DNA of 64,000 bases from a virus (IMGVR_UViG_3300025392_000640:37214-101213), one strand, 5' to 3'. Positions 1 to 64,000 are shown, numbered from the stretch's first letter. Notes: generated by a model not told the origin, from the letters alone. Numbers and translations: made by a program.

Positions 1-237
1 CGTCTTAGGGGCCTTAGTTACAATTACCATCTCTGGGTACTTCTCCGTTGCTGCATCTTCGATATAGAATTTGCCATGCTTATTTGTATCCACTACTTTT
101 GGGGTTTTAGTTTTCTTAACCGCTGGTTTCTTAGCTACCGCTTTTCTACCGGTTGCCTTAGCTGGTTTAACACTCTTTGCCGTTTTCTTAGTTGCGGACT
201 TCTTTACTACTCCTTTTGTTGCTGTTCTAGCCATATC
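1..237 (-). CDS. Partial CDS (N-terminus in window, continues past position 1): Lys/Ala-rich, histone H1/HU-like putative DNA-binding protein
   Basis: Reverse-strand ATG at 235-237; translation MARTATKGVVKKSATKKTAKSVKPAKATGRKAVAKKPAVKKTKTPK... has KK/AK repeats; open to window edge. Confidence 0.4.
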
Positions 238-251
238 TTAATTAGTTTAAA

Positions 252-500
252 TTACTTACTATCTTTGCCGGTCCATTTGAACCCGTACTTCTTATTCATA
301 TACTTAACCCATTGTAGGTCACTCTTAGATTCCATCCATTCGGGGTAATCACTTCTAAAAAACATTGATTCACCGCCTAACGATTTAATGTACTTTGCTG
401 GGGTAATTTTAGCCCCTACTGATTTACTACTCATATTACTTTGATTTTTATTATTAAATTTGTCCAACTCTAGTCCACTCACCATTCCATTCGTTACCAT
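252..500 (-). CDS. hypothetical protein
   Basis: 82-aa ORF; overlaps the upstream ORF by ~47 nt. Confidence 0.3.
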   Translation of the reverse strand: MVTNGMVSGLELDKFNNKNQSNMSSKSVGAKITPAKYIKSLGGESMFFRSDYPEWMESKSDLQWVKYMNKKYGFKWTGKDSK

Positions 501-753
501 TCAAATACCATTGAAAGTTCTTTTGATAGATTCCTACATTTGGTAAGCCATTCAAACGCTCCTTAGTAGTATTCGATGCCCAGCCGGCGTTACTAATACT
601 TAATATACCTAACTCATCTAATACAGCGATAGTGTTACCATGCAATTTCAACTTAAACGTACCATAATCATTAACTACGGCCATATTGGATTTCTTAAAG
701 GGCTTTCTATCTAAGAATGCCGATACTGATTCTTTTGTGATTTTTCTACTCAT
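454..753 (-). CDS. hypothetical protein
   Basis: 99-aa ORF from track, minus strand, consistent with gene orientation. Confidence 0.4.
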   Translation of the reverse strand: MSRKITKESVSAFLDRKPFKKSNMAVVNDYGTFKLKLHGNTIAVLDELGILSISNAGWASNTTKERLNGLPNVGIYQKNFQWYLNGNEWNGEWTRVGQI

Positions 754-819
754 AATTGGGGTTATATATATTTTTTAATAGCGATGCCATCTTCGTTAAT
801 GTAATAGGTCCAAACCATA

Positions 820-1017
820 CTATTTAGATTTTAAGGTTTGGAAAATAGTTTTAACAAAAGCGTACCCTACGATAAACACCATAGATAATACGATAAATTC
901 CCCTAAACTGATTGTCTGATTCATATCCTTTAATTTTATAACACTAAGATACGGCGATATAACCATATAGCAATGGAATTGGGTAAAAAAGTTTAGAAAT
1001 TGTTTCTTGAGAATCAA
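820..1017 (-). CDS. small membrane protein (hypothetical)
   Basis: 65-aa ORF with hydrophobic segment LSMVFIVGYAFV. Confidence 0.35.
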   Translation of the reverse strand: MILKKQFLNFFTQFHCYMVISPYLSVIKLKDMNQTISLGEFIVLSMVFIVGYAFVKTIFQTLKSK

Positions 1018-1135
1018 CCTGTTACATATTAAGGTTTTTTATATATGTCCAACTGGTTGATAATCAAAGGGTTAATTTTCTAAATAGGCTAGAAAAGGGA
1101 GGAACATATTAAAAAAATTATGTATGTATAACTCA

Positions 1136-1196
1136 TTGATTTTCAACACGTTAGCCGGGCGGTCATCTGGCGTGAGCTAACTAGTTGATACTCAAC
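1136..1196. repeat. Two copies of conserved TTGAnnnTCAACACGTTA palindromic element
   Basis: ttgattttcaacacgttagccgg (1136-1158) and ttgatactcaacacgtta (1179-1196); the same element recurs at about 23938, 23974, 29337, 29379, 34301, 34341, 38128, 38178, 38204, 50058 and 50350. Confidence 0.6.
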
Positions 1197-1360
1197 ACGT
1201 TATGGACCGTAGGGCTCACTCTATAACCCGCCCTCCACTCCCTAAAGTTACAAGCTTTTTTTGGTATTGCAAAACCGCTCATCACATTTAATTTTTTCTA
1301 ATATGAGCCGGCATACATATAGAAAATATCTAATATATTCTCTAATACTTTAAACCATTT

Positions 1361-1684
1361 CTAATAATTGGTATCTTTTGTTCGAACTAAACAATTCTTT
1401 AGCTTCTCTAATTCCTCTGCAGCCCCTGCTATGATTGCTTCTTGTTGGGCTATCTTATGTTCTAATAGATATATAGCCGCTTCCCTCTTTCCCCACTTGG
1501 TTGGAAATTGTAATCTATTCCCCACCGGCAGATATTCACCTCTTATCAGTTTTAGCCCATCCAAAGGTTGAACGATAACGGAAAGCTCTCCCGATTCGGA
1601 CTCTACTATTGAAGCTAAAGAATGTAAGGTACGATTAACTGCCACCTGTTGTGGTATTCCCTTAAACGCTTCCCCTGTACTCAT
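1361..1684 (-). CDS. hypothetical protein
   Basis: 107-aa ORF. Confidence 0.45.
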   Translation of the reverse strand: MSTGEAFKGIPQQVAVNRTLHSLASIVESESGELSVIVQPLDGLKLIRGEYLPVGNRLQFPTKWGKREAAIYLLEHKIAQQEAIIAGAAEELEKLKNCLVRTKDTNY

Positions 1685-1686
1685 AT

Positions 1687-2049
1687 CTATTTTGATTTCT
1701 TATAAGCCCTCTTAACTAACTTCTCATTCTCTCGGGCCTGTATTTCATAGGGATTATTCTTATACCCATATTTCAATTGATAGTGGTTATACCAACGAAA
1801 TGTTTGTTGTGCATGTGTCCATTCGTGCAATAAAGTTTTTTGGACTGATATCATTCGTTTACATTGTGACAAATTAATCCAAATAATTCCTTCCCAATCC
1901 CAATGTCCAGCTGATTCATTATTTATATCCCAATAAAATGCTATCCCAGTGCATTTACTTTCTCCTAATTTTTCGTGAGCCCAATTCCACAATTTATTAC
2001 AATCGAACTTCATACCTCTTTTGTTTGTTACTCTCATAAATATATACAA
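1687..2049 (-). CDS. ImmA/IrrE-like (DUF955, HExxH) small metallopeptidase-domain protein
   Basis: HEWTH motif followed by PYEIQARENE (E-x-E-A-x signature). Confidence 0.55.
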   Translation of the reverse strand: MYIFMRVTNKRGMKFDCNKLWNWAHEKLGESKCTGIAFYWDINNESAGHWDWEGIIWINLSQCKRMISVQKTLLHEWTHAQQTFRWYNHYQLKYGYKNNPYEIQARENEKLVKRAYKKSK

Positions 2050-2063
2050 TTGTTTTTACTATA

Positions 2064-2096
2064 CAAAGATACAAAAAATATCCGAGCTCACCAAAT
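2064..2096 (-). promoter_or_regulatory. Bacteroidetes-type promoter (-7 TAnnTTTG / -33 TTTG) for 1687..2049
   Basis: caaagatacaaaa...accaaat on + strand, i.e. TTTGGT-N-TTTTGTATCTTTG on the coding strand. Confidence 0.55.
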
Positions 2097-2489
2097 CTAA
2101 TCCCCATAAGGGTTGCATCGATTAGAGGATATCTAACGTGGCACACGCTTTCATTGAATATTCTCTAACGTAATGGGGGCTTAGGTTGCATGGCTTCTAA
2201 ATCTATCAAAATATATACAGAAAAATTTTGCCGTCTAACAAAGAATCCTTATATGCCTGCTTTCCTATCTAATATCTTTTGTCCTAAGTCTATCAATATT
2301 AAGAAAGTGTATAAATGTGGTAGAAAGTGTGTAAAAGTGGGAACGTGATGGACATCCATTTTTTAACCTCTATTCCTATCAATATTCACTACCCTATTGG
2401 ACCGGCTTGAATAAGGGGTCTTTTTGGAGTGAATAAACATCCGTGTAAAAATATTGTAAGTGGCTTGTTAGGATACCTCTATAAGGGAT

Positions 2490-2535
2490 TCTAAGGAGCA
2501 TTAAAAAGGAGTGCGGACCGAACCCACACTCCCAT
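2490..2535 (-). terminator. Rho-independent terminator downstream of 2557..2799
   Basis: Minus-strand hairpin GGAGTGTGGGTTCGGTCCGCACTCC followed by TTTTT. Confidence 0.6.
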
Positions 2536-2556
2536 TCATTTCACCATCCCAGCTCC

Positions 2557-2799
2557 TTAAACGGATTGGATTTCTTTTGTATCGAAGTTATAAATCCAAT
2601 GCCCTACGGGTTCGGTTTGTACATCATCCATAATAAAAAACTCGTATTCCGGCTCGGGGTTAAAGATTCCGTTTTGATGATATGAAGGGTATCCCCATTC
2701 TACTAACTTAGGATGTATTGTATTCCTTATAGCATCTACATCTCTAAAATTTGTAGGGAAACTATCTAAGATTCCTTTTAAGTTTTCATTTGTTATCAT
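2557..2799 (-). CDS. hypothetical protein
   Basis: 80-aa ORF. Confidence 0.45.
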   Translation of the reverse strand: MITNENLKGILDSFPTNFRDVDAIRNTIHPKLVEWGYPSYHQNGIFNPEPEYEFFIMDDVQTEPVGHWIYNFDTKEIQSV

Positions 2800-3396
2800 A
2801 TACTTTTATTTTTGTTTTGTGTTATCCTTATCTATCTTATAGTATATCCATACCTTACCCACTATATAAAGTATTAGTACTATACATGCCATTCCAAAAT
2901 CCCATAGTAGGTTAGTCCTTTCCATTGAATCCGTTTTTATTATTCCATTCCTTTTGTATCCTCTTATCCTTTATATATCCTATTAGGTTCTTTACTACCT
3001 TATATACGATAGATAGGCTGAATACTCCCATACATACTATTACTACTATACCTATTCCCTTATACATTTAGCTGATTTTAATTCCTTTTAGTTTTTCTAT
3101 TATCTTTTGTATTATGAGTGTCCAACTTCGTTTTGATTCCGTTGGATGGACTACTTCGGTGAACGATTTGATATATTTTGACATCTTTGTATTCGTTTTA
3201 GAATTACCCTATCATTTTATCTTTTTGTTCCTTTCTTTTTTGTATCCATTCCCTAACCCATATACTAATTGCGTATCCGCTTCCTATAAAAAATATACAA
3301 GCCCATCCCATTGGCTCATTCATAAAAAACGTAGTTACATCCTTCAATTCCATTTTATAAACTATTTCGTTTTGTTGCTTTAGCGTAGAAATGAAA

Positions 3397-3594
3397 TTAT
3401 AGTGAATTTCGTTTCGTTATACTTGCTACCTTATATATCCCCTCTATTTTTCCTAACATAACTCTCCAATCCTCTATTATAACCTCTACATTACCCGATT
3501 GTGTGATATGAGCTTGATGAAATTGTTCTCTTAACTCTTTCACCGTCTTATATTCACCACTTTTAATCAATTCCTTTATTTCCTCTTTATTCAT
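3397..3594 (-). CDS. hypothetical protein
   Basis: 65-aa ORF. Confidence 0.4.
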   Translation of the reverse strand: MNKEEIKELIKSGEYKTVKELREQFHQAHITQSGNVEVIIEDWRVMLGKIEGIYKVASITKRNSL

Positions 3595-3869
3595 ACCAAA
3601 CCTTTTTACTTTAATAGCTGTTTAGGCTGGCTGTAACTCAAGCCACCATTGGATTAGCTCGTTATGAGTGGCTATTTTCTACATAATAAATACTATCAAG
3701 AAAAAATTCCCCTTCGACCCGATTGAACGATTGAGGATATAATACAAGGCTGAGGATATTATTTATATTATTTATTATCTTTGTTGTCCGAGCTTATACC
3801 TATTATAGCCAATATACATATTATTAGGTATATCCACTCGCATACCATTGTTAATACTTTCATACTATA

Positions 3870-5477
3870 TTATTTATATATTTCATCTAAGCTTTCCAAA
3901 ATATTATCTTTATACTTATCCAAAAAATCATCACAATTATCATAATGCCATTCATTCAATTGATATCTTAATATTCTATCATGCAATGCACCATTATCCG
4001 AAAAATCCATCGGCATTAAATTTTTATAGTAATTCAATCTATAAATGTCATCCTCTGTCTCTGCGTATATTTTTGGTATTATGTGTTGTAATGCCCACTT
4101 ACCCTTACCATGCCCATGATTATCCCAAGTCATCCAAGGTTCAAACATACTTTCAATATAATCCCTAAATTCATTCCATTCAATCCCTAATATATCCTTT
4201 GTTCTTTTTGTTTTTGGATTTCCCTTCAATGCCGAATGTACATACGTTTTAACCAATGCGTGCAATTTAACCATTGGATTTGTATGATAATTTAATTTAC
4301 TTTGTATTCTACCTGCTTCGTAATATATATCCCTTCTATATGTTAAAGCACATTCAATACAAATGTATGCACTTCTAAAATCATTCTCATGTTGCTCTGT
4401 CTTACACTTTCTACACCATTTGTGATTTTCTTTTGTTGGATATGGGCATATATTAGCAGACATGTATTCAAAGTAACTTATAGTATCTAATTTTATTTTT
4501 AGCTCTTCTGTCAAATATATACTACCCGGTCCATTTCGTAACCAATTATACTCATATGCCACCGGAGTTCCCGTCCAATTATTATAATTTTTGTAATCAG
4601 TACTTTCAACAAAGTCCGAAACCAATTTTACACGTTTCAACCATAAAGATTCTTTATCTAATTGTTTTTGCTTTTCTATTTTTTTTAATTCTAATTCCTT
4701 TTGTATCTTTTTTTCCGTTTCTAATTTAATATACCTACATTGTGTACACTCTTGCTCTTTTAATAAAGATGCCACCTTTCTTTTTAGTATATGTCCATTC
4801 GTACACTCATACTCTATTTTTAAACAATTTTCAGTATTATAATATTTTCTAATTATTTTTTTAATGTATGGTAGTTTTTCAACATCAATTAATTTTTGAG
4901 TATCCGTTTCAGCTTTTTTGTTTTTAATTGTATTAATATGTTCTTCTAATGATAACATCCAGTTTGGTCTACCACAATATTTTAAAATCCAATGTCTTGT
5001 TTTTTTGTATTGTTTTTTATTCAAATCCAATTTGTATAACTCATCTAAGGATGAAACTTCGTTTATAAGAACTTTATAATATTCAATCATTTCATTATGA
5101 ATTGACTCTTTTATCTTATTTTTATTTGAAATATATTCAGCTCTTTTTACAGCTCTTCTTTTTAATAGGTTTGTATGAGCACATTTATCTGAACAAAATT
5201 GTCTACCTTTTGAATTTGGATTTCCACACTCTTTACAATTTGGATTTTTTCTAGCCTTTGATGATTTTTTTGCTTTATTTAATTCTAATTGTTTTTCATG
5301 TTTACATTTATCACAAAATTTTCTAGTGCCAACAAACGCAGGGTCAGTTATTATTCTACCATTTTCCCATATCAAAGTTGCTGTTAGTTTTTCTTTACAT
5401 CTTTGACATTCTACATAAGCCCTATCCCCTACCTTTAATACGGGATGTGTTATTACTTTGTAACTTTGATTTGTCAT
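3870..5477 (-). CDS. Cysteine-rich multi-zinc-ribbon protein, function unknown (possible nucleic-acid-binding or nuclease-associated)
   Basis: 535-aa ORF with many CxxC pairs (CQRCKEK, CDKCKHE, CKECGNP, CSDKCAH, CTQCRY, CRKCKTE, CIECAL); lies directly upstream of the paralog array. Confidence 0.6.
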   Translation of the reverse strand: MTNQSYKVITHPVLKVGDRAYVECQRCKEKLTATLIWENGRIITDPAFVGTRKFCDKCKHEKQLELNKAKKSSKARKNPNCKECGNPNSKGRQFCSDKCAHTNLLKRRAVKRAEYISNKNKIKESIHNEMIEYYKVLINEVSSLDELYKLDLNKKQYKKTRHWILKYCGRPNWMLSLEEHINTIKNKKAETDTQKLIDVEKLPYIKKIIRKYYNTENCLKIEYECTNGHILKRKVASLLKEQECTQCRYIKLETEKKIQKELELKKIEKQKQLDKESLWLKRVKLVSDFVESTDYKNYNNWTGTPVAYEYNWLRNGPGSIYLTEELKIKLDTISYFEYMSANICPYPTKENHKWCRKCKTEQHENDFRSAYICIECALTYRRDIYYEAGRIQSKLNYHTNPMVKLHALVKTYVHSALKGNPKTKRTKDILGIEWNEFRDYIESMFEPWMTWDNHGHGKGKWALQHIIPKIYAETEDDIYRLNYYKNLMPMDFSDNGALHDRILRYQLNEWHYDNCDDFLDKYKDNILESLDEIYK

Positions 5478-5770
5478 ACAATTACATATTTTTCTTTTAT
5501 ATAAATTAATTGGTCTCTCATTTTATCCAATGTATCAATTGTTTTAATCCTTACAAATTCTGTCATTGCTCCTTTTTTATAACCTATAAACATTCGATAT
5601 AAAGGATACCTATTATGTATATTGTTTACTACCTGCCTATCTAATTCTATATTACTATTGTCCGATAACCAAATTGAATAAGCATCACCTATTTCAGCTA
5701 TTCCAATAACCGTCAGGCCATCCTTTAATACCAATCCTTCCAGCTTCTTATAGTTTTGTATTGTTAGCAT
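5474..5770 (-). CDS. MLTI(K/E)NI-family paralog 1 (hypothetical)
   Basis: N-terminus MLTIQNYKKLEG; ~100 aa; member of tandem array. Confidence 0.6.
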   Translation of the reverse strand: MLTIQNYKKLEGLVLKDGLTVIGIAEIGDAYSIWLSDNSNIELDRQVVNNIHNRYPLYRMFIGYKKGAMTEFVRIKTIDTLDKMRDQLIYIKEKYVIV

Positions 5771-6036
5771 TTCATTAAATATTTTATTCTATCCCTTACA
5801 ATATGTGGCGTTTTCAAATCTTTTAGGGTTAGGTAGTCCGATTTGTTATTTAATTTTAATCGATATTTCCCTTTAGCAGTTCCTATCCTATTCAATTGGG
5901 CTATTATTACATTTGAATTACTTATATTCTTTAAGTGAAAAAAATATACATCAGGTGTACCAATTACAAATTCGACACGATACCGCCTACCAACATATTT
6001 TTTATTAATCTTTTGTATGTTCTCTATTATGAGCAT
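5764..6036 (-). CDS. MLTI(K/E)NI-family paralog 2
   Basis: MLIIENIQKINKK. Confidence 0.55.
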   Translation of the reverse strand: MLIIENIQKINKKYVGRRYRVEFVIGTPDVYFFHLKNISNSNVIIAQLNRIGTAKGKYRLKLNNKSDYLTLKDLKTPHIVRDRIKYLMKC

Positions 6037-6341
6037 ATCATTCCCGTTTGTATATGTAATTCTAATATAAAATTCTTTAATGTCAAATTTGATAACTTTA
6101 CATAAACATCTTGTTGCAGGTTTTCTGATGTCATTACATATCCCCTTCTATTCAATAAAGCCCTATGTAATTTATATACAATAACATCCTTTATACTTGC
6201 CACATTGTTTTCTAATAAAGGAAACACTCCAAATGTATAATGTAAACCTTCATTCTTAGCTATACCAATTATGAATTTTTGTCCACTACTTAATTTGAAC
6301 TCTTGTCCTTCTATATTTGTAAAGTTTTTTATTGTTAGCAT
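6027..6341 (-). CDS. MLTI(K/E)NI-family paralog 3
   Basis: MLTIKNFTNIEGQ. Confidence 0.6.
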   Translation of the reverse strand: MLTIKNFTNIEGQEFKLSSGQKFIIGIAKNEGLHYTFGVFPLLENNVASIKDVIVYKLHRALLNRRGYVMTSENLQQDVYVKLSNLTLKNFILELHIQTGMICS

Positions 6342-6343
6342 AA

Positions 6344-6664
6344 TTATTCAATTGACATTACTCTTTCAATACAATATATAAAAGTGTTCTTATCTTTTAT
6401 TTGCTCATAACTTAATAACATACATTTTCTATCAGTATCCTCATCCCACAATATATACCCATCATAGCCAGATGCAAACCTAGTTTTAAATCTATTCAAT
6501 ACTAATCGAATATCGCTATGTGTTTTATTTACATGTCTTATATGTAAATGATATTGCTCGTTACCCTGTTGAGTCCACATCCATATATTATATACATAAT
6601 AGTTTCCTGTTGGTATTGTTAATCTTTGATTGATTAATGTATGTGTATTTTCTATTGTTAGCAT
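6344..6664 (-). CDS. MLTI(K/E)NI-family paralog 4
   Basis: Track ORF 6344..6676 begins MHYNMLTIEN; start adjusted to the conserved MLTIENTHTLINQ. Confidence 0.55.
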   Translation of the reverse strand: MLTIENTHTLINQRLTIPTGNYYVYNIWMWTQQGNEQYHLHIRHVNKTHSDIRLVLNRFKTRFASGYDGYILWDEDTDRKCMLLSYEQIKDKNTFIYCIERVMSIE

Positions 6665-6665
6665 A

Positions 6666-6977
6666 TTATAGTGCATTTAAGTACATTTGTAATATTTCCA
6701 TAAACTCAATTGGATTTTTCATTGCGGTTTTATATAAAAATGTAGATTTGCTTCCAAATTTTCTTAATTGATATAGTGTAGTTTCAGGTGCTATGTTATC
6801 GAATGGTGCTTTCTTTCTAGTAAGTAAAACTATAATTGGAGCATGTACTGTCCCAATATCTTTAATTACTATTCTATATTCGTTTGGTGATGTCAAAACA
6901 TTCCCTATAACAAAAGTATATCCTTTTATTGTTATAGCTTTATGTATTAGTATTTCTATGTTTTGTATTGTTAGCAT
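6666..6977 (-). CDS. MLTI(K/E)NI-family paralog 5
   Basis: MLTIQNIEILIHK. Confidence 0.6.
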   Translation of the reverse strand: MLTIQNIEILIHKAITIKGYTFVIGNVLTSPNEYRIVIKDIGTVHAPIIVLLTRKKAPFDNIAPETTLYQLRKFGSKSTFLYKTAMKNPIEFMEILQMYLNAL

Positions 6978-7146
6978 ATATTAGTTTTTCCAATCACCAC
7001 TCCTTAATAGGTTTGTTATATAATCCATTGATTGTAGCGTTGTCAAAAATACAGGAGCTGGATATTCCTTGCCTTTGTATATTACTTTTGTTGGCTGCCA
7101 TACTAAACTACCATTATCTAATTCCAATTTATTCATATCATTTGTT

Positions 7147-7449
7147 TTATCCACATACTGCCTCTAACCAATATAAAGTACTACCAATACTCCTTAACTC
7201 TTCTGTGGATACATACCTTGCAGTTTGTGATGTATGTAATTTATAGTAATCTTTGTTTTCTACATTTCCACTATTTTTTGGGGTATCAATAATTCTGTCC
7301 AAATATATTGTTCTAAACATACTTCCGTGTTTTAAATAAAATTGATATTGCTTCCCACCATAATCAGTAGTTCCTATAATTTTCCAATCAAGTCTTTTTA
7401 TAGTTACTACTTGCCCTTCTATATTTTTTATGTTTTCTATTGTTAGCAT
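7147..7449 (-). CDS. MLTI(K/E)NI-family paralog 6
   Basis: MLTIENIKNIEGQ. Confidence 0.6.
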   Translation of the reverse strand: MLTIENIKNIEGQVVTIKRLDWKIIGTTDYGGKQYQFYLKHGSMFRTIYLDRIIDTPKNSGNVENKDYYKLHTSQTARYVSTEELRSIGSTLYWLEAVCG

Positions 7450-7769
7450 CCTTCAATTACTCTTAACATTGGTCCAATTAATGATTTCGGTTCTTTTAAA
7501 TGATTTATGTCTATTAATCTACTCTTATTAGTTATTATGTTTTTCAATTCGTATATGTGCATATCATCCCATTTAGTAGCATGTGTTCTACTCAAATTGA
7601 TTACAGCTTCCCTCAATAATCCGCCGGCAGGATGTGCTTCAATACATCTAAATACAAATTGATACAAATCACTAGCCGTTTGTATATTACTTAATTCCCA
7701 TTTTTCACCAGCTACTCTTAATGATTTTGCTAATGGACTTATATTATTTATGTTTTCTATTGTTAGCAT
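7443..7769 (-). CDS. MLTI(K/E)NI-family paralog 7
   Basis: MLTIENINNISPL. Confidence 0.6.
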   Translation of the reverse strand: MLTIENINNISPLAKSLRVAGEKWELSNIQTASDLYQFVFRCIEAHPAGGLLREAVINLSRTHATKWDDMHIYELKNIITNKSRLIDINHLKEPKSLIGPMLRVIEGC

Positions 7770-7770
7770 A

Positions 7771-8094
7771 TTATTTTTTTATATAACAATTCTCTAATTG
7801 TCCACCTAACATACCAGGAAACATTTTCAAATCTAATAAACCTTTTGTTAGTGTTACATAATTAGTATTTTGGTCATTATACATTCGCCATTCATTTTCT
7901 GTATCAATTGTGTATCTTAATAACTTAAACAATACCCACTTCGGATGCTTTAAAAAAGGTATAAGGCCATAATTATATTTTACTCTAATAATATAATCAT
8001 TCCTTCGTTCCTCTATACCCATAACTACCCATCTTGCTTTCGTAGTGTGTAAGGGCGTTCCGTCTAGCTTTTGTATGTTCTCTATTTTTAACAT
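7771..8094 (-). CDS. MLTI(K/E)NI-family paralog 8
   Basis: MLKIENIQKLDGT. Confidence 0.6.
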   Translation of the reverse strand: MLKIENIQKLDGTPLHTTKARWVVMGIEERRNDYIIRVKYNYGLIPFLKHPKWVLFKLLRYTIDTENEWRMYNDQNTNYVTLTKGLLDLKMFPGMLGGQLENCYIKK

Positions 8095-8408
8095 GGCATT
8101 ATACTTCTTAATGTGTTCAACATTTTATCCCTAGTCTTAATAGACTTTTTATCCAATGTAGCCCTAATCGATGCTGAACCCCTATCACTCATAGAAGTAG
8201 TAGCATACCCATCTTTGTCTATTCTACTCAATTCTATAATTACCCACTCATCATCAAATATACCAAGCTTTCTATTTACTAATATTTGATATGCTGTTTC
8301 AAATTCTTTTACATTTTGTACTGTCCAATGTTTTCGTTCCACTACATTGTTTACATCTGTTACGAATCCCTTACCAATCAATTTATCTATATTCTTTATT
8401 GTTAGCAT
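8088..8408 (-). CDS. MLTI(K/E)NI-family paralog 9
   Basis: MLTIKNIDKLIGKG. Confidence 0.6.
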   Translation of the reverse strand: MLTIKNIDKLIGKGFVTDVNNVVERKHWTVQNVKEFETAYQILVNRKLGIFDDEWVIIELSRIDKDGYATTSMSDRGSASIRATLDKKSIKTRDKMLNTLRSIMPC

Positions 8409-8409
8409 A

Positions 8410-8703
8410 CTATTCGTTTAACATTTTATCAATTAACTCTCCTATCATATAAGGCTCTATTTGATGTAAACTTACCCATCTATTTATTTTACTTTGCTCA
8501 AAATCTTTATACAATCTATAAACAGGTTCGTTTCTACCACTTACATATGTACTCTCTCTATTCAAATAAAATGTTGTAACCATACTGCCTATAAGAACTG
8601 AAAATGCATATAAATATTCTAATTCAGTTACCGCACCTATACGCCAATTGTTAATAGATGAACCTACATTTACTATCGTATCTATATTTTTTATTGTTAG
8701 CAT
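8410..8703 (-). CDS. MLTI(K/E)NI-family paralog 10
   Basis: MLTIKNIDTIVNVG. Confidence 0.6.
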   Translation of the reverse strand: MLTIKNIDTIVNVGSSINNWRIGAVTELEYLYAFSVLIGSMVTTFYLNRESTYVSGRNEPVYRLYKDFEQSKINRWVSLHQIEPYMIGELIDKMLNE

Positions 8704-8704
8704 A

Positions 8705-9028
8705 TTATGTATTTAGCTCTTGTTCGATTACTTCTAATAAGTTTGTAATATCTTTTAACCTTTCAAAATCAAAATATCGGTAGTTATTAGTATTAGTATG
8801 TTTAAAATAATATACATTGTTTCTTCCACTTATACCTTGTAATATTCTACCCAATAAAAATATATTAGTTACATTAACAGCTGAATGTATGGATGGCCTA
8901 CTTACTACAAACATATATTCTGGTATCAGTGCATTATTATTCGTTTCCATAACATTATCAATTTTCCAATTATATACATTGCTATAATTTAATTGTGTTA
9001 TTTTTTCTATGTTCTTTATTGTCAACAT
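8705..9028 (-). CDS. MLTI(K/E)NI-family paralog 11
   Basis: MLTIKNIEKITQL. Confidence 0.6.
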   Translation of the reverse strand: MLTIKNIEKITQLNYSNVYNWKIDNVMETNNNALIPEYMFVVSRPSIHSAVNVTNIFLLGRILQGISGRNNVYYFKHTNTNNYRYFDFERLKDITNLLEVIEQELNT

Positions 9029-9369
9029 TATAATATAAATTCTATTGCGTGGATTAACTTACCCATCGTATCCATTAAACTAATATCCAAATACAAAGTA
9101 CGACCGTGTGTATATGGACTCTGATAGATTTCATATTTACCGTCCATCTGCTCCCTATTCAAAACTATCATTGTAGTTGCGGATACTTTTTTATGTTGAT
9201 TAAATGTCATTGGGTCATAAAGGGTATTAAACTTAGCCAAATTTATTTCATATGCAGCAAATCCTCTTTCATTATTTTCATTAACATCAACGACTTCCCA
9301 GCTACGCTCCCAATGTGGCTGTGTAAATTGATGTCCAATTAATTTATCTATATTCTTTATTGTTAGCAT
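9028..9369 (-). CDS. MLTI(K/E)NI-family paralog 12
   Basis: MLTIKNIDKLIGHQ. Confidence 0.6.
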   Translation of the reverse strand: MLTIKNIDKLIGHQFTQPHWERSWEVVDVNENNERGFAAYEINLAKFNTLYDPMTFNQHKKVSATTMIVLNREQMDGKYEIYQSPYTHGRTLYLDISLMDTMGKLIHAIEFIL

Positions 9370-9372
9370 AAT

Positions 9373-9834
9373 TTATATTTCGTGCATACATTCTATAATT
9401 TCCTCAATACTACTTAATCTATCTTTGCTTATCCACAATGTATTTCCGTTATATTCCATTATATATCTTTTATCAGATGTCTGCCTTCTATGTAAAAGTA
9501 TTGTTTCGATTTGTGACATTTCTTTATTACCTAATGTAAACTCATAATGGGTTTCCCACTCTTTAACTCCAATTACTTTTAACCACTCACTATAATCATG
9601 TCCTTTAATCTTATCAATGTTTTCAATTGTTAAGAACATTTGTTTTCTTTTTTCGTTCTCTTGCTTTATATACTCATCTAATACTCTTTGTGCTTGCTCT
9701 AATGCTATATCTTTTATTTGTTGAGCATCTAACATAGCTTGTGTATATACAGATTGAGGCGTTCCAGCAATATTTTGTATCTTTTGTAACATTTGTTGTG
9801 TTGTCATCGTTGGTGGTGTTGGTATATGTGCCAT
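9373..9834 (-). CDS. MLTI(K/E)NI-family paralog 13 with ~55-aa Gln-rich N-terminal extension
   Basis: Internal FLTIENIDKIKGHDY after an N-terminal Q/A-rich coiled segment. Confidence 0.55.
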   Translation of the reverse strand: MAHIPTPPTMTTQQMLQKIQNIAGTPQSVYTQAMLDAQQIKDIALEQAQRVLDEYIKQENEKRKQMFLTIENIDKIKGHDYSEWLKVIGVKEWETHYEFTLGNKEMSQIETILLHRRQTSDKRYIMEYNGNTLWISKDRLSSIEEIIECMHEI

Positions 9835-9835
9835 A

Positions 9836-10156
9836 TTATAAAAAATATTCTAAATAGTTTGTAAAGACATTAATACTTTGAATGGATGGTTTTACTAAGT
9901 ACATATGTTCAGTACCACATTCTAATTTATATTGAAAGCCCGTTTGATTAGTTTCATAATGTTTGCTCAATACTATTTTTCTATCCCATCCATACTCTGC
10001 TTCCTCTACAAAAATTACATAGTGTCTCAAATGTTCTATGATTGTTGTTACCTTCCATTTAGTTGCTCCTTCAGGTCCAGCACCATACAATTCAGTACCT
10101 ACTAATTTTCTATAATTTATTATTTTTAATCCCATATTAATATTTTGGTAATACAT
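9836..10156 (-). CDS. MLTI(K/E)NI-family paralog 14 (divergent)
   Basis: MGLKIINYRKLVGTE near the N-terminus; the real start may be the internal Met. Confidence 0.5.
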   Translation of the reverse strand: MYYQNINMGLKIINYRKLVGTELYGAGPEGATKWKVTTIIEHLRHYVIFVEEAEYGWDRKIVLSKHYETNQTGFQYKLECGTEHMYLVKPSIQSINVFTNYLEYFL

Positions 10157-10463
10157 TTTCTAATTGTTTAATAAATTTATCAATTGTATCTATATCTTTA
10201 TTATATCCCTGCCATACCGCTTCGGGTGTTGATAATTGATAAGTATGCTGATTCAATCTTAATGTAACTTCCTTTTCAATTGTACGAGTCATATTATAGT
10301 ACTTCTGATTAGGTGAACTCTTAACAGGAGCTTCAGTTCTCATTTTATAAGTGTATGAGATATCATTCCCATACATAGTTAGATTTAAGTCTGTTACATA
10401 CCAAAGGTCACCATTGGACGGTATCCATTGATTCAATAACTTATCAGGGTTTTTTATTATCAT
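10137..10463 (-). CDS. MLTI(K/E)NI-family paralog 15 (divergent)
   Basis: MIIKNPDKLLNQW. Confidence 0.5.
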   Translation of the reverse strand: MIIKNPDKLLNQWIPSNGDLWYVTDLNLTMYGNDISYTYKMRTEAPVKSSPNQKYYNMTRTIEKEVTLRLNQHTYQLSTPEAVWQGYNKDIDTIDKFIKQLENVLPKY

Positions 10464-10629
10464 AAATATTATTGTCTCTTATGTAGTTTATTAATTGCAA
10501 AACACTTCTTGCTTCAATAGATGCTTCACTCAAAGGTCTTTCTCTATTGTTTTGTAGTTTTGCGTTTGCCTGTTTTTCAATTGTATCAATAAATTCTTTT
10601 GATATCAATATGTAGTCTTCGTTATTCAT
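10444..10629 (-). CDS. hypothetical protein
   Basis: 61-aa ORF. Confidence 0.4.
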   Translation of the reverse strand: MNNEDYILISKEFIDTIEKQANAKLQNNRERPLSEASIEARSVLQLINYIRDNNIYDNKKP

Positions 10630-10871
10630 TATTTATTCTTTTTATGTATATCCCACAAATACCAAATGTATGCTAACATAATAACACATACATAAAATAT
10701 AGTTTGCTTAGTGTACATTAATTTTCAATTACAATATATTTTAATCCGTTTACTTCCTCAACTCTACTAACTTTTTTACTTATTTCATCCGCACGATTCA
10801 TATCTTTATGTGCTATCCATAACATAGTTTGAACCATATATACAATTGGTGCCATAGGTTAATTATTTATA

Positions 10872-10903
10872 CAAAGATACGAAATTTATCCGATTTTACC
10901 AAA
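10872..10903 (-). promoter_or_regulatory. Bacteroidetes-type promoter
   Basis: caaagatacgaaatttatccgattttaccaaat. Confidence 0.55.
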
Positions 10904-10905
10904 TA

Positions 10906-10940
10906 AAAAAGGAGCGTTTAACTGCTCCTTTTATTCGATT
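10906..10940. terminator. Bidirectional rho-independent terminator (downstream of 11006..11503)
   Basis: aaaaaaggagcgtttaactgctccttttatt: GC stem flanked by an A-run and a T-run. Confidence 0.6.
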
Positions 10941-11005
10941 TTTCTAAACATATTGCACATATACCATCCTCATTGAGTTTAGTTCCGTGCGTTGGGCAAA
11001 TATCT

Positions 11006-11503
11006 TTATCCTTCTTCAATGTCATCAAAGTTTTGATTGTGATGTAGAATGTGATTTAACATATTAACTGCTATATGCAATCCATGTGATTCACCTTTCT
11101 TAAAGTTACGATATTCAGCCACCTTAGTAGCATCTACGAATCCTGCTTTAAGAGCATCTGCTAATCCGTGCTCAGCTTCGTAATCACACTTCTCAGCCAT
11201 TTCAACTAAGTGTACGATTCCTAATTCAATTTCCTTTTCAGTAATTGTGTTTTGTTGTTCTACAATTGGAGTAGTTAGAACGATTGGTTCATTTACTATC
11301 TTTGTAGGTTTCTTTGCTGCAGAAACTTTGATAGCTTGTTTTGTTTTTGCCATTTCTTTTCTTTTTTTAATTTGATGCAGAATAATATCTAATGCAATTA
11401 TAAATATTGCAATTCCTGCTACGATGTATATAATAGTTTGTTGCATACTAATCCATTTTTTCAAATAGGTCATCGAATAAACCTTCCTCAACTCTTTTAC
11501 CAA
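11006..11503 (-). CDS. membrane-anchored hypothetical protein
   Basis: 165-aa ORF with N-terminal TM helix IIYIVAGIAIFIIALDIIL. Confidence 0.5.
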   Translation of the reverse strand: MVKELRKVYSMTYLKKWISMQQTIIYIVAGIAIFIIALDIILHQIKKRKEMAKTKQAIKVSAAKKPTKIVNEPIVLTTPIVEQQNTITEKEIELGIVHLVEMAEKCDYEAEHGLADALKAGFVDATKVAEYRNFKKGESHGLHIAVNMLNHILHHNQNFDDIEEG

Positions 11504-11699
11504 ATGCTAATCCCAATAATTCAGTTTGAAGTTCTTGAAAATGCTTTTGTCTTTCAACTTCAGCTTTGAATTTATCCGGCGTTAATTCACTCAACTCAAC
11601 AATATCAAAATGCTGTGTTGGTATTGTAAACACTTGGTATCCACTATTTGTTTTACGAATAGTAATTCCATCCTCAATCCATTCTTTAAGATTTTCCAT
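11448..11699 (-). CDS. hypothetical protein
   Basis: 83-aa ORF. Confidence 0.4.
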   Translation of the reverse strand: MENLKEWIEDGITIRKTNSGYQVFTIPTQHFDIVELSELTPDKFKAEVERQKHFQELQTELLGLAFGKRVEEGLFDDLFEKMD

Positions 11700-13173
11700 A
11701 CTTTTGTTTTATTCTTTTTAAGAAATCAATTTCATCAATAAGTTTATCGTGTTTTTCATTTAATACATCTTCCATATTAGAATGCAAATCCAAAATAATA
11801 GAATTATCTTTCATAGAATCATAGGATTTTATAAATAAATTTTCATCTAAAATACCGTTACCATATCCAACGAGTCTCCAACCTGATGTAGAAAATACAC
11901 TTTCTTTTTTTCTATTAAAATTTAAACTTTCTTTTAAACCACTAATAGTACTAATTAGTTTTTTACTCATATATTTTTCATCACGATATCTATTCCAAAA
12001 TTCTGTATCGGTTCTTTTTGTAATGTAGTGATATTGTAAAAAATCAACAATATCATCATTCAGTTCTCCCAATGCCCAATTGTATTGACCCATATTATAA
12101 GGGTCTTTAAAATCAATATCAAATTTAGTTAATACTAATAATCCAATAATTACCATACCAATAGCAGTTGCTTCCAATGGTTCAACAAATCCGGTACTCA
12201 ATCCAACACCAATACAATTATTAATCCAATTGCTTTTATATCTACCAGGTTCAAAAGATATGGTTCGATTGCATTCAATTTCATGTCCTAATAAATTCTC
12301 AACTTCTTTTTTAGCTTCATCCGAATTTATATAATTGTTATCAAACACATAACCACATCCCCATCTACTTTGTAAAGGTATTTGCCATAACCAACCATAT
12401 TTCATAGCTATAGCCTTTGTGTATGTTGCAATATCAGTTTTGGATTGAGGTAATTGAAATGGTAATGCAGAATTAACTGTTAATCTATCTTTATATGATA
12501 TCCATTCTGTATTATATAATTTACCAATAATTAATCTTTTGAATCCGCTACAATCAAATACGAAATGGATATTTTCTACTTTTGTTTCATTTTCTAGCTC
12601 TATTGTTTTAATATCACCAAATCTATTTTGTACAAAATTAGTAATCACCCCTTCAATTCTTTTTACACCTCTACTTTCTGCAATTTTTTTAAAATAACTT
12701 GCTACTAAGTGGGCATCAAAATGAAATGAAAAATTGACCATTTGAGTATTATTTAATGAAATAGCAGATTTATTGTTATATGCCATATATTTAGATGCAA
12801 TCTTATCATTTAAATCATATCCATTTTTCATCAAAAACCCCCAATATTCACTATCACATATAGGTACATTATCTGGATTAGTTGAAAAGAAATCGTGAAT
12901 ATATTTTTTACCGTTACCATCCCAATTTTCAAAACTAACTCCTAATTTATGTGTTGCATTTGTTTCAACCATAAATTCATTATAATCTATTTTAACAAAT
13001 TGTAAAAAGTCCATCAATCTAGGAATACTACCTTCACCAGCACCCAATATACCAATATCTTCACTTTCAATTAAAGTTATATCAGCGCTACCATCATTAT
13101 ATAAATGCTGTGCCCATAATGCTGACATCCATCCAGCTGTTCCACCACCTACTATAACAATTTGTTTTTTCAT
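11686..13173 (-). CDS. Flavin-dependent (tryptophan-type) halogenase family protein
   Basis: N-terminal FAD site IVIVGGGTAGWMSA and the halogenase signature GWLWQIPL (WxWxIP). Confidence 0.8.
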   Translation of the reverse strand: MKKQIVIVGGGTAGWMSALWAQHLYNDGSADITLIESEDIGILGAGEGSIPRLMDFLQFVKIDYNEFMVETNATHKLGVSFENWDGNGKKYIHDFFSTNPDNVPICDSEYWGFLMKNGYDLNDKIASKYMAYNNKSAISLNNTQMVNFSFHFDAHLVASYFKKIAESRGVKRIEGVITNFVQNRFGDIKTIELENETKVENIHFVFDCSGFKRLIIGKLYNTEWISYKDRLTVNSALPFQLPQSKTDIATYTKAIAMKYGWLWQIPLQSRWGCGYVFDNNYINSDEAKKEVENLLGHEIECNRTISFEPGRYKSNWINNCIGVGLSTGFVEPLEATAIGMVIIGLLVLTKFDIDFKDPYNMGQYNWALGELNDDIVDFLQYHYITKRTDTEFWNRYRDEKYMSKKLISTISGLKESLNFNRKKESVFSTSGWRLVGYGNGILDENLFIKSYDSMKDNSIILDLHSNMEDVLNEKHDKLIDEIDFLKRIKQKYGKS

Positions 13174-13607
13174 TAATCTATGATTGTAATTTCATTAATT
13201 GTATCCCCAGCTTTAATAGCATCTAATACATCAAACCCTTCAGTCAATTTACCGAAGCAAGTGTGATTACCATCTAAGTGCTGCGTACCAACTCTATTGT
13301 GGCAAATAAAGAATTGAGAACCACCAGTATTTCGGCCGGCATGTGCCATACTCAATACACCTCTATCGTGATATTGCTTTGGTGCCGATACCTCACATTG
13401 AATTGTATAACCCGGTCCACCCGTACCATTTTTATTAGGGCAGCCACCTTGCACCACAAAATTTGGTATAACTCTATGGAAATTTAATCCATTGTAAAAT
13501 CCCTCACCAATTAATTTTTTAAAGTTATTAACTGTGATTGGCGTTTCGTTATCGTATAGCTCTGCTATCATAACTCCTTTTGCTGTATCTATCTTTACTT
13601 TACTCAT
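13173..13607 (-). CDS. Cyclophilin-type peptidyl-prolyl cis-trans isomerase
   Basis: FHRVIPNFVVQGGCPNKNGTGGPGYTIQCE and MAHAGRNTGGSQFFI cyclophilin motifs. Confidence 0.9.
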   Translation of the reverse strand: MSKVKIDTAKGVMIAELYDNETPITVNNFKKLIGEGFYNGLNFHRVIPNFVVQGGCPNKNGTGGPGYTIQCEVSAPKQYHDRGVLSMAHAGRNTGGSQFFICHNRVGTQHLDGNHTCFGKLTEGFDVLDAIKAGDTINEITIID

Positions 13608-14305
13608 TATACTTTTGGTTTTTTAGTGTACTTTCTTTTTGGTTTTGGTGCTGGGATTTCTCTAACTCCTGCTGCCCAATCCTTTTTAGGTATCATATGT
13701 AATCCAGTACAAAAGCCTGTTTCACTTCTACCACATCCACACTTCTTTTGTTCAGGCTCATTATACAATCCTTTATTAGTAATATCTTTTACAATAGCTG
13801 ATGTATTAATTCCCGTAACAATTGCATTCATTTCATTCAATTCGTTTTCCAAAGTAGTTTTAATTGATTGAGGTAAGTTAGCAGTATTTTCTTCCAACTT
13901 AGAAGCGATATCTTGCTTAGCTATTTCAGCCATCTTTTGTTTACCTTCCTTTGATACTCTACTTAGTGGAATTGATGCCAATGGGTCATTATCGTTTGGA
14001 AAATTCATATCAATCGTACCTATCTTTGTAGTTTTTACATTGATTGATTGGTCAGGTGCCGGAAACTCACTATTCTCAAATTCTTTTTTAAGTTCCTCTA
14101 CAATTTTATCACCTTGAATATTATTCTTAAGTAAAATTTGACGTAACTCATCATTATCAGTTATAGGTTTAATACCTGCTAACTTTTGAAATTCGTCTTT
14201 GTCAAATCCATACATTTGTGTTGGTTTTTGTTTTTTGTTTTTTTGTTTATCGTATATTAGCTTACCAATAAATGCTAATATAGCAATGAATAATAACCAT
14301 TCCAT
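13607..14305 (-). CDS. membrane-anchored hypothetical protein
   Basis: 232 aa with N-terminal TM; Cys cluster CGCGRSETGFC near the C-terminus. Confidence 0.5.
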   Translation of the reverse strand: MEWLLFIAILAFIGKLIYDKQKNKKQKPTQMYGFDKDEFQKLAGIKPITDNDELRQILLKNNIQGDKIVEELKKEFENSEFPAPDQSINVKTTKIGTIDMNFPNDNDPLASIPLSRVSKEGKQKMAEIAKQDIASKLEENTANLPQSIKTTLENELNEMNAIVTGINTSAIVKDITNKGLYNEPEQKKCGCGRSETGFCTGLHMIPKKDWAAGVREIPAPKPKRKYTKKPKV

Positions 14306-14453
14306 ATATATTTGTTTTAGTGTTTAAATAATGCTTTGAATCCTTCGAATATAATACGGAATCCTAATGATAGAACAGCAATTATCATTGATGTAACTAT
14401 TAAGTAAGCCGTAACTTCTACTATTTTATTCCAATTTATTTTTTTCATATAAA

Positions 14454-14780
14454 TTATTTAATAATCATTAATAATTCCTGCTCTCTAAATAAATAATAAT
14501 CATCATCGCCCAACTTTACTTTTTGTGCAGTACCAACTTGAGGCATCATAACCTTATCACCAACTTTTACTTCCATTGGAATTTTTACTCCATCGTTTGT
14601 GTATATACCATTTCCAACTGAAACTACAATACCAATTTTCGTATCCGTTGCCGTAGCTGTTTCAGGAATAATAATACCACCTGCTGTTTTTGCCTGAGCT
14701 ACATCTTCGGATTTAATCAATACTCTATCTGCTAATGGCTTTGCTAATTGAAATCCTTCTGTTTGTTTTACTTTACTCAT
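14454..14780 (-). CDS. groES: Co-chaperonin GroES (Cpn10) homolog
   Basis: LKPLADRVLIK...GGIIIPETA...GDKVMMPQVGTAQKV...DDDYYLF; ~100 aa. Confidence 0.8.
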   Translation of the reverse strand: MSKVKQTEGFQLAKPLADRVLIKSEDVAQAKTAGGIIIPETATATDTKIGIVVSVGNGIYTNDGVKIPMEVKVGDKVMMPQVGTAQKVKLGDDDYYLFREQELLMIIK

Positions 14781-14949
14781 TTAATATCCTTTTTGAATTA
14801 TTATGTTTAGTCTCCATTTTAACCAACCTATTTGTAAACCATACGCAGGAGAAGTAACGCCGGTTTCTAAAAAATAATCTTCCGAATGCCAACATAGTAC
14901 AAATGGTAGTATATAAAACTTACCGAATGTACTACTAAACCATATTTGC

Positions 14950-15585
14950 TTATCCCACTTTTGCATTTGGTTTCTTTTTTGGTTTTGGTTTTGATGTTTT
15001 CTTTTTATTTACATCGGATGCTATTAAAGCAGTTGTGGGTAGTTTTTCTTCGTTTGAAATCCAACACTCATCAAATCTAATAGCTTTACCTTCATCAACT
15101 AACTTAGCGTATTTATCCAAAGCCACTTTCTTAGATAATGTTCTAATCCAACCATTTTTCCAAGTACCAACATTTTCAGTTGAACCGCTCTCCTCACATA
15201 TATCGAATGATTGCTTCTCAGCATCTCTAATCAATTGCCAATTAATCTTAGAAGTACCAGTTACATAAAATCGTAATCCACCCCACTTCTCTTTTAATTG
15301 TGTTACTTTCGTAATCCATGTACCATCAGCTTTATCATTGAATTTAATCTTTAAAATTAATTCATATAATAATTTATACCATCCATCACCAACTCCAAAT
15401 TCATAGTTATATGGATTGGTTTGCTTAATGTATTTAATCTTACGAGTAAACTTTAAATGCTTATGTAAAAATGATAATACATTATTATACATAACTTCAA
15501 TCTTAGTTTGTGGCTGTGCCTTATAAGACCAAGTAAACATTTCTGGATATAACTCTACCAGCTTAGTACTATTTTCCTTTGTCAT
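14950..15585 (-). CDS. hypothetical protein
   Basis: 211-aa ORF with basic C-terminus. Confidence 0.5.
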   Translation of the reverse strand: MTKENSTKLVELYPEMFTWSYKAQPQTKIEVMYNNVLSFLHKHLKFTRKIKYIKQTNPYNYEFGVGDGWYKLLYELILKIKFNDKADGTWITKVTQLKEKWGGLRFYVTGTSKINWQLIRDAEKQSFDICEESGSTENVGTWKNGWIRTLSKKVALDKYAKLVDEGKAIRFDECWISNEEKLPTTALIASDVNKKKTSKPKPKKKPNAKVG

Positions 15586-15829
15586 CTTTTACTTTTTTCC
15601 TTTTACCCTTCAATTGCTTATCGGCAATAGTTTGCTCAGTTAATTGTTCACTAACTTCTGCTACAACTTCTACTTTCACTTCAGGTTTTTTAGTTGCTTT
15701 CCATTCGCTCTTAGGAATGAATTTCCAAGTTCCACTTTTTACTTTCTCATCAGCGTCTTGGTCAGATACTCTACGAATTTCATCTAAATCGTAAGTCTTT
15801 GTTTGTCTAATACATTTGATACACTTCAT
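15569..15829 (-). CDS. hypothetical lysine-rich protein
   Basis: 86-aa ORF. Confidence 0.4.
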   Translation of the reverse strand: MKCIKCIRQTKTYDLDEIRRVSDQDADEKVKSGTWKFIPKSEWKATKKPEVKVEVVAEVSEQLTEQTIADKQLKGKRKKVKDDKGK

Positions 15830-15858
15830 TGGTTAAGCCCTCCATGCTTTTTTAATTG

Positions 15859-16260
15859 TTATTTATTTTGTTTACCTATTGCTTTTGTTAAAGAATCAAT
15901 TACATTTACTAAACGATTGATTTCAGCATCTTTAGCTTGTAATATTGCTGTACTACTATTATTGTTAAGAGCTTCTCTTAATGTTTCAACTTTAGCTTCC
16001 AACTTTGCTAACTCAATACCTAAATCCTCTTTCGTTTGATGGAAAGTATGTTCGTATTGTGCTAACTGTCTATGACATGCTTTTTCAACTTCAATCACTT
16101 CCAATTCTCTACTTAATTTATACTTTTGAATTTCACAATCAACATCTAACATTTTTCTGCTTTTGTATAATGCTAGTTCAGAAGCAATTCTTGATTTTTG
16201 TAATTCAATTTCTTTTTGTTCTTCTTCTGTTGTAAGAACTTTTTTTCCAAATAAACTCAT
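15859..16260 (-). CDS. coiled-coil hypothetical protein
   Basis: 133 aa with heptad-like E/K/L-rich sequence. Confidence 0.45.
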   Translation of the reverse strand: MSLFGKKVLTTEEEQKEIELQKSRIASELALYKSRKMLDVDCEIQKYKLSRELEVIEVEKACHRQLAQYEHTFHQTKEDLGIELAKLEAKVETLREALNNNSSTAILQAKDAEINRLVNVIDSLTKAIGKQNK

Positions 16261-16485
16261 ATTATATTATTTTAAAAAGGGATTGTGTGGTAACTTAATT
16301 AATAAATTAATTAAAAGGTCAAAGAGTTTTGAGGGTATTGACGTTGCTAAACTTTGAACAGTTGAATATTTGAATTTTGATTGATGCTATCGCTACTATC
16401 ATTATCATATATCTTATGAATGCGCCATAATTGTTAAAGTATCAACTAACTCAATAATTTCATTACTCACACTTTCCCAAATATT

Positions 16486-16917
16486 TTATTCCAATTCGGT
16501 TATAGCGTTATGGGTATCCAATTGGTCTTGCAATGCTTCACATTGTGATTCAATTGATTTAACCATATTATCCCTATCCGCAACATTTAATTCAACTTCT
16601 TTGATTATAGATTGTGAACTATATCTTTCGGATACTCTACCCTCATCAACCGGAATAGATTTGATTTGCTTAATTACATTTTTTAATTCCGATAAAGCAA
16701 ATATTTGTGCGTACACTCCAGCATTTGCTTTATGTATTTTTGTTTTTAATTCAACCAACTCATTGGTTAATTCACTAGCTTTTGCTAATGCTTGCATTAC
16801 TGAATAACGGCGTACATTTCCTTGCTCAATTGAGTTATGAGCTTTAGCAATTTCGTATTGCTCTTTGATTTGTCCAACCAATTTGTTTTTTTGTTTTAAT
16901 GCCTGTTTAATGTTCAT
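16486..16917 (-). CDS. coiled-coil hypothetical protein
   Basis: 143-aa ORF. Confidence 0.45.
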   Translation of the reverse strand: MNIKQALKQKNKLVGQIKEQYEIAKAHNSIEQGNVRRYSVMQALAKASELTNELVELKTKIHKANAGVYAQIFALSELKNVIKQIKSIPVDEGRVSERYSSQSIIKEVELNVADRDNMVKSIESQCEALQDQLDTHNAITELE

Positions 16918-16944
16918 ACTTTTATGATTTATGATTTTATTTTA

Positions 16945-16978
16945 ACAAATATACGAATAATTTTTGAATCCACCAAAT
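16945..16978 (-). promoter_or_regulatory. Bacteroidetes-type promoter for 16486..16917
   Basis: acaaatatacgaataatttttgaatccaccaaat. Confidence 0.55.
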
Positions 16979-17173
16979 TTATTCAATATTATTTTCTAAG
17001 TAGTTTATTAGTTCTAGCTCCAATCCCTGATTTTCGATTACTTCCATTCCGTTATCATCAAATATATCGTATTGAATATAACCACTAGCGAAGTCTTCGA
17101 GAATTGTTATGGTGTATCCCTTTCCTTTGTACTTTACTTCGTAAGTTTTTTCCGTTTGTAATAGTGTGACCAT
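16979..17173 (-). CDS. hypothetical protein
   Basis: 64 aa; overlaps the 3' end of the lysin gene out of frame. Confidence 0.3.
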   Translation of the reverse strand: MVTLLQTEKTYEVKYKGKGYTITILEDFASGYIQYDIFDDNGMEVIENQGLELELINYLENNIE

Positions 17174-17678
17174 TCTTTAATGATTTTTTATGTTTATGTG
17201 ATACCTCTTTCCAATCATTAGCTTCGATATGTATTCGTGCTAATATATCTTTTAATTGAGATGAATAACTCCTTCCAACTTCTGAATAAATTCTATCTAA
17301 GTAGTGGTAGTATTCCTCTCTACTATGTGTTGGGTTAATATCTTCTGTAACACTTTGTAATAAATAATAATCCACAATACTCATATGCCAATTAGGATAA
17401 TGTGCGTATCCATTAATAGAGCTATCCGAACAAGTTACTCTTGTGTGTGGATACTTCATACCAAATAGATTGTTATTCACTTTGAAGTTTTTGGATTTGA
17501 ACCATCCACTCTCTAATATAGCCTGTGCTACTACAATATCTTTGTGTTTAAAAGGCAGTGCCCAAACATCCATTTGAATATTATGTAAGGTAACACTATC
17601 TTCGGGTGCTATTGTTGGCTCTTGTGCTTTTGTATTGCACGAAGTAAATAACAATAATGCGATTAATAGTTTTTTCAT
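17085..17678 (-). CDS. Glucosaminidase-domain (FlgJ/mannosyl-glycoprotein endo-beta-N-acetylglucosaminidase-like) cell-wall hydrolase with lipoprotein signal peptide
   Basis: MKKLLIALLLFTSC lipobox; AQAILESGWFKS...NNLFGMKYP glucosaminidase signature. Confidence 0.7.
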   Translation of the reverse strand: MKKLLIALLLFTSCNTKAQEPTIAPEDSVTLHNIQMDVWALPFKHKDIVVAQAILESGWFKSKNFKVNNNLFGMKYPHTRVTCSDSSINGYAHYPNWHMSIVDYYLLQSVTEDINPTHSREEYYHYLDRIYSEVGRSYSSQLKDILARIHIEANDWKEVSHKHKKSLKNGHTITNGKNLRSKVQRKGIHHNNSRRLR

Positions 17679-17688
17679 TTGTTTTATT

Positions 17689-18036
17689 TTAGTTTATTTT
17701 CATTGGATATTTATTCCACTCAACCTCAACCTCATCTTTAATTCCGTTTAAAGGTCTTTGTTGTTTACATTTTTTTAATAGTTCATAGGCTTCATCAAAG
17801 TTATCAAAGTATGGTACATTTTTACTATCGTAACCATCCTCACAAGCAACTCCAGTCCAATATCTAAATCCCAATAGGTTTACTTTTTTCTGAACTATGT
17901 AACTTGAAGTCTTTAACTTACCAACATCATAATAACTTCTTTTTATTATACGATATGGTCTATCCAATTCGTTTGTTGTGTACTTAATTAATCTTTGTAT
18001 CCCTATTAATACAAATACGATTATTAATATTGTCAT
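17689..18036 (-). CDS. membrane-anchored hypothetical protein
   Basis: 115 aa with N-terminal TM. Confidence 0.45.
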   Translation of the reverse strand: MTILIIVFVLIGIQRLIKYTTNELDRPYRIIKRSYYDVGKLKTSSYIVQKKVNLLGFRYWTGVACEDGYDSKNVPYFDNFDEAYELLKKCKQQRPLNGIKDEVEVEWNKYPMKIN

Positions 18037-18046
18037 ATTTTATATT

Positions 18047-19093
18047 TTAGTTATCAATATCTTTTTTAAATGGTTTGCTCCACTTTGGTTTAATCATTTT
18101 CCAAATAGTATCTTCGTATGATTTACCATCCCACATTGAGAACAATATAGAACGATATTCATTATCTTTGATTGCTAATGCAAATTCTTTTTTATCACCA
18201 TTTGATTCACCTTTATAATATTCAAAATCAATAGAGCTTCTGAATTTAATATTTTCAAAATGTGCTTTCAATTCCAATACAGTCATTCTAACCCAATTAT
18301 CAAACTCATCCGGTACTCTATCTAAGAACTCATTTAAGTTTCCATCGGTTCTCAATAATTCCCAAATATCAGTAGTTGAAAAGTTAGTTAATATTCTATG
18401 TAAACGAACATACTCATCACCTTTGATTTTCATTCTCATTCCTCTTTTGAAACGAACAACAAATCCTTCGGCATCATTTGAAATTATTCCTTTTAAAGTT
18501 TTGAAATCAGTTACTCCATCGTATTTTTTAACTACTTCAAATCCTTCACTTTCCATATTTTCAATACTACCTTCAATTCCAATTTCATTATTGTAAACTG
18601 CTAATACAACTAATTTCTCAGCTCCACCATAATCAACAACAATTCTATTTTCAGGGTATATGATTTCAAATAAGTAAGTGTAACCTGGTATCATTCCATA
18701 CTTAGTATTTTCTTTACTCAATAACTCTTTACCTTTGATAGCTTGTTCGGATGTGAAAGAACCACGTGTTGCTATATGCCACTCATCATTATAGAAAAAG
18801 CATATACCCAAGCTACCATCCATTTTTTCAAATACTTCAAATGACTGATTTGGTATTGATTCGGGTGACAATTCCTCATAGTTAAAGAATTTTGGAAATG
18901 GTTTAGCAATTAAATTACCTTCGTTATCTAAAACTAATCCCCTACATTCTAAAGTAATCGGGTCCCACAATTTTTCGTACTGAACACCTCTGCTATAATT
19001 GTATATAGATAAAGGTAAAGTTGGGTGGTCTTGTTTAATCACCCAACCTTTCTCTACATACTGCTTAAGTAATTCAAATTTATCGTATTTCAC
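18047..19093 (-). CDS. RNA ligase (Rnl1/T4 RnlA-like nucleotidyltransferase)
   Basis: Motif I KMDGSL, motif IV EGFVVRF, motif V MKIKG; 348 aa. Confidence 0.75.
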   Translation of the reverse strand: MKYDKFELLKQYVEKGWVIKQDHPTLPLSIYNYSRGVQYEKLWDPITLECRGLVLDNEGNLIAKPFPKFFNYEELSPESIPNQSFEVFEKMDGSLGICFFYNDEWHIATRGSFTSEQAIKGKELLSKENTKYGMIPGYTYLFEIIYPENRIVVDYGGAEKLVVLAVYNNEIGIEGSIENMESEGFEVVKKYDGVTDFKTLKGIISNDAEGFVVRFKRGMRMKIKGDEYVRLHRILTNFSTTDIWELLRTDGNLNEFLDRVPDEFDNWVRMTVLELKAHFENIKFRSSIDFEYYKGESNGDKKEFALAIKDNEYRSILFSMWDGKSYEDTIWKMIKPKWSKPFKKDIDN

Positions 19094-19371
19094 TTCTTTA
19101 TTTTTTTACAATATGTTTTTAATATTTCAATTTCACCATCCATATTTTCTACATGCCAATCATCTCTACCAAGAAATTCTCTTAAGTTTTTATAAGAACT
19201 CAATCCCATTTTTCTATGTGCAGGATGCGAATCTACAAACGCACCATCTAACATATTCCAATGTACTACCGATTTCCATGCAGTACGAGTCTCAATACCA
19301 ATAAACAATTCAACGGTATCGCCGGCATATATTCTATTGCCATACGAATCGTTACATATCATTTTTCTCAT
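19090..19371 (-). CDS. hypothetical protein
   Basis: 93-aa ORF inside the ligase/kinase cassette. Confidence 0.45.
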   Translation of the reverse strand: MRKMICNDSYGNRIYAGDTVELFIGIETRTAWKSVVHWNMLDGAFVDSHPAHRKMGLSSYKNLREFLGRDDWHVENMDGEIEILKTYCKKIKK

Positions 19372-19374
19372 AAC

Positions 19375-19776
19375 TTATAATTTAATTGAGAATCGATTTT
19401 TCATTTCTTCTAACTTATCATCAGGCACTCCATGCTCATTTACACCACCATGTCTATTCTCTACAATTAAACAATAAACTGTATAACCATATGTTTTAGC
19501 TAATGTAAAATAAAAATCCAATTCCCATTCTTGCGTAAATGTATTTGATACTACAATTCTCGGAACAACTTTTTCCATCCAATTCTCAACTACATCGTGA
19601 CACCAATTGTGTGCATGTTTTAATCTACTTGGTTCAAATTTATATTCACCAGTCAATTTATCAACAAAGAACATATCAGCCTCTACATATTGAGGTCCAC
19701 TACCGGATGTTAATGATTTAGCTAATGTGCTTTTACCACTACCAGGTAAACCTCTTAATAAAAATAACTCTTTCAT
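19375..19776 (-). CDS. P-loop NTPase, polynucleotide-kinase-like
   Basis: Walker A LLRGLPGSGKSTLA; 133 aa; flanked by a phosphoesterase and an RNA ligase. Confidence 0.65.
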   Translation of the reverse strand: MKELFLLRGLPGSGKSTLAKSLTSGSGPQYVEADMFFVDKLTGEYKFEPSRLKHAHNWCHDVVENWMEKVVPRIVVSNTFTQEWELDFYFTLAKTYGYTVYCLIVENRHGGVNEHGVPDDKLEEMKNRFSIKL

Positions 19777-19782
19777 AACTTT

Positions 19783-20436
19783 TTATTTATAGTTTTCAAC
19801 AATTTCGTGATGGTCTTTAACGAACAATGATTTTACAGGTCTATTTCTCATTATATGCAACACTTCGCTTAAACCAATTGGATATAACATATTACCATCC
19901 ACACCAACATCCATCATTTTACCTTCTTGTATTCTGATGTTAGAATTGAAGTGAACATGTCCATGCAAATGGATAGCACCTTTAGCCATATTATTCCAAC
20001 TTGCTATTGGAAAGTGCATTAATACAAAGTTAGCTTCACCCATCAATGGAGTTCCAACATTCCACTTTACATTCAATTCAACATATTTGTTTACTGAACT
20101 AAAAAGTGATTGGCAATTATCTCTATTGTTTTCAATGTGATGGTCGTGATTACCAGTTACGATATGTACATTCTTACATATAATTTGGTCTCTAAACTTT
20201 TGTATTTGTTCAAAGCCACCAAACGACCAATCCCCTAAATGAATTAAGATATCATCTTGCTTTACAACTTCATTAATGTTACCAACTAAATGTGAGTTCA
20301 TATACTCTAATGATTTAAACTCCCTAATTGTTGTGGGGTTATTCCATTTTGTTGTTGAACTACAAATGTTAGCATGATTATAATGCGTATCTGATGTGAA
20401 CCATAACTTCTGTCCTTTATTTAATATCAATTTCAT
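19783..20436 (-). CDS. Calcineurin-like metallophosphoesterase (putative 2',3'-phosphatase of repair cassette)
   Basis: DTHYNH, LGDWSFGG, GNHD, HGHVH metallophosphatase motifs. Confidence 0.8.
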   Translation of the reverse strand: MKLILNKGQKLWFTSDTHYNHANICSSTTKWNNPTTIREFKSLEYMNSHLVGNINEVVKQDDILIHLGDWSFGGFEQIQKFRDQIICKNVHIVTGNHDHHIENNRDNCQSLFSSVNKYVELNVKWNVGTPLMGEANFVLMHFPIASWNNMAKGAIHLHGHVHFNSNIRIQEGKMMDVGVDGNMLYPIGLSEVLHIMRNRPVKSLFVKDHHEIVENYK

Positions 20437-21034
20437 TCTCTAAACTTTTAGGGTAATATAATAATGTTGGGTTCTTCTTTTGTAAATCAATTTCAGGAAA
20501 TTGTTCTTCAAATACTTTTGTGTTAAACTTAGTAGTAATCAAATGATAACCATTCTTTGTTGGTAACACTGCTTCAACCTTTGGACCAATAGGTTCAATC
20601 TGTCCTAATGCTCCCATAATCTTAGCCAATTCAAATCCATTGTTAGTATCAATATCAACTATCCAACGCTTCTCATTTGTTTTTAATTGTCCAACAACTG
20701 AATCGAATAAGTTCTTTTGATTATGTTGTCCATCTTTAATTCTTTGTGCTAAAGCCAATAACATATCCAATGATACATCTTTATGCGATTGCTTTTGAAT
20801 ATGAATATAAGCTCTTGCTTTGAATAACTCACACAATTGAATAATCTCATCATATCGTTTTTCCAAATACTCAATACTATCAATAGAATAAGTTTTAATA
20901 GTTCTTACTGATTGATGGTTATCCCTTTCACCTTCGGGCTGGTCCTTCTTTCTTTTAAGGACGTATAACATATAAAAGTCACCATCATCGGTAAAATTTA
21001 ATAATTTTTTAATTTGTGCAATATTGTCAATCAT
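20417..21034 (-). CDS. hypothetical protein
   Basis: 205-aa ORF. Confidence 0.5.
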   Translation of the reverse strand: MIDNIAQIKKLLNFTDDGDFYMLYVLKRKKDQPEGERDNHQSVRTIKTYSIDSIEYLEKRYDEIIQLCELFKARAYIHIQKQSHKDVSLDMLLALAQRIKDGQHNQKNLFDSVVGQLKTNEKRWIVDIDTNNGFELAKIMGALGQIEPIGPKVEAVLPTKNGYHLITTKFNTKVFEEQFPEIDLQKKNPTLLYYPKSLENEIDIK

Positions 21035-21037
21035 ACT

Positions 21038-21421
21038 CTAAGGTATTAAATGTCTAATAATAATTGTTAATGATATACAAATCCATATTGTATTGAAAGC
21101 AATCAATGTAGGTAAGTCCTTTCTCATTGATGCCCAAATTAATAACGAAGATGTAAGTAGTGTTAAGAAATGAAAATACCATAACTCAATACCAAATACT
21201 AAACCAGGAATGATAATGATTGCTTTAGCAAACCATGCAAAAAATTCAATCACATTATAATCTGTCCAATAGTTTTTCACTAAGAACATTTTATATCTTT
21301 TGAATATTTTCTTAACTCCAATTCCTAAATATAAAGCAGTTAGGAATACTGCGTATGTTATTATGTATTTCATTATATATCGTATTCTGTTTCGTAATTT
21401 CCTATTCTGGTTTTTACCCAC
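21038..21421 (-). CDS. multi-pass membrane protein (hypothetical)
   Basis: 127 aa with 3-4 hydrophobic helices. Confidence 0.45.
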   Translation of the reverse strand: MGKNQNRKLRNRIRYIMKYIITYAVFLTALYLGIGVKKIFKRYKMFLVKNYWTDYNVIEFFAWFAKAIIIIPGLVFGIELWYFHFLTLLTSSLLIWASMRKDLPTLIAFNTIWICISLTIIIRHLIP

Positions 21422-21699
21422 TCGGTAAATGAATTAATTGTTTTCATAGTTCCTTTGGCATATATTCCTTTATGTAGTGTATCAATCCAATTAGTACCTT
21501 TACCATTTCCAGCTCTTTTTATTTCATAGGTTTCATTTTCCCAATCTATAATAAATGCTAAAACATAATTGGTATCATCGGGCTGACGGAATACCCACAA
21601 TTCAGGACTTATACCATCCGTTGAAAACTTATATTCATAACCCGATGGGGTTTTGAATCTTTTATCATCTATCTTTCTAAAGTTTTCTGGCTTATTCAT
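21373..21699 (-). CDS. hypothetical protein
   Basis: 108-aa ORF. Confidence 0.45.
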   Translation of the reverse strand: MNKPENFRKIDDKRFKTPSGYEYKFSTDGISPELWVFRQPDDTNYVLAFIIDWENETYEIKRAGNGKGTNWIDTLHKGIYAKGTMKTINSFTEWVKTRIGNYETEYDI

Positions 21700-22855
21700 A
21701 CGAACTGCGGTCTATGTTTATAACAAATGGGAAACGAGGAATACCATCCGGCGTTAAATTAAAATACTTAATCGTTGCTTGCTTACCTATTAGTTTCTTT
21801 TTACTTTTAAGCATCTCAGCCGTTTCTTCCCATGTCCCTTTTACATTTGATTTGAAAGGTTTACCATCTGCTGTTTCAAATACCATATACCCAGCAGTTC
21901 CAGTTCTATTACCCTCACCCTCACAAATATCTTTAATGGTATATTCCTCATCAATGAATGATTTATGTTTCAATAGGGATTTACTTCTCTTATTCTCATA
22001 CTTAGCATCTAATCTTAGTATCTGTCCTTCGTAACCTTCATTCACATACTCACCATATAATTCCATCACCTCATCTTCGTTCTCACAAATTTGAGTTGGA
22101 ACTAATACACAATGCTTTTCAAATGATTCCAACGATTCATCAAACAATTCATCCAATTCAAAACCTCTATGATTAAATGTTTTGTTTGAGCTTGGTAAAT
22201 CATAAATCCAATACTGAATATTCTTTTGTGATTCTAATAAGTCATCTTCGGTTGGTTTAGTTTTCTTCACTAAGGATACAATACTATTGAAATCATTAGC
22301 GAACTTATCAGCATATAACTCACCATCCAATATCAAATCAGGATATGATTCAAACACATCATTCAAACTACGTCTAATATGTGGTGCTGAAATAATTGGT
22401 TTACCATTTCTACTAAACATACCGTCCTTAGTTACGATACAACGAATACCATCTAATTTAGGTTGTGAAAATATTGGGTATTCAATTTTATCTTTATAGT
22501 CTTCCCACTTTGCTGCTAACATTGGTTCAAAGTATTGTTTCTCATCAATGTTATGAATACTCTCAAAGTAGCCACTCTCTAACTTTTTAGTTCTCTTAGC
22601 GATTGCTTCTTTAAGAGCCTGTTCGTTATCAGTAGTACCATTTGCTTTACCACTATTCTTACCGTATACTACAGTCCATGCATTTGTAGTAATCTGGCCA
22701 CCAACTTGTCCACTATGAGTTCGGTATCTATTATCCGATACTTCGATTGTCCACTCTTGGGTTGCCCCTGTCTTTGTTTTTTTGTAAATTGTTTCTAACT
22801 TCATATCTTTATTTTTTAACATTTTTCTAATAATTCTAAACATTCGTTCATCCAT
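21692..22855 (-). CDS. ATP-dependent DNA ligase
   Basis: Motif I KLDGIRC, motif III ILDGELY, motif IV EGQILR, motif V LLKHK. Confidence 0.8.
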   Translation of the reverse strand: MDERMFRIIRKMLKNKDMKLETIYKKTKTGATQEWTIEVSDNRYRTHSGQVGGQITTNAWTVVYGKNSGKANGTTDNEQALKEAIAKRTKKLESGYFESIHNIDEKQYFEPMLAAKWEDYKDKIEYPIFSQPKLDGIRCIVTKDGMFSRNGKPIISAPHIRRSLNDVFESYPDLILDGELYADKFANDFNSIVSLVKKTKPTEDDLLESQKNIQYWIYDLPSSNKTFNHRGFELDELFDESLESFEKHCVLVPTQICENEDEVMELYGEYVNEGYEGQILRLDAKYENKRSKSLLKHKSFIDEEYTIKDICEGEGNRTGTAGYMVFETADGKPFKSNVKGTWEETAEMLKSKKKLIGKQATIKYFNLTPDGIPRFPFVINIDRSSYE

Positions 22856-23124
22856 AATGCTGTGCTTGAAGCGCTAGTCAAATTGGGATAAGAAACAGTA
22901 ACACTGGTAAGTTGTCTCCAACCCATAACAAACATTTCATATCTACCATTTTTTTGTTCTCTAGTTAAGTAAACTTCAACTTTCTTACCTTTGTAATCAT
23001 CTTTGAATACAAATACATAATGATATCCAGATACTATCATATTGTTATGTTGTCTAAATCCAACTATTCTATTACCATTACACATCATTCCAATTATCAC
23101 ACCTATATTATCTATTTTTAACAT
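22816..23124 (-). CDS. hypothetical protein, distant member of MLTI(K/E)NI family
   Basis: N-terminus MLKIDNIGVIIG resembles the paralog-array N-terminus. Confidence 0.4.
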   Translation of the reverse strand: MLKIDNIGVIIGMMCNGNRIVGFRQHNNMIVSGYHYVFVFKDDYKGKKVEVYLTREQKNGRYEMFVMGWRQLTSVTVSYPNLTSASSTALWMNECLELLEKC

Positions 23125-23129
23125 ATTAA

Positions 23130-23480
23130 TTATTTTAATGCCTGATTAACTAAGGTTACTACATAGGTTTTAAAAAATTCAATATTCTTAAAGTGAACTG
23201 AACTCACGTACTTATCCATAAACACAGATGATTGATGACCTCTTTTATATACAGCTGCTATGTTATGCTGGTTCTTATGGTCAGCGAATATAGCTATTTG
23301 GTAAGTATTTTTGAAATAATTGCTATACATATCCAACGAATGTATTTCAAAATAATATAACAATTCAACATCACCATTTGTTTTAATTATATTAGCTTTC
23401 TCAATTGTATATATCCTACCATCCGAAGGATATATTGTTTCACCATATACTTTATCAAAATTTTGTATTTCTTTTATCAT
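23130..23480 (-). CDS. hypothetical protein
   Basis: 116-aa ORF. Confidence 0.45.
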   Translation of the reverse strand: MIKEIQNFDKVYGETIYPSDGRIYTIEKANIIKTNGDVELLYYFEIHSLDMYSNYFKNTYQIAIFADHKNQHNIAAVYKRGHQSSVFMDKYVSSVHFKNIEFFKTYVVTLVNQALK

Positions 23481-23483
23481 AAC

Positions 23484-23861
23484 TTAGTTTTTTATAACTG
23501 GAAAACATTTAGTATATTGTGATGCCAAACCTCTAGCTGCCGTAGCGAACCTACCATAACTTTGTACTGAACTGGAATGTGTACCAATACTATCCCAACT
23601 ACTTTCCCATTTATCAGGCAAAACACCATCTCTAATTTTAATACTACAAATTGCTGTTGGACTAAAACTAATTACATCTTTACGATTCACCTTACGGAAA
23701 ATGTTTTTACGATTTTCTCTATCAACTTCTATAAAGGTAATTGAACGAGCTTTAACACTACATACTTTTAATTCTTTAGCGTTATGCTTACCATTTTTAG
23801 ATACATTAACCTCAACAATTAAACCTCTACAAAACGATTCCGGTAATTGAACTGCTTTCAT
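23484..23861 (-). CDS. hypothetical protein
   Basis: 125-aa ORF. Confidence 0.45.
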   Translation of the reverse strand: MKAVQLPESFCRGLIVEVNVSKNGKHNAKELKVCSVKARSITFIEVDRENRKNIFRKVNRKDVISFSPTAICSIKIRDGVLPDKWESSWDSIGTHSSSVQSYGRFATAARGLASQYTKCFPVIKN

Positions 23862-23884
23862 ATTTTTTAACTTTTATTACATAG

Positions 23885-23917
23885 TAAAGATACGAAAAAC
23901 ACCCGAAACTACCAAAT
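23885..23917 (-). promoter_or_regulatory. Bacteroidetes-type promoter for 23484..23861
   Basis: taaagatacgaaaaacacccgaaactaccaaat; palindromic elements follow at 23938 and 23974. Confidence 0.55.
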
Positions 23918-24003
23918 GTTTTTTTGGTTGTAACGGGTTGATTTTCAACGAGTTATGAGGCTTTTATAAGTGACTGATTATCAATGAGTTATAGCCATTG
24001 ATT

Positions 24004-24969
24004 CTATTGAATTGTATTACGGATTCTTGCTTTATACTGAACAAATGATGATTTTATTTCATCTGTTACACCATTATTAAAGTTATTATCACAATCTAAT
24101 ATTTCAATTACCTGCGAGCGAAATCCCGAAGGTCTTATTTCATCTATCTTATCTCTAATTCTAAAGTTTTCATTCCATATATTTGTACCATCCACTAATC
24201 TACCATTATCAGTAATACGACCGGTATCATGCTCTCTAACATAAGTAAGTATTTTTTTGATTGATGAATGTCTTAATCCCAAATAATCCAAACTTCCAAA
24301 AAATTCCAAATCATCAATGTACTTAGATGTCATTGTAATTTTATCTTTAACTCTCTTAACAGAAGATGTTCTCATTATATATGGATGATATATACACATT
24401 ATGTTTGATTTAGCACAATGTACTAATGATGTCCAATCATGCGGAGTCTTATAAAAATTATCAGTCCAACTCCAAGGGTCTTTCCAAGGATGATTATTGG
24501 GTATTGTATATCCAGTCCATTCGCTTGTAGTTCTACCAGCTTCGTATGGATGCTGAGCTTGGAATATTCTTTTTATTTCATTTTGCTCTCCAAATATTGC
24601 AGCTGAACCATAACTAAATTCCAAATCAGGATTTTTTGTATATAGTGTTGATACAAATTCCAATGCATCTTCTGCTAAAATATCATCATCATCCAATCGT
24701 ATCATCACATCACCTTTCGATAAGTCTGGAGCATATAACCAACTATTTTGAAACATCTCATAGGGCGTTTCAGTTGTAATATACATTACTCTCTTATCTT
24801 TATTTCTTTCCTTAAAGGTTTTATAAATATAAAAATTCTTATTAGAAGCACTATCATCAAATATTAATACTTCCCAATTAGTATGGGTTTGTAATTGAAT
24901 TGATGCCAATGCTTCTTTTAAGAAATCAGGTCTATCGTATGTTCGTACTACTACTGTTACTTTCATCAA
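24004..24969 (-). CDS. Family 2 glycosyltransferase
   Basis: VTVVVRTYDRPDFLKEALASIQLQT...VLIFDDSAS and DDDDIL (GT-A fold DxD). Confidence 0.7.
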   Translation of the reverse strand: MMKVTVVVRTYDRPDFLKEALASIQLQTHTNWEVLIFDDSASNKNFYIYKTFKERNKDKRVMYITTETPYEMFQNSWLYAPDLSKGDVMIRLDDDDILAEDALEFVSTLYTKNPDLEFSYGSAAIFGEQNEIKRIFQAQHPYEAGRTTSEWTGYTIPNNHPWKDPWSWTDNFYKTPHDWTSLVHCAKSNIMCIYHPYIMRTSSVKRVKDKITMTSKYIDDLEFFGSLDYLGLRHSSIKKILTYVREHDTGRITDNGRLVDGTNIWNENFRIRDKIDEIRPSGFRSQVIEILDCDNNFNNGVTDEIKSSFVQYKARIRNTIQ

Positions 24970-25266
24970 TTATTCTTTAATCCAAAACTGCCACCATCTT
25001 TTTGCTGGAGCTGGTACACATTGTGAAAATGGGTTATCACCATAAGATACCGTTGATAGGTATTTTGCAGATAACATATTTAAAAATACTTCGTGGTATT
25101 CCGCTGGTATTGTATCAAAGTCTGCTTCAATTTTAATACTTAATTGATGTGCTCCACCATTAGGTACTACCAATGTTAATGTTTGATTTAATGTAACCAA
25201 CTGCGAGCTTTTCATATTTAAGTTGTTCCCACCACCTAAATACAATTCAGTTTCTTTCTTTGCCAT
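24970..25266 (-). CDS. hypothetical protein
   Basis: 98-aa ORF. Confidence 0.45.
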   Translation of the reverse strand: MAKKETELYLGGGNNLNMKSSQLVTLNQTLTLVVPNGGAHQLSIKIEADFDTIPAEYHEVFLNMLSAKYLSTVSYGDNPFSQCVPAPAKRWWQFWIKE

Positions 25267-25269
25267 AAC

Positions 25270-25734
25270 TTATTTTTTGTATCGTTTTTCTAATCTATCG
25301 TATGCTATTGCAGTTTCGTATGTGTGTGGTATATTAACAGCAGAACAACTCATAGGTTTACCACAATTTTTGTAGTAGTTATTAATATAACCCATCATAT
25401 TAGCTGCTCCAATTGGATTAGCTGAATGTACATAGACTTGTGGTAACTCAATACCCTTATCAATACTTTCATTAACCAACCACTTAGCGCAATCATACCC
25501 AGTTTTTTCACTAATGTTATCATAATCAATTTTATAATTATCTTTAACATTATTAAAATACTCACGCATAGCAGTATCACCTAAATCGTGGTCTAATGAA
25601 ATCACTTCGTAATTTTCTAAACCATTCAATCGGATATGCGATACAAATTCATCATAGTTTTTAACTAACTTCCACCTATCATCATTTGGTATTCTCACAT
25701 CATCCAAATACAACCACAATTTTTTGTTCTCCAT
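25270..25734 (-). CDS. hypothetical protein
   Basis: 154-aa ORF. Confidence 0.5.
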   Translation of the reverse strand: MENKKLWLYLDDVRIPNDDRWKLVKNYDEFVSHIRLNGLENYEVISLDHDLGDTAMREYFNNVKDNYKIDYDNISEKTGYDCAKWLVNESIDKGIELPQVYVHSANPIGAANMMGYINNYYKNCGKPMSCSAVNIPHTYETAIAYDRLEKRYKK

Positions 25735-26525
25735 TATATAAAATTTAATTCTCTAGTTTCAAAATCATAATCAAAGGTTATTGGATTATTAACAGCCTCA
25801 TATCTTAAGTTACAGCTACTACCATTAAAGGTATAGATATCACCCCATTCATCTTTATAAGGTATAGTTCCGTATCCGTATCCTTCGTGGATATGGCCTC
25901 CAAAATGTAAGTGAGGTTTTACTTCATGCAATCTATGATACAAATCTTGACAACCTACATTTTGATTTGTATTTTGTGCTCTATCATTGTAACCATAAAT
26001 CGGAGTATGTGTGATAACGATATCAGTATCCATTGGTATTTTATTCCAACATTCTGCTATATCATGTCCTCTATCTTTATTGTAAGCCCAACCACGACCG
26101 AATGATGGTGAATAGGGCGAACCCCATATCTTTATGTTATCAAACTCAATAGTACTATTCTCTAAATAAAATGTATTGTTATCCAATCCACTTAACATAT
26201 CAGTCAACCATTGTGGTCTACCTTCTGCTAAATCTAATGGGTCATACATCCTACCGTCAAAGTGTGCCAACTTATCAGCTAACATTGTTTCACTTTGAAA
26301 ACTAATGTCGTGATTTCCAGCTATGAATATTTTGTATTGATAATCCTGCTTACTGAACCATTTTATAAATTGCTCTATCTCATGCTTCCTACCCAAAGAT
26401 GAAATATCGCCACTATGGATTAATATATCTCCACCTGGCAATTTACCATTAAGCTGATTGTGTTTATTGTGGGTATCACTTATACCCGTAATCCTAAATT
26501 TCATAACCTTTATTAATTCATTCAC
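25734..26525 (-). CDS. Calcineurin-like metallophosphoesterase
   Basis: GISDTHNKH, IHSGDIS, AGNHD, GGHIHEGYG motifs. Confidence 0.8.
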   Translation of the reverse strand: MNELIKVMKFRITGISDTHNKHNQLNGKLPGGDILIHSGDISSLGRKHEIEQFIKWFSKQDYQYKIFIAGNHDISFQSETMLADKLAHFDGRMYDPLDLAEGRPQWLTDMLSGLDNNTFYLENSTIEFDNIKIWGSPYSPSFGRGWAYNKDRGHDIAECWNKIPMDTDIVITHTPIYGYNDRAQNTNQNVGCQDLYHRLHEVKPHLHFGGHIHEGYGYGTIPYKDEWGDIYTFNGSSCNLRYEAVNNPITFDYDFETRELNFI

Positions 26526-26575
26526 AAATATACGAAAAAACTACGAAAGTACCAAATTAAAGTCTTTCGTAGTTC
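26524..26575 (-). promoter_or_regulatory. Promoter for 25734..26525 overlapping a hairpin terminator
   Basis: acaaatatacgaaaaaactacgaaagtaccaaat; inverted repeat aactacgaaag/ctttcgtagtt followed by a minus-strand T-run. Confidence 0.5.
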
Positions 26576-26699
26576 TCTCCGTATTTATTTTTCATATATT
26601 CGTAATAGCGATGTAGCTTATTACCATTGTAAAGAAAGTATGCGATATGAATATCAAACCACTTCTCTAATTTTACTATAACCTTTTTCATATATTTTT

Positions 26700-26954
26700 T
26701 TAAAAGAATAATGTCACTAAGTTATTATCATCAATCCCAATATTAATTTGATGTCCTAAGTTTAGGATTCTTTGAATAGGTTCTTGGTCTAAATCATTAT
26801 CATTTAAAGTTACACCGTAACTTGCGTTAGATTCACTTACAGTTGTAATTTGAGAAAATGGAAATGTACCATTAGTATCTAATCTTTGTAAGACATAATT
26901 ATGTGGTTCACCTTCTAAACCAGCATTTACAATTTGTGCTAAAATTTGCTCCAT
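26700..26954 (-). CDS. hypothetical protein
   Basis: 84-aa ORF. Confidence 0.4.
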   Translation of the reverse strand: MEQILAQIVNAGLEGEPHNYVLQRLDTNGTFPFSQITTVSESNASYGVTLNDNDLDQEPIQRILNLGHQINIGIDDNNLVTLFF

Positions 26955-26977
26955 AAAATATTGTTTTTAAATAAGTA

Positions 26978-27337
26978 TTAGTTTAGACAAATTCCTTTCA
27001 AAATTTCATCAGCCTCAGCTATCCTTTGCTTCTTCTCTTTAAGTTTATCAACCATACTCTTAGCTACCAATACTTGCTCCAATAAATGTGTTCTAAAATC
27101 GGTGATACCTTTTTTAGCTTCCACTTCCTCACAAAAGTTATCAATTGATTGATTTATTAAGTCAACCAAATGATTATCTTCTGGATTCATACAACTATCT
27201 AACATATTTAATAAAGATGCTGATATAGCTGCTTTTGTTTGATGCTCTACATTAGGAGATTCTAACACATTACAAAGTATTACTAACATAGTAAATCTTT
27301 GTGCATTTAAGTTTTGTATTTTACTTTCGGAACTCAT
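26978..27337 (-). CDS. hypothetical protein
   Basis: 119-aa ORF. Confidence 0.45.
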   Translation of the reverse strand: MSSESKIQNLNAQRFTMLVILCNVLESPNVEHQTKAAISASLLNMLDSCMNPEDNHLVDLINQSIDNFCEEVEAKKGITDFRTHLLEQVLVAKSMVDKLKEKKQRIAEADEILKGICLN

Positions 27338-27338
27338 A

Positions 27339-27542
27339 TTACTTTTGTTTAGGAATTAATAATGATAAAAATGCAATTAAATAAAACTTAGGTACTTCAA
27401 ATTGAGCTCTAACAAATAGATACAATTGAAATCCAGTTTCATATACTTCATCGTTACCTGCTTTCTTCATATTACTATTGACTGTATATACTATTGGAAA
27501 ACTTAATAGTAACCACAACCCTATAAATGTTAATATACTCAT
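27339..27542 (-). CDS. small membrane protein
   Basis: 67 aa with two hydrophobic helices. Confidence 0.4.
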   Translation of the reverse strand: MSILTFIGLWLLLSFPIVYTVNSNMKKAGNDEVYETGFQLYLFVRAQFEVPKFYLIAFLSLLIPKQK

Positions 27543-27557
27543 GTTTATAAATATTGT

Positions 27558-28013
27558 TTACCAAGATGAATTGTAATAAAATCCTTCACCATCATCTTCC
27601 AATGCTTCCTCTAATATTTTAATAGTGTTTTTGATTTGTTCAAAATACCACTCATCATAACCAACACTACCAAAAAAGAAACCACTTGCAGATGGCAATA
27701 AATCCTCAGCCAATGAATTATCCGCATCCACTTTCTTACAAAGTTCTAACAATTCTTTTAACTTATCACCACTAACCCAATAATCACCACAATCATCCTC
27801 ACCATTTTGAACATTGTCTACGAACCAACGATGAATTTGATTAGCCTTTCTCCAATATCCAACTTCTTCTTCGATATACTTTACTCTACTAGCTTTAATA
27901 TTCTCAACAGGCTTTCCACCCTTAGTAATTACTACTTCGGTCCTTTCTTCGGGTTTCATAAAATCCCAATTTTTAACATAGGTTTTCTTACTTAAATACA
28001 TGTCTAATCCCAT
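27558..28013 (-). CDS. hypothetical protein
   Basis: 151-aa ORF. Confidence 0.45.
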   Translation of the reverse strand: MGLDMYLSKKTYVKNWDFMKPEERTEVVITKGGKPVENIKASRVKYIEEEVGYWRKANQIHRWFVDNVQNGEDDCGDYWVSGDKLKELLELCKKVDADNSLAEDLLPSASGFFFGSVGYDEWYFEQIKNTIKILEEALEDDGEGFYYNSSW

Positions 28014-28326
28014 AACTTTAATTTTTATTTTTGTTTATAATTTATTTATCTTTTAATCTTTTGAATACAGCGATAATTTCCGGCTTCTCTAATTTTTTTA
28101 AGAAAGCTTTCAATTTATCATCTAATAATTTTTTTTGTTTTTTAGTCATAACTTAAATTTTAAAGTTCTTCAATTACACCGAAACATTCGGCGATGAAAA
28201 ACAAACATCCACCAATGAATACACTATTGTACATTAATGCTGCACAACCAAACATTCTAATACCTGATTTCAATACACTTATTCTAAAGTGTTTCTTTGA
28301 ATTACTTTCTTTCATTTCCATAATTT

Positions 28327-28668
28327 TTACTTTTTATTTTTTATTTCTATAATATGTTTACAATCACGCCCTCTACCAAAACCATGCGCCGGACAACTAC
28401 AAGTCCACACACCATCATCATTAACTACTTTGTATGAATTACCTTTACTACCTTTCACTTTATACTCTACCTTAGTATTAGTTTTAGCTTCCCAAGGTTT
28501 AGGCATACCATACTCAATTCTATCCCACATACTTTCCAACTCAGTCCATCCATAATATCTATCAACCTCAACCCAACCACTACTATCTTTACCAGTACAC
28601 ACAATCCACTTTTTGCCTGTAATTGGTGATTCAAAACAAAGTGGTGGTAAATGCGATTTTATTCTCAT
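28327..28668 (-). CDS. SWIM-type zinc-finger protein
   Basis: C-terminal WTCSCPAHGFGRGRDCKHI (CxC...CxH). Confidence 0.5.
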   Translation of the reverse strand: MRIKSHLPPLCFESPITGKKWIVCTGKDSSGWVEVDRYYGWTELESMWDRIEYGMPKPWEAKTNTKVEYKVKGSKGNSYKVVNDDGVWTCSCPAHGFGRGRDCKHIIEIKNKK

Positions 28669-28672
28669 TGTA

Positions 28673-28888
28673 TTATCTATATAAAGTTACAAAATGTCCG
28701 AAGTGTTTATCGAACGTGTTTACTAAATGCTCATAATCACCAGCCATCATTTCGGTTTGAATAGCTTTACCATCCAATCCTAATTGTTTAGCTAAATTAC
28801 TAGCCGTACCAATCAATACGAAAGCGTTACCATCAGGTCCCGTCAAATCAATTGAAATTCCTAAACTTTTTTTTTTACTTTTTATCAT
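28673..28888 (-). CDS. hypothetical protein
   Basis: 71-aa ORF. Confidence 0.4.
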   Translation of the reverse strand: MIKSKKKSLGISIDLTGPDGNAFVLIGTASNLAKQLGLDGKAIQTEMMAGDYEHLVNTFDKHFGHFVTLYR

Positions 28889-28900
28889 AACTTAGTTTTA

Positions 28901-29251
28901 TTATTTAATGTAAGAAGGTCCATAAACACCATATTGTGCAGTACCATCCATAATGTTACCTCTAGCGTGCTTAGCCGGAGCTTTCCACGTTGCGGCTTTT
29001 AACAAGTCACCTTTCTTAATAGGTTCACCTTTTAATACATCATCCACTCTACTAATAAAACCCCAACAACTACTACCATGCCAAATACGGATAAATTTAT
29101 TACCAATCTCAACCACCACCGGCTGATATTGATTCGGCATATTTGCTTTCTCATAATAGGCTTTACGCTCACTATCTAATTTCTCAATAAATTTAGCTAC
29201 AATAGGGTTACTTTCTAAGTACTTAATAGCTTTTACATCGGTTGTTCTCAT
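28901..29251 (-). CDS. hypothetical protein
   Basis: 116-aa ORF. Confidence 0.45.
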   Translation of the reverse strand: MRTTDVKAIKYLESNPIVAKFIEKLDSERKAYYEKANMPNQYQPVVVEIGNKFIRIWHGSSCWGFISRVDDVLKGEPIKKGDLLKAATWKAPAKHARGNIMDGTAQYGVYGPSYIK

Positions 29252-29275
29252 AATTCTTAATTTTTATTATACCCA

Positions 29276-29306
29276 AAACTACAACTATTACTTGAAACTA
29301 CCAAAT
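29276..29306 (-). promoter_or_regulatory. Variant Bacteroidetes-type promoter for 28901..29251, with the upstream palindromic element at 29337-29395
   Basis: aaaactacaactattacttgaaactaccaaat; then aaaattctttattgattatcaacacgttagccgg. Confidence 0.5.
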
Positions 29307-29495
29307 TTTAAGGTAAAAATCTTTAAAAATTCTTTATTGATTATCAACACGTTAGCCGGATGTCCCAAAAACCCCACGTAACTCGTTGATAATCAATTTA
29401 ATACATATTAGCCACTTTTTAGCCCTTTTTAGGGGGGTCTAATGGGTTTTAAGGTCAATACCTAACCCAACCCGAAAGGACTTAAAAAAAGGGGT

Positions 29496-29858
29496 CTATT
29501 CGAACCCCTTTCTATCATTCCAAACTTCATTTAGTTTATCCAATATTAGCTTATTATAACCTTCCAATCCAAAATACCCTAACACATATAAAATATCGTT
29601 ATCTGTATATTTTAATTGTAAACTATCATTTATATTTTCGATATCCAATTCCTCTACAAATTCACTAAATTCTTTTGATTTATAATAATCTTCTACCAGC
29701 TTTTCGATATCCTCAATTTCAGCTTCGGTTGGTATATAGTTTTCATCCTCACCATACTTTGCCATTAGCTCAGTATATTCAAATGGGGATATACCAAACA
29801 TATCTTCCATTTCCTGTTCCGATAAATTGTTCAATAGTTTTTCTTTTATCTTACTCAT
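29496..29858 (-). CDS. acidic hypothetical protein
   Basis: 120-aa E/D-rich ORF. Confidence 0.45.
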   Translation of the reverse strand: MSKIKEKLLNNLSEQEMEDMFGISPFEYTELMAKYGEDENYIPTEAEIEDIEKLVEDYYKSKEFSEFVEELDIENINDSLQLKYTDNDILYVLGYFGLEGYNKLILDKLNEVWNDRKGFE

Positions 29859-29859
29859 A

Positions 29860-30471
29860 TTATATGTTTTCTTCTTTATAAAGTTTTTCCAATCTCTTAG
29901 GTAACTTATCGTAATTCATTCTAAAGTTAGCCGGCATTGCTGCTACTATTCTTTTATTAGTGTATGGAGTATTATTAGGTTTGCTCCACTTACGAGTTTG
30001 TTTCATCCAGTTATAGAATTGTAAGTAAGCATTAGCTCTCTTAGTGTATCTTTCAGTATCAATACTCAATCCCCACTCCTTAATCATTTTAACTGAACGC
30101 TTCTCATTATCCAATTCCAACCCAATGGATATTTCAAATGCTCTTTCTAATGTTTGAGGTCTTTTATACTTACCTTCCAACCACTCATCAATAACAGGTA
30201 TTGCTTTACCTGCTACTTTCCATAAATGAAATCCATCTTGCCATTGTGTAAGGTGACAATATTCATGTACTAATATTTCTAATCCATCTTCCTTAGCCAT
30301 TGAACAAGCTAAAATAGGTTGCTCACCATCATCAAAGTATCCACTACATCTAATAGTAGGTGATAACTTTACATACTTTACATTCTTAATATGATTCTTA
30401 ACTCCCAATCTTTTACATTCATCCTTTACGTGTTGAATAAATGCTAAATCATTTTTTGTGTACTTCTTCAT
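29860..30471 (-). CDS. putative HExxH zinc metallopeptidase-like protein
   Basis: ILVHEYCHLTQWQDG. Confidence 0.5.
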   Translation of the reverse strand: MKKYTKNDLAFIQHVKDECKRLGVKNHIKNVKYVKLSPTIRCSGYFDDGEQPILACSMAKEDGLEILVHEYCHLTQWQDGFHLWKVAGKAIPVIDEWLEGKYKRPQTLERAFEISIGLELDNEKRSVKMIKEWGLSIDTERYTKRANAYLQFYNWMKQTRKWSKPNNTPYTNKRIVAAMPANFRMNYDKLPKRLEKLYKEENI

Positions 30472-30492
30472 ACTTAATTTTTTGTTACTTTA

Positions 30493-30525
30493 CAAAGATA
30501 CGAAATTAATTCGAATCCACCAAAT
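30493..30525 (-). promoter_or_regulatory. Bacteroidetes-type promoter for 29860..30471
   Basis: caaagatacgaaattaattcgaatccaccaaat; 20-nt spacer between TTTG and TATCTTTG on the coding strand. Confidence 0.6.
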
Positions 30526-30526
30526 T

Positions 30527-30901
30527 TTATTTAAACTCAACACCATGCCTTTCTTTGAACTTATCCTCTACTAACTTAGCTGCTTTATTGTAACCATTTT
30601 TGATTAACATTAAACGAGCTAATGTATCGGCTTCCCTTTCATCATTCTCATTCTTTTCTTCACTATGTCCTAATTTAAAATGTGCTACCTCATGCGCTTC
30701 AATCCATTTTAGAACATCCTTACTTAGTTTTTGCTCACCATCAATCAATACAATATAATCAGTAGGGACCATAAACCCAAAACCAAATTTATCAAAGATA
30801 GGTTTAACTACATCATATCGGTAATCTTCCTTACCAATTATATTGACCAACACATCATCATCAAACTCACTTCTAAATTGTTTAGTTTTCATATTGTTCA
30901 A
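30527..30901 (-). CDS. ImmA/IrrE-family (DUF955) metallopeptidase-domain protein
   Basis: HEVAHFKLGH followed by EREADTLARLML. Confidence 0.6.
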   Translation of the reverse strand: MNNMKTKQFRSEFDDDVLVNIIGKEDYRYDVVKPIFDKFGFGFMVPTDYIVLIDGEQKLSKDVLKWIEAHEVAHFKLGHSEEKNENDEREADTLARLMLIKNGYNKAAKLVEDKFKERHGVEFK

Positions 30902-31601
30902 ATATCTTTTTATATTGTTTATTTAATGCTTTACAAACTCTTTTACTAACTCCTTTATTGAATCTACTATATTCCCAATTGGTACTTAAGTAAGCTTGTA
31001 TCTCATCAGGTATCACAGCGGCTGTATAACCCATATCCAATAAGTTACCTTCAAACTTTAAGTAATCCTGCCATTCAATAGTTTCAGTAATCTCATCCAC
31101 CAATGCTTTATACTCTTTGTTAGTTGCGTATAAACCATGACAAACTTCGTGGTCAAAAGTAGTATCTTCCAATGATGGTGCTCCAATAATGTAAGCGTTC
31201 ATATTTCGTTTATTCTTTTTATTGAACATTTTACTTTCAATATTCCAAATAATATTCTTCATCACTTCATCATAAGGACTCTTCCAATTATCAGGCATTG
31301 AACGAACTCCATCATACATTTTCTTTGTATTCTTCTCACTACCTTCGTAGCACTCCCAAGCAGTTTTTAAAGGTATATTAAATCCACCCCAATCGTATGT
31401 ATAAGTAAACACATCACCATGCTCTCTACTATACCATTCAATATAGTCCCAAACATTAAAGTGCTTACCTCTAAAATCTTCGTTAGGTGATTCATAGAAC
31501 TCCTGTACTCTCATAAATAACATTGCTCTATGATAATGGTCTTTCACTATCACAGCGAATACATTCGGTCTAACTTCCTCTATCTTATAATCTACTTTCA
31601 T
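30882..31601 (-). CDS. hypothetical protein with HExxH motif
   Basis: FDHEVCHGLYATN; 239 aa. Confidence 0.45.
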   Translation of the reverse strand: MKVDYKIEEVRPNVFAVIVKDHYHRAMLFMRVQEFYESPNEDFRGKHFNVWDYIEWYSREHGDVFTYTYDWGGFNIPLKTAWECYEGSEKNTKKMYDGVRSMPDNWKSPYDEVMKNIIWNIESKMFNKKNKRNMNAYIIGAPSLEDTTFDHEVCHGLYATNKEYKALVDEITETIEWQDYLKFEGNLLDMGYTAAVIPDEIQAYLSTNWEYSRFNKGVSKRVCKALNKQYKKIFEQYEN

Positions 31602-31606
31602 TTGTT

Positions 31607-31822
31607 TTAATTTAAATATTCTTTTACTTCACGTATTAATACTACTATCATAATCCATATCCAAAATACAAATATCCCAATAATTGATATAGGTGGTATT
31701 AAAAATATAATTCTTGCCAATTTAGTATTAATCCAATACCAATCAGCGTCATCAAATAATGATTTCATACCCAATGCACAAATTGTGTTGAATATAAATG
31801 CGATTAAAAATATTCCTATCAT
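31607..31822 (-). CDS. small membrane protein
   Basis: 71 aa with two TM helices. Confidence 0.4.
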   Translation of the reverse strand: MIGIFLIAFIFNTICALGMKSLFDDADWYWINTKLARIIFLIPPISIIGIFVFWIWIMIVVLIREVKEYLN

Positions 31823-31833
31823 ATACTTTATTT

Positions 31834-32208
31834 TTAATACACAATGTGTATAGGTTCTTTAATCTTTACACGTCCACCATTCTTTTTACCCCAACCCTGA
31901 TTAGGGTCATCCTCACTTCGGGTTGTTGGTATATTGCCCTCAAAGTACTTCTCTAAGATAACAGCGATACCATTACTATCATCGTTATCAAACATAAGGT
32001 CACATACATCGTACCAATCCATTTTCCATTCAAAAGAATTTTCAAATGTAGAATCGGTGAACACTCTACCATATGAATTATAATGACCTCTCATTTCCTC
32101 AATTACTTTACCATTCTTTAATAGATATAATCTACATGCATCGCCATCAAACGAAGATGATGCAACTGGTAATCCACTCTCTTTACAAATAAAACTGAAA
32201 CATCCCAT
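31834..32208 (-). CDS. hypothetical protein
   Basis: 124-aa ORF. Confidence 0.45.
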   Translation of the reverse strand: MGCFSFICKESGLPVASSSFDGDACRLYLLKNGKVIEEMRGHYNSYGRVFTDSTFENSFEWKMDWYDVCDLMFDNDDSNGIAVILEKYFEGNIPTTRSEDDPNQGWGKKNGGRVKIKEPIHIVY

Positions 32209-32382
32209 AATTTTTTATTTTAATTTTTTGATTAATTCGTTTGCTGTTTTTGCTGATAAATAAATTGATTCATCACGTTTTCCACCAAAGAACGCAACTT
32301 GAGTATTTCTATCAATAGCGTACCATAACTTTTGGTATTCATTATACCATAACACATAATTTGTTAGCATGTTTTTTATTTT

Positions 32383-32619
32383 TTAATTTGTTACAAAATC
32401 ATATAAATCGTTTACTGAATAGATACCATCCTTACTACTCATAGTATCTATATCAGAAATTGTTTCAACATTACAACCTTCGTTTATCTCATCGTAGGTA
32501 CAATTGATATTACAACTACCTTCAACACAATACCAGCGTTTACCACTACGTGTTTCATATACTAAAATAGTACCTCTATTTCGAGTACCGTAAAATCCAT
32601 TTACTTCATACAAATTCAT
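32383..32619 (-). CDS. hypothetical Cys-containing small protein
   Basis: 78-aa ORF. Confidence 0.4.
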   Translation of the reverse strand: MNLYEVNGFYGTRNRGTILVYETRSGKRWYCVEGSCNINCTYDEINEGCNVETISDIDTMSSKDGIYSVNDLYDFVTN

Positions 32620-32640
32620 ATTCTTATTTTTTATTGTTTA

Positions 32641-33084
32641 TTAAATACCTTGCTCTCTACGAAGGTCATATTCTTCCTTATCGTATTCCGAATACTCAAC
32701 CACTTTCAAGTAAGGTTTGAAATCAGTTTCATAATAACCATTGAGGTTAGCTAAGTTAATCATTGAATTGATAAACGATTGACGAGCAAAAGTCATATCA
32801 GATGAACCAAACCCCTGGTCTTCCGGCCAATCAGAATAATCTTCTCTTAATTCATCCAATGCCTCATATACGGCATCTAAATAAGTTATCACTCTACCAG
32901 TGTACTTACCCACAACTGGAAAAGCATTTTTAATAACATCGTAGCCCTCAATCAATGGAGCGGTTTCAAATACCCTAATTGGGTCAAACGGTAAACTCAT
33001 ATACTTAATTTTTATTTTTTTATTACAATTATTTATCACCCCATAATTTTTTACGAGCTTCTTCACTACGCAATTTTGCTTCAA
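32641..33084 (-). CDS. hypothetical protein
   Basis: 147-aa ORF. Confidence 0.45.
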   Translation of the reverse strand: MKQNCVVKKLVKNYGVINNCNKKIKIKYMSLPFDPIRVFETAPLIEGYDVIKNAFPVVGKYTGRVITYLDAVYEALDELREDYSDWPEDQGFGSSDMTFARQSFINSMINLANLNGYYETDFKPYLKVVEYSEYDKEEYDLRREQGI

Positions 33085-33742
33085 TTTCTTCAGCTTCCGA
33101 ATCTTTAACTACGCAATTAGATGGATTAGCTACTTTAATTACATACTTAGCATTTGAATAATCTTTACCTTCTTTAGCTAAGTACCTTTGTGTTTTACGA
33201 TTCTTATAAGGTATTCTCAAATTCTTTAAAATATGTGAGAAACTATTTGAACCCGTAATACTTCTATAATAAGATTGTATTTCACTATAACTTGCCGCAC
33301 CTTTCTTATCAACAAAATCTAAGATAGCTTGAGAAGCATAGCCTGGCGTTTTTAACTTTCTTAAGTGGATACGATAATCATCAATAACAGAAGTTTCGTT
33401 TTGTTTCAATGTACAATAATCATCAAACTTTTTTAATTCTTCCGATGCTTTTATTACCCCAATACCATAATTCATAGCATCTTCATCAGCTTCTTCGTTA
33501 CTTACATAATGCGAACTAACTTCTATTTCCTCATCAATAGCTTCTAAACCAATTCTATAATTCAATTCACACTGCAACTTATCTAACAAAGATACATTCA
33601 ATTCCTTATCACACATCATACCTTTAGAGGCGGTAATACCTAACGAATAAATGAGTTCGTTAATCTCTTTAATACTTAAATTCATATTCTTAATTTTTAT
33701 TTTAAATGTTATACCATAATTTATGTACATACTCATAACCAA
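33029..33742 (-). CDS. hypothetical protein
   Basis: 237-aa ORF. Confidence 0.45.
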   Translation of the reverse strand: MVMSMYINYGITFKIKIKNMNLSIKEINELIYSLGITASKGMMCDKELNVSLLDKLQCELNYRIGLEAIDEEIEVSSHYVSNEEADEDAMNYGIGVIKASEELKKFDDYCTLKQNETSVIDDYRIHLRKLKTPGYASQAILDFVDKKGAASYSEIQSYYRSITGSNSFSHILKNLRIPYKNRKTQRYLAKEGKDYSNAKYVIKVANPSNCVVKDSEAEEIEAKLRSEEARKKLWGDK

Positions 33743-34064
33743 ATCCTAACTCATCAGCCAATTTTTGAAACAGGCGCTCTCTTATTATACTATCATACAC
33801 ATAAAGGTATTCATATACATCCCTACCAACAAACAATTCATTCAATAAACCTACAAATGTAGCTTTTGGGTTAATACCTTCACCCATATCATCGGTTGGG
33901 TAATTACTAATGTACCATTCTTTAACAGTTATCATATTACTTATTTTTATTTTTATTGTAAACAAATTGAAACACTTCAGCGAATCCACCACAACCACAC
34001 CAATCATATTTATAAAAAGTCTTAGTACCAAAAGTAGGTGATGAAATTGTTTCGGCGTTTCCAC
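33702..34064 (-). CDS. hypothetical protein
   Basis: 120 aa; overlaps neighbours, start uncertain. Confidence 0.35.
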   Translation of the reverse strand: METPKQFHHLLLVLRLFINMIGVVVVDSLKCFNLFTIKIKISNMITVKEWYISNYPTDDMGEGINPKATFVGLLNELFVGRDVYEYLYVYDSIIRERLFQKLADELGFGYEYVHKLWYNI

Positions 34065-34230
34065 CTAACTTAGATTCATTCATATCTTTTACCTTAAGGA
34101 AATTCTTATAGGCTGATAACATAGTTTTACATTTATACTTACTAGTCAACATTAAGTAAGCGATAGATGGATACTTTTTAAGGAAATTGGTACAATTTTC
34201 CTCATTCACCGAAAACACTAATTTATTCAT
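33937..34230 (-). CDS. hypothetical protein
   Basis: 97 aa; overlaps 33702..34064 in another frame, only one likely real over the overlap. Confidence 0.35.
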   Translation of the reverse strand: MNKLVFSVNEENCTNFLKKYPSIAYLMLTSKYKCKTMLSAYKNFLKVKDMNESKLGGNAETISSPTFGTKTFYKYDWCGCGGFAEVFQFVYNKNKNK

Positions 34231-34249
34231 ATTTCTTAATTTTATATAG

Positions 34250-34281
34250 TAAAACTACGAATAATCCCCGAAACTGCCAAA
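34250..34281 (-). promoter_or_regulatory. Variant promoter with upstream palindromic elements at 34301-34320 and 34341-34365
   Basis: aaaactacgaataatccccgaaactgccaaat, then aaaattctttattgagaatcaatgagttac. Confidence 0.5.
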
Positions 34282-34475
34282 TTTGGCACAAAAATTCTTT
34301 ATTGAGAATCAATGAGTTACATATATGTTTTTTTATAATATCCTAACGTGTTGATTATCAATAAAGAATTTTATCCATTTTAAGGGTATTTTTAACCGAT
34401 TTTAGGGTGTCTACCTTATTTTGGGGTAAATACCCATTTTAGGGATAAAAAGGGGTAAAATACCCCTTATTTTCA

Positions 34476-34802
34476 CTAATCAAACCATTGAGAACGATTA
34501 GTCTTAACATGCTTTACATATAGTTCGGGTTCTTTTACCTTAATACCTTTGGCAGCCTCCTTAATCTTTTGAGCTTTAGTAATTTCACCTTCCTTACCCA
34601 GCTTTTTGGCATCCCTCAATTGTTTAGTAGTCAGTTTACCACCATTGGCAACTGATGCGAATTTCTTAACGTGATATTGGTCTAATGGAACTGCTCCTTT
34701 CTTTAGGTATTCAGCTTTACTATCCAAATACTCAAAGAACTCATCTTCCGATAATCCTTTTAATTGTTCATCCGTTAATTCGTTTTGTGGATTATATTTC
34801 AT
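34476..34802 (-). CDS. hypothetical protein
   Basis: 108-aa ORF. Confidence 0.45.
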   Translation of the reverse strand: MKYNPQNELTDEQLKGLSEDEFFEYLDSKAEYLKKGAVPLDQYHVKKFASVANGGKLTTKQLRDAKKLGKEGEITKAQKIKEAAKGIKVKEPELYVKHVKTNRSQWFD

Positions 34803-34804
34803 AT

Positions 34805-35029
34805 CTATTCATTTACAATTTCTGCTTCAGGTATTTCTATTACTAAATAGTGTGTATCTTCAGGTCCTCTTAATAACTTCTCACAATGATAAAAGTCACA
34901 TAAGTCCTGCGCTGATACTTTATTTGAGAATAGGGCTTGAACTACTGAACTATCAGCTTTGAACTTTCGTTTCACTATCCAAACCGAACCATTAGCGTTA
35001 ATAACTTCTATTTGCATACTTTTTTCCAA
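34805..35029 (-). CDS. hypothetical protein
   Basis: 74-aa ORF. Confidence 0.4.
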   Translation of the reverse strand: MEKSMQIEVINANGSVWIVKRKFKADSSVVQALFSNKVSAQDLCDFYHCEKLLRGPEDTHYLVIEIPEAEIVNE

Positions 35030-35397
35030 TTTTGTTCCTCTACTTCATAAGCTTCTATTTCGTAGGGATGTGTTTTATATGTGTGTCCCATATCATAATA
35101 TCTCTGCATCCAAGCGGGCGATTGTAAATAGTGAGAGTATTCATGCACTATTGTTCGGGCTAAATCTTCTTTACCTTTAATATTTTTAGTATAAATAATA
35201 ATTTCGTTTTCTGCAAAATCATACTCACCTCTCCACAGGTTATCATAGCCTGTGGATTCGGGTGAATACTCTATTGATAGGTAAGGGGTGTGCTTCTGAT
35301 ACTTACTCTCTCCTAATAACTCTATAGTCTTCTCTAAAAATTGATATGCCTGTTTCTCTATTCTATCTCTAATCATTTTTTTATTTTTTTCTTTCAT
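35008..35397 (-). CDS. ImmA/IrrE-like (HExxH...ExEA) metallopeptidase-domain protein
   Basis: IVHEYSHYLQ and PYEIEAYEVEE. Confidence 0.55.
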   Translation of the reverse strand: MKEKNKKMIRDRIEKQAYQFLEKTIELLGESKYQKHTPYLSIEYSPESTGYDNLWRGEYDFAENEIIIYTKNIKGKEDLARTIVHEYSHYLQSPAWMQRYYDMGHTYKTHPYEIEAYEVEEQNWKKVCK

Positions 35398-35875
35398 TTA
35401 AAGTCATTGCAAAACTTACATCGTATCTAAATTCTCCCTTATAAAAAGAATTTCCTTTTGTATGATGGTCCATAATTCTTACTAATTTATCTCTCATAGA
35501 ATCAACATCTTTTGTTTGTATTGGATATGCCTCATACATACCTTTAAATTTATTCCAATCTCTACCATCATAACTACTTTCATCATATAAAGATTTATGA
35601 TAGCCACGTAATTCTCTAAGTAATTTGTCTTCCAAATTAGCTCCCTTTGAATCAGCTTTCCAAACAGAACTAAATTCCCAATGAATAACATCACTTACAA
35701 ATTTATACAATGGACATTGAATATTATTTCTATTCGTTTCAAATAAAGACCATGCTATCTCTCTATTTCGCATCCAAGGATTTGCTGACATTCCTACTTT
35801 GAATATGTGATGTCCACCTACATAAAAATCTAATAGATAAATTGCATGATTACCACCTTCAAAATTATTTGCCAT
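35381..35875 (-). CDS. hypothetical protein
   Basis: 164-aa ORF. Confidence 0.45.
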   Translation of the reverse strand: MANNFEGGNHAIYLLDFYVGGHHIFKVGMSANPWMRNREIAWSLFETNRNNIQCPLYKFVSDVIHWEFSSVWKADSKGANLEDKLLRELRGYHKSLYDESSYDGRDWNKFKGMYEAYPIQTKDVDSMRDKLVRIMDHHTKGNSFYKGEFRYDVSFAMTLNERKK

Positions 35876-35877
35876 TA

Positions 35878-36081
35878 CTAGTCTTTTTTAATATTAACAT
35901 TTGATTTAAATAATATACCACTTAAGATATTAATACCCACAGCTTCATATAAACTGATTTGTGGCGTACCAAATAAATGTGGTAATAAGGCATTCCATAA
36001 TAACATTGTAGGAATTGCCAAAATCAATGCGGATAATATTAATAACCCAACTACTAATAGTAATGCTTCTATACTTTTCAC
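35878..36081 (-). CDS. small membrane protein
   Basis: 67 aa, hydrophobic. Confidence 0.4.
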   Translation of the reverse strand: MKSIEALLLVVGLLILSALILAIPTMLLWNALLPHLFGTPQISLYEAVGINILSGILFKSNVNIKKD

Positions 36082-36326
36082 TATGCTATAATTTTGTTTG
36101 TGATTTTTAAAATTGTTTCTTCTTCCTCTTTAGTTAATCTCCAACTATTACCAACTAACTTTAATACTTCCGTATCAAAATCCGTTTCAGGTTCTTTCGA
36201 TGGAATAGCATGTTCAAGTTGTGTTGGTGCATAACCAGCTTCATAAAGTTCATCTGCTAATTCCTGTTTTTCATATCCCATCATACTATTTAGGATATCA
36301 TCAATATCAAATTCAATACTTGCCAT
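36081..36326 (-). CDS. acidic hypothetical protein
   Basis: 81-aa ORF. Confidence 0.4.
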   Translation of the reverse strand: MASIEFDIDDILNSMMGYEKQELADELYEAGYAPTQLEHAIPSKEPETDFDTEVLKLVGNSWRLTKEEEETILKITNKIIA

Positions 36327-36347
36327 AATTTTTATTTTTTTTATTTT

Positions 36348-36617
36348 TTAAAATTCATACTCATTACAAAAACAATTTGCCTTACACATTACCAACAAAT
36401 AAATGTTGTTTCTACAATCCATATCTGCTCTACTAAGTGCAAGATATAAGTTATTATCAACTACGGCCTGAACGAATCCACCACCTGCGTAAGAACTCTT
36501 ATCTCTTGTACACATAATAGAAACCATAACATCCAAAATATGTTCACTTACATTTGTGAATCCATACTCAATAGCGAATTTAGTAGCTCGCTCTCTACAT
36601 TTTTCTCTAATATCCAT
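36348..36617 (-). CDS. hypothetical Cys-rich protein
   Basis: 89-aa ORF. Confidence 0.4.
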   Translation of the reverse strand: MDIREKCRERATKFAIEYGFTNVSEHILDVMVSIMCTRDKSSYAGGGFVQAVVDNNLYLALSRADMDCRNNIYLLVMCKANCFCNEYEF

Positions 36618-36628
36618 ATACTTTAATT

Positions 36629-36943
36629 TTAATTGTGTTTCATTCCTCTACATACCCCATAACCACTTCGTTGTGATAATCTATACAAACGAGCGGCATC
36701 TTCAGCGGGCATAATTTGAATCTCATTACCTGTTTTATGGTTAGCGATAGCTACTCCACCTACTTTAGCTACCGTACTACAACTTACACAATTCGTATAA
36801 CCATACTTTGTATATCGTAACTCCGGCATATCACCACCACATTTTTTACAACTTATCATTTTTAACTTCATAAAATTTGTTTTACTATTAATAAAAGAAA
36901 CTATTCCATGCAATCCAATTAGGTATTTTGTATCTAACACCAA
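36629..36943 (-). CDS. C4 zinc-ribbon protein (TraR/DksA-like spacing)
   Basis: CKKCGG-x17-CVSC. Confidence 0.4.
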   Translation of the reverse strand: MVLDTKYLIGLHGIVSFINSKTNFMKLKMISCKKCGGDMPELRYTKYGYTNCVSCSTVAKVGGVAIANHKTGNEIQIMPAEDAARLYRLSQRSGYGVCRGMKHN

Positions 36944-37139
36944 CTAACTCCTTCTTAGGAAATTTATCGTATGGTGATACTACTGATTCAAATATACTAT
37001 TTGATTTACCTACACTTACCAATCTTGCTCTACAAGTTGGTGATTGATTTTGAGAAACTTCTTTCCCAATTACTGATTTTAAATCTGATACTAAATTCAT
37101 ATTCTTAATTTTAAAGTTTGTGATAAATTGTTTCACCAT
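36888..37139 (-). CDS. hypothetical protein
   Basis: 83-aa ORF. Confidence 0.35.
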   Translation of the reverse strand: MVKQFITNFKIKNMNLVSDLKSVIGKEVSQNQSPTCRARLVSVGKSNSIFESVVSPYDKFPKKELVGVRYKIPNWIAWNSFFY

Positions 37140-37644
37140 TTGAAAATACAGCCGTTACTCCGTATTTTTCTGAATAGTCATCGTAAAGAGCTTCTAACTT
37201 CTCTACAATTTCATTCTTAAGTTTCTCAGCTTTCTTCTCAGCCAACTTAGCGTACTTAGTAGCTGCTGATTTTGATAACTTACCATACCAAGCGATATCT
37301 TCAATATAGAAATCATTGTTATCATATTGAGCATCACCATTGATACTATAATCAACATTCCAATCTAAGTTTACACCTTCATAGTAACCACTACGAATTA
37401 CAGGCGTTACACATACTTCTACATAGAAGTCTTTGTATTGGTGATACTTTCTGATTGAACCTAATGTACGAGATGGAAAACTTCTTAATTCATGTTTATC
37501 CGTTTTACCATAATCTACATAATCAGGGTTATTACTTAATTCTGATTTTAAGTTATCTACTAAATCTTCATAATCATATTCATTTTCTAAACGAACTGCG
37601 AAAATTGCCGAAGCATTTTCATTGTGGAAATTTGATGTTGCCAT
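37111..37644 (-). CDS. hypothetical protein
   Basis: 177-aa ORF. Confidence 0.45.
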   Translation of the reverse strand: MATSNFHNENASAIFAVRLENEYDYEDLVDNLKSELSNNPDYVDYGKTDKHELRSFPSRTLGSIRKYHQYKDFYVEVCVTPVIRSGYYEGVNLDWNVDYSINGDAQYDNNDFYIEDIAWYGKLSKSAATKYAKLAEKKAEKLKNEIVEKLEALYDDYSEKYGVTAVFSNGETIYHKL

Positions 37645-37798
37645 ATTCTTAATTTTTATTTTTTATTATTTTTTACGAGCCCACTCTTTCTGAGCTTTTT
37701 TCTTTTTGTTTGGGATAACCTTAGCTTTGAACCTACCATCAAACAAACCGGCTTCTTTCTGCTCAGTTCGTTTTAAGGTTCGTTGATAATCCACTTTG

Positions 37799-38044
37799 TT
37801 ACTTTGTTTCATAGTTAGTACCTTTTACATAGGGAGCGCCCCATTTACCATTATCTAATTCAATCCATAACCAATTCAAATAGTCATCAGTTACACTACT
37901 TTGTAAATTCTCATTAAAGAATGTTAAAGCCTTAATAAACTTCATTCTTTGTTTAGCCAATTGAGGATTAATACTTACTTCAATCATAGCATCGTTTAAG
38001 TGTGAACCAACTACAATACCTAAATGTCTTTCAAAACTACTCAT
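37799..38044 (-). CDS. hypothetical protein
   Basis: 81-aa ORF. Confidence 0.4.
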   Translation of the reverse strand: MSSFERHLGIVVGSHLNDAMIEVSINPQLAKQRMKFIKALTFFNENLQSSVTDDYLNWLWIELDNGKWGAPYVKGTNYETK

Positions 38045-38066
38045 ATTTTTAATTTTTGTTACGATG

Positions 38067-38223
38067 TAAAGATACGAACATTTTTCATACTAACAAGCTT
38101 TTTTTCAATTATTTTTAAAAATTCTTTATTGAAAATCAACACGTTACGGGAGTGATTTTGGGGCAAAAAATAACCCATTGAAAATCAATGAGTTATGAAT
38201 GTGTTGAAAATCAATGAGTTACG
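38067..38223 (-). promoter_or_regulatory. Promoter (38067-38100) plus three tandem copies of the TTGAAAATCAAYRMGTTA element (38128, 38178, 38204)
   Basis: taaagatacgaaca...; ttgaaaatcaacacgttacgg, ttgaaaatcaatgagttatg, ttgaaaatcaatgagttacg. Confidence 0.55.
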
Positions 38224-38228
38224 TCATA

Positions 38229-38534
38229 TTAATAATTTTCGTAATACCAAGCCCTTATTTTAGCCCCTAATTCCATATCATTAGGATATTGTTTAACCCA
38301 ATTCTTAGGAATAGTTATATGCTCTCTACTTTCAGCACTCCCTTTTATGTAACAATCCCTACATAATTGTCCAGCTCCTTCAATATATCCAGTTCTGAAA
38401 TCAACGTGTGTAGTTTTTAATGTGGTAGTTTTACAACCACAAAGGATACAATCCTCATAAATGTCATCGTTATTTCCTACAGATGTAACTAATCCGTTTT
38501 CATCTATATTAAGTGGTACGTGTTGGCTTCCCAT
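38229..38534 (-). CDS. Cys-rich hypothetical protein
   Basis: 101 aa with CILCGC...CRDC. Confidence 0.45.
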   Translation of the reverse strand: MGSQHVPLNIDENGLVTSVGNNDDIYEDCILCGCKTTTLKTTHVDFRTGYIEGAGQLCRDCYIKGSAESREHITIPKNWVKQYPNDMELGAKIRAWYYENY

Positions 38535-38555
38535 AAGTTTAATGTTTTATTTATA

Positions 38556-38589
38556 CAAATATACGAAATTATTTTGAATCCACCAAATT
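38556..38589 (-). promoter_or_regulatory. Bacteroidetes-type promoter for 38229..38534
   Basis: acaaatatacgaaattattttgaatccaccaaat. Confidence 0.55.
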
Positions 38590-39003
38590 TATGTTTTCTG
38601 TGTACCATTCCAATATCTCCTCACCAGCTTTTATATCCCTTAAAGCAAATCCTCTATCACTTAAATTTTGTCTTTCTCTATCAGGCCATGCAGAATTACA
38701 AAAACTAAATCCGTGGAATAGAAAATTTAATCCTTTATATAATCGTATTACTTTGAATCCACATTCATCATTAATAAAGTAGGCATCTAATAATTCGAAT
38801 ACTTCCTTTGGTATTAAATGTAATTTATCATTTGGTATAAGATATATCCCACTATCATATTCCCACGCTGGAAACACTCTATCACCTTTGGGTATATCTT
38901 TAATAGCAAATACACCAACGCCATTAATAGGTGAAACGCCAATCTTAGTTTTTATATTCTTACTTAAATGATATAGTACTTCTTCGGTTATATCCGTTTC
39001 CAT
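38569..39003 (-). CDS. SET-domain-like protein (putative protein lysine methyltransferase)
   Basis: GVGVFAIKDIPKGDRVFPAWEY at the N-terminus and ALRDIKAGEEILEWY at the C-terminus. Confidence 0.5.
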   Translation of the reverse strand: METDITEEVLYHLSKNIKTKIGVSPINGVGVFAIKDIPKGDRVFPAWEYDSGIYLIPNDKLHLIPKEVFELLDAYFINDECGFKVIRLYKGLNFLFHGFSFCNSAWPDRERQNLSDRGFALRDIKAGEEILEWYTENINLVDSK

Positions 39004-40514
39004 TATTCTTTAATATATTTAAAAAATTCTTCGTTAGTCATATATTCTTTATGTATCTTACCATATTCCTTTTCCATTAGTTTAGAAAAATAATAAGCTT
39101 TATCCAATTTATCGGCGGTTATTAATTCACGTTCAATCATTTTTTTATCTTTGAGTAAACCTGCCATTTCTAATATATGACACCATATTCCCCACCCACT
39201 CATACCATGCCCATCTTTAAAATCCAACATATTTAATAATCTATGTTTTGATATTTCAATAAGTTCTTTATTATAATCAGTTATTACCATTTCATTTTTA
39301 ATAAATTTCCAAAATGTAGTATCATTTCTACCAGACAAATAGTGCATTTGTAAAAGGTCTCTGGTATCATCAATCATCTTATTTACACCTTCATTATATT
39401 TTCTTTTGCTAATTTCGCATTTTATAGATTCATTTGATTTTAAATAATGATTTATAAAATTAGTAATTCCTATTAAGGATATATGAATAGATGTAGCTTG
39501 TAATGGTTCTAAAAAATGAGAAGCTAATCCAAATGATACAACATTATTATACCAAGTATTTTCATATCTACCAGCTTCAAATTTAATTTCTCTAATTGAA
39601 TCTATTTCTTGTCCTAGTTTTCTTTCTACCTCATCTATTGCTTTGCTTTTTGTTTGAAATCCATCACAATAAACATATCCATTTCCATATCTTTCCTGCA
39701 AAGGTATTTTCCACATCCAACCGGCATTCATTGTTTCTGCTAAAGTTTCAAATCTAACATTCTTAGATGTTATTTCAGTTGAAAATGGTATAGCTGTATT
39801 TACAGGTAAATTTTCTTTATAAGAAATCCATTTATTTTTTGTCTTACCTATTAATATTCTATTAAATCCACTACAATCAAACCACATATCAGCAGAAAGA
39901 TTTTGACCATTTGATAATTTAATATTTTTTACATATTCATTTTCATCAAAGTTTACATCAGTAATTTCACTATCTATTACTTTAACTCCAAACTTTAAAC
40001 AAATATCCTTAAAATATTTACCAACTTCATGTCCGTCAAAATGATATGAATATGTATTATGTCCTAATGTAAGTGCACCAGTTTCTCCTCTTTTTGTTTT
40101 TTTAGAAAATGGTGTAATTTTATTTTCTAATAAATGATATTGTAAAGAAGCCATATCACCTCTACCATTTTTTAATATAGAACCAAAGAATGCTATATCA
40201 ATATGATTGTGGGATGTCATTGATGCATTTATGGGCGAGTATGTATATTTACCATCACCTTTCCAATTTTTTAATTTAATTCCCAATTTAATAGTTCCCT
40301 TAGTTTTTTTAAGCATATCAACTTCATCAACTAAATTTTCAGGCCATTCTTGATTTATAAACCAAGGGAAAGAACCTGTTGAACCTTCACCCGCTCCAAT
40401 GATACCATATTTAGAACTTTCAATAACTGTCACTTCATGCCCTACAGTTTCTTTTATCAAAGTTGCTGCAGCTATCCAACCTGCCGTTCCACCACCTACT
40501 ATAACAATTTTCAT
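39003..40514 (-). CDS. Flavin-dependent (tryptophan-type) halogenase family protein, second copy
   Basis: KIVIVGGGTAGWIAA FAD motif and AGWMWKIPL (WxWxIP). Confidence 0.8.
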   Translation of the reverse strand: MKIVIVGGGTAGWIAAATLIKETVGHEVTVIESSKYGIIGAGEGSTGSFPWFINQEWPENLVDEVDMLKKTKGTIKLGIKLKNWKGDGKYTYSPINASMTSHNHIDIAFFGSILKNGRGDMASLQYHLLENKITPFSKKTKRGETGALTLGHNTYSYHFDGHEVGKYFKDICLKFGVKVIDSEITDVNFDENEYVKNIKLSNGQNLSADMWFDCSGFNRILIGKTKNKWISYKENLPVNTAIPFSTEITSKNVRFETLAETMNAGWMWKIPLQERYGNGYVYCDGFQTKSKAIDEVERKLGQEIDSIREIKFEAGRYENTWYNNVVSFGLASHFLEPLQATSIHISLIGITNFINHYLKSNESIKCEISKRKYNEGVNKMIDDTRDLLQMHYLSGRNDTTFWKFIKNEMVITDYNKELIEISKHRLLNMLDFKDGHGMSGWGIWCHILEMAGLLKDKKMIERELITADKLDKAYYFSKLMEKEYGKIHKEYMTNEEFFKYIKE

Positions 40515-40520
40515 ATTGTA

Positions 40521-41201
40521 TTATTTTATTTGTTCTAATTGAAATACACCACCTTCTCCAGTTGCTTTATCATATCCATTATGATTTTTTGTATAGCTAA
40601 AATTATAAAATGGTTTGATTACTATTTCATTTTCTTCTAACCATTTTTTTAATGCCATTTCATTACCTTCGGATTCAAAAGGTCTGAATTTAATTGGATT
40701 ACTATAATAACCTTCCACAAATTCACTAATAACTTTTATTACATTCTTATCACAAATAAAAAATTGGTCATTAATCCTATCAGTACCTATCCAATCCTGT
40801 CCATCAAAGTATTTATCGGGGCAATGAAATGTATTTGGTTCTAATTGAGATAAAAAATATTCAGATATACTTTCATTATTAAAATTTAAATCACATCTAC
40901 TTTTTATATACCAAGCATAATCTTCTTCAATAGATTCTATTACACTTTTTAAATTCCAAAATTGCCAAAAACCAGATTGACCTGCTTCATTCTTTCTATG
41001 CTCATACCACTTTGTAGTTGTAATATCTATTGGTGGTGTTGTATATATTTTTTTGATTTTCCATTTACTATTTAACCAATCTGGTTTGTAATGTGTAAAA
41101 CAAGAAACATAGGTATCATAATCTCCTATGTTTTTTAAATGATTTGTTTTTATCTCATCATTACCTCTATATGGGCCGGCCAATAATATTGCTACTTTCA
41201 T
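40521..41201 (-). CDS. hypothetical protein in halogenase operon
   Basis: 226 aa; 6-nt gap to the upstream gene. Confidence 0.5.
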   Translation of the reverse strand: MKVAILLAGPYRGNDEIKTNHLKNIGDYDTYVSCFTHYKPDWLNSKWKIKKIYTTPPIDITTTKWYEHRKNEAGQSGFWQFWNLKSVIESIEEDYAWYIKSRCDLNFNNESISEYFLSQLEPNTFHCPDKYFDGQDWIGTDRINDQFFICDKNVIKVISEFVEGYYSNPIKFRPFESEGNEMALKKWLEENEIVIKPFYNFSYTKNHNGYDKATGEGGVFQLEQIK

Positions 41202-41917
41202 TACATTTTAGTTATACATCCACAATTATCAAAATAGTTTTCAATATATTTTCTATCACCACTACCTGCTTCTTTATAACTAGAAATAAATGGAGATAAT
41301 TCATTCACATCAATTACATCAAACCATTTTTGAAGATATGGATTTGATATCATTTTATCACATATAGAAAACATTTCAGCATTTGAAAGATTTTCTTTTT
41401 GTTGTACATACCCCCACCCCAATAAAACTTCAGGTGTATTCATTGGTCTAACATCGTTTAATAAATTTGAAAATGTTTTATTAAACATATCTTTTAAATT
41501 ATCAGTAGTACCAGCAATTATATGGTCTCCAATATGAAATGGATAATGATAATCAATTGGTCTAAAATACATAGAACTGCATATTAGTTTACTATCATCC
41601 AATTTTACTTTACCCAAATCACTCCAATATTCATCACCTCGTACTTTAATACTATATTTAGTTTCTACTAAATTCAATCCAGCCAATGAAGAAATTATTT
41701 GATATTCTAAATTTTGCATCCCATTTTTTCCAACAAAATCAGGAATTTCATTTTGATTTGATTTAACAATTTTCCAATTGGATGGAACTTCAAATGGTAT
41801 AACATATTCTTCCCAAGTTGAAATTATAACATTCCAATCGGAATAATTACTTAACCACATTTGTAGTTTATCATCTTCACATCTACCCTGTATAACAATT
41901 GTTAAATCAGAAATCAT
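41201..41917 (-). CDS. hypothetical protein in halogenase operon
   Basis: 238 aa; start and stop codons overlap its neighbours. Confidence 0.5.
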   Translation of the reverse strand: MISDLTIVIQGRCEDDKLQMWLSNYSDWNVIISTWEEYVIPFEVPSNWKIVKSNQNEIPDFVGKNGMQNLEYQIISSLAGLNLVETKYSIKVRGDEYWSDLGKVKLDDSKLICSSMYFRPIDYHYPFHIGDHIIAGTTDNLKDMFNKTFSNLLNDVRPMNTPEVLLGWGYVQQKENLSNAEMFSICDKMISNPYLQKWFDVIDVNELSPFISSYKEAGSGDRKYIENYFDNCGCITKM

Positions 41918-41918
41918 T

Positions 41919-42542
41919 TTATTTGTTTACAATCCAGAATCTTCTACTCCATTGATTGAATACTTTATTACCGGTATCAGTCCAATCGTAATGATGTTGA
42001 TATGCGTTTAACGAACCATCGGTAAACTTTTCATATTTAATTGGAAATTGCTTAAATATATCTTCAACGTGAGAAGTTGATGGAGTACCACCAATATCAG
42101 ATAAAGATTGGTCAACACCACTTTCATGTCTAAAATATATTTCAGAATCGTTACTATCATAAACCACAGTTTCAAAAAACATTAAATCACAATTATTAAT
42201 ACAATTAATTAAATGCTCTTTGTGAAAGTTTTCCAAATGATAATACAATCCAAAATTAATTATAATATCCCAATGTCCCCAATTCCAATCTGAAGAATCT
42301 AAGTTAAAACACTCAGCTGTTACTTGTGGATAGTTTTCTTTTATACCATTTACATTTTCTTGTCTACCCTCAACGCAATGTACCGTTGCACCTAATTCCG
42401 CAAAGTATGCAGCAATGTATCCGTTAAATCCACCCAATTCTAATATACGTTTTCCTTTGAAAAATTCAGCTGGGTATTTGGAAAGTATAAAATTTATCCT
42501 GTTCACTTGCCAATCAGGATGATAGGTTGTTTCTTTTATCAT
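41919..42542 (-). CDS. Class I SAM-dependent methyltransferase
   Basis: RILELGGFNGYIAAYFAELGATVHCVE (motif I). Confidence 0.7.
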   Translation of the reverse strand: MIKETTYHPDWQVNRINFILSKYPAEFFKGKRILELGGFNGYIAAYFAELGATVHCVEGRQENVNGIKENYPQVTAECFNLDSSDWNWGHWDIIINFGLYYHLENFHKEHLINCINNCDLMFFETVVYDSNDSEIYFRHESGVDQSLSDIGGTPSTSHVEDIFKQFPIKYEKFTDGSLNAYQHHYDWTDTGNKVFNQWSRRFWIVNK

Positions 42543-42569
42543 AAATTGTTTTTTAATAAGTATTTAGTA

Positions 42570-43112
42570 TTATATTTTTACTATCCAGCTACCATCTTTA
42601 AATGTAGCATCAACTTTGTCATCAAATATAATTCCTAAGTTGTGTCTAATATTACCCCAACCATAATCATGCCCACATACAAATCCACCGGGTTTAATTA
42701 TAGTTTTATAATGAGTCATATCATAGTGGACTCCTTCTAATGTATGAGAACCATCTATATAAACAACATCCCATTGTTGCTCTTTCAAAATAGAAAAGGC
42801 GTTTTGGGATGTATCTCTTATTGATTTTATATTAGGAATTGATAGTGTATTCTTTAGGAATTGCTGATACACTTTATCGAATGGTGCATATGAACAAGCT
42901 AAATCATTCGGGTCATAATCATTTACATATGGGTCTATCGATATCACTTCTTTAAAGTTATCCGCAAACATTAATGTACTTTCACCAACATAGCTTCCAA
43001 TTTCAATCATACTCATTTCCGAAGTTGGACGGATATTATTAATCCATTCAATCATTTGTTCTAAACCTTCTCTTTGTTCAGAACCACGCATTTCATAAAA
43101 TTGGTCTTTCAT
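42570..43112 (-). CDS. Class I SAM-dependent methyltransferase (TylF/O-MT-like)
   Basis: MIEIGSYVGESTLMFA and DGSHTLEGV. Confidence 0.7.
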   Translation of the reverse strand: MKDQFYEMRGSEQREGLEQMIEWINNIRPTSEMSMIEIGSYVGESTLMFADNFKEVISIDPYVNDYDPNDLACSYAPFDKVYQQFLKNTLSIPNIKSIRDTSQNAFSILKEQQWDVVYIDGSHTLEGVHYDMTHYKTIIKPGGFVCGHDYGWGNIRHNLGIIFDDKVDATFKDGSWIVKI

Positions 43113-43113
43113 A

Positions 43114-43602
43114 CTATAACTTAACTAAATGGTCAGCCGCATAAGTTGCGATTGGACCTAATGATTTATATCTTACTTCATATCCCATACCTTCTACCAA
43201 ACCAACTGCTTGCCTAAACACTTCATTTGATTTATACTTTGGGTCTGGATTAATATCAATATCAATCCATCTTGGTTTTGGAATACCAGCTTCTTTTAAA
43301 AATTCTGCGGTTTCAATAGCGTACCATATTTCATTTAATAAACGAACTGAACGAGTGTATTCTCTTTCGGTTTTCCATCTTCTATATAAAACATGCGCAC
43401 CTTTCCCCTTACGATACAAAGCAACTACTACCGCATAGGTTGTTTTATCCGAATGATTTTGCGAATCACATCCAATTAGGATTTCAACATTGTGGTTTTC
43501 ATTTTCTTCCATGTACTTTTGGACATAAGGAACTAATTCTAATTCCTCTTTGTCATACAATCTTTTGTATTTCATAATAAGGGTTTTGTTGTTGTACCCC
43601 AA
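43114..43602 (-). CDS. YkuK/DUF458-like RNase H-fold protein
   Basis: ILIGCDSQNHSDKTTYAVVVALYRKGKGAH resembles the YkuK family core. Confidence 0.45.
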   Translation of the reverse strand: MGYNNKTLIMKYKRLYDKEELELVPYVQKYMEENENHNVEILIGCDSQNHSDKTTYAVVVALYRKGKGAHVLYRRWKTEREYTRSVRLLNEIWYAIETAEFLKEAGIPKPRWIDIDINPDPKYKSNEVFRQAVGLVEGMGYEVRYKSLGPIATYAADHLVKL

Positions 43603-43675
43603 AAGAGACTCGAACTCTTACATCTTACGATACCGGCTTCTAAGACCGGTGTGGCTACCATTACACCATCGGGGC
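43595..43675 (-). tRNA. tRNA-Leu (anticodon UAG)
   Basis: Hand-folded: acceptor GCCCCGA/TTGGGGT, anticodon loop CTTAGAA, long variable arm, T-loop GTTCGAGTC. Confidence 0.7.
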
Positions 43676-43690
43676 TATTTAAAAGAACTA

Positions 43691-43770
43691 CTGCTGTTAG
43701 AGCAGGATTCGAACCATGCAAAGGGAGATTCGGAAAGTAACACAATGCTTGCAAGCTGGTGGTCAACCCC
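43691..43770 (-). ncRNA. tRNA-like element with canonical GGTTCGAATCC T-loop motif but no foldable cloverleaf (pseudo-tRNA?)
   Basis: ggattcgaacc at 43706-43716; 3' hairpin CTGCTCTAACAGCAG plus U-rich tail; no acceptor pairing found. Confidence 0.3.
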
Positions 43771-43844
43771 ATATTACTTTTCTATTTCTTAATCCCTGCC
43801 CACGAGACGAGTGGGTGTGTTTGCCGAAGTCATAACTGAGATGA

Positions 43845-44069
43845 CTAATTTTCACCATCTAACAATTTATTATCTTTATTAATGTTAAATGTTGCATTAT
43901 GAAAGATTCTGATTTGGTCACTACGATAGTGCCTAACTATACCACCTTCACACAATACAACACACCAAATATCATTTTCCAACATCCCACTATCGGTAAC
44001 ATAAATAGCGTAACCATCTTTGTTACCCTCAACTACAACGGGTATTGGCTTTTGAAATTCTAACATCAT
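43845..44069 (-). CDS. hypothetical protein embedded in tRNA region
   Basis: 74-aa ORF. Confidence 0.4.
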   Translation of the reverse strand: MMLEFQKPIPVVVEGNKDGYAIYVTDSGMLENDIWCVVLCEGGIVRHYRSDQIRIFHNATFNINKDNKLLDGEN

Positions 44070-44082
44070 AATAGATAATTTG

Positions 44083-44170
44083 CGGAGAGTCAGGGATTCG
44101 AACCCCAGATACCGTTTCCAGTATGACGGTTTTCAAGACCGTTCCATTCAACCACTCTGGCAACTCTCCG
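44083..44170 (-). tRNA. tRNA-Ser (UGA)
   Basis: Acceptor GGAGAGT/ACTCTCC, anticodon loop CTTGAAA, long variable arm, T-loop GGTTCGAATCC. Confidence 0.8.
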
Positions 44171-44178
44171 TTTTTATA

Positions 44179-44436
44179 CTAATAGATATTATCTTCCTTA
44201 GAAATCCTAAAATCTATACTACTTTGCCTTCTTCTAGCTTCTTCTGCTTCTTTAACCCATCTAATCCAAGTTAAAGCAACATCAATAGGTGCTAAAATCC
44301 AAGCCATAACAATAACCATAATAGTATCTAACTCTGGTGATTGTGAAGTTACACTACCATCATATCTTTTATTCAAATTTTTAAATAGCTGATAAAAACA
44401 ATAGATAACACAAATAATGTAATAACCAATAAACAT
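44179..44436 (-). CDS. small membrane protein
   Basis: Track ORF 44179..44460 trimmed to the internal Met so the start lies downstream of the promoter. Confidence 0.4.
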   Translation of the reverse strand: MFIGYYIICVIYCFYQLFKNLNKRYDGSVTSQSPELDTIMVIVMAWILAPIDVALTWIRWVKEAEEARRRQSSIDFRISKEDNIY

Positions 44437-44456
44437 AACTTTCTTTTTTAATTTTA

Positions 44457-44490
44457 TCAAAGATACGATAATATTTTCACATTACCAAAT
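44457..44490 (-). promoter_or_regulatory. Bacteroidetes-type promoter
   Basis: caaagatacgataatattttcacattaccaaat. Confidence 0.55.
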
Positions 44491-44497
44491 CTTTTTG

Positions 44498-44568
44498 TTC
44501 CCCCTCAAGGATTCGAACCTCAACTATATGGACCAAAACCACATGTACTACCGTTATACTAAAGGGGA
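44498..44568 (-). tRNA. tRNA-Gln (UUG)
   Basis: U1-A72 acceptor TCCCCTT/AGGGGGA, anticodon loop TTTTGGT. Confidence 0.8.
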
Positions 44569-44709
44569 GTGTCTCAAGCATTCTACTTCCCGCAGTGCGA
44601 AATTGTATCTTACTTAGCCCATCGCTAGCGGTATGGGTACTTGAGTGTGTGAATGAAAAACATCTATTCTTCTTGCGGCCTGTTCACAATGGCCCACTTA
44701 TCTTTATCG

Positions 44710-44782
44710 AGCAGCGAAAGAGATTCGAACTCTCTCGTCCAGCTTGGAAGGCTGGCGTGCTACCATTGAACACCACCGCTGC
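44710..44782 (-). tRNA. tRNA-Gly (UCC)
   Basis: Acceptor GCAGCGG/TCGCTGC, anticodon loop CTTCCAA. Confidence 0.8.
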
Positions 44783-44890
44783 TTTTGTGTAGGTTTTTCT
44801 TTCACATTTAGCCCAAACACCAGTGAATCAATGTTTGGATTTTGAACCGAGTGCCCAATAAGGGGCTTTACAACCTACAAACTCTGTCAG

Positions 44891-44963
44891 AGCGGAAGAC
44901 CAGGCTCGAACTGGCCACCTATGCCTTGGCAAGGCATCGCTCTACCGAATGAGCTACTTCCGC
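44891..44963 (-). tRNA. tRNA-Gly (GCC)
   Basis: Acceptor GCGGAAG/CTTCCGC, anticodon loop TTGCCAA. Confidence 0.85.
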
Positions 44964-44971
44964 AATTTTTG

Positions 44972-45045
44972 TGGGAAAGACTGGGTTCGAACCAGTGACC
45001 TCAAAATTATGAGTTTTTTGCTCTAACCAACTGAGCTACATTCCC
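44972..45045 (-). tRNA. tRNA with CAU anticodon (elongator Met or Ile2/lysidine)
   Basis: Acceptor GGGAATG/CTTTCCC with one U-U mismatch, anticodon loop CTCATAA, all-AU anticodon stem. Confidence 0.7.
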
Positions 45046-45162
45046 AATAAAGATTATATTCATTCTGCCGTTAGTAGTCTATTTACCATTAACTACCACG
45101 TGTATCTAGTCAGACTTCTTTGGGGTTGGTATCGTTCCCTTCATATAATCTTTAAATAAGGT

Positions 45163-45252
45163 GCCGGTGGTGAGATTGGTTACTCACACGAAGTCCCTTT
45201 CGGATGAATCGCCCTTTCTAGTTCGGATGCGTCTAAATTCCGCCACACCGGC
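45163..45252 (-). ncRNA. tRNA-like structured element (perfect 7-bp terminal helix GCCGGTG/CACCGGC, non-canonical T-loop TAACCAAT)
   Basis: Hand fold: terminal helix, D-like hairpin GCG-GAATTTAGA-CGC, hairpin CGAAAGGGACTTCG, T-like stem GTGAG/CTCAC; no standard anticodon arm. Confidence 0.3.
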
Positions 45253-45269
45253 ATATATCTTTTAATCTT

Positions 45270-45569
45270 TTAATCTTTTAATTCATTAATAAGACTATCT
45301 ATCATATCATCACCTAAAGAAATTTGATGTAGGTTTTTTATTTTTAAATAGTTTTCTAAATACATTGATGCGGTTACTAACTTGTCACCTTTTTGTATCT
45401 CTATTTTAATAATACCGCTTGTGTTTGTTGTTTCGGATGGTGTGATTTTTTTAGTCAAACTTTCAATTTTTTCGGCTATCGTATCCAAATCATTTTTATC
45501 TATTTCAACAGTATTAACATCATCTCCATATCCATAATCTATGAGTATGTTTTTAATTTTTTCTTTCAT
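45270..45569 (-). CDS. hypothetical protein
   Basis: Track ORF 45270..45608 overlaps tRNA-Ala; start moved to the internal Met (MKEKIKN). Confidence 0.4.
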   Translation of the reverse strand: MKEKIKNILIDYGYGDDVNTVEIDKNDLDTIAEKIESLTKKITPSETTNTSGIIKIEIQKGDKLVTASMYLENYLKIKNLHQISLGDDMIDSLINELKD

Positions 45570-45584
45570 AACTTTTTGTTTAGT

Positions 45585-45657
45585 GGAGAATGAGGGAGTC
45601 GAACCCACGACCTTCTGAATGCAAATCAGACGCTCTAGCCAACTGAGCTAATTCCCC
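45585..45657 (-). tRNA. tRNA-Ala (UGC)
   Basis: Acceptor GGGGAAT (G3-U70 wobble present), anticodon loop TTTGCAT. Confidence 0.8.
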
Positions 45658-45667
45658 ATATTTATCG

Positions 45668-45753
45668 TGCCTCAAGTGGGAGTCGAACCCACACGAACTT
45701 TTCGGTTCACAGGATTTTAAGTCCTGCGTGGCTACCAATTACACCATCGAGGC
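45668..45753 (-). tRNA. tRNA-Leu (UAA)
   Basis: Acceptor GCCTCGA/TTGAGGC, anticodon loop CTTAAAA, long variable arm. Confidence 0.8.
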
Positions 45754-45759
45754 AGTTTG

Positions 45760-45831
45760 TAGTCCGGCGTGGAATCGAACCACGAACCAAATCTTAGAAG
45801 GATTTTGTTATATCCATTTAACTACCAGACC
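45760..45831 (-). tRNA. tRNA-Arg (UCU)
   Basis: Anticodon loop CTTCTAA, T-arm CGTGG-TTCGATT-CCACG. Confidence 0.8.
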
Positions 45832-46027
45832 AAAAAATAGATGAGAGGGTTATTACGTCTAATAACTCCAAAGTTTCTACCGGCCGTTTATGGAATATGC
45901 GCACTGACCATAAACTAAGCTTTCGTCTGCATCTCATCTCAAAAAACATCAAATGGGATTCCAACCCATACTTTCGGGCAATTACTCCCGATGTGCTAAC
46001 GTCAGTTACACTATTGATATTTTTATG

Positions 46028-46101
46028 CGGAACGTAGGGAACTCGAATCCCTGACCTCTACAGTGACAGTGTAGCATTCTAACCAACTGAACTAACGCTC
46101 C
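46028..46101 (-). tRNA. tRNA-Asp (GUC)
   Basis: Acceptor GGAGCGT/ACGTTCC, anticodon loop CTGTCAC. Confidence 0.8.
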
Positions 46102-46176
46102 GTAATTACTAATTCATCTTTATTTGCACCACCACGTCATGCGTAGGTTGACATATACCTCAATGAATTAGTTCTG

Positions 46177-46250
46177 AGCCTAAGGTGAGATTCGAACTCA
46201 CGACTCCGAAATTACAAATTTCGTACTCTGGCCAACTGAGTTACTCAGGC
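46177..46250 (-). tRNA. tRNA-Thr (UGU)
   Basis: Acceptor GCCTGAG/CTTAGGC, anticodon loop TTTGTAA. Confidence 0.8.
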
Positions 46251-46258
46251 TTATATTG

Positions 46259-46330
46259 TAGTCCCGAGCGGAATCGAACCGCCCTTTTCAGGATGAAAAC
46301 CTAACGTCCTAACCGATAGACGACGGGACC
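46259..46330 (-). tRNA. tRNA-Glu (UUC)
   Basis: Anticodon loop TTTTCAT, T-arm GGCGG-TTCGATT-CCGCT. Confidence 0.8.
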
Positions 46331-46350
46331 ATATTATTTAAAAGAACATT

Positions 46351-46384
46351 ACAAATATACGATAATTTTTTCAAACTACCAAAT
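46351..46384 (-). promoter_or_regulatory. Bacteroidetes-type promoter immediately upstream of tRNA-Glu and the downstream tRNA block
   Basis: acaaatatacgataattttttcaaactaccaaat. Confidence 0.55.
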
Positions 46385-46393
46385 TTGTTTTTG

Positions 46394-46482
46394 CGGAGAG
46401 CGGAGTATTCGAAACTCGCCCAACTTAATGGGTTCTCGTTTAGCAAACGAGCGGGGAACACCTTTGCCCTCCTTCACTCTCC
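46394..46482 (-). tRNA. tRNA-Ser (GCU)
   Basis: Acceptor GGAGAGT/GCTCTCC, anticodon loop TTGCTAA, long variable arm. Confidence 0.75.
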
Positions 46483-46484
46483 AA

Positions 46485-46559
46485 TGGTGTGACCGAAGAG
46501 AATCGAACTCTTACATAAAGTGCCACAAACTTTCGCCCTACCATTAGGCTACGGCCACC
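46485..46559 (-). tRNA. tRNA-His (GUG) with encoded G-1 and 3' CCA
   Basis: GGTGGCCG... 5' end (extra G-1), anticodon loop TTGTGGC, 3' ...CGGTCACACCA. Confidence 0.8.
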
Positions 46560-46565
46560 ATGTTG

Positions 46566-46640
46566 TAGCGTGAACAAGATTCGAACTTGTGTCTGAGCCT
46601 TATGAGAGCTCCGTAAGAAAACCAACTCTACCATCACGCT
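46566..46640 (-). tRNA. tRNA with CAU anticodon (Met/Ile2), second copy
   Basis: A1-U72 acceptor AGCGTGA/TCACGCT, anticodon loop CTCATAA. Confidence 0.75.
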
Positions 46641-46707
46641 ATTTGTGGAATTGAACCACCTTCCCAGCTTAATGCCGGGCGATACATCCAGTATCCTTCA
46701 CCGGTTG
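46641..46707 (-). ncRNA. Truncated tRNA-like fragment (T-arm plus anticodon-like hairpin, no 3' acceptor strand)
   Basis: GGTGGTTCAATTCCAC T-arm abuts the 5' end of the adjacent tRNA; hairpin CCCGG-CATTAAG-CTGGG. Confidence 0.3.
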
Positions 46708-46778
46708 AGGCGTGTATTGGAATCGAACCAATCTAAAAGGATTTGCAGTCCTCCACCTAGCCACTCGGACAACTCGCC
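46708..46778 (-). tRNA. tRNA-Cys (GCA)
   Basis: Acceptor GGCGAGT (one A-A mismatch), anticodon arm GAGGA-CTGCAAA-TCCTT, T-arm ATTGG-TTCGATT-CCAAT; overall similar to bacterial tRNA-Cys. Confidence 0.65.
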
Positions 46779-47321
46779 TTATCGGTTTAGTTTATTAATA
46801 CATTCATCTATCTTATCTCTCAATCTTCCGCCACGTCCAAAATCACCATCAACTTGTACATGCCTCCACATTGGAATACGATGTTTCATCCATTTGAACT
46901 CTGCACTCAATTTCATATCATCAATTGCAATCCAGTTACTAATCTTATTATCCTTAACCCATTTTACAATCTGATGTGCTCTCTCAAACTCTAAGGATGG
47001 ATTACTCATCTTATTCCAAATTCCCAGCTTTCTACTACTCATATGTGTTGTGATATCAATCAATGGAGCATGAATACCAAACTCAATAAATGTATCACTC
47101 ATTTGCCTAAGAGTAAAGTGCAACTTCCAATCTGATGATAATACTAATTCTGCATTAGTCTTGTCACAAATTTCTTGCAATGCTTCACAATCCTCTTTTA
47201 CTAATGGGTAAGGTATTGTAAACTCATTCATAGTATTTTCGTTTATCTTCACTTTACCATCATCCCATGTTGCCCAAGCTAATGGCCCATCAACATCAAT
47301 AAAAATAATTTTCTTTCTCAT
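46779..47321 (-). CDS. HAD-superfamily phosphatase-like protein (embedded in tRNA cluster)
   Basis: N-terminal IIFIDVDGPL (HAD motif I) and WIAIDD (motif IV-like). Confidence 0.55.
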   Translation of the reverse strand: MRKKIIFIDVDGPLAWATWDDGKVKINENTMNEFTIPYPLVKEDCEALQEICDKTNAELVLSSDWKLHFTLRQMSDTFIEFGIHAPLIDITTHMSSRKLGIWNKMSNPSLEFERAHQIVKWVKDNKISNWIAIDDMKLSAEFKWMKHRIPMWRHVQVDGDFGRGGRLRDKIDECINKLNR

Positions 47322-47347
47322 AACTTTAATTTTTAATTTTTTAATTG

Positions 47348-47421
47348 TACTCTCTAAGAGACTCGAACTCCTAACCCCTTCGTCCGTAGCGAAGTGCTCT
47401 AATCCATTGAGCTAAGAGAGC
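47348..47421 (-). tRNA. tRNA-Arg (ACG)
   Basis: Anticodon arm CTTCG-CTACGGA-CGAAG. Confidence 0.8.
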
Positions 47422-47427
47422 TATTTG

Positions 47428-47496
47428 CACGCAGTGAAGGAATCGAACCCTCTCGTAAAGATTTGGAGTCTTTTTAGCTACCATAGCCTACCACGT
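47428..47496 (-). tRNA. tRNA-Trp (CCA)
   Basis: A1-U72 acceptor ACGTGGT, anticodon arm AAAGA-CTCCAAA-TCTTT; short D region. Confidence 0.65.
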
Positions 47497-47503
47497 ATGT
47501 TTG

Positions 47504-47577
47504 TTGGAATAGCGAGATTCGAACTTGCCACCTTCTCGGTATCAGCGAGATGCTCTAACCAAATGAGCTATATTCCA
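47504..47577 (-). tRNA. tRNA-Ile (GAU)
   Basis: Acceptor TGGAATA/TATTCCA, anticodon loop CTGATAC. Confidence 0.75.
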
Positions 47578-47587
47578 ATTTTTAAAG

Positions 47588-47662
47588 TAGGGTAAAGAGG
47601 ACTCGAACCTCCACGATGTCTTGCTCCCAAAGCAAGCGGCCTAGCCATTGGCCCATTACCCT
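47588..47662 (-). tRNA. tRNA-Pro (UGG)
   Basis: Acceptor AGGGTAA/TTACCCT, anticodon loop TTTGGGA. Confidence 0.8.
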
Positions 47663-47668
47663 ATATTG

Positions 47669-47742
47669 TTCCCCCGGTAGGATTCGAACCTACAACCCAC
47701 CGGGTAAAAGCCGGTTACTCTAGCCAATTGAGCTACAAGGGA
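47669..47742 (-). tRNA. tRNA-Lys (UUU)
   Basis: Anticodon arm ACCGG-CTTTTAC-CCGGT, T-arm GTAGG-TTCGAAT-CCTAC. Confidence 0.8.
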
Positions 47743-47792
47743 TTCTTTTGTCACTCTTGTCACTTTCCATAATCATTGTTTTTAATTGTTAG

Positions 47793-47864
47793 TGGTAATG
47801 AGTGGAATCGAACCACTGCTACTAAGTCTTCAGCCTAGCGCTCTACCAACTGAGCTACATCACC
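47793..47864 (-). tRNA. tRNA-Phe (GAA)
   Basis: Acceptor GGTGATG/CATTACC, anticodon loop CTGAAGA. Confidence 0.85.
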
Positions 47865-47928
47865 TTGCCTTTTTTAGCGTTTTTGAATAGAACGCAAGGA
47901 CAGTACGACCTGAAAACTATTAGGGTTG

Positions 47929-48009
47929 TGGGAGTAAGAAGACTCGAACTTCTGAAGCCGATGGCGTTTGATTTACAGTCAAATGTGATTGCCGCTACAC
48001 GATACTCCC
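47929..48009 (-). tRNA. tRNA-Tyr (GUA)
   Basis: Acceptor GGGAGTA/TACTCCC, anticodon loop CTGTAAA, long variable arm. Confidence 0.8.
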
Positions 48010-48014
48010 AATTG

Positions 48015-48086
48015 TAGAAGTGGAGAATTATGATATCCCGTCCTCTTGGATGTAAGCCAAGCGCTCTCCCTCTGAGCTACACTTCT
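48015..48086 (-). tRNA. tRNA-Val (UAC) with non-canonical T-loop
   Basis: Perfect acceptor AGAAGTG/CACTTCT, D-arm GCTC-AGAGGGA-GAGC, anticodon loop CTTACAT; T-loop ATCATAA lacks TTC. Confidence 0.6.
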
Positions 48087-48114
48087 ATTTTCCACAATGT
48101 CAAAGAACCAAATG

Positions 48115-48187
48115 CGTTAGTGATAGGATTCGAACCTATGGCCACTTGATTAACAGTCAAGAGCTCTACCAGCTGAGCTACACCAAC
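48115..48187 (-). tRNA. tRNA-Asn (GUU)
   Basis: Acceptor GTTGGTG/CACTAAC, anticodon loop CTGTTAA. Confidence 0.85.
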
Positions 48188-48199
48188 ATTTATTTACAA

Positions 48200-48247
48200 A
48201 CATCCCAAAAACAAAAAACCTCTAACTTTTTTATCGGTTAGAGGTCT
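48200..48247 (-). terminator. Rho-independent terminator (minus strand) just upstream of the tRNA cluster
   Basis: Hairpin cctctaac/gttagagg; minus strand has stem followed by TTTTTTGTTTTTGGG. Confidence 0.55.
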
Positions 48248-48261
48248 TTCAATATTGTTAT

Positions 48262-48430
48262 AAAATTTTACACTTTATCCCCAATTATCATCCTCTAACT
48301 TCGTACTAATATAATCCACTTTGCCTAAATTTGCTTGTGCCGGATTACTTATCGTACTAAACATACGAATCCCACACCATTCATTTCTCAATGTAGGTTG
48401 CGAACAATTTGTATGTAGTGTTAAAGTTTT
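48262..48430 (-). CDS. small hypothetical protein (below track threshold)
   Basis: ~55-codon minus ORF MKTLTLHTNCSQPTLRNEW... ending before the terminator. Confidence 0.3.
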
Positions 48431-48574
48431 CATCTTTGTTATGTTAATAAGTATATAATAATTTTATTTTCAGTTTTTTTAATTCTTATAAGCCTAAATC
48501 GGGAAGTATATTGCTATACTCCCCTCTCTAAGTTGTAATAAAAATTAAGATATGAAACGAACAACCTTTCAGTT

Positions 48575-48665
48575 GTTAGTAGAGCGGGACCAATGATTCG
48601 AACATCATCCTCTCACCTGGTCGGTAAGTGTGCTACCATTACACCAATTCCGCTTATGTGGAAAG
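48575..48665 (-). ncRNA. tRNA-like/pseudo-tRNA (T-arm TGATG-TTCGAAT-CATTG, acceptor with mismatch, aberrant anticodon loop)
   Basis: Hand fold; a degenerate partial copy of its 5' half (gtgtgctac.attacac) recurs at 48915-48950. Confidence 0.3.
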
Positions 48666-49902
48666 TTTTTCGAGTTGGAGAGGAACTTTCCGAGCGCTGC
48701 CGAAACCCCATAATACATTTTCGTATTGATTACTTTGCTTTAAGCCTTTTACAGCTTTGGCGAAATCCAATCTAAACCACATTAGGCTTCCTACTTTTAA
48801 GTTTCTAGTTTAAGTCCCAAACCAACTTGCTCTCACTAATGCGAACACAATGTTAAACAGACTACGATGAGCGGTTAAAGGTTCTGCCCCCCTCCTCTCC
48901 ACTGGAATGTGAAGTGTGCTACTATTACACTAAAACCGCTTATAAATGGATGAGAATACTCCAATGGGTGATTCAGCTTTAGAAGGATTATTGAGTTCCC
49001 TTCGTTTCCACTTCCTTTTGAGAAGTACCAAATCAATGCAGGTCATTATAGATAACCACTCTTAAAGTTGTAACTTACTCACCTATTACTCCCCTTATTC
49101 AATCCTGCCGAACTGATTCAACCTTGCGGGTCTATAAGCTTTTCGTAGATATCACATCCGCCTTGCGAGCGTTTGTGGCTGGGAACAACTCCCAACTATG
49201 TATGCACCTTTCGGTTACAACTGATGAACACTTTTGCTTTATGTTTATTTATAGTTTTTTACGCCGAAGTAAAAATAAAGTTTTGGTTCGTAGATTGATT
49301 CAGGTAGCGGTTCATCACCAGCTCTGTCCCCTTTTGAAGAACAGAATACTATACTACCCAATGCGTTATCTCAACGCCATACTTCAAGTCATCTTCATCA
49401 ATAGGGATTGGTGTCCCACATTGAAGGATAGTAACGGCACCACCCGTACACAGTCTTACCTTACGTCTTTTCAGATAGCTTGGTGTTAAGACCACTTTGG
49501 TATTGAATCACGCAATAGTAAAAAGGGATTAGCTTTTTATATCTTACATAAATCCTATGAGTTATTCTTATTGCTGTTCCCAGCTCAACTAAGGAATCTA
49601 CAGTTCCCTAGTCATCCCAACTCGTCAATGATAGTGTTACCCCCACCTACAAAGCCAGAATGATATCTCACTTGCCTACTCAAGCTCATAAGTCCACAGA
49701 CCTATAAACCGCAGAATGTTTAACCAAACATCCCACTTTATCCTACTTTCGTAGTTTATTTAACGACCATAGGCGGCCGTTTGTTCACTATATAACACAA
49801 GGTTATTATGTGAAGTATTTTTAATAATTTAAAGAACTAATTTGATTCTCAATTTTGTTTTCTGGTCAAACCAATCAACTACTTTATTTTTGAATCTTAG
49901 TA

Positions 49903-50337
49903 AAGATACGAAGAATATTTTATTCCACCAAATCTTTTTTTATTTTTGTTGAAACATTTTCGGCTGTGTTTACTTACACCATTTATACTTCCTACTTCTG
50001 AATCAACTTAGTAAAGATACGATAAATTTTTCAATCTACCAAATCTTTTTTTAACTTATTGATAATCAACAAGTTAGTTAAGATATCCGGCTTTCTTCCC
50101 TATTGGATAGGTCACTCAATCGGTTTTATTATTGATGGCTTCAACCTTAACTTTGTTAAAGATACGATAAATATTTCAATCTACCAAATCTTTTTTTGTT
50201 GCGGGGGATGGATTCGAACCACCGACCTAAAGGTTATGAGCCTTCCGAGCTACCTCTGCTCTACCCCACGATATATAAAGAACTTTTATCTCTTTTGATT
50301 TAATCAAAGATACGAATAAATTCCGAATCTACCAAAT
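49903..50337 (-). promoter_or_regulatory. Array of four tandem promoter copies (49903-49933, 50013-50044, 50157-50189, 50305-50337) interleaved with palindromic elements and a tRNA
   Basis: taaagatacgaagaat...ccaccaaat; taaagatacgataaat...ctaccaaat (twice); caaagatacgaataaa...ctaccaaat. Confidence 0.55.
50199..50270 (-). tRNA. Initiator-type tRNA-fMet (CAU)
   Basis: C1-A72 mismatch; CGTGGGGTAGAGCAG...CTCATAA...GGTCGGTGGTTCGAATCCATCCCCCGCAA closely parallels bacterial tRNA-fMet. Confidence 0.75.
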
Positions 50338-50431
50338 CTTTTTTAAGTCATTGAAAATCAATGAGTTATAAACATAGGATTTATAAGTATATGTAAATAT
50401 ACAAAAAGTATCCGAATTTACAAAATTTATT

Positions 50432-51133
50432 TTACTTATTTTTTGAAAGCATTGCTACCAATGATGTAGCTGCTTTTTTAACAGGACTTTTATCATCATA
50501 TTTCAAAGCGGATGTCACTTTGATATCTTTACCTGTAATTGGATTTCTAACTGTTTTGTTAGCTATATCCTTTGGTAACGATGATGCTAATTTAGCCATA
50601 TCAGGTTGTTTTGCTTTTTGCCCAACACCTCTCTTAAATGTAAATGTACTCTTAGGTCCACTTTTCATTTTAGAATAAGCCTGTTGAATTGTATCAGGAT
50701 GCATTTTACCCATATTTTCGGTATGGCCATCTCTATATAATAAGAAAGCGTTTCCCTTTGTTTGTTCACCAGCATATAATACTGAATCTTGTCCGTATTT
50801 ATTACCAAGTTCATGTGCATCTTTAATACTGATATTAGGAACAAAGAAAGATTCTTCGATACTATCTTTTAATTTTTCTTCAGGACATTGTGCATAATTC
50901 ATATTAGAATCCGTACATTCTCTCCATCTTCCTTCAACTTTAAAGAAACCAAGTCCTTTACCTCTAAGGTCAGATTCCAATTTCTTATTAAGTTCTCTAT
51001 TTTCCTTTGGAGTGTTCAAATATCTAAATGCAGTCATCATCGCCCAACTTGTAGTATTCTTTTGCTGTTGTACGTGTTGATATACTCTACTTAAAGAGGC
51101 TTCATCTAAATTATGTATTTTACAATTTCCCAT
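50432..51133 (-). CDS. hypothetical protein
   Basis: 233-aa ORF. Confidence 0.5.
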   Translation of the reverse strand: MGNCKIHNLDEASLSRVYQHVQQQKNTTSWAMMTAFRYLNTPKENRELNKKLESDLRGKGLGFFKVEGRWRECTDSNMNYAQCPEEKLKDSIEESFFVPNISIKDAHELGNKYGQDSVLYAGEQTKGNAFLLYRDGHTENMGKMHPDTIQQAYSKMKSGPKSTFTFKRGVGQKAKQPDMAKLASSLPKDIANKTVRNPITGKDIKVTSALKYDDKSPVKKAATSLVAMLSKNK

Positions 51134-51341
51134 CTATTATCTGATATAAATATAAAGTTTCTTGAGTTTCGATAATACTTCTTATTTTTTGTAATCTATC
51201 CTTTATTCCATTGATTCTTTCCATAGTAGACCACATACCCATATTATTCACTGGTTTATAGCTTTCCCAATACTCTAATGCTTCCATTAGTTCGGATTCT
51301 TCTATTTCCAGTTGTTGTATGTAAAATTCTTTAGGATTCAT
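51120..51341 (-). CDS. hypothetical protein
   Basis: 73-aa ORF. Confidence 0.45.
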   Translation of the reverse strand: MNPKEFYIQQLEIEESELMEALEYWESYKPVNNMGMWSTMERINGIKDRLQKIRSIIETQETLYLYQIIDGKL

Positions 51342-51345
51342 CTAT

Positions 51346-51379
51346 ACAAATATACGAAAAATATAGGAATTTACCAAAT
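51346..51379 (-). promoter_or_regulatory. Bacteroidetes-type promoter for 51120..51341
   Basis: acaaatatacgaaaaatataggaatttaccaaat. Confidence 0.55.
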
Positions 51380-51646
51380 CTAATCCCCAATCAGATTGTT
51401 TTCCTCTTTTTGGATTTTATTTAAACGCTTCGTAAGTAAAAAGTAAGATATAAAAAAAGATGCCGAGATAGAATAGAATACGATATCTGCTATCCAATAC
51501 GAACCTGTTAGATTCATTATTAGTTTGAATAGGGCATCGTAGCCAAACGGCAGAAAGAACATCGCCAACATCAGTGATGTATCTTTGAATAACATTAATC
51601 GGGTCTCCTTCGTCTGGAGTTGCTTGAATTTCTTTTGTACTATCAC
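51380..51646 (-). CDS. small membrane protein (alternative overlapping frame 51417..51656 exists)
   Basis: 88-aa hydrophobic ORF. Confidence 0.35.
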   Translation of the reverse strand: MIVQKKFKQLQTKETRLMLFKDTSLMLAMFFLPFGYDALFKLIMNLTGSYWIADIVFYSISASFFISYFLLTKRLNKIQKEENNLIGD

Positions 51647-51702
51647 CTTCGCTCATGTGTGGTTTGGTTTCGTGAAACTTATAACTTATTTTGTTATAAG
51701 TA

Positions 51703-52029
51703 TTAATTTAATGATTTTTGTAACTTTTGTATCTCCGCACATTTTTCATATGCTTCAATCTCAATCATATATTCCATCAACCTATCTAAAGTTTGGTCTA
51801 TATCTTCTTTTGAAATACTAAAATCAACAATCAATCCCGGTTGTACATCTTTTAACTTTGCTGGTTCTTTTGGTTTAGTAACTAACTTAAGAATTATTTT
51901 ATTTTTTGATTTACTTTCAATAAAATCAAAAACATTATCATAGATACTATCCATTATAATACCTCTATTCTCCTCTGCCCAATCTCTAATCGGAGTACCT
52001 GGTTCTATGTATATCTTTTTAGCTGCCAA
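51703..52029 (-). CDS. hypothetical protein
   Basis: 108-aa ORF. Confidence 0.45.
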   Translation of the reverse strand: MAAKKIYIEPGTPIRDWAEENRGIIMDSIYDNVFDFIESKSKNKIILKLVTKPKEPAKLKDVQPGLIVDFSISKEDIDQTLDRLMEYMIEIEAYEKCAEIQKLQKSLN

Positions 52030-52612
52030 TTTTTTGCTTATTGATTCGTTTTTCTAGTTCTCTTTTTATACTAGCTTCTCTCATTTTAAGCTTTGTTTCT
52101 TCTGAGAATGGTTTTCTTTTTTTACCTAGTTTAGATAATGATATATTCAGTTTGTGTTCTTCTGTATATTTTTTGCCTAATTTAGATTTTGTTAATTTTT
52201 CTAAATGTTCTGGTGATAATTTATATTCTCTATTTTTATTGGAAAAGCGAATTGCTTCTTTATTAGCTTCGCTCATTATTTTACCTTTATGTATTTTAGA
52301 TAGTTTTAATCTAGTTTCTAATGAAGGATTGAGATGTCCATCACCACCATCGGTTTTATTCACTAATGTACCAGTTTCTAAATCAATTCTTCCGTATTCT
52401 AATATTAATTGAACTTCCTTTTTACATGCAGTTTCCCAATCTAGCCCATCTTCTATAATTTCAACTATATATCCAACTTTATTAACAACTTTCTGCCAAT
52501 GGTTATTTCTTCCTCTTTTACTATAAGCTCTTTGATATTTAGAATCACTACCAATACCAATATAAAATACTTCGTTGCTATCTTTTCTTATATGTTTATA
52601 GATATATGCCAT
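52019..52612 (-). CDS. GIY-YIG homing endonuclease with NUMOD3-like repeats
   Basis: AYIYKHIRKDSNEVFYIGIGSD (GIY-YIG) and C-terminal repeated SPEHLEKLTKSKLGKKY / TEEHKLNISLSKLGKK / SEETKLKMREA modules. Confidence 0.8.
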   Translation of the reverse strand: MAYIYKHIRKDSNEVFYIGIGSDSKYQRAYSKRGRNNHWQKVVNKVGYIVEIIEDGLDWETACKKEVQLILEYGRIDLETGTLVNKTDGGDGHLNPSLETRLKLSKIHKGKIMSEANKEAIRFSNKNREYKLSPEHLEKLTKSKLGKKYTEEHKLNISLSKLGKKRKPFSEETKLKMREASIKRELEKRINKQKIGS

Positions 52613-52627
52613 ATTCTAGCATAAATA

Positions 52628-53254
52628 TTATATTTTGGGGAATAAAATGTTTTCCATAAAGTACTTAGCCTTATCTTCTCCAATTAAAGCTTTTAATGCT
52701 GAGAATGTTCTTGGATTAGTGGCCTGTATTGTACAATATTGATTTTGTTTCTCTATAATAGCTTCTTCATCGCCTTTCCTTTCCAACCAAAGTAAAGAAT
52801 TTAGATACCATTCGTATTTTTCCAACACCCATTTTTTAAATTCCAAAAATTCTTCCACACTTTCAGGTGCCATCATTATAAATCTATCACTAAATACAGT
52901 TGCCCATTGTGGTATAGGTTTGCGATTACCAATATTCATTCCATCATCAAATGGGTATTGATTAATACCGGGGCTTAAATCCATATATGCCCCAGTAATT
53001 TTTTTACCAGTGGTTATCACATCAAACCCAAAGATAGGTTCAGGAGACCACTTATGCGGAAAGGTAGTAAAGTGTAATACCTCTATCTTAGAATCCGAAT
53101 ATCTTTCAACATGCGCCATTCTGAATAAATCGGATGAAAATCTATGATTAGTCCAACCATAGTTTTCAGTTTCCATAGGTTCTAAACCCGGCGCTGTTGT
53201 AACTAAATCTAATAGCTCTTGTGCTATTGTATCTAACATTACTTTATTGTCCAT
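52628..53254 (-). CDS. Ferredoxin-dependent bilin reductase family protein (PcyA/PebA-like)
   Basis: FRMAHVE, VLHFTTFP, PIFGFDVI and AYMDLSP align with the conserved PcyA core motifs FRKMHLE, ILHCVMFP, PLFGCDIV and AIADLSP. Confidence 0.75.
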   Translation of the reverse strand: MDNKVMLDTIAQELLDLVTTAPGLEPMETENYGWTNHRFSSDLFRMAHVERYSDSKIEVLHFTTFPHKWSPEPIFGFDVITTGKKITGAYMDLSPGINQYPFDDGMNIGNRKPIPQWATVFSDRFIMMAPESVEEFLEFKKWVLEKYEWYLNSLLWLERKGDEEAIIEKQNQYCTIQATNPRTFSALKALIGEDKAKYFMENILFPKI

Positions 53255-53783
53255 CTATAATTGTTTGTAATTCATCAAAAATAGCCATATTAAAATCCAA
53301 TCCTTTATTAGCCTCATCAGCCCATTCATCTTTTTGGATTGCTCTAATAGTTCCAGCTACTTCTCTCATATCACCATCAAAGGTATATAATCTTCCACTA
53401 CCAGGCACATTCTTCTTCATCATTTGTCCACCAAACATAATAGCTAAGTAGTTCAAATAAATGTGAGGAAGTATATCTTCATCTGAAAGTCCTTTAAGGT
53501 AATCGCAATATGATTGTGTTGATTCTAATAATTGAATCTCTAATACCTGCCCTTCTTCTGCTTCAAATAATTCTTTAATATCTTCGTAAACCGCATCTAC
53601 TCTATTTAGTGATGGATGTGGTAGGGTTCTACTTTTTTCAATTGCATCAAATATTCCTAATTGTTGGCAAAGATGCGCAATATATTCTTCTTTAGTTAAT
53701 TCACCTTTAAACATTCTTTGGTTAAAAGGCTTTTGTTCAGCTTCTCTATGCTTATCGGCAATTGCTTCTTTAAGTGGTAACAT
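53244..53783 (-). CDS. ho1: Heme oxygenase
   Basis: LPLKEAIADKHREAEQKPFNQRMFKGELTKEEYIAHL and HIYLNYLAIMFGGQMMKK match the HO-1 family helices. Confidence 0.8.
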   Translation of the reverse strand: MLPLKEAIADKHREAEQKPFNQRMFKGELTKEEYIAHLCQQLGIFDAIEKSRTLPHPSLNRVDAVYEDIKELFEAEEGQVLEIQLLESTQSYCDYLKGLSDEDILPHIYLNYLAIMFGGQMMKKNVPGSGRLYTFDGDMREVAGTIRAIQKDEWADEANKGLDFNMAIFDELQTIIDGQ

Positions 53784-53863
53784 ATTTTTATAATTTAATT
53801 TTTAGATAATACTCTGCCTAGCCATACTAAATATAGCCCTAATAATAGAAAAATTTAGTTAAA

Positions 53864-54058
53864 CTAAAATTCTCCTTCTGTATGTACTGTGTTGTCATCC
53901 CAGCCATCTCTACCTGCCATTTTAGTTAAATCCTCCTCACTAAACAAATCTTCTCCTTTGTAATCAGGATGTTTTTCGTTCATGTAATCAAACCCTCTAA
54001 CCCATGCCCAGCTTAGTAACGCCATTGAAGCAACAACAAAAATAATAGCCACGACCAT
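53864..54058 (-). CDS. small membrane protein
   Basis: 64 aa with N-terminal TM. Confidence 0.4.
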   Translation of the reverse strand: MVVAIIFVVASMALLSWAWVRGFDYMNEKHPDYKGEDLFSEEDLTKMAGRDGWDDNTVHTEGEF

Positions 54059-54274
54059 TGTATATATTTTGTTTGTTTGTCTACTTCTTTTCGGACTTCT
54101 AGTCCCACTAACCTAACGCTTTTTCTTAAATAAATCTGATAATTTTTTACCTTCCTTTATTATATTTCCGTTATCATCCATTGTTGGTGCAATATACATA
54201 TGATATGCGATGAACAATCCACAAGCAATAAAACAAAGACCGATAATTGTAAATGTACCCATAACTATTAAATT

Positions 54275-54616
54275 TTAATTTTTCCAAATAACTTGTATTC
54301 CAACTATGCAAGCTGCCAATCCAATACAAATCAAAGTTTTTAATGTAAATGGTTCTTTAAACATTACCCAACTCATTGTACTGAAAGTAATAATACCAAT
54401 TCCAAATCCAATCAATCGGGATGGCCATAATTCACCACCATAATAATCAACTATATTAGTTACTGATTGAATGAACAACCACAATCCTAACATAGCAGTT
54501 AGATATACCAACCAAGGATATTGTTTATTCCATCCATATTTTACACTACCTTGCAATTGTAGGAAAGATAATATCTGTCCAGCCAAACCCCATAACATTC
54601 CGTATATTAATTTCAT
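54275..54616 (-). CDS. multi-pass membrane protein
   Basis: Track ORF 54275..54652 trimmed to the internal Met downstream of the promoter; 3-4 TM helices. Confidence 0.45.
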   Translation of the reverse strand: MKLIYGMLWGLAGQILSFLQLQGSVKYGWNKQYPWLVYLTAMLGLWLFIQSVTNIVDYYGGELWPSRLIGFGIGIITFSTMSWVMFKEPFTLKTLICIGLAACIVGIQVIWKN

Positions 54617-54621
54617 AGATA

Positions 54622-54653
54622 CAAAGATACGAAAAATATCTGATATTACCAAA
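54622..54653 (-). promoter_or_regulatory. Bacteroidetes-type promoter (variant -33)
   Basis: caaagatacgaaaaatatctgatattaccaaag. Confidence 0.5.
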
Positions 54654-55248
54654 GTTTATTTCCACCAAATCCACTACTTCCACTAATACCAGGTCCCGGC
54701 GAATATCCAGTTGGTTTAGAATAATGGGATGGACGTCTAACAATATCTTGCATTCTACTAATAAAGGATAGAATATCTCTTGTTACCGAATCACTACTTA
54801 AACCATTAGCTATTGTTTGTATAAAAATAGATGGATTAGATAAATGATTTTTAGTTATCGTAGTATTCAAATCATATGGTGTCATTTTATCATCATACTT
54901 TGGTGGTGGGAGTATCTTAATGTGCATATCCATATCATCGGTAAATAGGGTAACTCTTGAAAAAGGTTCTTTATCATCAATAGGGTGTACCCAAGCCGTA
55001 TATACATTACCTTCATCAATGTAATCAACATGAGTATGCATTATGATAAAACTAGCTCCCATCACATCAAATTTAGTACCAACTAATTTATCCCAATTTG
55101 ATATCTCTACAGTTTTTTTCTCATTCATATTTTTTTCTTTACCAATAGCATCGGCAAGTACACATGCTAAATGATTACCACCTATTAGGTACTCAATATC
55201 TACATCATATGTATCCTTACCGCAATATGTACAAATTACTTCTTTCAT
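54646..55248 (-). CDS. hypothetical protein
   Basis: 200-aa ORF. Confidence 0.45.
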   Translation of the reverse strand: MKEVICTYCGKDTYDVDIEYLIGGNHLACVLADAIGKEKNMNEKKTVEISNWDKLVGTKFDVMGASFIIMHTHVDYIDEGNVYTAWVHPIDDKEPFSRVTLFTDDMDMHIKILPPPKYDDKMTPYDLNTTITKNHLSNPSIFIQTIANGLSSDSVTRDILSFISRMQDIVRRPSHYSKPTGYSPGPGISGSSGFGGNKLW

Positions 55249-55607
55249 TACTTTATAATTCCATGTGGTATTGGTTTACCATCCTCATCAATTGATACAA
55301 ATACTATCTTATCTATTTTGATAATTGTTTTCTTTGTATCTTTATTTCTCACTTCACAAGCTATCGTTATTGATGTCCTTCCAAATTGAACTAACTCACA
55401 ACCTATCTCTATTATATCACCTAATTTAGCAGATGATACAAAGTTCACCTCACTCATTGCTTTAGTAACTATACTTCTAGTATTTAATTGACATATACAA
55501 AAGATAGCTGCTTCTTCATCAATCCATTTTAGTACTTGTCCGCCAAAGAGCGTTCCTCTTGCGTTTAAATCTTCGTACTTAATTAATTTTCGGGTTCTAA
55601 AGTTCAT
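55248..55607 (-). CDS. Hotdog-fold acyl-CoA thioesterase
   Basis: DLNARGTLFGGQVLKWIDEEAAI signature. Confidence 0.7.
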   Translation of the reverse strand: MNFRTRKLIKYEDLNARGTLFGGQVLKWIDEEAAIFCICQLNTRSIVTKAMSEVNFVSSAKLGDIIEIGCELVQFGRTSITIACEVRNKDTKKTIIKIDKIVFVSIDEDGKPIPHGIIK

Positions 55608-55842
55608 CGTTTAATCTTTTAATATCTACACAATCATCTTTACCAATATCATCAAATGATTTCCATTGAGTAAATTTCTTACCTACTCTTGGTAGGCTAT
55701 GGTGCTCTCTATGTCCACACCATTTACATTCTTTAACTACTACTCTAACAACATCCCTACCTAATGGATGTCCTTTACATTCATGCTTTTCCTTACGGTA
55801 TTCCCAGTTGTGGCAACCGATATAGCAAAAGGGGTTTATCAT
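55597..55842 (-). CDS. Cys/His-rich small protein
   Basis: 81 aa with CYIGCHNWEY...HECKGH...CKWCGHREHH. Confidence 0.4.
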   Translation of the reverse strand: MINPFCYIGCHNWEYRKEKHECKGHPLGRDVVRVVVKECKWCGHREHHSLPRVGKKFTQWKSFDDIGKDDCVDIKRLNDEL

Positions 55843-55852
55843 AATTTATATT

Positions 55853-57109
55853 TTAGTATCTATTGAATCCAATTGTTGGTCTACCTTTATCTTCACTCTT
55901 ATACTCAACCTCAGCCAAGTTATATATCTCCGTTAGGGTCATTGGTTTTGTAACTGTGTACTCATAACCCAAATGATTAACTAATGCTTGAGAATCTTCT
56001 ATTGGTAACGCCTCAAACTTATGTTCTGCAATCAATCTTCCTTTTCTTAGGAGGGCCTCATCAATCTTAGCTTTATCCATATTGAATGTTGCTACAATCT
56101 GAATGTTTAAGATATCACTTAAGATACCATCCGTAATGTTAAGGATATTTGATACTCCGTTACCACCACCATTTTGTCTATCCGTAATTACTCTTTCCGC
56201 ATCTTCAATGAATAGTACCGAACCTGCGTTTTGAATTAAGAATGGTGTCATCTCAGGCGATGTGATGAAATCTGCTAAGAATGGTGGAATGAATAGTACT
56301 CTTTTATTCTTAATCTTAGATGCTAAGTACTTTAAGTAGTGAGTCTTTCCAGTGCCAGGCGTTCCGTGCAATAGTACTAACCCTTTACTCTTAGGTTCAT
56401 TTAACTTATGTATAATCTTTTCGTGAATTGGTTTGAATGATTTACCATATCCCAATTCAATATCCAACTTCTGCTTTGGTAACTCAAAGGTTGTTGTATC
56501 ATAACCTCTATTTGTTTGTATTACTAAGGCAATATTGTTTTCTTTCTCTCTACGTTTTTTAGCCAACCCAGAGAATTGTTCTGTTACTTCATTAAAATCT
56601 TTTGGTGATGCATTTCCAGATAAACTAACATTAATACCTCTATCACTTCTATATGATTTCGTAACTGATGCTCCCCACTTCTTAGCAATACTATCTACCA
56701 TTAATAAGATAATACCATCCTTACATACTTTCTCAAATACTTTGTTTTGGAAATGACCGGAAGTCATATACATTTCCTTATTGAATATCTCAACAAATCC
56801 CAACTTAGGAATAAGTTCTAATGTAGGTTCTTGCTTAACTTGAAACTCATCTGAAATTCTAAAGTATGAAGATGCTGCTCTACCTGTTTTATTAGTTATG
56901 TACATACCAATTGGAAAATCATCGTAATCTGATGGCTTGTATGGTTGACCTGTTGTTACATTTGAGTTACCATCCGATGTCGAATCATTCATAATACTTT
57001 CTCTGATTGCTAACTTAACCTCATGCGGAAGGACTTCCAAATCATCCAATTCTAATAATGTTTCCAATTCCGATTCCGTCAATTTTCTAGGTGTTATTGG
57101 TTTCCCCAT
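55853..57109 (-). CDS. AAA+ ATPase
   Basis: Walker A LLHGTPGTGKTHYL and Walker B VLFIEDAE; ~200-aa N-terminal domain of unknown function. Confidence 0.75.
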   Translation of the reverse strand: MGKPITPRKLTESELETLLELDDLEVLPHEVKLAIRESIMNDSTSDGNSNVTTGQPYKPSDYDDFPIGMYITNKTGRAASSYFRISDEFQVKQEPTLELIPKLGFVEIFNKEMYMTSGHFQNKVFEKVCKDGIILLMVDSIAKKWGASVTKSYRSDRGINVSLSGNASPKDFNEVTEQFSGLAKKRREKENNIALVIQTNRGYDTTTFELPKQKLDIELGYGKSFKPIHEKIIHKLNEPKSKGLVLLHGTPGTGKTHYLKYLASKIKNKRVLFIPPFLADFITSPEMTPFLIQNAGSVLFIEDAERVITDRQNGGGNGVSNILNITDGILSDILNIQIVATFNMDKAKIDEALLRKGRLIAEHKFEALPIEDSQALVNHLGYEYTVTKPMTLTEIYNLAEVEYKSEDKGRPTIGFNRY

Positions 57110-57127
57110 TTTCTTTTATTTTGTTGA

Positions 57128-57160
57128 TTACAAATATACGATTAATTTCCAATTCCACCA
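57128..57160 (-). promoter_or_regulatory. Bacteroidetes-type promoter for the AAA+ gene; hairpin terminator at about 57163-57200
   Basis: acaaatatacgattaatttccaattccaccaaat. Confidence 0.55.
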
Positions 57161-57264
57161 AATAAAAAACTCCCTAATTTTATTATTAGAGAGTCTTTTT
57201 TTAAGTGTGTTTTAGATGTATTCCTTTTTTCTGATTTTGTTTTCTTGTAGCTTTAGCCATTCGA

Positions 57265-57486
57265 TTACGATTGTGTTTTTTGGATTCTTTCTTTGTCATT
57301 GTTACGAAGTTTTTTATTAAACCTATAACCCCTTACCAATTCACCAATCGATAATTTTAGAATAACATATATGTACCAAATCGTTACTATTGGTAACATA
57401 AATATAAGTATGCCTCCCAATATTATATGTGCTAAAACCTTTATTCCCATTTCTATTAAAGTGCAAATGATTCTCCACATCCACAT
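57265..57486 (-). CDS. small membrane protein
   Basis: 73-aa hydrophobic ORF. Confidence 0.35.
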   Translation of the reverse strand: MWMWRIICTLIEMGIKVLAHIILGGILIFMLPIVTIWYIYVILKLSIGELVRGYRFNKKLRNNDKERIQKTQS

Positions 57487-57788
57487 GTCCTACTAGCGTT
57501 TGGATTTTCCCATTGAAACCCTCTACCATTTAATCCATCCGAATAGGTAAGCTCAGTACCATATAAGTAAAGTACCGATTTTCTATCTATAACTACCTTC
57601 AATCCACCATCTACTTCTACAACTTCATCTGTAGGTTCTATCTTATCATCAAAATCCATTGTGTAAGATAATCCACTACAACCACCACCCTTAACACCCA
57701 CTCTTAGGTGATGTGTATCTGGCGTTATACCACCTTCCATCATAAGGGCTATAACATGGTTAAGTGCCTTTTCTGATAGAGTTACCAT
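57456..57788 (-). CDS. iscA: A-type Fe-S cluster carrier (IscA/HesB/SufA family)
   Basis: VGVKGGGCSGLSY and C-terminal CGCGESF. Confidence 0.85.
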   Translation of the reverse strand: MVTLSEKALNHVIALMMEGGITPDTHHLRVGVKGGGCSGLSYTMDFDDKIEPTDEVVEVDGGLKVVIDRKSVLYLYGTELTYSDGLNGRGFQWENPNASRTCGCGESFAL

Positions 57789-57789
57789 A

Positions 57790-58098
57790 TTACTCAGTTT
57801 CGTGATTCATATAATCTTCGAACTCTTTAGCTCCTTTAGGATTCACTTCCTTTAAATGCTCTAAAGATAATTCGTATCTACCATTCACCGATTGTAAGTT
57901 AAAGATTTCATCGTTAAGTGAATCAACTGCAGATTGCATATTCTCACCACTAAACTCAACTTCCTTACCATCTTCGGCTTTAATCTCAATCTTATCTCCA
58001 GCCTTATATTTCTTAATCACTTCGTTCTGCTTCCAAATTGTAAATAATAACAACCCACTGGCTGCTAATTGTAATAAACCATTGATGTACTTTTTCAT
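57790..58098 (-). CDS. membrane-anchored hypothetical protein
   Basis: 102 aa with N-terminal TM. Confidence 0.45.
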   Translation of the reverse strand: MKKYINGLLQLAASGLLLFTIWKQNEVIKKYKAGDKIEIKAEDGKEVEFSGENMQSAVDSLNDEIFNLQSVNGRYELSLEHLKEVNPKGAKEFEDYMNHETE

Positions 58099-58108
58099 CC
58101 GTTTCGTT

Positions 58109-58297
58109 TTATTTGTTATTAAACTTTTGTTCCTTATAAATTGCGTTAAGTACTTCCTTTCTTCTCTTTACAGAAGGTTTGGTAAATACTTGCCTATCTC
58201 TTAATTCTCTAACTACCCCTATCTTATTGTGTTTGTTTTTATACACCTTAAGGGCTTGTTCTATTGAGTTAAACTTTGTTGTATCTACTATTATCAT
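58109..58297 (-). CDS. hypothetical protein
   Basis: 62-aa ORF. Confidence 0.35.
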   Translation of the reverse strand: MIIVDTTKFNSIEQALKVYKNKHNKIGVVRELRDRQVFTKPSVKRRKEVLNAIYKEQKFNNK

Positions 58298-58704
58298 ACG
58301 TGCTTATCTTCAAATGTTAAAGGTTCTAATCCGTTCTTAGTTCTATAATCATTGATTGCTGCTTTGATAGCATCCTCAGCAAGTACCGAACAATGAATCT
58401 TAACGGGAGGTAAACATAACTCCTCAACTAAATCCATATTATCAATAGTTACGGCTTCATCTAAACTCTTTCCTTTCAACCATTCAGTTGCTAAAGAACT
58501 AGCTGCGATTGCCGAACCACATCCAAAGGTTTTGAACTTAGCATCCGTAATGATGTTATCCTCAACTTGGATTTGTAATCTCATCACATCACCACATTCA
58601 GGTGCTCCTACTAAGCCCGTACCTACATTTGGTTTACTTTTATCCAATGTTCCTACATTCTTAGGATTCTCATAATGTCCAATTACTTTTTCACTATACG
58701 CCAT
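58294..58704 (-). CDS. iscU: Fe-S cluster assembly scaffold IscU/NifU-like
   Basis: GAPECGDVMRL, FKTFGCGSAIAASS and PPVKIHCSVLAEDAI. Confidence 0.9.
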   Translation of the reverse strand: MAYSEKVIGHYENPKNVGTLDKSKPNVGTGLVGAPECGDVMRLQIQVEDNIITDAKFKTFGCGSAIAASSLATEWLKGKSLDEAVTIDNMDLVEELCLPPVKIHCSVLAEDAIKAAINDYRTKNGLEPLTFEDKHV

Positions 58705-58854
58705 AGTTTATTGTTTTTGATTTTTATAATATTCATATATTCCAATTCCCATTGTTAGTATGATGGCTTGTATTTTTAATAGTAGTAGTTTCATACCTAT
58801 AATTATTACTATCAAAAATTTTTAACCTACGACTCCCCCAAAGGGGTTCGTTCA

Positions 58855-59049
58855 CTAATCTCCGAATAGGTTTATACTAGCTAAACTCACTCCACCCTTA
58901 CCATCATCTGCGAATAGTTGTAATTCACCTGTTTGGGGATTAAACATTTTACGCTGAAGTAACTTTTTATCGGTTTCATCCAACGATTGAGATACTAATG
59001 CTCTATTTAGTTTTTCGAGTTCTTCTAACTGCTTTGGGTCTAATATCAT
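58855..59049 (-). CDS. hypothetical protein
   Basis: 64-aa ORF. Confidence 0.35.
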   Translation of the reverse strand: MILDPKQLEELEKLNRALVSQSLDETDKKLLQRKMFNPQTGELQLFADDGKGGVSLASINLFGD

Positions 59050-59380
59050 CTTTTGGTTTTTCTGAATATTCTTTAAGTAACTTAATACGATGTGCTAATT
59101 CGTATTCTTCTGTCTCTACTGCCCATTCCATCATCATATCTAAACTTTCAACTAAATCATCTTTCCTAATTTTAGTGTTTAAGATAGTTCTTCCAACTTT
59201 CTCTTTAACTACTATTTTGAAAGCATCAAGTTCCTCCAATCTTTTATAAACAAGCTCCTCAGATGCTGCCACAATCTCTCCCATTAGCATAGGTTTGTTT
59301 GTTTCCATCCAATCGGAAAGATTGGTAGCATCGACTTTAAACTCTAATATCTCTCTTTCTCCTTCCATTATTATTTCCAA
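59003..59380 (-). CDS. hypothetical protein
   Basis: 125-aa ORF. Confidence 0.45.
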   Translation of the reverse strand: MEIIMEGEREILEFKVDATNLSDWMETNKPMLMGEIVAASEELVYKRLEELDAFKIVVKEKVGRTILNTKIRKDDLVESLDMMMEWAVETEEYELAHRIKLLKEYSEKPKDDIRPKAVRRTRKTK

Positions 59381-59748
59381 ATAGGTTCGATGTATAAATT
59401 AACCTCATAAAGGTCTTTATATCCACTTTCCATTGGCTCGATACCATCGATTCTCCACTGCATCTTCTCAAAGAAGATTTTACCGCCCAATGTGTAACAA
59501 GGGCCACCTTCAAAATCAAACAAGGTGATATCACCATGCTTATTTGTAGATTTACGGATGAATTGTGATTCACCTAATACTCTTACTTTATTCAAATGAA
59601 TCCTTTCAATTGAACGCTCTAATCCATAACGGCTTTTTACGATTTCCATAATTAGCTTTTGTTGTTTTTGTTGTTTATAATTGTGTTTACTAATTCCTTT
59701 TCTTCCAATGATAAATGCTGATAAAATTCGGTATCTAAAGTTACCCAA
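59371..59748 (-). CDS. hypothetical protein
   Basis: 125-aa ORF. Confidence 0.45.
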   Translation of the reverse strand: MGNFRYRILSAFIIGRKGISKHNYKQQKQQKLIMEIVKSRYGLERSIERIHLNKVRVLGESQFIRKSTNKHGDITLFDFEGGPCYTLGGKIFFEKMQWRIDGIEPMESGYKDLYEVNLYIEPIWK

Positions 59749-59861
59749 CTTCTACTTTCTTCCATTATTGGTAATCCACTATCATCACAAGGCATTACTC
59801 CCAATGGACCTGCCCAGCAGTTAATAGATTCCAATTTAATAAATTTTTCCATACTCTATGT

Positions 59862-60380
59862 TTACAGTAAATATTCCAAACCTTTAGTATTTGGTTTTTT
59901 TAACTGTATATCTATTATTGATTGTGGCGTTTTTACTTTACTATTCTTTTGATACCACCAATATAAGTCCTCTAAAGTCCCCTTTCCTCTCTGTCTTTCC
60001 ATAGCTTTATCCCACAAATCTTGTCCGAACTCCTTCTTTAGTTCCATTTGTAGTTTAAATAGGGTTATATACTCTTCCCGGCCTGCTTCTAACTCCAATT
60101 TAATAGCCTTTAACCTTTTCATCCTACCAGCTTCTAATGCCACTTGTTTCCTATTAGATTCATCCGTACCACCATAGTTCTTATAGGTTATATTATATTC
60201 ATGCTTAGCGGCCTCTCTCATTTGAACAGCCTCATTAAACATATATGAATAATCAAAGTCACCATTACGAATTTTTAGTAATAGTGGTGCGTCTGCTTTT
60301 AGTGGTTTGTTTGGTCTTCCTTTTGTCCACCATCTGAATTTGTTGTAGCTCATTTCTATTAGCTTTAATAGCCTTAACAA
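59862..60380 (-). CDS. hypothetical protein
   Basis: 172-aa ORF. Confidence 0.5.
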   Translation of the reverse strand: MLRLLKLIEMSYNKFRWWTKGRPNKPLKADAPLLLKIRNGDFDYSYMFNEAVQMREAAKHEYNITYKNYGGTDESNRKQVALEAGRMKRLKAIKLELEAGREEYITLFKLQMELKKEFGQDLWDKAMERQRGKGTLEDLYWWYQKNSKVKTPQSIIDIQLKKPNTKGLEYLL

Positions 60381-60407
60381 TGGCTGTTATTAAATAATGA
60401 TTCATAA

Positions 60408-60440
60408 CAAAGATACTATTAATTTCTCAATCTACCAAAT
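60408..60440 (-). promoter_or_regulatory. Bacteroidetes-type promoter for 59862..60380
   Basis: caaagatactattaatttctcaatctaccaaat. Confidence 0.5.
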
Positions 60441-60441
60441 T

Positions 60442-60918
60442 TTAATCCCTTAACCAACTTACAATTACTATAAACAATACAAATACGAATAGTATAAGTG
60501 CGAATACTGCAAACCCATAAGAACCCGTATTATCATCTTCGTTCCATTCTCCATTTGCTTTCTGAACTTTATGTTGTAGTTCTTCTTCACTATTTGCTCT
60601 AATGGTATCGTATCTATGTGTATTGTTATTTAATACAATCAAATACCATAACATCATATTATTATTGTAATAACTAACAGGATGGTAATTATATTCATGC
60701 ACATAATAAGTGTGATTAATACTACCACTACTCAATCTACCAGCAGTATATGAACGAGTTGGAGATGAATAACTACGAGCCGATGAACTATAACTACTTC
60801 TTACACCCGATGATGTACTCATTCTAGCTCCACCACCCATACTAATACCCCCACCACCTCTAGCATTAACACATAATGTCCATAATAAAATACCTAATAC
60901 TAATAATAACTTTTTCAT
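60442..60918 (-). CDS. secreted/membrane Gly-Ser-rich protein
   Basis: Signal peptide MKKLLLVLGILLWTLCVNA, GGGG/SS-rich region, C-terminal TM. Confidence 0.5.
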   Translation of the reverse strand: MKKLLLVLGILLWTLCVNARGGGGISMGGGARMSTSSGVRSSYSSSARSYSSPTRSYTAGRLSSGSINHTYYVHEYNYHPVSYYNNNMMLWYLIVLNNNTHRYDTIRANSEEELQHKVQKANGEWNEDDNTGSYGFAVFALILFVFVLFIVIVSWLRD

Positions 60919-60979
60919 TTTTAAATCTATTGATTAGAAGATAGTAGGGGAATCGAACCCCTACCCGTTCCAAACTATC

Positions 60980-61831
60980 TTATTGTTTTAATTGTAAAAT
61001 CATTCCACCCCCACCACCAACTACGGATGGTTGAACTCCATTCCATCTACTTGCTTTGATATACTCAACATAAGTAGGTGTTAATACTTGCTGAATTTTC
61101 TTAACTGCCTCAGCTTCACCCATTGCGTTAATTACTTTCGTTGCACTATCACCTCTTGCTTTAGCAATTTGTTTGTTAGCCTCAGCGATTGAACTTTGTA
61201 ACTGCATCTTAGAAGTCTCAGCGTCTTGCTTTGCTCTAATCTTAGCGTTAATGGCATCTGATAAACTCTTATCGGTTGGAACAGGTTGTTTTAAGATACT
61301 AAAGTTATCTACAATGAAACCATCTTTCTCAAATCGTTCAGTTACATTCTTACGAACTGCCGATTCAAAGCCAGGCAAATTGTTTAAGATACTATCAACA
61401 GTTAATAAACCACTCACATCCTGCATTGAACCTCTAACTACATTTCTTAAATAAGTGTTAGTAATACTCTCTAAATCATCCGTCTTATACTTTAAATAAA
61501 TCTTAGATGCTTTGGTTGGATTAACACGATAGTTTAAACCGATATCCATTTTGAAACCGGCACCACCATTACAACTAACTACAATTGCTTCATCAACTGC
61601 TTTACCTTCGTTAGCATCTTCTGTCCAAGCTACGTGTTGTTGTGTTGTTGGGATTGTTACGATATATGTAAAACCCGGAGTGTAAAATTGAAACCCTGTT
61701 AATAAAGGTAAACTATCTATACCTCTATAATCACCACTATTGTCAATCTTAAAACCTACTTCGGTTGGACTGATGCGTGTACAGCTACTTAATATTAATA
61801 CTGCTGCCACAAAAGATAATACTCTTTTCAT
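60980..61831 (-). CDS. SPFH/band-7 domain lipoprotein
   Basis: Lipobox LILSSC; coiled C-terminal AKIRAKQDAETSKMQLQSSIAEANKQIAKARG typical of HflK/C and stomatin-like proteins. Confidence 0.6.
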   Translation of the reverse strand: MKRVLSFVAAVLILSSCTRISPTEVGFKIDNSGDYRGIDSLPLLTGFQFYTPGFTYIVTIPTTQQHVAWTEDANEGKAVDEAIVVSCNGGAGFKMDIGLNYRVNPTKASKIYLKYKTDDLESITNTYLRNVVRGSMQDVSGLLTVDSILNNLPGFESAVRKNVTERFEKDGFIVDNFSILKQPVPTDKSLSDAINAKIRAKQDAETSKMQLQSSIAEANKQIAKARGDSATKVINAMGEAEAVKKIQQVLTPTYVEYIKASRWNGVQPSVVGGGGGMILQLKQ

Positions 61832-61832
61832 A

Positions 61833-62054
61833 CTATTTTGTTTTGTTTTTGTTTAAAATTTTAAATGCGATTTTGTAAAAGATAATAAATGGAATAATTA
61901 AAAGCCATAGTAAAGTTCCTAAAATACACAATAATATGTATTTCACATGCCAATCACCATATCTATCCATATAAGTTTCATCACCTTCTTTTGTTTTCAT
62001 AAATGCTATAAATGTAGCACAATATAAAACACTAATGAATATATAACCTATCAT
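61833..62054 (-). CDS. small membrane protein
   Basis: 73 aa with 2 TM. Confidence 0.4.
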   Translation of the reverse strand: MIGYIFISVLYCATFIAFMKTKEGDETYMDRYGDWHVKYILLCILGTLLWLLIIPFIIFYKIAFKILNKNKTK

Positions 62055-62055
62055 A

Positions 62056-62253
62056 CTAATCTTTGTTTAATGATTTAATAATTTCTTTAATTTCATAAAA
62101 TGTAAATGTACATATTGCAACTAACAATAAGAAACCCACACCATTCCATAATGTAGATGCTAAGTTCATTAATCTAAATGCCATTTTAATCCCACATAAA
62201 ATCACTAATACGATTCCAGCGATTAACACTGCGTTTATAATTCCGTTCTTCAT
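62056..62253 (-). CDS. small membrane protein
   Basis: 65 aa with 2 TM. Confidence 0.4.
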   Translation of the reverse strand: MKNGIINAVLIAGIVLVILCGIKMAFRLMNLASTLWNGVGFLLLVAICTFTFYEIKEIIKSLNKD

Positions 62254-62393
62254 ATTACTTTTTGTTTAAAATAATTTTTAATTGAGATTCCTTTAGAATT
62301 TTTTTAGGTTCAACCTTCTCTTTAGGTTTATCCTCTGGTAGTTTATAATTCTTAACCAGCTTTTCCATCCATTCGTTTTGTTTATTATTCATA

Positions 62394-62636
62394 CTATCCG
62401 ATTTTTTTACCTTTTAATACTTCCTCTCTTAAGTGTTCGTTTATTTCTTCTAAATTAACTTGTCTACCACTATTAAATTCAACAGATAACCAACCAAATA
62501 GAAATCCTAAACTCACCTCAACAGTCCTTACTAAAACAGGATGTCCTTCATCGTTTCTTTTAAGATAACCACTATGGCCAATTTCAAATCCGATGAATGA
62601 CCTTAACTTGCTAAGTATGTTTAACTTTACTTTCAT
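62394..62636 (-). CDS. hypothetical protein
   Basis: 80-aa ORF. Confidence 0.4.
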   Translation of the reverse strand: MKVKLNILSKLRSFIGFEIGHSGYLKRNDEGHPVLVRTVEVSLGFLFGWLSVEFNSGRQVNLEEINEHLREEVLKGKKIG

Positions 62637-62640
62637 TTTA

Positions 62641-63267
62641 TTATTTTAAATTGTTCATTTTAATTGCATGTAAAAATTCCTGTCTTACTAAGTTATCCTT
62701 CTCTACAAATGCTCCACTAAATTTATTAGTAGTCATCATACTATCAGGATGTTGTACACCCCTCATACCACAACAAAGATGATGTCCACTAATTGATACT
62801 GCTACATCTTCACACTGCAATTTTTCACTAAGGAATTTATGTATCTGAGCCGTTAGGGATTCCTGCATTTGAGGTCTCCTACTAAACCACTCAACTACTC
62901 TATTCAATTTACTCAATCCAATAACATTCTCTTTAGGTATGTAAGCCACAGCTGCATATCCGTAGAAAGGTAAGTTATGATGCGCACACATTGAATTAAC
63001 TTTGATACCAGTCTGAATAACTACACCATTATAACCTTCTTCATTTGGAAACACAGTGATATCAGGTTCCTTTGTTATACTACCTTTAATCAAATCATCC
63101 AACCAAGCTTTAGCTACTCTCTTAGGAGTATCTATTGTTTGAGGGTCAGCTTCATAATCAAAACCTAATGATTCTAAAAACTTACCATAGTACTTAGCTG
63201 CCTCATCCAATCGTTTACTCTTTTCGAACTTATCAATTACTTCGTTTCCGTTTGCTTTATTTAACAT
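62641..63267 (-). CDS. folE: GTP cyclohydrolase I
   Basis: SMCAHHNLPFYG, QESLTAQI and HHLCCGMRGVQ. Confidence 0.85.
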   Translation of the reverse strand: MLNKANGNEVIDKFEKSKRLDEAAKYYGKFLESLGFDYEADPQTIDTPKRVAKAWLDDLIKGSITKEPDITVFPNEEGYNGVVIQTGIKVNSMCAHHNLPFYGYAAVAYIPKENVIGLSKLNRVVEWFSRRPQMQESLTAQIHKFLSEKLQCEDVAVSISGHHLCCGMRGVQHPDSMMTTNKFSGAFVEKDNLVRQEFLHAIKMNNLK

Positions 63268-63271
63268 ATTT

Positions 63272-63502
63272 TTAATTTCTATCTATCAAAGAATCAACTA
63301 ATACATAACCAAAGAACATAATACCAATAGGTAAATTTACAGAGTACCAAAGTGCTACTGCAATTCCTAATCCAATAACTGTCTTTATGGCTTTTAAACC
63401 ATCTTTAATTAATCTCTTATACCAATACTGAAAATAATTATCTTTCATATTATTTGTTTTAATTTTCGTAAGCTTTAACGGATGGTAATCCACTATACTC
63501 AC
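63272..63502 (-). CDS. small membrane protein
   Basis: 76 aa with 2 TM. Confidence 0.4.
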   Translation of the reverse strand: MSIVDYHPLKLTKIKTNNMKDNYFQYWYKRLIKDGLKAIKTVIGLGIAVALWYSVNLPIGIMFFGYVLVDSLIDRN

Positions 63503-63686
63503 AATATAATTCTTCTCTTTGCTTTTCTAATTGTTCTTTAATTTGTTCTGAAAAATATATTCCATCAATTTCCATGTCAGCCAATATAATTGTTTCGTTC
63601 ATATTATTCATACTTAATTGTTTATTTTGTAATCTATAAATGCTACCATTGCAATCATTATACAAAGCAGTGAAACTATTGCCCAT
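63459..63686 (-). CDS. hypothetical protein
   Basis: 75-aa ORF. Confidence 0.35.
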   Translation of the reverse strand: MGNSFTALYNDCNGSIYRLQNKQLSMNNMNETIILADMEIDGIYFSEQIKEQLEKQREELYCEYSGLPSVKAYEN

Positions 63687-63799
63687 TGTGTATCTAAATT
63701 ATGTATTATAGCAGTTAGCGAAACTCCAAATGTTATTCCACTCAATACTATCAATCCTGCTCGTCCTATTGATTTTAATACTTTAATCACTTTATTCAT
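63614..63799 (-). CDS. small membrane protein
   Basis: 61 aa, hydrophobic. Confidence 0.35.
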   Translation of the reverse strand: MNKVIKVLKSIGRAGLIVLSGITFGVSLTAIIHNLDTQWAIVSLLCIMIAMVAFIDYKINN

Positions 63800-64000
63800 A
63801 CTTAATATGTTTGTTTAATAACTCAATCATTTTTCTTTTATCTGAAAATGTTGGTCTTTCGTTTACAAATGTATCCATCTCATCATCACTCATTACCTCA
63901 CATAGATAATCGTATTCATCATCATTGATACGATACAGGCCTTTAATGTGGTTATCAAATACATCTAACATACCACCTTTAGATTTTATACCCTTATCTT
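63793..64000 (-). CDS. Partial CDS (C-terminal part; continues beyond window end)
   Basis: Minus-strand frame open from the window edge to the stop at about 63793. Confidence 0.35.

What the first reader, a model, noticed from the sequence alone, without database searches (positions are those of the whole stretch)
52628..58704. Iron, heme and pigment auxiliary metabolic gene block: heme oxygenase plus ferredoxin-dependent bilin reductase, with IscU and IscA nearby
Adjacent, overlapping genes encode a heme oxygenase (HO-1 family motifs) and an FDBR-family bilin reductase (the conserved PcyA-like core motifs). This pairing is known from cyanophages (ho1 with pebS or pcyA) and from PcyX-type genes in uncultured marine phages of non-photosynthetic hosts. 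About 4 kb further on, the phage also encodes an IscU scaffold and an A-type carrier. For a phage with Bacteroidetes-type promoters this looks like a heme-to-bilin conversion and Fe-S maturation kit, perhaps for iron liberation or for supplying ferredoxin and Fe-S for its own enzymes. A GIY-YIG/NUMOD3 homing endonuclease lies directly upstream (52019-52612).
Basis: partly seen in the sequence, partly recalled or inferred. Interest (0 to 1): 0.7.

Follow-up and report, generated by a model that had tools for sequence, protein, structure and literature searches.

The report
Phage heme-to-bilin genes plus Fe-S helpers
A large phage, probably of a Bacteroidota host, carries an overlapping heme oxygenase and bilin reductase gene pair (predicted to turn heme into biliverdin and then a phycocyanobilin-type pigment, freeing iron), with IscU and an Fe-S carrier 4-5 kb away; every part is a known kind of phage auxiliary gene, but this lineage is uncharacterised.

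Summary
On the minus strand, a 179-aa heme oxygenase (53244-53783) overlaps by 11 nt a 208-aa ferredoxin-dependent bilin reductase (52628-53254). A true IscU (58294-58704) and an A-type Fe-S carrier (57456-57788) lie 4-5 kb away.

The reductase keeps the full PcyA catalytic triad (Glu50/His61/Asp78). PcyX has Asp at the first site, and pre-PcyA lacks the His. Its closest characterised relative is the phycocyanobilin-making PcyA of freshwater phage CB_2 (39% identity). The oxygenase is 34% identical to the active CB_2 HemO. Both lack the canonical distal Asp.

The pair sits in a well-supported metagenomic clade of its own, on contigs up to about 278 kb. No close homologue was found in one genome per bacterial and archaeal species.

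No Shine-Dalgarno use, A-rich leaders, TAnnTTTG boxes and a Tyr54 bS21 point to a Bacteroidota host.

The link to IscU/IscA rests on co-occurrence within this phage lineage only. The window holds no ferredoxin gene, though two relatives have one beside IscU.

Verdict: a new member of the known phage hemO-pcyA/X cassette. The Fe-S "kit" idea is plausible but unproven.

The parts
53244..53783 (-). Heme oxygenase, 179 aa, a short form. Proximal His12, Glu16, and distal helix LAIMFGGQ (Gly118-Gly119).
   Evidence: PF01126, 54.2 bits against a cut-off of 23. AF2 pLDDT 87.7. Foldseek TM 0.78-0.83 to HmuO, Synechocystis HO-1 and rat HO-1. 34% identical to the active CB_2 phage vHemO. More than 1100 metagenomic relatives.
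52628..53254 (-). Ferredoxin-dependent bilin reductase, 208 aa, of PcyA type. His48, Glu50, His61 and Asp78 correspond to Synechocystis PcyA His74, Glu76, His88 and Asp105.
   Evidence: PF05996, 73.8 bits against a cut-off of 31. Residue mapping. AF2 pLDDT 89.8. Foldseek TM 0.87 to PcyA 2g18. 38.9% identical to CB_2 vPcyA.
53244..53254 (-). 11-nt overlap between the HO stop and the FDBR start, suggesting translational coupling.
   Evidence: ORF coordinates. The two genes also abut or overlap in L002, L012, L030 and Pelagibacter phage Mosig.
52019..52612 (-). Free-standing homing endonuclease (GIY-YIG/NUMOD3-like) inserted at the 3' end of the FDBR gene.
   Evidence: PHROG 314, E 1e-20. Present only in the window and L003 among syntenic relatives. 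Junction anatomy and the 29-codon duplication in L003.
51703..52029 (-). Conserved 108-aa gene of unknown function that directly follows the FDBR in the closer relatives (L001, L003-L009).
   Evidence: tblastn synteny. No Pfam hit.
58294..58704 (-). IscU Fe-S scaffold, 136 aa. Cys37, Asp39, Cys63, LPPVK, His105 and Cys106 are all present.
   Evidence: TIGR01999, 212.4 bits against a cut-off of 192.4. About 77% identical to H. influenzae IscU 1q48 (my count from the alignment).
57456..57788 (-). A-type Fe-S carrier (IscA/ErpA/SufA family), 110 aa. Cys37 and Cys102-Gly-Cys104.
   Evidence: PF01521. TIGR00049, 109 bits against a cut-off of 58.8, but below every equivalog cut-off. Nearest solved structure is HI1723.
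58109..58297 (-). Ribosomal protein bS21, 62 aa, with Tyr54. It lies between IscU and the carrier. It is part of the syntenic block and is probably unrelated to heme or iron.
   Evidence: PF01165 and TIGR00030 above their cut-offs. Absent from several relatives.
55248..57109 (-). Genes between the two modules that are conserved in the syntenic block: a hotdog-fold thioesterase (55248-55607), an 81-aa ORF, and an AAA ATPase (55853-57109). No known link to heme or Fe-S.
   Evidence: Pfam 4HBT and AAA. Synteny.

Best explanation
The overlapping pair is a two-enzyme heme-breakdown module of the known phage hemO-pcyA/X kind.

**Steps inferred from homology and active-site residues**
1. The HO binds host heme b through His12 and cleaves it, using O2 and electrons. 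This gives biliverdin IXalpha, CO and free Fe2+.
2. The FDBR takes the biliverdin and reduces it with four electrons from reduced ferredoxin. Because it keeps the PcyA-specific Glu together with the His/Asp pair, the predicted product is phycocyanobilin, not phycoerythrobilin.
3. Electrons must come from a host ferredoxin, since the window encodes none.

**Physiological reading (inferred, weaker, about 0.4)**
- The predicted host is a non-photosynthetic Bacteroidota cell. The benefit selected for is therefore more likely heme turnover and iron release than pigment supply. The reductase would keep the oxygenase turning over by removing its product.
- IscU and the A-type carrier are separate, already known phage auxiliary genes that boost Fe-S assembly. 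They may use that iron, but a direct link is not shown.
For: **Gene identity and fold**
- Pfam, NCBIfam and PHROG hits.
- Confident AF2 models with PcyA-like and HO-like folds.

**Active sites**
- Glu50/His61/Asp78 align with PcyA Glu76/His88/Asp105 in a pairwise alignment and in three multiple alignments. They are invariant in the family.
- According to PMC10151467, Glu76 is specific to PcyA and needed for 18-vinyl reduction.

**Closest characterised enzymes**
- CB_2 phage vPcyA: 38.9% identity, E 1e-52. The paper shows it makes PCB.
- CB_2 vHemO: 34% identity. The paper shows it makes BV IXalpha.

**Coupling and selection**
- Abutting or overlapping HO-FDBR pairs occur in every relative examined.
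- Natural FDBR-HO and HO-FDBR fusion proteins exist.
- Strong conservation across hundreds of metagenomic homologues.

**Host type**
-, with the Tyr54 criterion from PMC9723584.

**Fe-S genes**
- IscU and carrier motifs are intact.
Against: - No activity data exist for this clade.
- The FDBR scores far below NCBI's PcyA equivalog cut-off (80.9 against 206). It lies outside the cyanobacterial PcyA clade, which has 99.5% bootstrap support.
- Its deep placement relative to PcyX and to alpha-proteobacterial/CB_2 PcyA is unresolved.
- FDBR regiospecificity is known to be plastic (PMC13446030 abstract), so the product could differ from PCB.
- The HO lacks the Gly139-Asp140 pair of canonical HO-1. 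The active CB_2 vHemO also lacks the Asp.
- The window has no ferredoxin and no cysteine desulfurase.
- The host is inferred, not shown. IscU is of the type nearest gamma-proteobacterial and mitochondrial IscU, which sits oddly with a Bacteroidota host.
Confidence: 0.6

Rival explanations
1. An integrated iron-recycling kit. HO/FDBR strip iron from host heme specifically to load the phage IscU and A-type carrier. These build Fe-S clusters for phage enzymes or for the ferredoxin that powers HO and FDBR.
For: - IscU, the carrier and HO-FDBR co-occur within about 10 kb in the window and in L001, L004-L009, L012 and L015. They also co-occur in a different order in the more distant L030.
- Two relatives (L001, L006) carry a 4Fe-4S ferredoxin gene directly after IscU.
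- An iron-supply role has been discussed for such cassettes (PMC11480375).
Against: - About ten unrelated genes separate the two modules.
- Co-occurrence among phages with 55-90% identical proteins is expected from common descent.
- L002 shows the pair with no IscU/IscA in 7 kb upstream or 10 kb downstream.
- Mosig has the cassette beside a ferrochelatase and 2OG oxygenases, with no IscU.
- IscU and carrier genes occur in many phages without HO.
- The window has no ferredoxin and no desulfurase.
Confidence: 0.25
2. The reduced bilin itself is the selected product. It could be a chromophore or ligand for a host or phage bilin-binding protein (a phytochrome-like sensor or a globin-type binder), or an antioxidant or regulator.
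For: - The reductase is strictly retained with the oxygenase, even as fusion proteins. This would not be needed if iron alone mattered.
- CB_2 vPcyA product can assemble a working phytochrome (PMC11480375).
- Pre-PcyA clusters carry bilin-binding globins (PMC10151467).
Against: - No phytochrome, globin, lyase or other recognisable bilin binder was found among the neighbours.
- The only gene that always follows the FDBR in close relatives has no detectable family and is not kept in L002 or L030.
- The predicted host type has no phycobiliproteins (established knowledge).
Confidence: 0.2
3. The FDBR has a different regiospecificity. It could be PcyX-like (PEB via 15,16-DHBV), pre-PcyA-like (3E-phytochromobilin or PEB), or something new.
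For: - The best solved-structure match by sequence is PcyX 5owg (E 2.8e-16).
- Deep tree nodes are unresolved: CB_2 or Bradyrhizobium PcyA joins the window before PcyX in only 42% of bootstrap replicates.
- The family is known for plastic product profiles.
Against: - Glu occupies the PcyA Glu76 site, not the PcyX Asp55 residue.
- His88 is kept, unlike pre-2 (Asn) and pre-3 (Thr); pre-1 lacks all three residues.
- Both characterised non-cyanobacterial enzymes with Glu-His-Asp (CB_2, Bradyrhizobium ORS278) are described in PMC11480375 as PCB-producing PcyA enzymes.
Confidence: 0.2
4. Host takeover by heme removal. The pair lowers the host heme pool, or detoxifies free heme released during infection. 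Neither iron nor bilin is the point.
For: Only the general chemistry of the pair. Other phage cassettes sit beside heme-synthesis genes such as alaS and ferrochelatase, which shows that phages tune the tetrapyrrole pool.
Against: - Nothing in the window or its relatives speaks to this directly.
- Phages that add heme synthesis genes to the same cassette seem to raise tetrapyrrole flux, not lower it.
Confidence: 0.08

Closest known systems
vHemO-vPcyA cassette of the freshwater 'Crystal Bog' phage CB_2 (Nat Commun 2024, PMC11480375)
   Same: - A short HO next to a roughly 207-aa FDBR with the Glu-His-Asp triad, in a large freshwater phage whose proposed host (Methylocystis) is non-photosynthetic.
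- It is the nearest characterised relative of both window proteins (39% and 34% identity).
- Its HO also lacks the distal Asp.
   Different: - CB_2 is proposed to infect an alpha-proteobacterial methanotroph, and its cassette goes with a viral alaS.
- No ORF of 90 aa or more in the window matched an alaS-like family in Pfam.
- The window's host signals are Bacteroidota-like.
- The window clade is separate (95% bootstrap for its own 15-member clade).
PhiHemO-PhiPcyX cassette of marine phages (PDB 5OWG; Pelagibacter phage Mosig)
   Same: - An overlapping short HO plus FDBR (14-nt overlap in Mosig).
- These are the best cultured-phage hits for both window proteins.
   Different: - PcyX has Asp at the Glu76 site and makes PEB. 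The window enzyme has Glu.
- The Mosig HO keeps the canonical Gly-Asp. The window HO has Ala-Ile.
- Identity is only 26-30%.
Cyanophage ho1 with pcyA or pebS
   Same: The same two-step chemistry carried as phage auxiliary genes. The PcyA triad is shared with cyanophage PcyA.
   Different: - 23-29% identity.
- The window lies outside the cyanobacterial/cyanophage PcyA clade.
- In PMC11480375, pebS is described as combining two host enzymes in one polypeptide to make PEB.
- Cyanophage hosts have phycobilisomes that use the pigment. Here they probably do not.
Alpha-proteobacterial 'AX' PcyA (Bradyrhizobium ORS278 hemO-pcyA-alaS island; Acetobacteraceae)
   Same: A Glu-His-Asp PcyA outside cyanobacteria. 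These were the best matches in the bacterial genome scan.
   Different: - Only 28-32% identity.
- Cellular, not phage.
- In Bradyrhizobium it is linked to a phytochrome gene.
Pre-PcyA clusters of heterotrophic bacteria (PMC10151467, PMC13446030)
   Same: An FDBR of the PcyA branch in non-photosynthetic organisms, often with an HO and an Fe-S protein nearby.
   Different: - Pre-PcyA enzymes lack Glu76 and His88, and do not make PCB. The window enzyme has both residues.
- No V4R or globin partner genes were found here.
Phage-encoded IscU and A-type carrier auxiliary genes (e.g. marine viral genomes, PMC5332604)
   Same: IscU of the gamma-proteobacterial type and an A-type carrier carried by large tailed phages, thought to support Fe-S proteins during infection.
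   Different: That paper does not mention heme at all (0 occurrences). Here both sets sit in one conserved 6-kb block.

Membership tests
Ferredoxin-dependent bilin reductase (PF05996) | Pfam score above the gathering cut-off | tested here: met
   73.8 bits against 31, E 2.1e-20, covering residues 31-206.
Ferredoxin-dependent bilin reductase (PF05996) | FDBR alpha/beta/alpha sandwich fold | tested here: met
   AF2 pLDDT 89.8. Foldseek TM 0.86-0.87 to PcyA. Lower-ranked hits to PcyX, PebA, PebB, PebS and HY2.
PcyA (phycocyanobilin:ferredoxin oxidoreductase) | Catalytic Glu76, His88 and Asp105 (Synechocystis numbering) | tested here: met
   These are Glu50, His61 and Asp78. They are invariant in 32 family members and align the same way in four alignments.
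PcyA (phycocyanobilin:ferredoxin oxidoreductase) | Score above the NCBIfam equivalog cut-off (NF002760) | tested here: not met
   80.9 bits against a cut-off of 206. The model is built on cyanobacterial-type PcyA.
PcyA (phycocyanobilin:ferredoxin oxidoreductase) | Branches with characterised PcyA enzymes | tested here: inconclusive
   Outside the cyanobacterial clade (99.5% bootstrap). The NJ tree places it with CB_2 and Bradyrhizobium PcyA, but the deep nodes have under 10% support.
PcyA (phycocyanobilin:ferredoxin oxidoreductase) | Four-electron reduction of biliverdin IXalpha to phycocyanobilin | not testable with these tools
   Needs an enzyme assay. The nearest assayed relative (CB_2 vPcyA, 39% identity) makes PCB.
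PcyX (phage PEB synthase) | Asp55 at the position of PcyA Glu76 | tested here: not met
   The window has Glu50. The PcyX clade shows mainly Asp, Ser or Asn there, with a few Gln, Lys or Glu.
Pre-PcyA (pre-1, pre-2, pre-3) | Glu76 absent and His88 replaced (Asn in pre-2, Thr in pre-3, all three residues absent in pre-1) | tested here: not met
   Both residues are present. No pre-PcyA sequences were available for the tree.
Canonical heme oxygenase (PF01126, HO-1/HmuO type) | Pfam score above the cut-off and the all-helical HO fold | tested here: met
   54.2 bits against 23. AF2 pLDDT 87.7. TM 0.78-0.83 to HmuO, Synechocystis HO-1 and rat HO-1.
Canonical heme oxygenase (PF01126, HO-1/HmuO type) | Proximal heme-ligating His, with its Glu partner | tested here: met
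   His12 and Glu16 align with the proximal His and Glu of the HO-2 and Synechocystis HO-1 chains. They are invariant in 31 relatives.
Canonical heme oxygenase (PF01126, HO-1/HmuO type) | Distal-helix Gly-Asp...Gly-Gly (human Gly139, Asp140, Gly143, Gly144) | tested here: not met
   Gly118-Gly119 are kept, but Gly139-Asp140 are Ala114-Ile115. The biochemically active CB_2 vHemO has Gly-Tyr here, so the Asp is not required in this phage group.
Canonical heme oxygenase (PF01126, HO-1/HmuO type) | Heme cleavage to biliverdin IXalpha, CO and iron | not testable with these tools
   Needs an assay.
IscU scaffold | NCBIfam TIGR01999 cut-off, three cluster Cys, Asp39, His105 and the LPPVK motif | tested here: met
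   212.4 bits against 192.4. All motifs are visible in the alignment to 1q48.
A-type Fe-S carrier (IscA/SufA/ErpA) | TIGR00049 cut-off and the Cys...Cys-Gly-Cys ligands | tested here: met
   109.3 bits against 58.8. Cys37 and Cys102-Gly-Cys104. It falls below the cut-offs for IscA, ErpA and SufA equivalogs, so the subtype is open.
Free-standing homing endonuclease (GIY-YIG/NUMOD3) | Family match, plus presence/absence polymorphism at a fixed site | tested here: met
   PHROG 314, E 1e-20. Present in the window and L003, absent from L001 and L004-L009 at the same junction. L003 shows a 29-codon target duplication. NUMOD3 is just below its cut-off, and no Pfam GIY-YIG hit was returned.

The most novel reading that the evidence does not exclude
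A lineage of jumbo phages of Bacteroidota runs a self-reinforcing heme-iron recycling line.
- A non-canonical HO (with no distal Asp) and a PcyA-type reductase strip iron from host heme.
- Phage IscU and an A-type carrier turn that iron into Fe-S clusters.
- Those clusters mature the ferredoxin that powers both heme enzymes. In some relatives that ferredoxin is phage-encoded, right next to IscU.

A second novel reading is that this uncharacterised FDBR clade makes a bilin other than PCB.
Probability: 0.15. Interest if true: 0.7.

Novelty: new member of a known kind. Interest (0 to 1): 0.4.

Why it matters
- Phage hemO-FDBR cassettes in non-photosynthetic hosts are an open puzzle: nobody knows why such a phage would make a phycobilin.
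- This window adds a large, abundant, untested clade. It has hundreds of FDBR relatives and more than a thousand HO relatives in metagenomes, on contigs up to about 278 kb.
- The host is probably a Bacteroidota cell. The enzymes are PcyA-type, and the pair sits in a conserved block with Fe-S assembly genes.
- That makes the iron-release hypothesis concretely testable with a defined gene set: HO, FDBR, IscU, the carrier, and the ferredoxin of relatives.
- On its own, though, the window is another member of a cassette described in 2016 and 2024, not a new kind of system.

Tried and rejected
- **Megablast against phages.** A search of 52000-59000 against 50,697 phage records found nothing.
- **Source contig.** An exact look-up of the window FDBR in the contig index found nothing, so the source sample is unknown. 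Cluster look-ups gave no accessions or organisms.
- **Genome scan.** A broad 42-sequence alignment could not seed the scan. A narrower one worked, but returned hits of only 32% identity or less. These were Acetobacteraceae PcyA, PcyX-type genes on MAG contigs that look like mis-binned phage DNA, and one MAG contig (L017) with a Glu-His-Asp FDBR.
- **Ferredoxin search.** Cys-motif scans of all six frames found no ferredoxin, thioredoxin or rubredoxin motif; the only matches were four generic paired-CxxC motifs in three ORFs. A tblastn search with the ferredoxin of L001 hit nothing in the window.
- **Promoters and terminators.** Sigma-70 promoter and terminator scans showed no enrichment.
- **Phylogeny.** NJ bootstraps could not resolve the deep placement. 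No ML program was available.
- **Classifications rejected.** Pre-PcyA, PcyX and PebS identities were rejected on active-site residues.
- **Pseudogene or decaying gene.** Rejected because of family-wide conservation.
- **Heme-oxygenase-like diiron oxidase.** Considered for the HO. It was not formally tested beyond the Pfam HO hit, the proximal His/Glu and the Gly-Gly motif.
- **Chen et al. 2022 bS21 phage clades.** The window shares GC content (about 31%), tRNA count (25) and Tyr54. In those phages bS21 sits in the structural module, not between IscU and IscA, so identity with them is not established.

Full report
**What is there**

All long ORFs in the window run on the minus strand. GC is about 31%.

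- The ORF at 53244-53783 (179 aa) is a heme oxygenase (HO): PF01126, 54.2 bits against a cut-off of 23.
- The HO stop and the FDBR start overlap by 11 nt.
- At 58294-58704 lies an IscU that passes NCBI's curated IscU cut-off (212 against 192 bits). It keeps Cys37, Asp39, Cys63, LPPVK, His105 and Cys106.
- At 57456-57788 lies an A-type Fe-S carrier with its Cys...Cys-Gly-Cys ligands.
- Between the two modules lie a ribosomal protein bS21, an AAA ATPase, a hotdog thioesterase and several small ORFs with no family.
- The ORF at 52019-52612 matches a phage homing-endonuclease family.

Two details need correcting. The endonuclease is downstream of the FDBR in the direction of transcription. The HO lacks the canonical distal Gly-Asp.

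**The reductase**

By sequence, the closest solved structure is PcyX 5owg (E 2.8e-16), followed by PcyA. An AlphaFold model (pLDDT 89.8) matches PcyA best by fold, with TM 0.87.

In a pairwise alignment and in three multiple alignments, Glu50, His61 and Asp78 fall on Synechocystis PcyA Glu76, His88 and Asp105. His48 falls on His74. All are invariant in 32 family members.

The literature gives this signature a clear meaning:
- Glu76 is specific to PcyA and is needed for 18-vinyl reduction.
- Pre-PcyA enzymes lack Glu76 and His88.
- PcyX lacks Glu76 (PMC10151467) and has Asp55 instead.
- A freshwater phage enzyme without that Asp is a true PcyA that makes phycocyanobilin (PMC11480375).

I took that enzyme's sequence from the paper's supplement. 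It is 38.9% identical to the window FDBR over 203 residues (E 1e-52). That makes it the nearest characterised relative. Bradyrhizobium PcyA is at 32%, PcyX at about 30% and cyanobacterial PcyA at 23-28%.

**Where it sits in the family**

- A word-indexed search found 229 relatives. The 120 listed are 54-96% identical, and none carries a functional name.
- An exhaustive search of 1.84 billion cluster representatives found 220 FDBR-like proteins, forming a continuum.
- A neighbour-joining tree puts the window in its own clade, with 93-95% bootstrap support.
- The window lies outside the cyanobacterial/cyanophage PcyA clade, which has 99.5% support.
- With a Peb outgroup, the window groups with the other non-cyanobacterial Glu-His-Asp enzymes (Acetobacteraceae, Bradyrhizobium, CB_2), as sister to PcyX. 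These deep nodes have almost no bootstrap support. I claim only the active-site class and the nearest neighbour, not a resolved clade.
- A scan of one genome per bacterial and archaeal species returned nothing above 32% identity, and no Bacteroidota genome. The gene looks like a long-standing phage gene, not a recent host pick-up.

**The oxygenase**

- The model (pLDDT 87.7) has the HO fold, with TM 0.78-0.83 to HmuO, Synechocystis HO-1 and rat HO-1.
- His12 and Glu16 align with the proximal His and its Glu partner. Gly118-Gly119 align with the distal Gly-Gly.
- The canonical Gly139-Asp140 pair is Ala114-Ile115. From general knowledge of human HO-1, loss of Asp140 abolishes oxygenase activity, so this was a concern.
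- The CB_2 phage vHemO is 34% identical to the window HO and was shown to make biliverdin IXalpha. It has Gly-Tyr at this site. The Asp is therefore not required in this group.
- The HO of Pelagibacter phage Mosig (26% identical) keeps Gly-Asp.
- More than 1100 metagenomic relatives exist.

**Coupling of the two genes**

- The HO and FDBR genes abut or overlap in every relative read. These include distant ones where the flanking genes differ (L002, L030) and Mosig.
- Among the cluster representatives are natural FDBR-HO fusions (P0282, P0295, P0309, P0313, P0328) and HO-FDBR fusions (P0311, P0370).
- This is good evidence that the two proteins work together.

**Context and the Fe-S genes**

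- The block runs IscU, (ferredoxin), bS21, ORF, carrier, AAA, thioesterase, then HO, FDBR, ORF and SAM lyase.
- It is syntenic in an ENA contig (L001) and in IMG/VR and JGI contigs of up to 274 kb. One HO cluster (P0126) is recorded on a contig of 278 kb. This is a family of jumbo phages.
- In L030, whose FDBR is 59% identical, IscU and the carrier lie 5.5-7 kb on the other side of the pair.
- In L002 neither gene is within reach.
- Mosig has a ferrochelatase and 2OG oxygenases next to the pair instead, and no IscU.
- Phage IscU and A-type carrier genes are known auxiliary genes in their own right (PMC5332604).
- The association with HO-FDBR is therefore specific to this lineage. Common descent could explain it, so a functional link is possible but not shown.
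- The window has no ferredoxin. L001 and L006 have a 4Fe-4S ferredoxin directly after IscU.

**Host**

- Only 8 of 133 genes have a Shine-Dalgarno core upstream (6%, against a 9.5% background).
- Leaders are A-rich, with 78% A at position -12.
- TAnnTTTG, the Bacteroidetes -7 box, occurs 14 times on the coding strand of intergenic DNA against 4.8 +/- 2.0 expected. Twelve of these lie 5-56 nt before a gene start.
- Sigma-70 sites are not enriched.
- The bS21 has Tyr54, as in Flavobacterium johnsoniae and in bS21 phages of Bacteroidetes (PMC9723584).
- The best phage hits for bS21 are uncultured phages of 630-735 kb.
- These signals fit a Bacteroidota host. I put that at about 0.65. There is no CRISPR or other direct link.

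**How it most likely works**

1. The HO cleaves host heme to biliverdin IXalpha, CO and Fe2+.
2. The FDBR reduces biliverdin, most likely to phycocyanobilin, with electrons from a host ferredoxin.
3. In a host without phycobiliproteins, the likely gain is heme turnover and iron, with the reductase clearing the oxygenase's product.

The biochemical steps are inferred from homology to assayed enzymes and from intact active sites. The physiological role is inference only. Rival readings are set out separately: an integrated Fe-S kit, the bilin as the real product, another regiospecificity, and heme depletion.

**Novelty**

- hemO-pcyX cassettes in phages of non-photosynthetic hosts, a PCB-making phage PcyA from fresh water, and phage IscU and carrier genes have all been described already.
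- A full-text search for papers combining heme oxygenase, bilin reductase, phage and Flavobacteri* found none.
- What is new here is a well-separated and abundant clade, the probable host phylum, and the conserved neighbourhood.
- I file it as a new member of a known kind, of moderate interest.

Noticed in passing
window 52019-52628; L001 10540-10660; L003 10560-11360: The homing endonuclease sits inside the last codons of the FDBR gene. In L001 the FDBR ends ...LFPQIGS*, with the next gene's TTG start inside it. In the window the endonuclease ends ...KQKIGS*, re-using that end, and the FDBR has a new end, LFPKI*. In L003 the endonuclease gene is flanked by two copies of the last 29 FDBR codons.
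   Followed up: partly
L001 2959-4386: The IscU gene of the closest long relative encodes 475 aa. An insert of about 340 aa sits exactly at the cluster ligand Cys63 (FKTFGC|VVSN...THN|CGSAIA), which has the look of an intein.
   Followed up: partly
L001 4398-4706; L006 1412-1714: A 102-aa 4Fe-4S ferredoxin (FdxA-like, below curated cut-offs) lies directly after IscU in two relatives. It is absent from the window, where IscU and bS21 overlap.
   Followed up: yes
window 11686-13173 and 39003-40514: There are two flavin-dependent tryptophan-halogenase-family genes (PF04820, E 2e-113 and 2.5e-94). One is next to a cyclophilin (13173-13607). The other is next to a SET-domain protein (38569-39003).
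   Followed up: no
window 43594-50270: An array of 25 tRNA genes on the minus strand, with anticodons for all 20 amino acids. It coincides with the local GC rise to 37-41%.
   Followed up: no
window 58109-58297: Phage ribosomal protein bS21 with Tyr54, placed between IscU and the Fe-S carrier. In the published bS21 phages of Bacteroidetes it sits in the structural module. It is missing from several syntenic relatives.
   Followed up: partly
P0282, P0295, P0309, P0313, P0328 (FDBR-HO); P0311, P0370 (HO-FDBR); P0276: Natural single-chain fusions of the bilin reductase and the heme oxygenase exist in metagenomes, in both orders. P0276 (410 aa) carries an unrelated C-terminal half of about 200 aa.
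   Followed up: partly
window 18047-19093, 25270-25734, 25734-26525: The window holds a T4-type RNA ligase 1, a cyclic-phosphate-processing receiver domain (cREC_REC) and a calcineurin-like phosphoesterase. The same three families lie near the HO-FDBR pair in L002. This may be an RNA-repair set.
   Followed up: no
window 50432-51133: An S-adenosylmethionine lyase family gene (PF23780) is conserved 1.5-3 kb downstream of the FDBR in all close relatives.
   Followed up: no
window, whole: Genes lack Shine-Dalgarno motifs and have A-rich leaders. TAnnTTTG boxes are enriched in intergenic DNA on the coding strand, while sigma-70 consensus sites are not enriched.
   Followed up: yes
window 55853-57109: The C-terminal two-thirds of the AAA ATPase is 36% identical to an ATPase of PA5oct-like Pseudomonas jumbo phages, and 36-43% identical to ATPases of Xanthomonas and Stenotrophomonas jumbo phages.
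   Followed up: no
L019, L022, L025, L026, L028, L029: PcyX-type genes (Asp at the Glu76 site) sit on contigs binned into MAGs of Verrucomicrobiota, Anaerolineales, Neomarinimicrobiota, Halobacteroidaceae and Rickettsiales. They are most likely phage contigs mis-binned into bacterial genomes.
   Followed up: no
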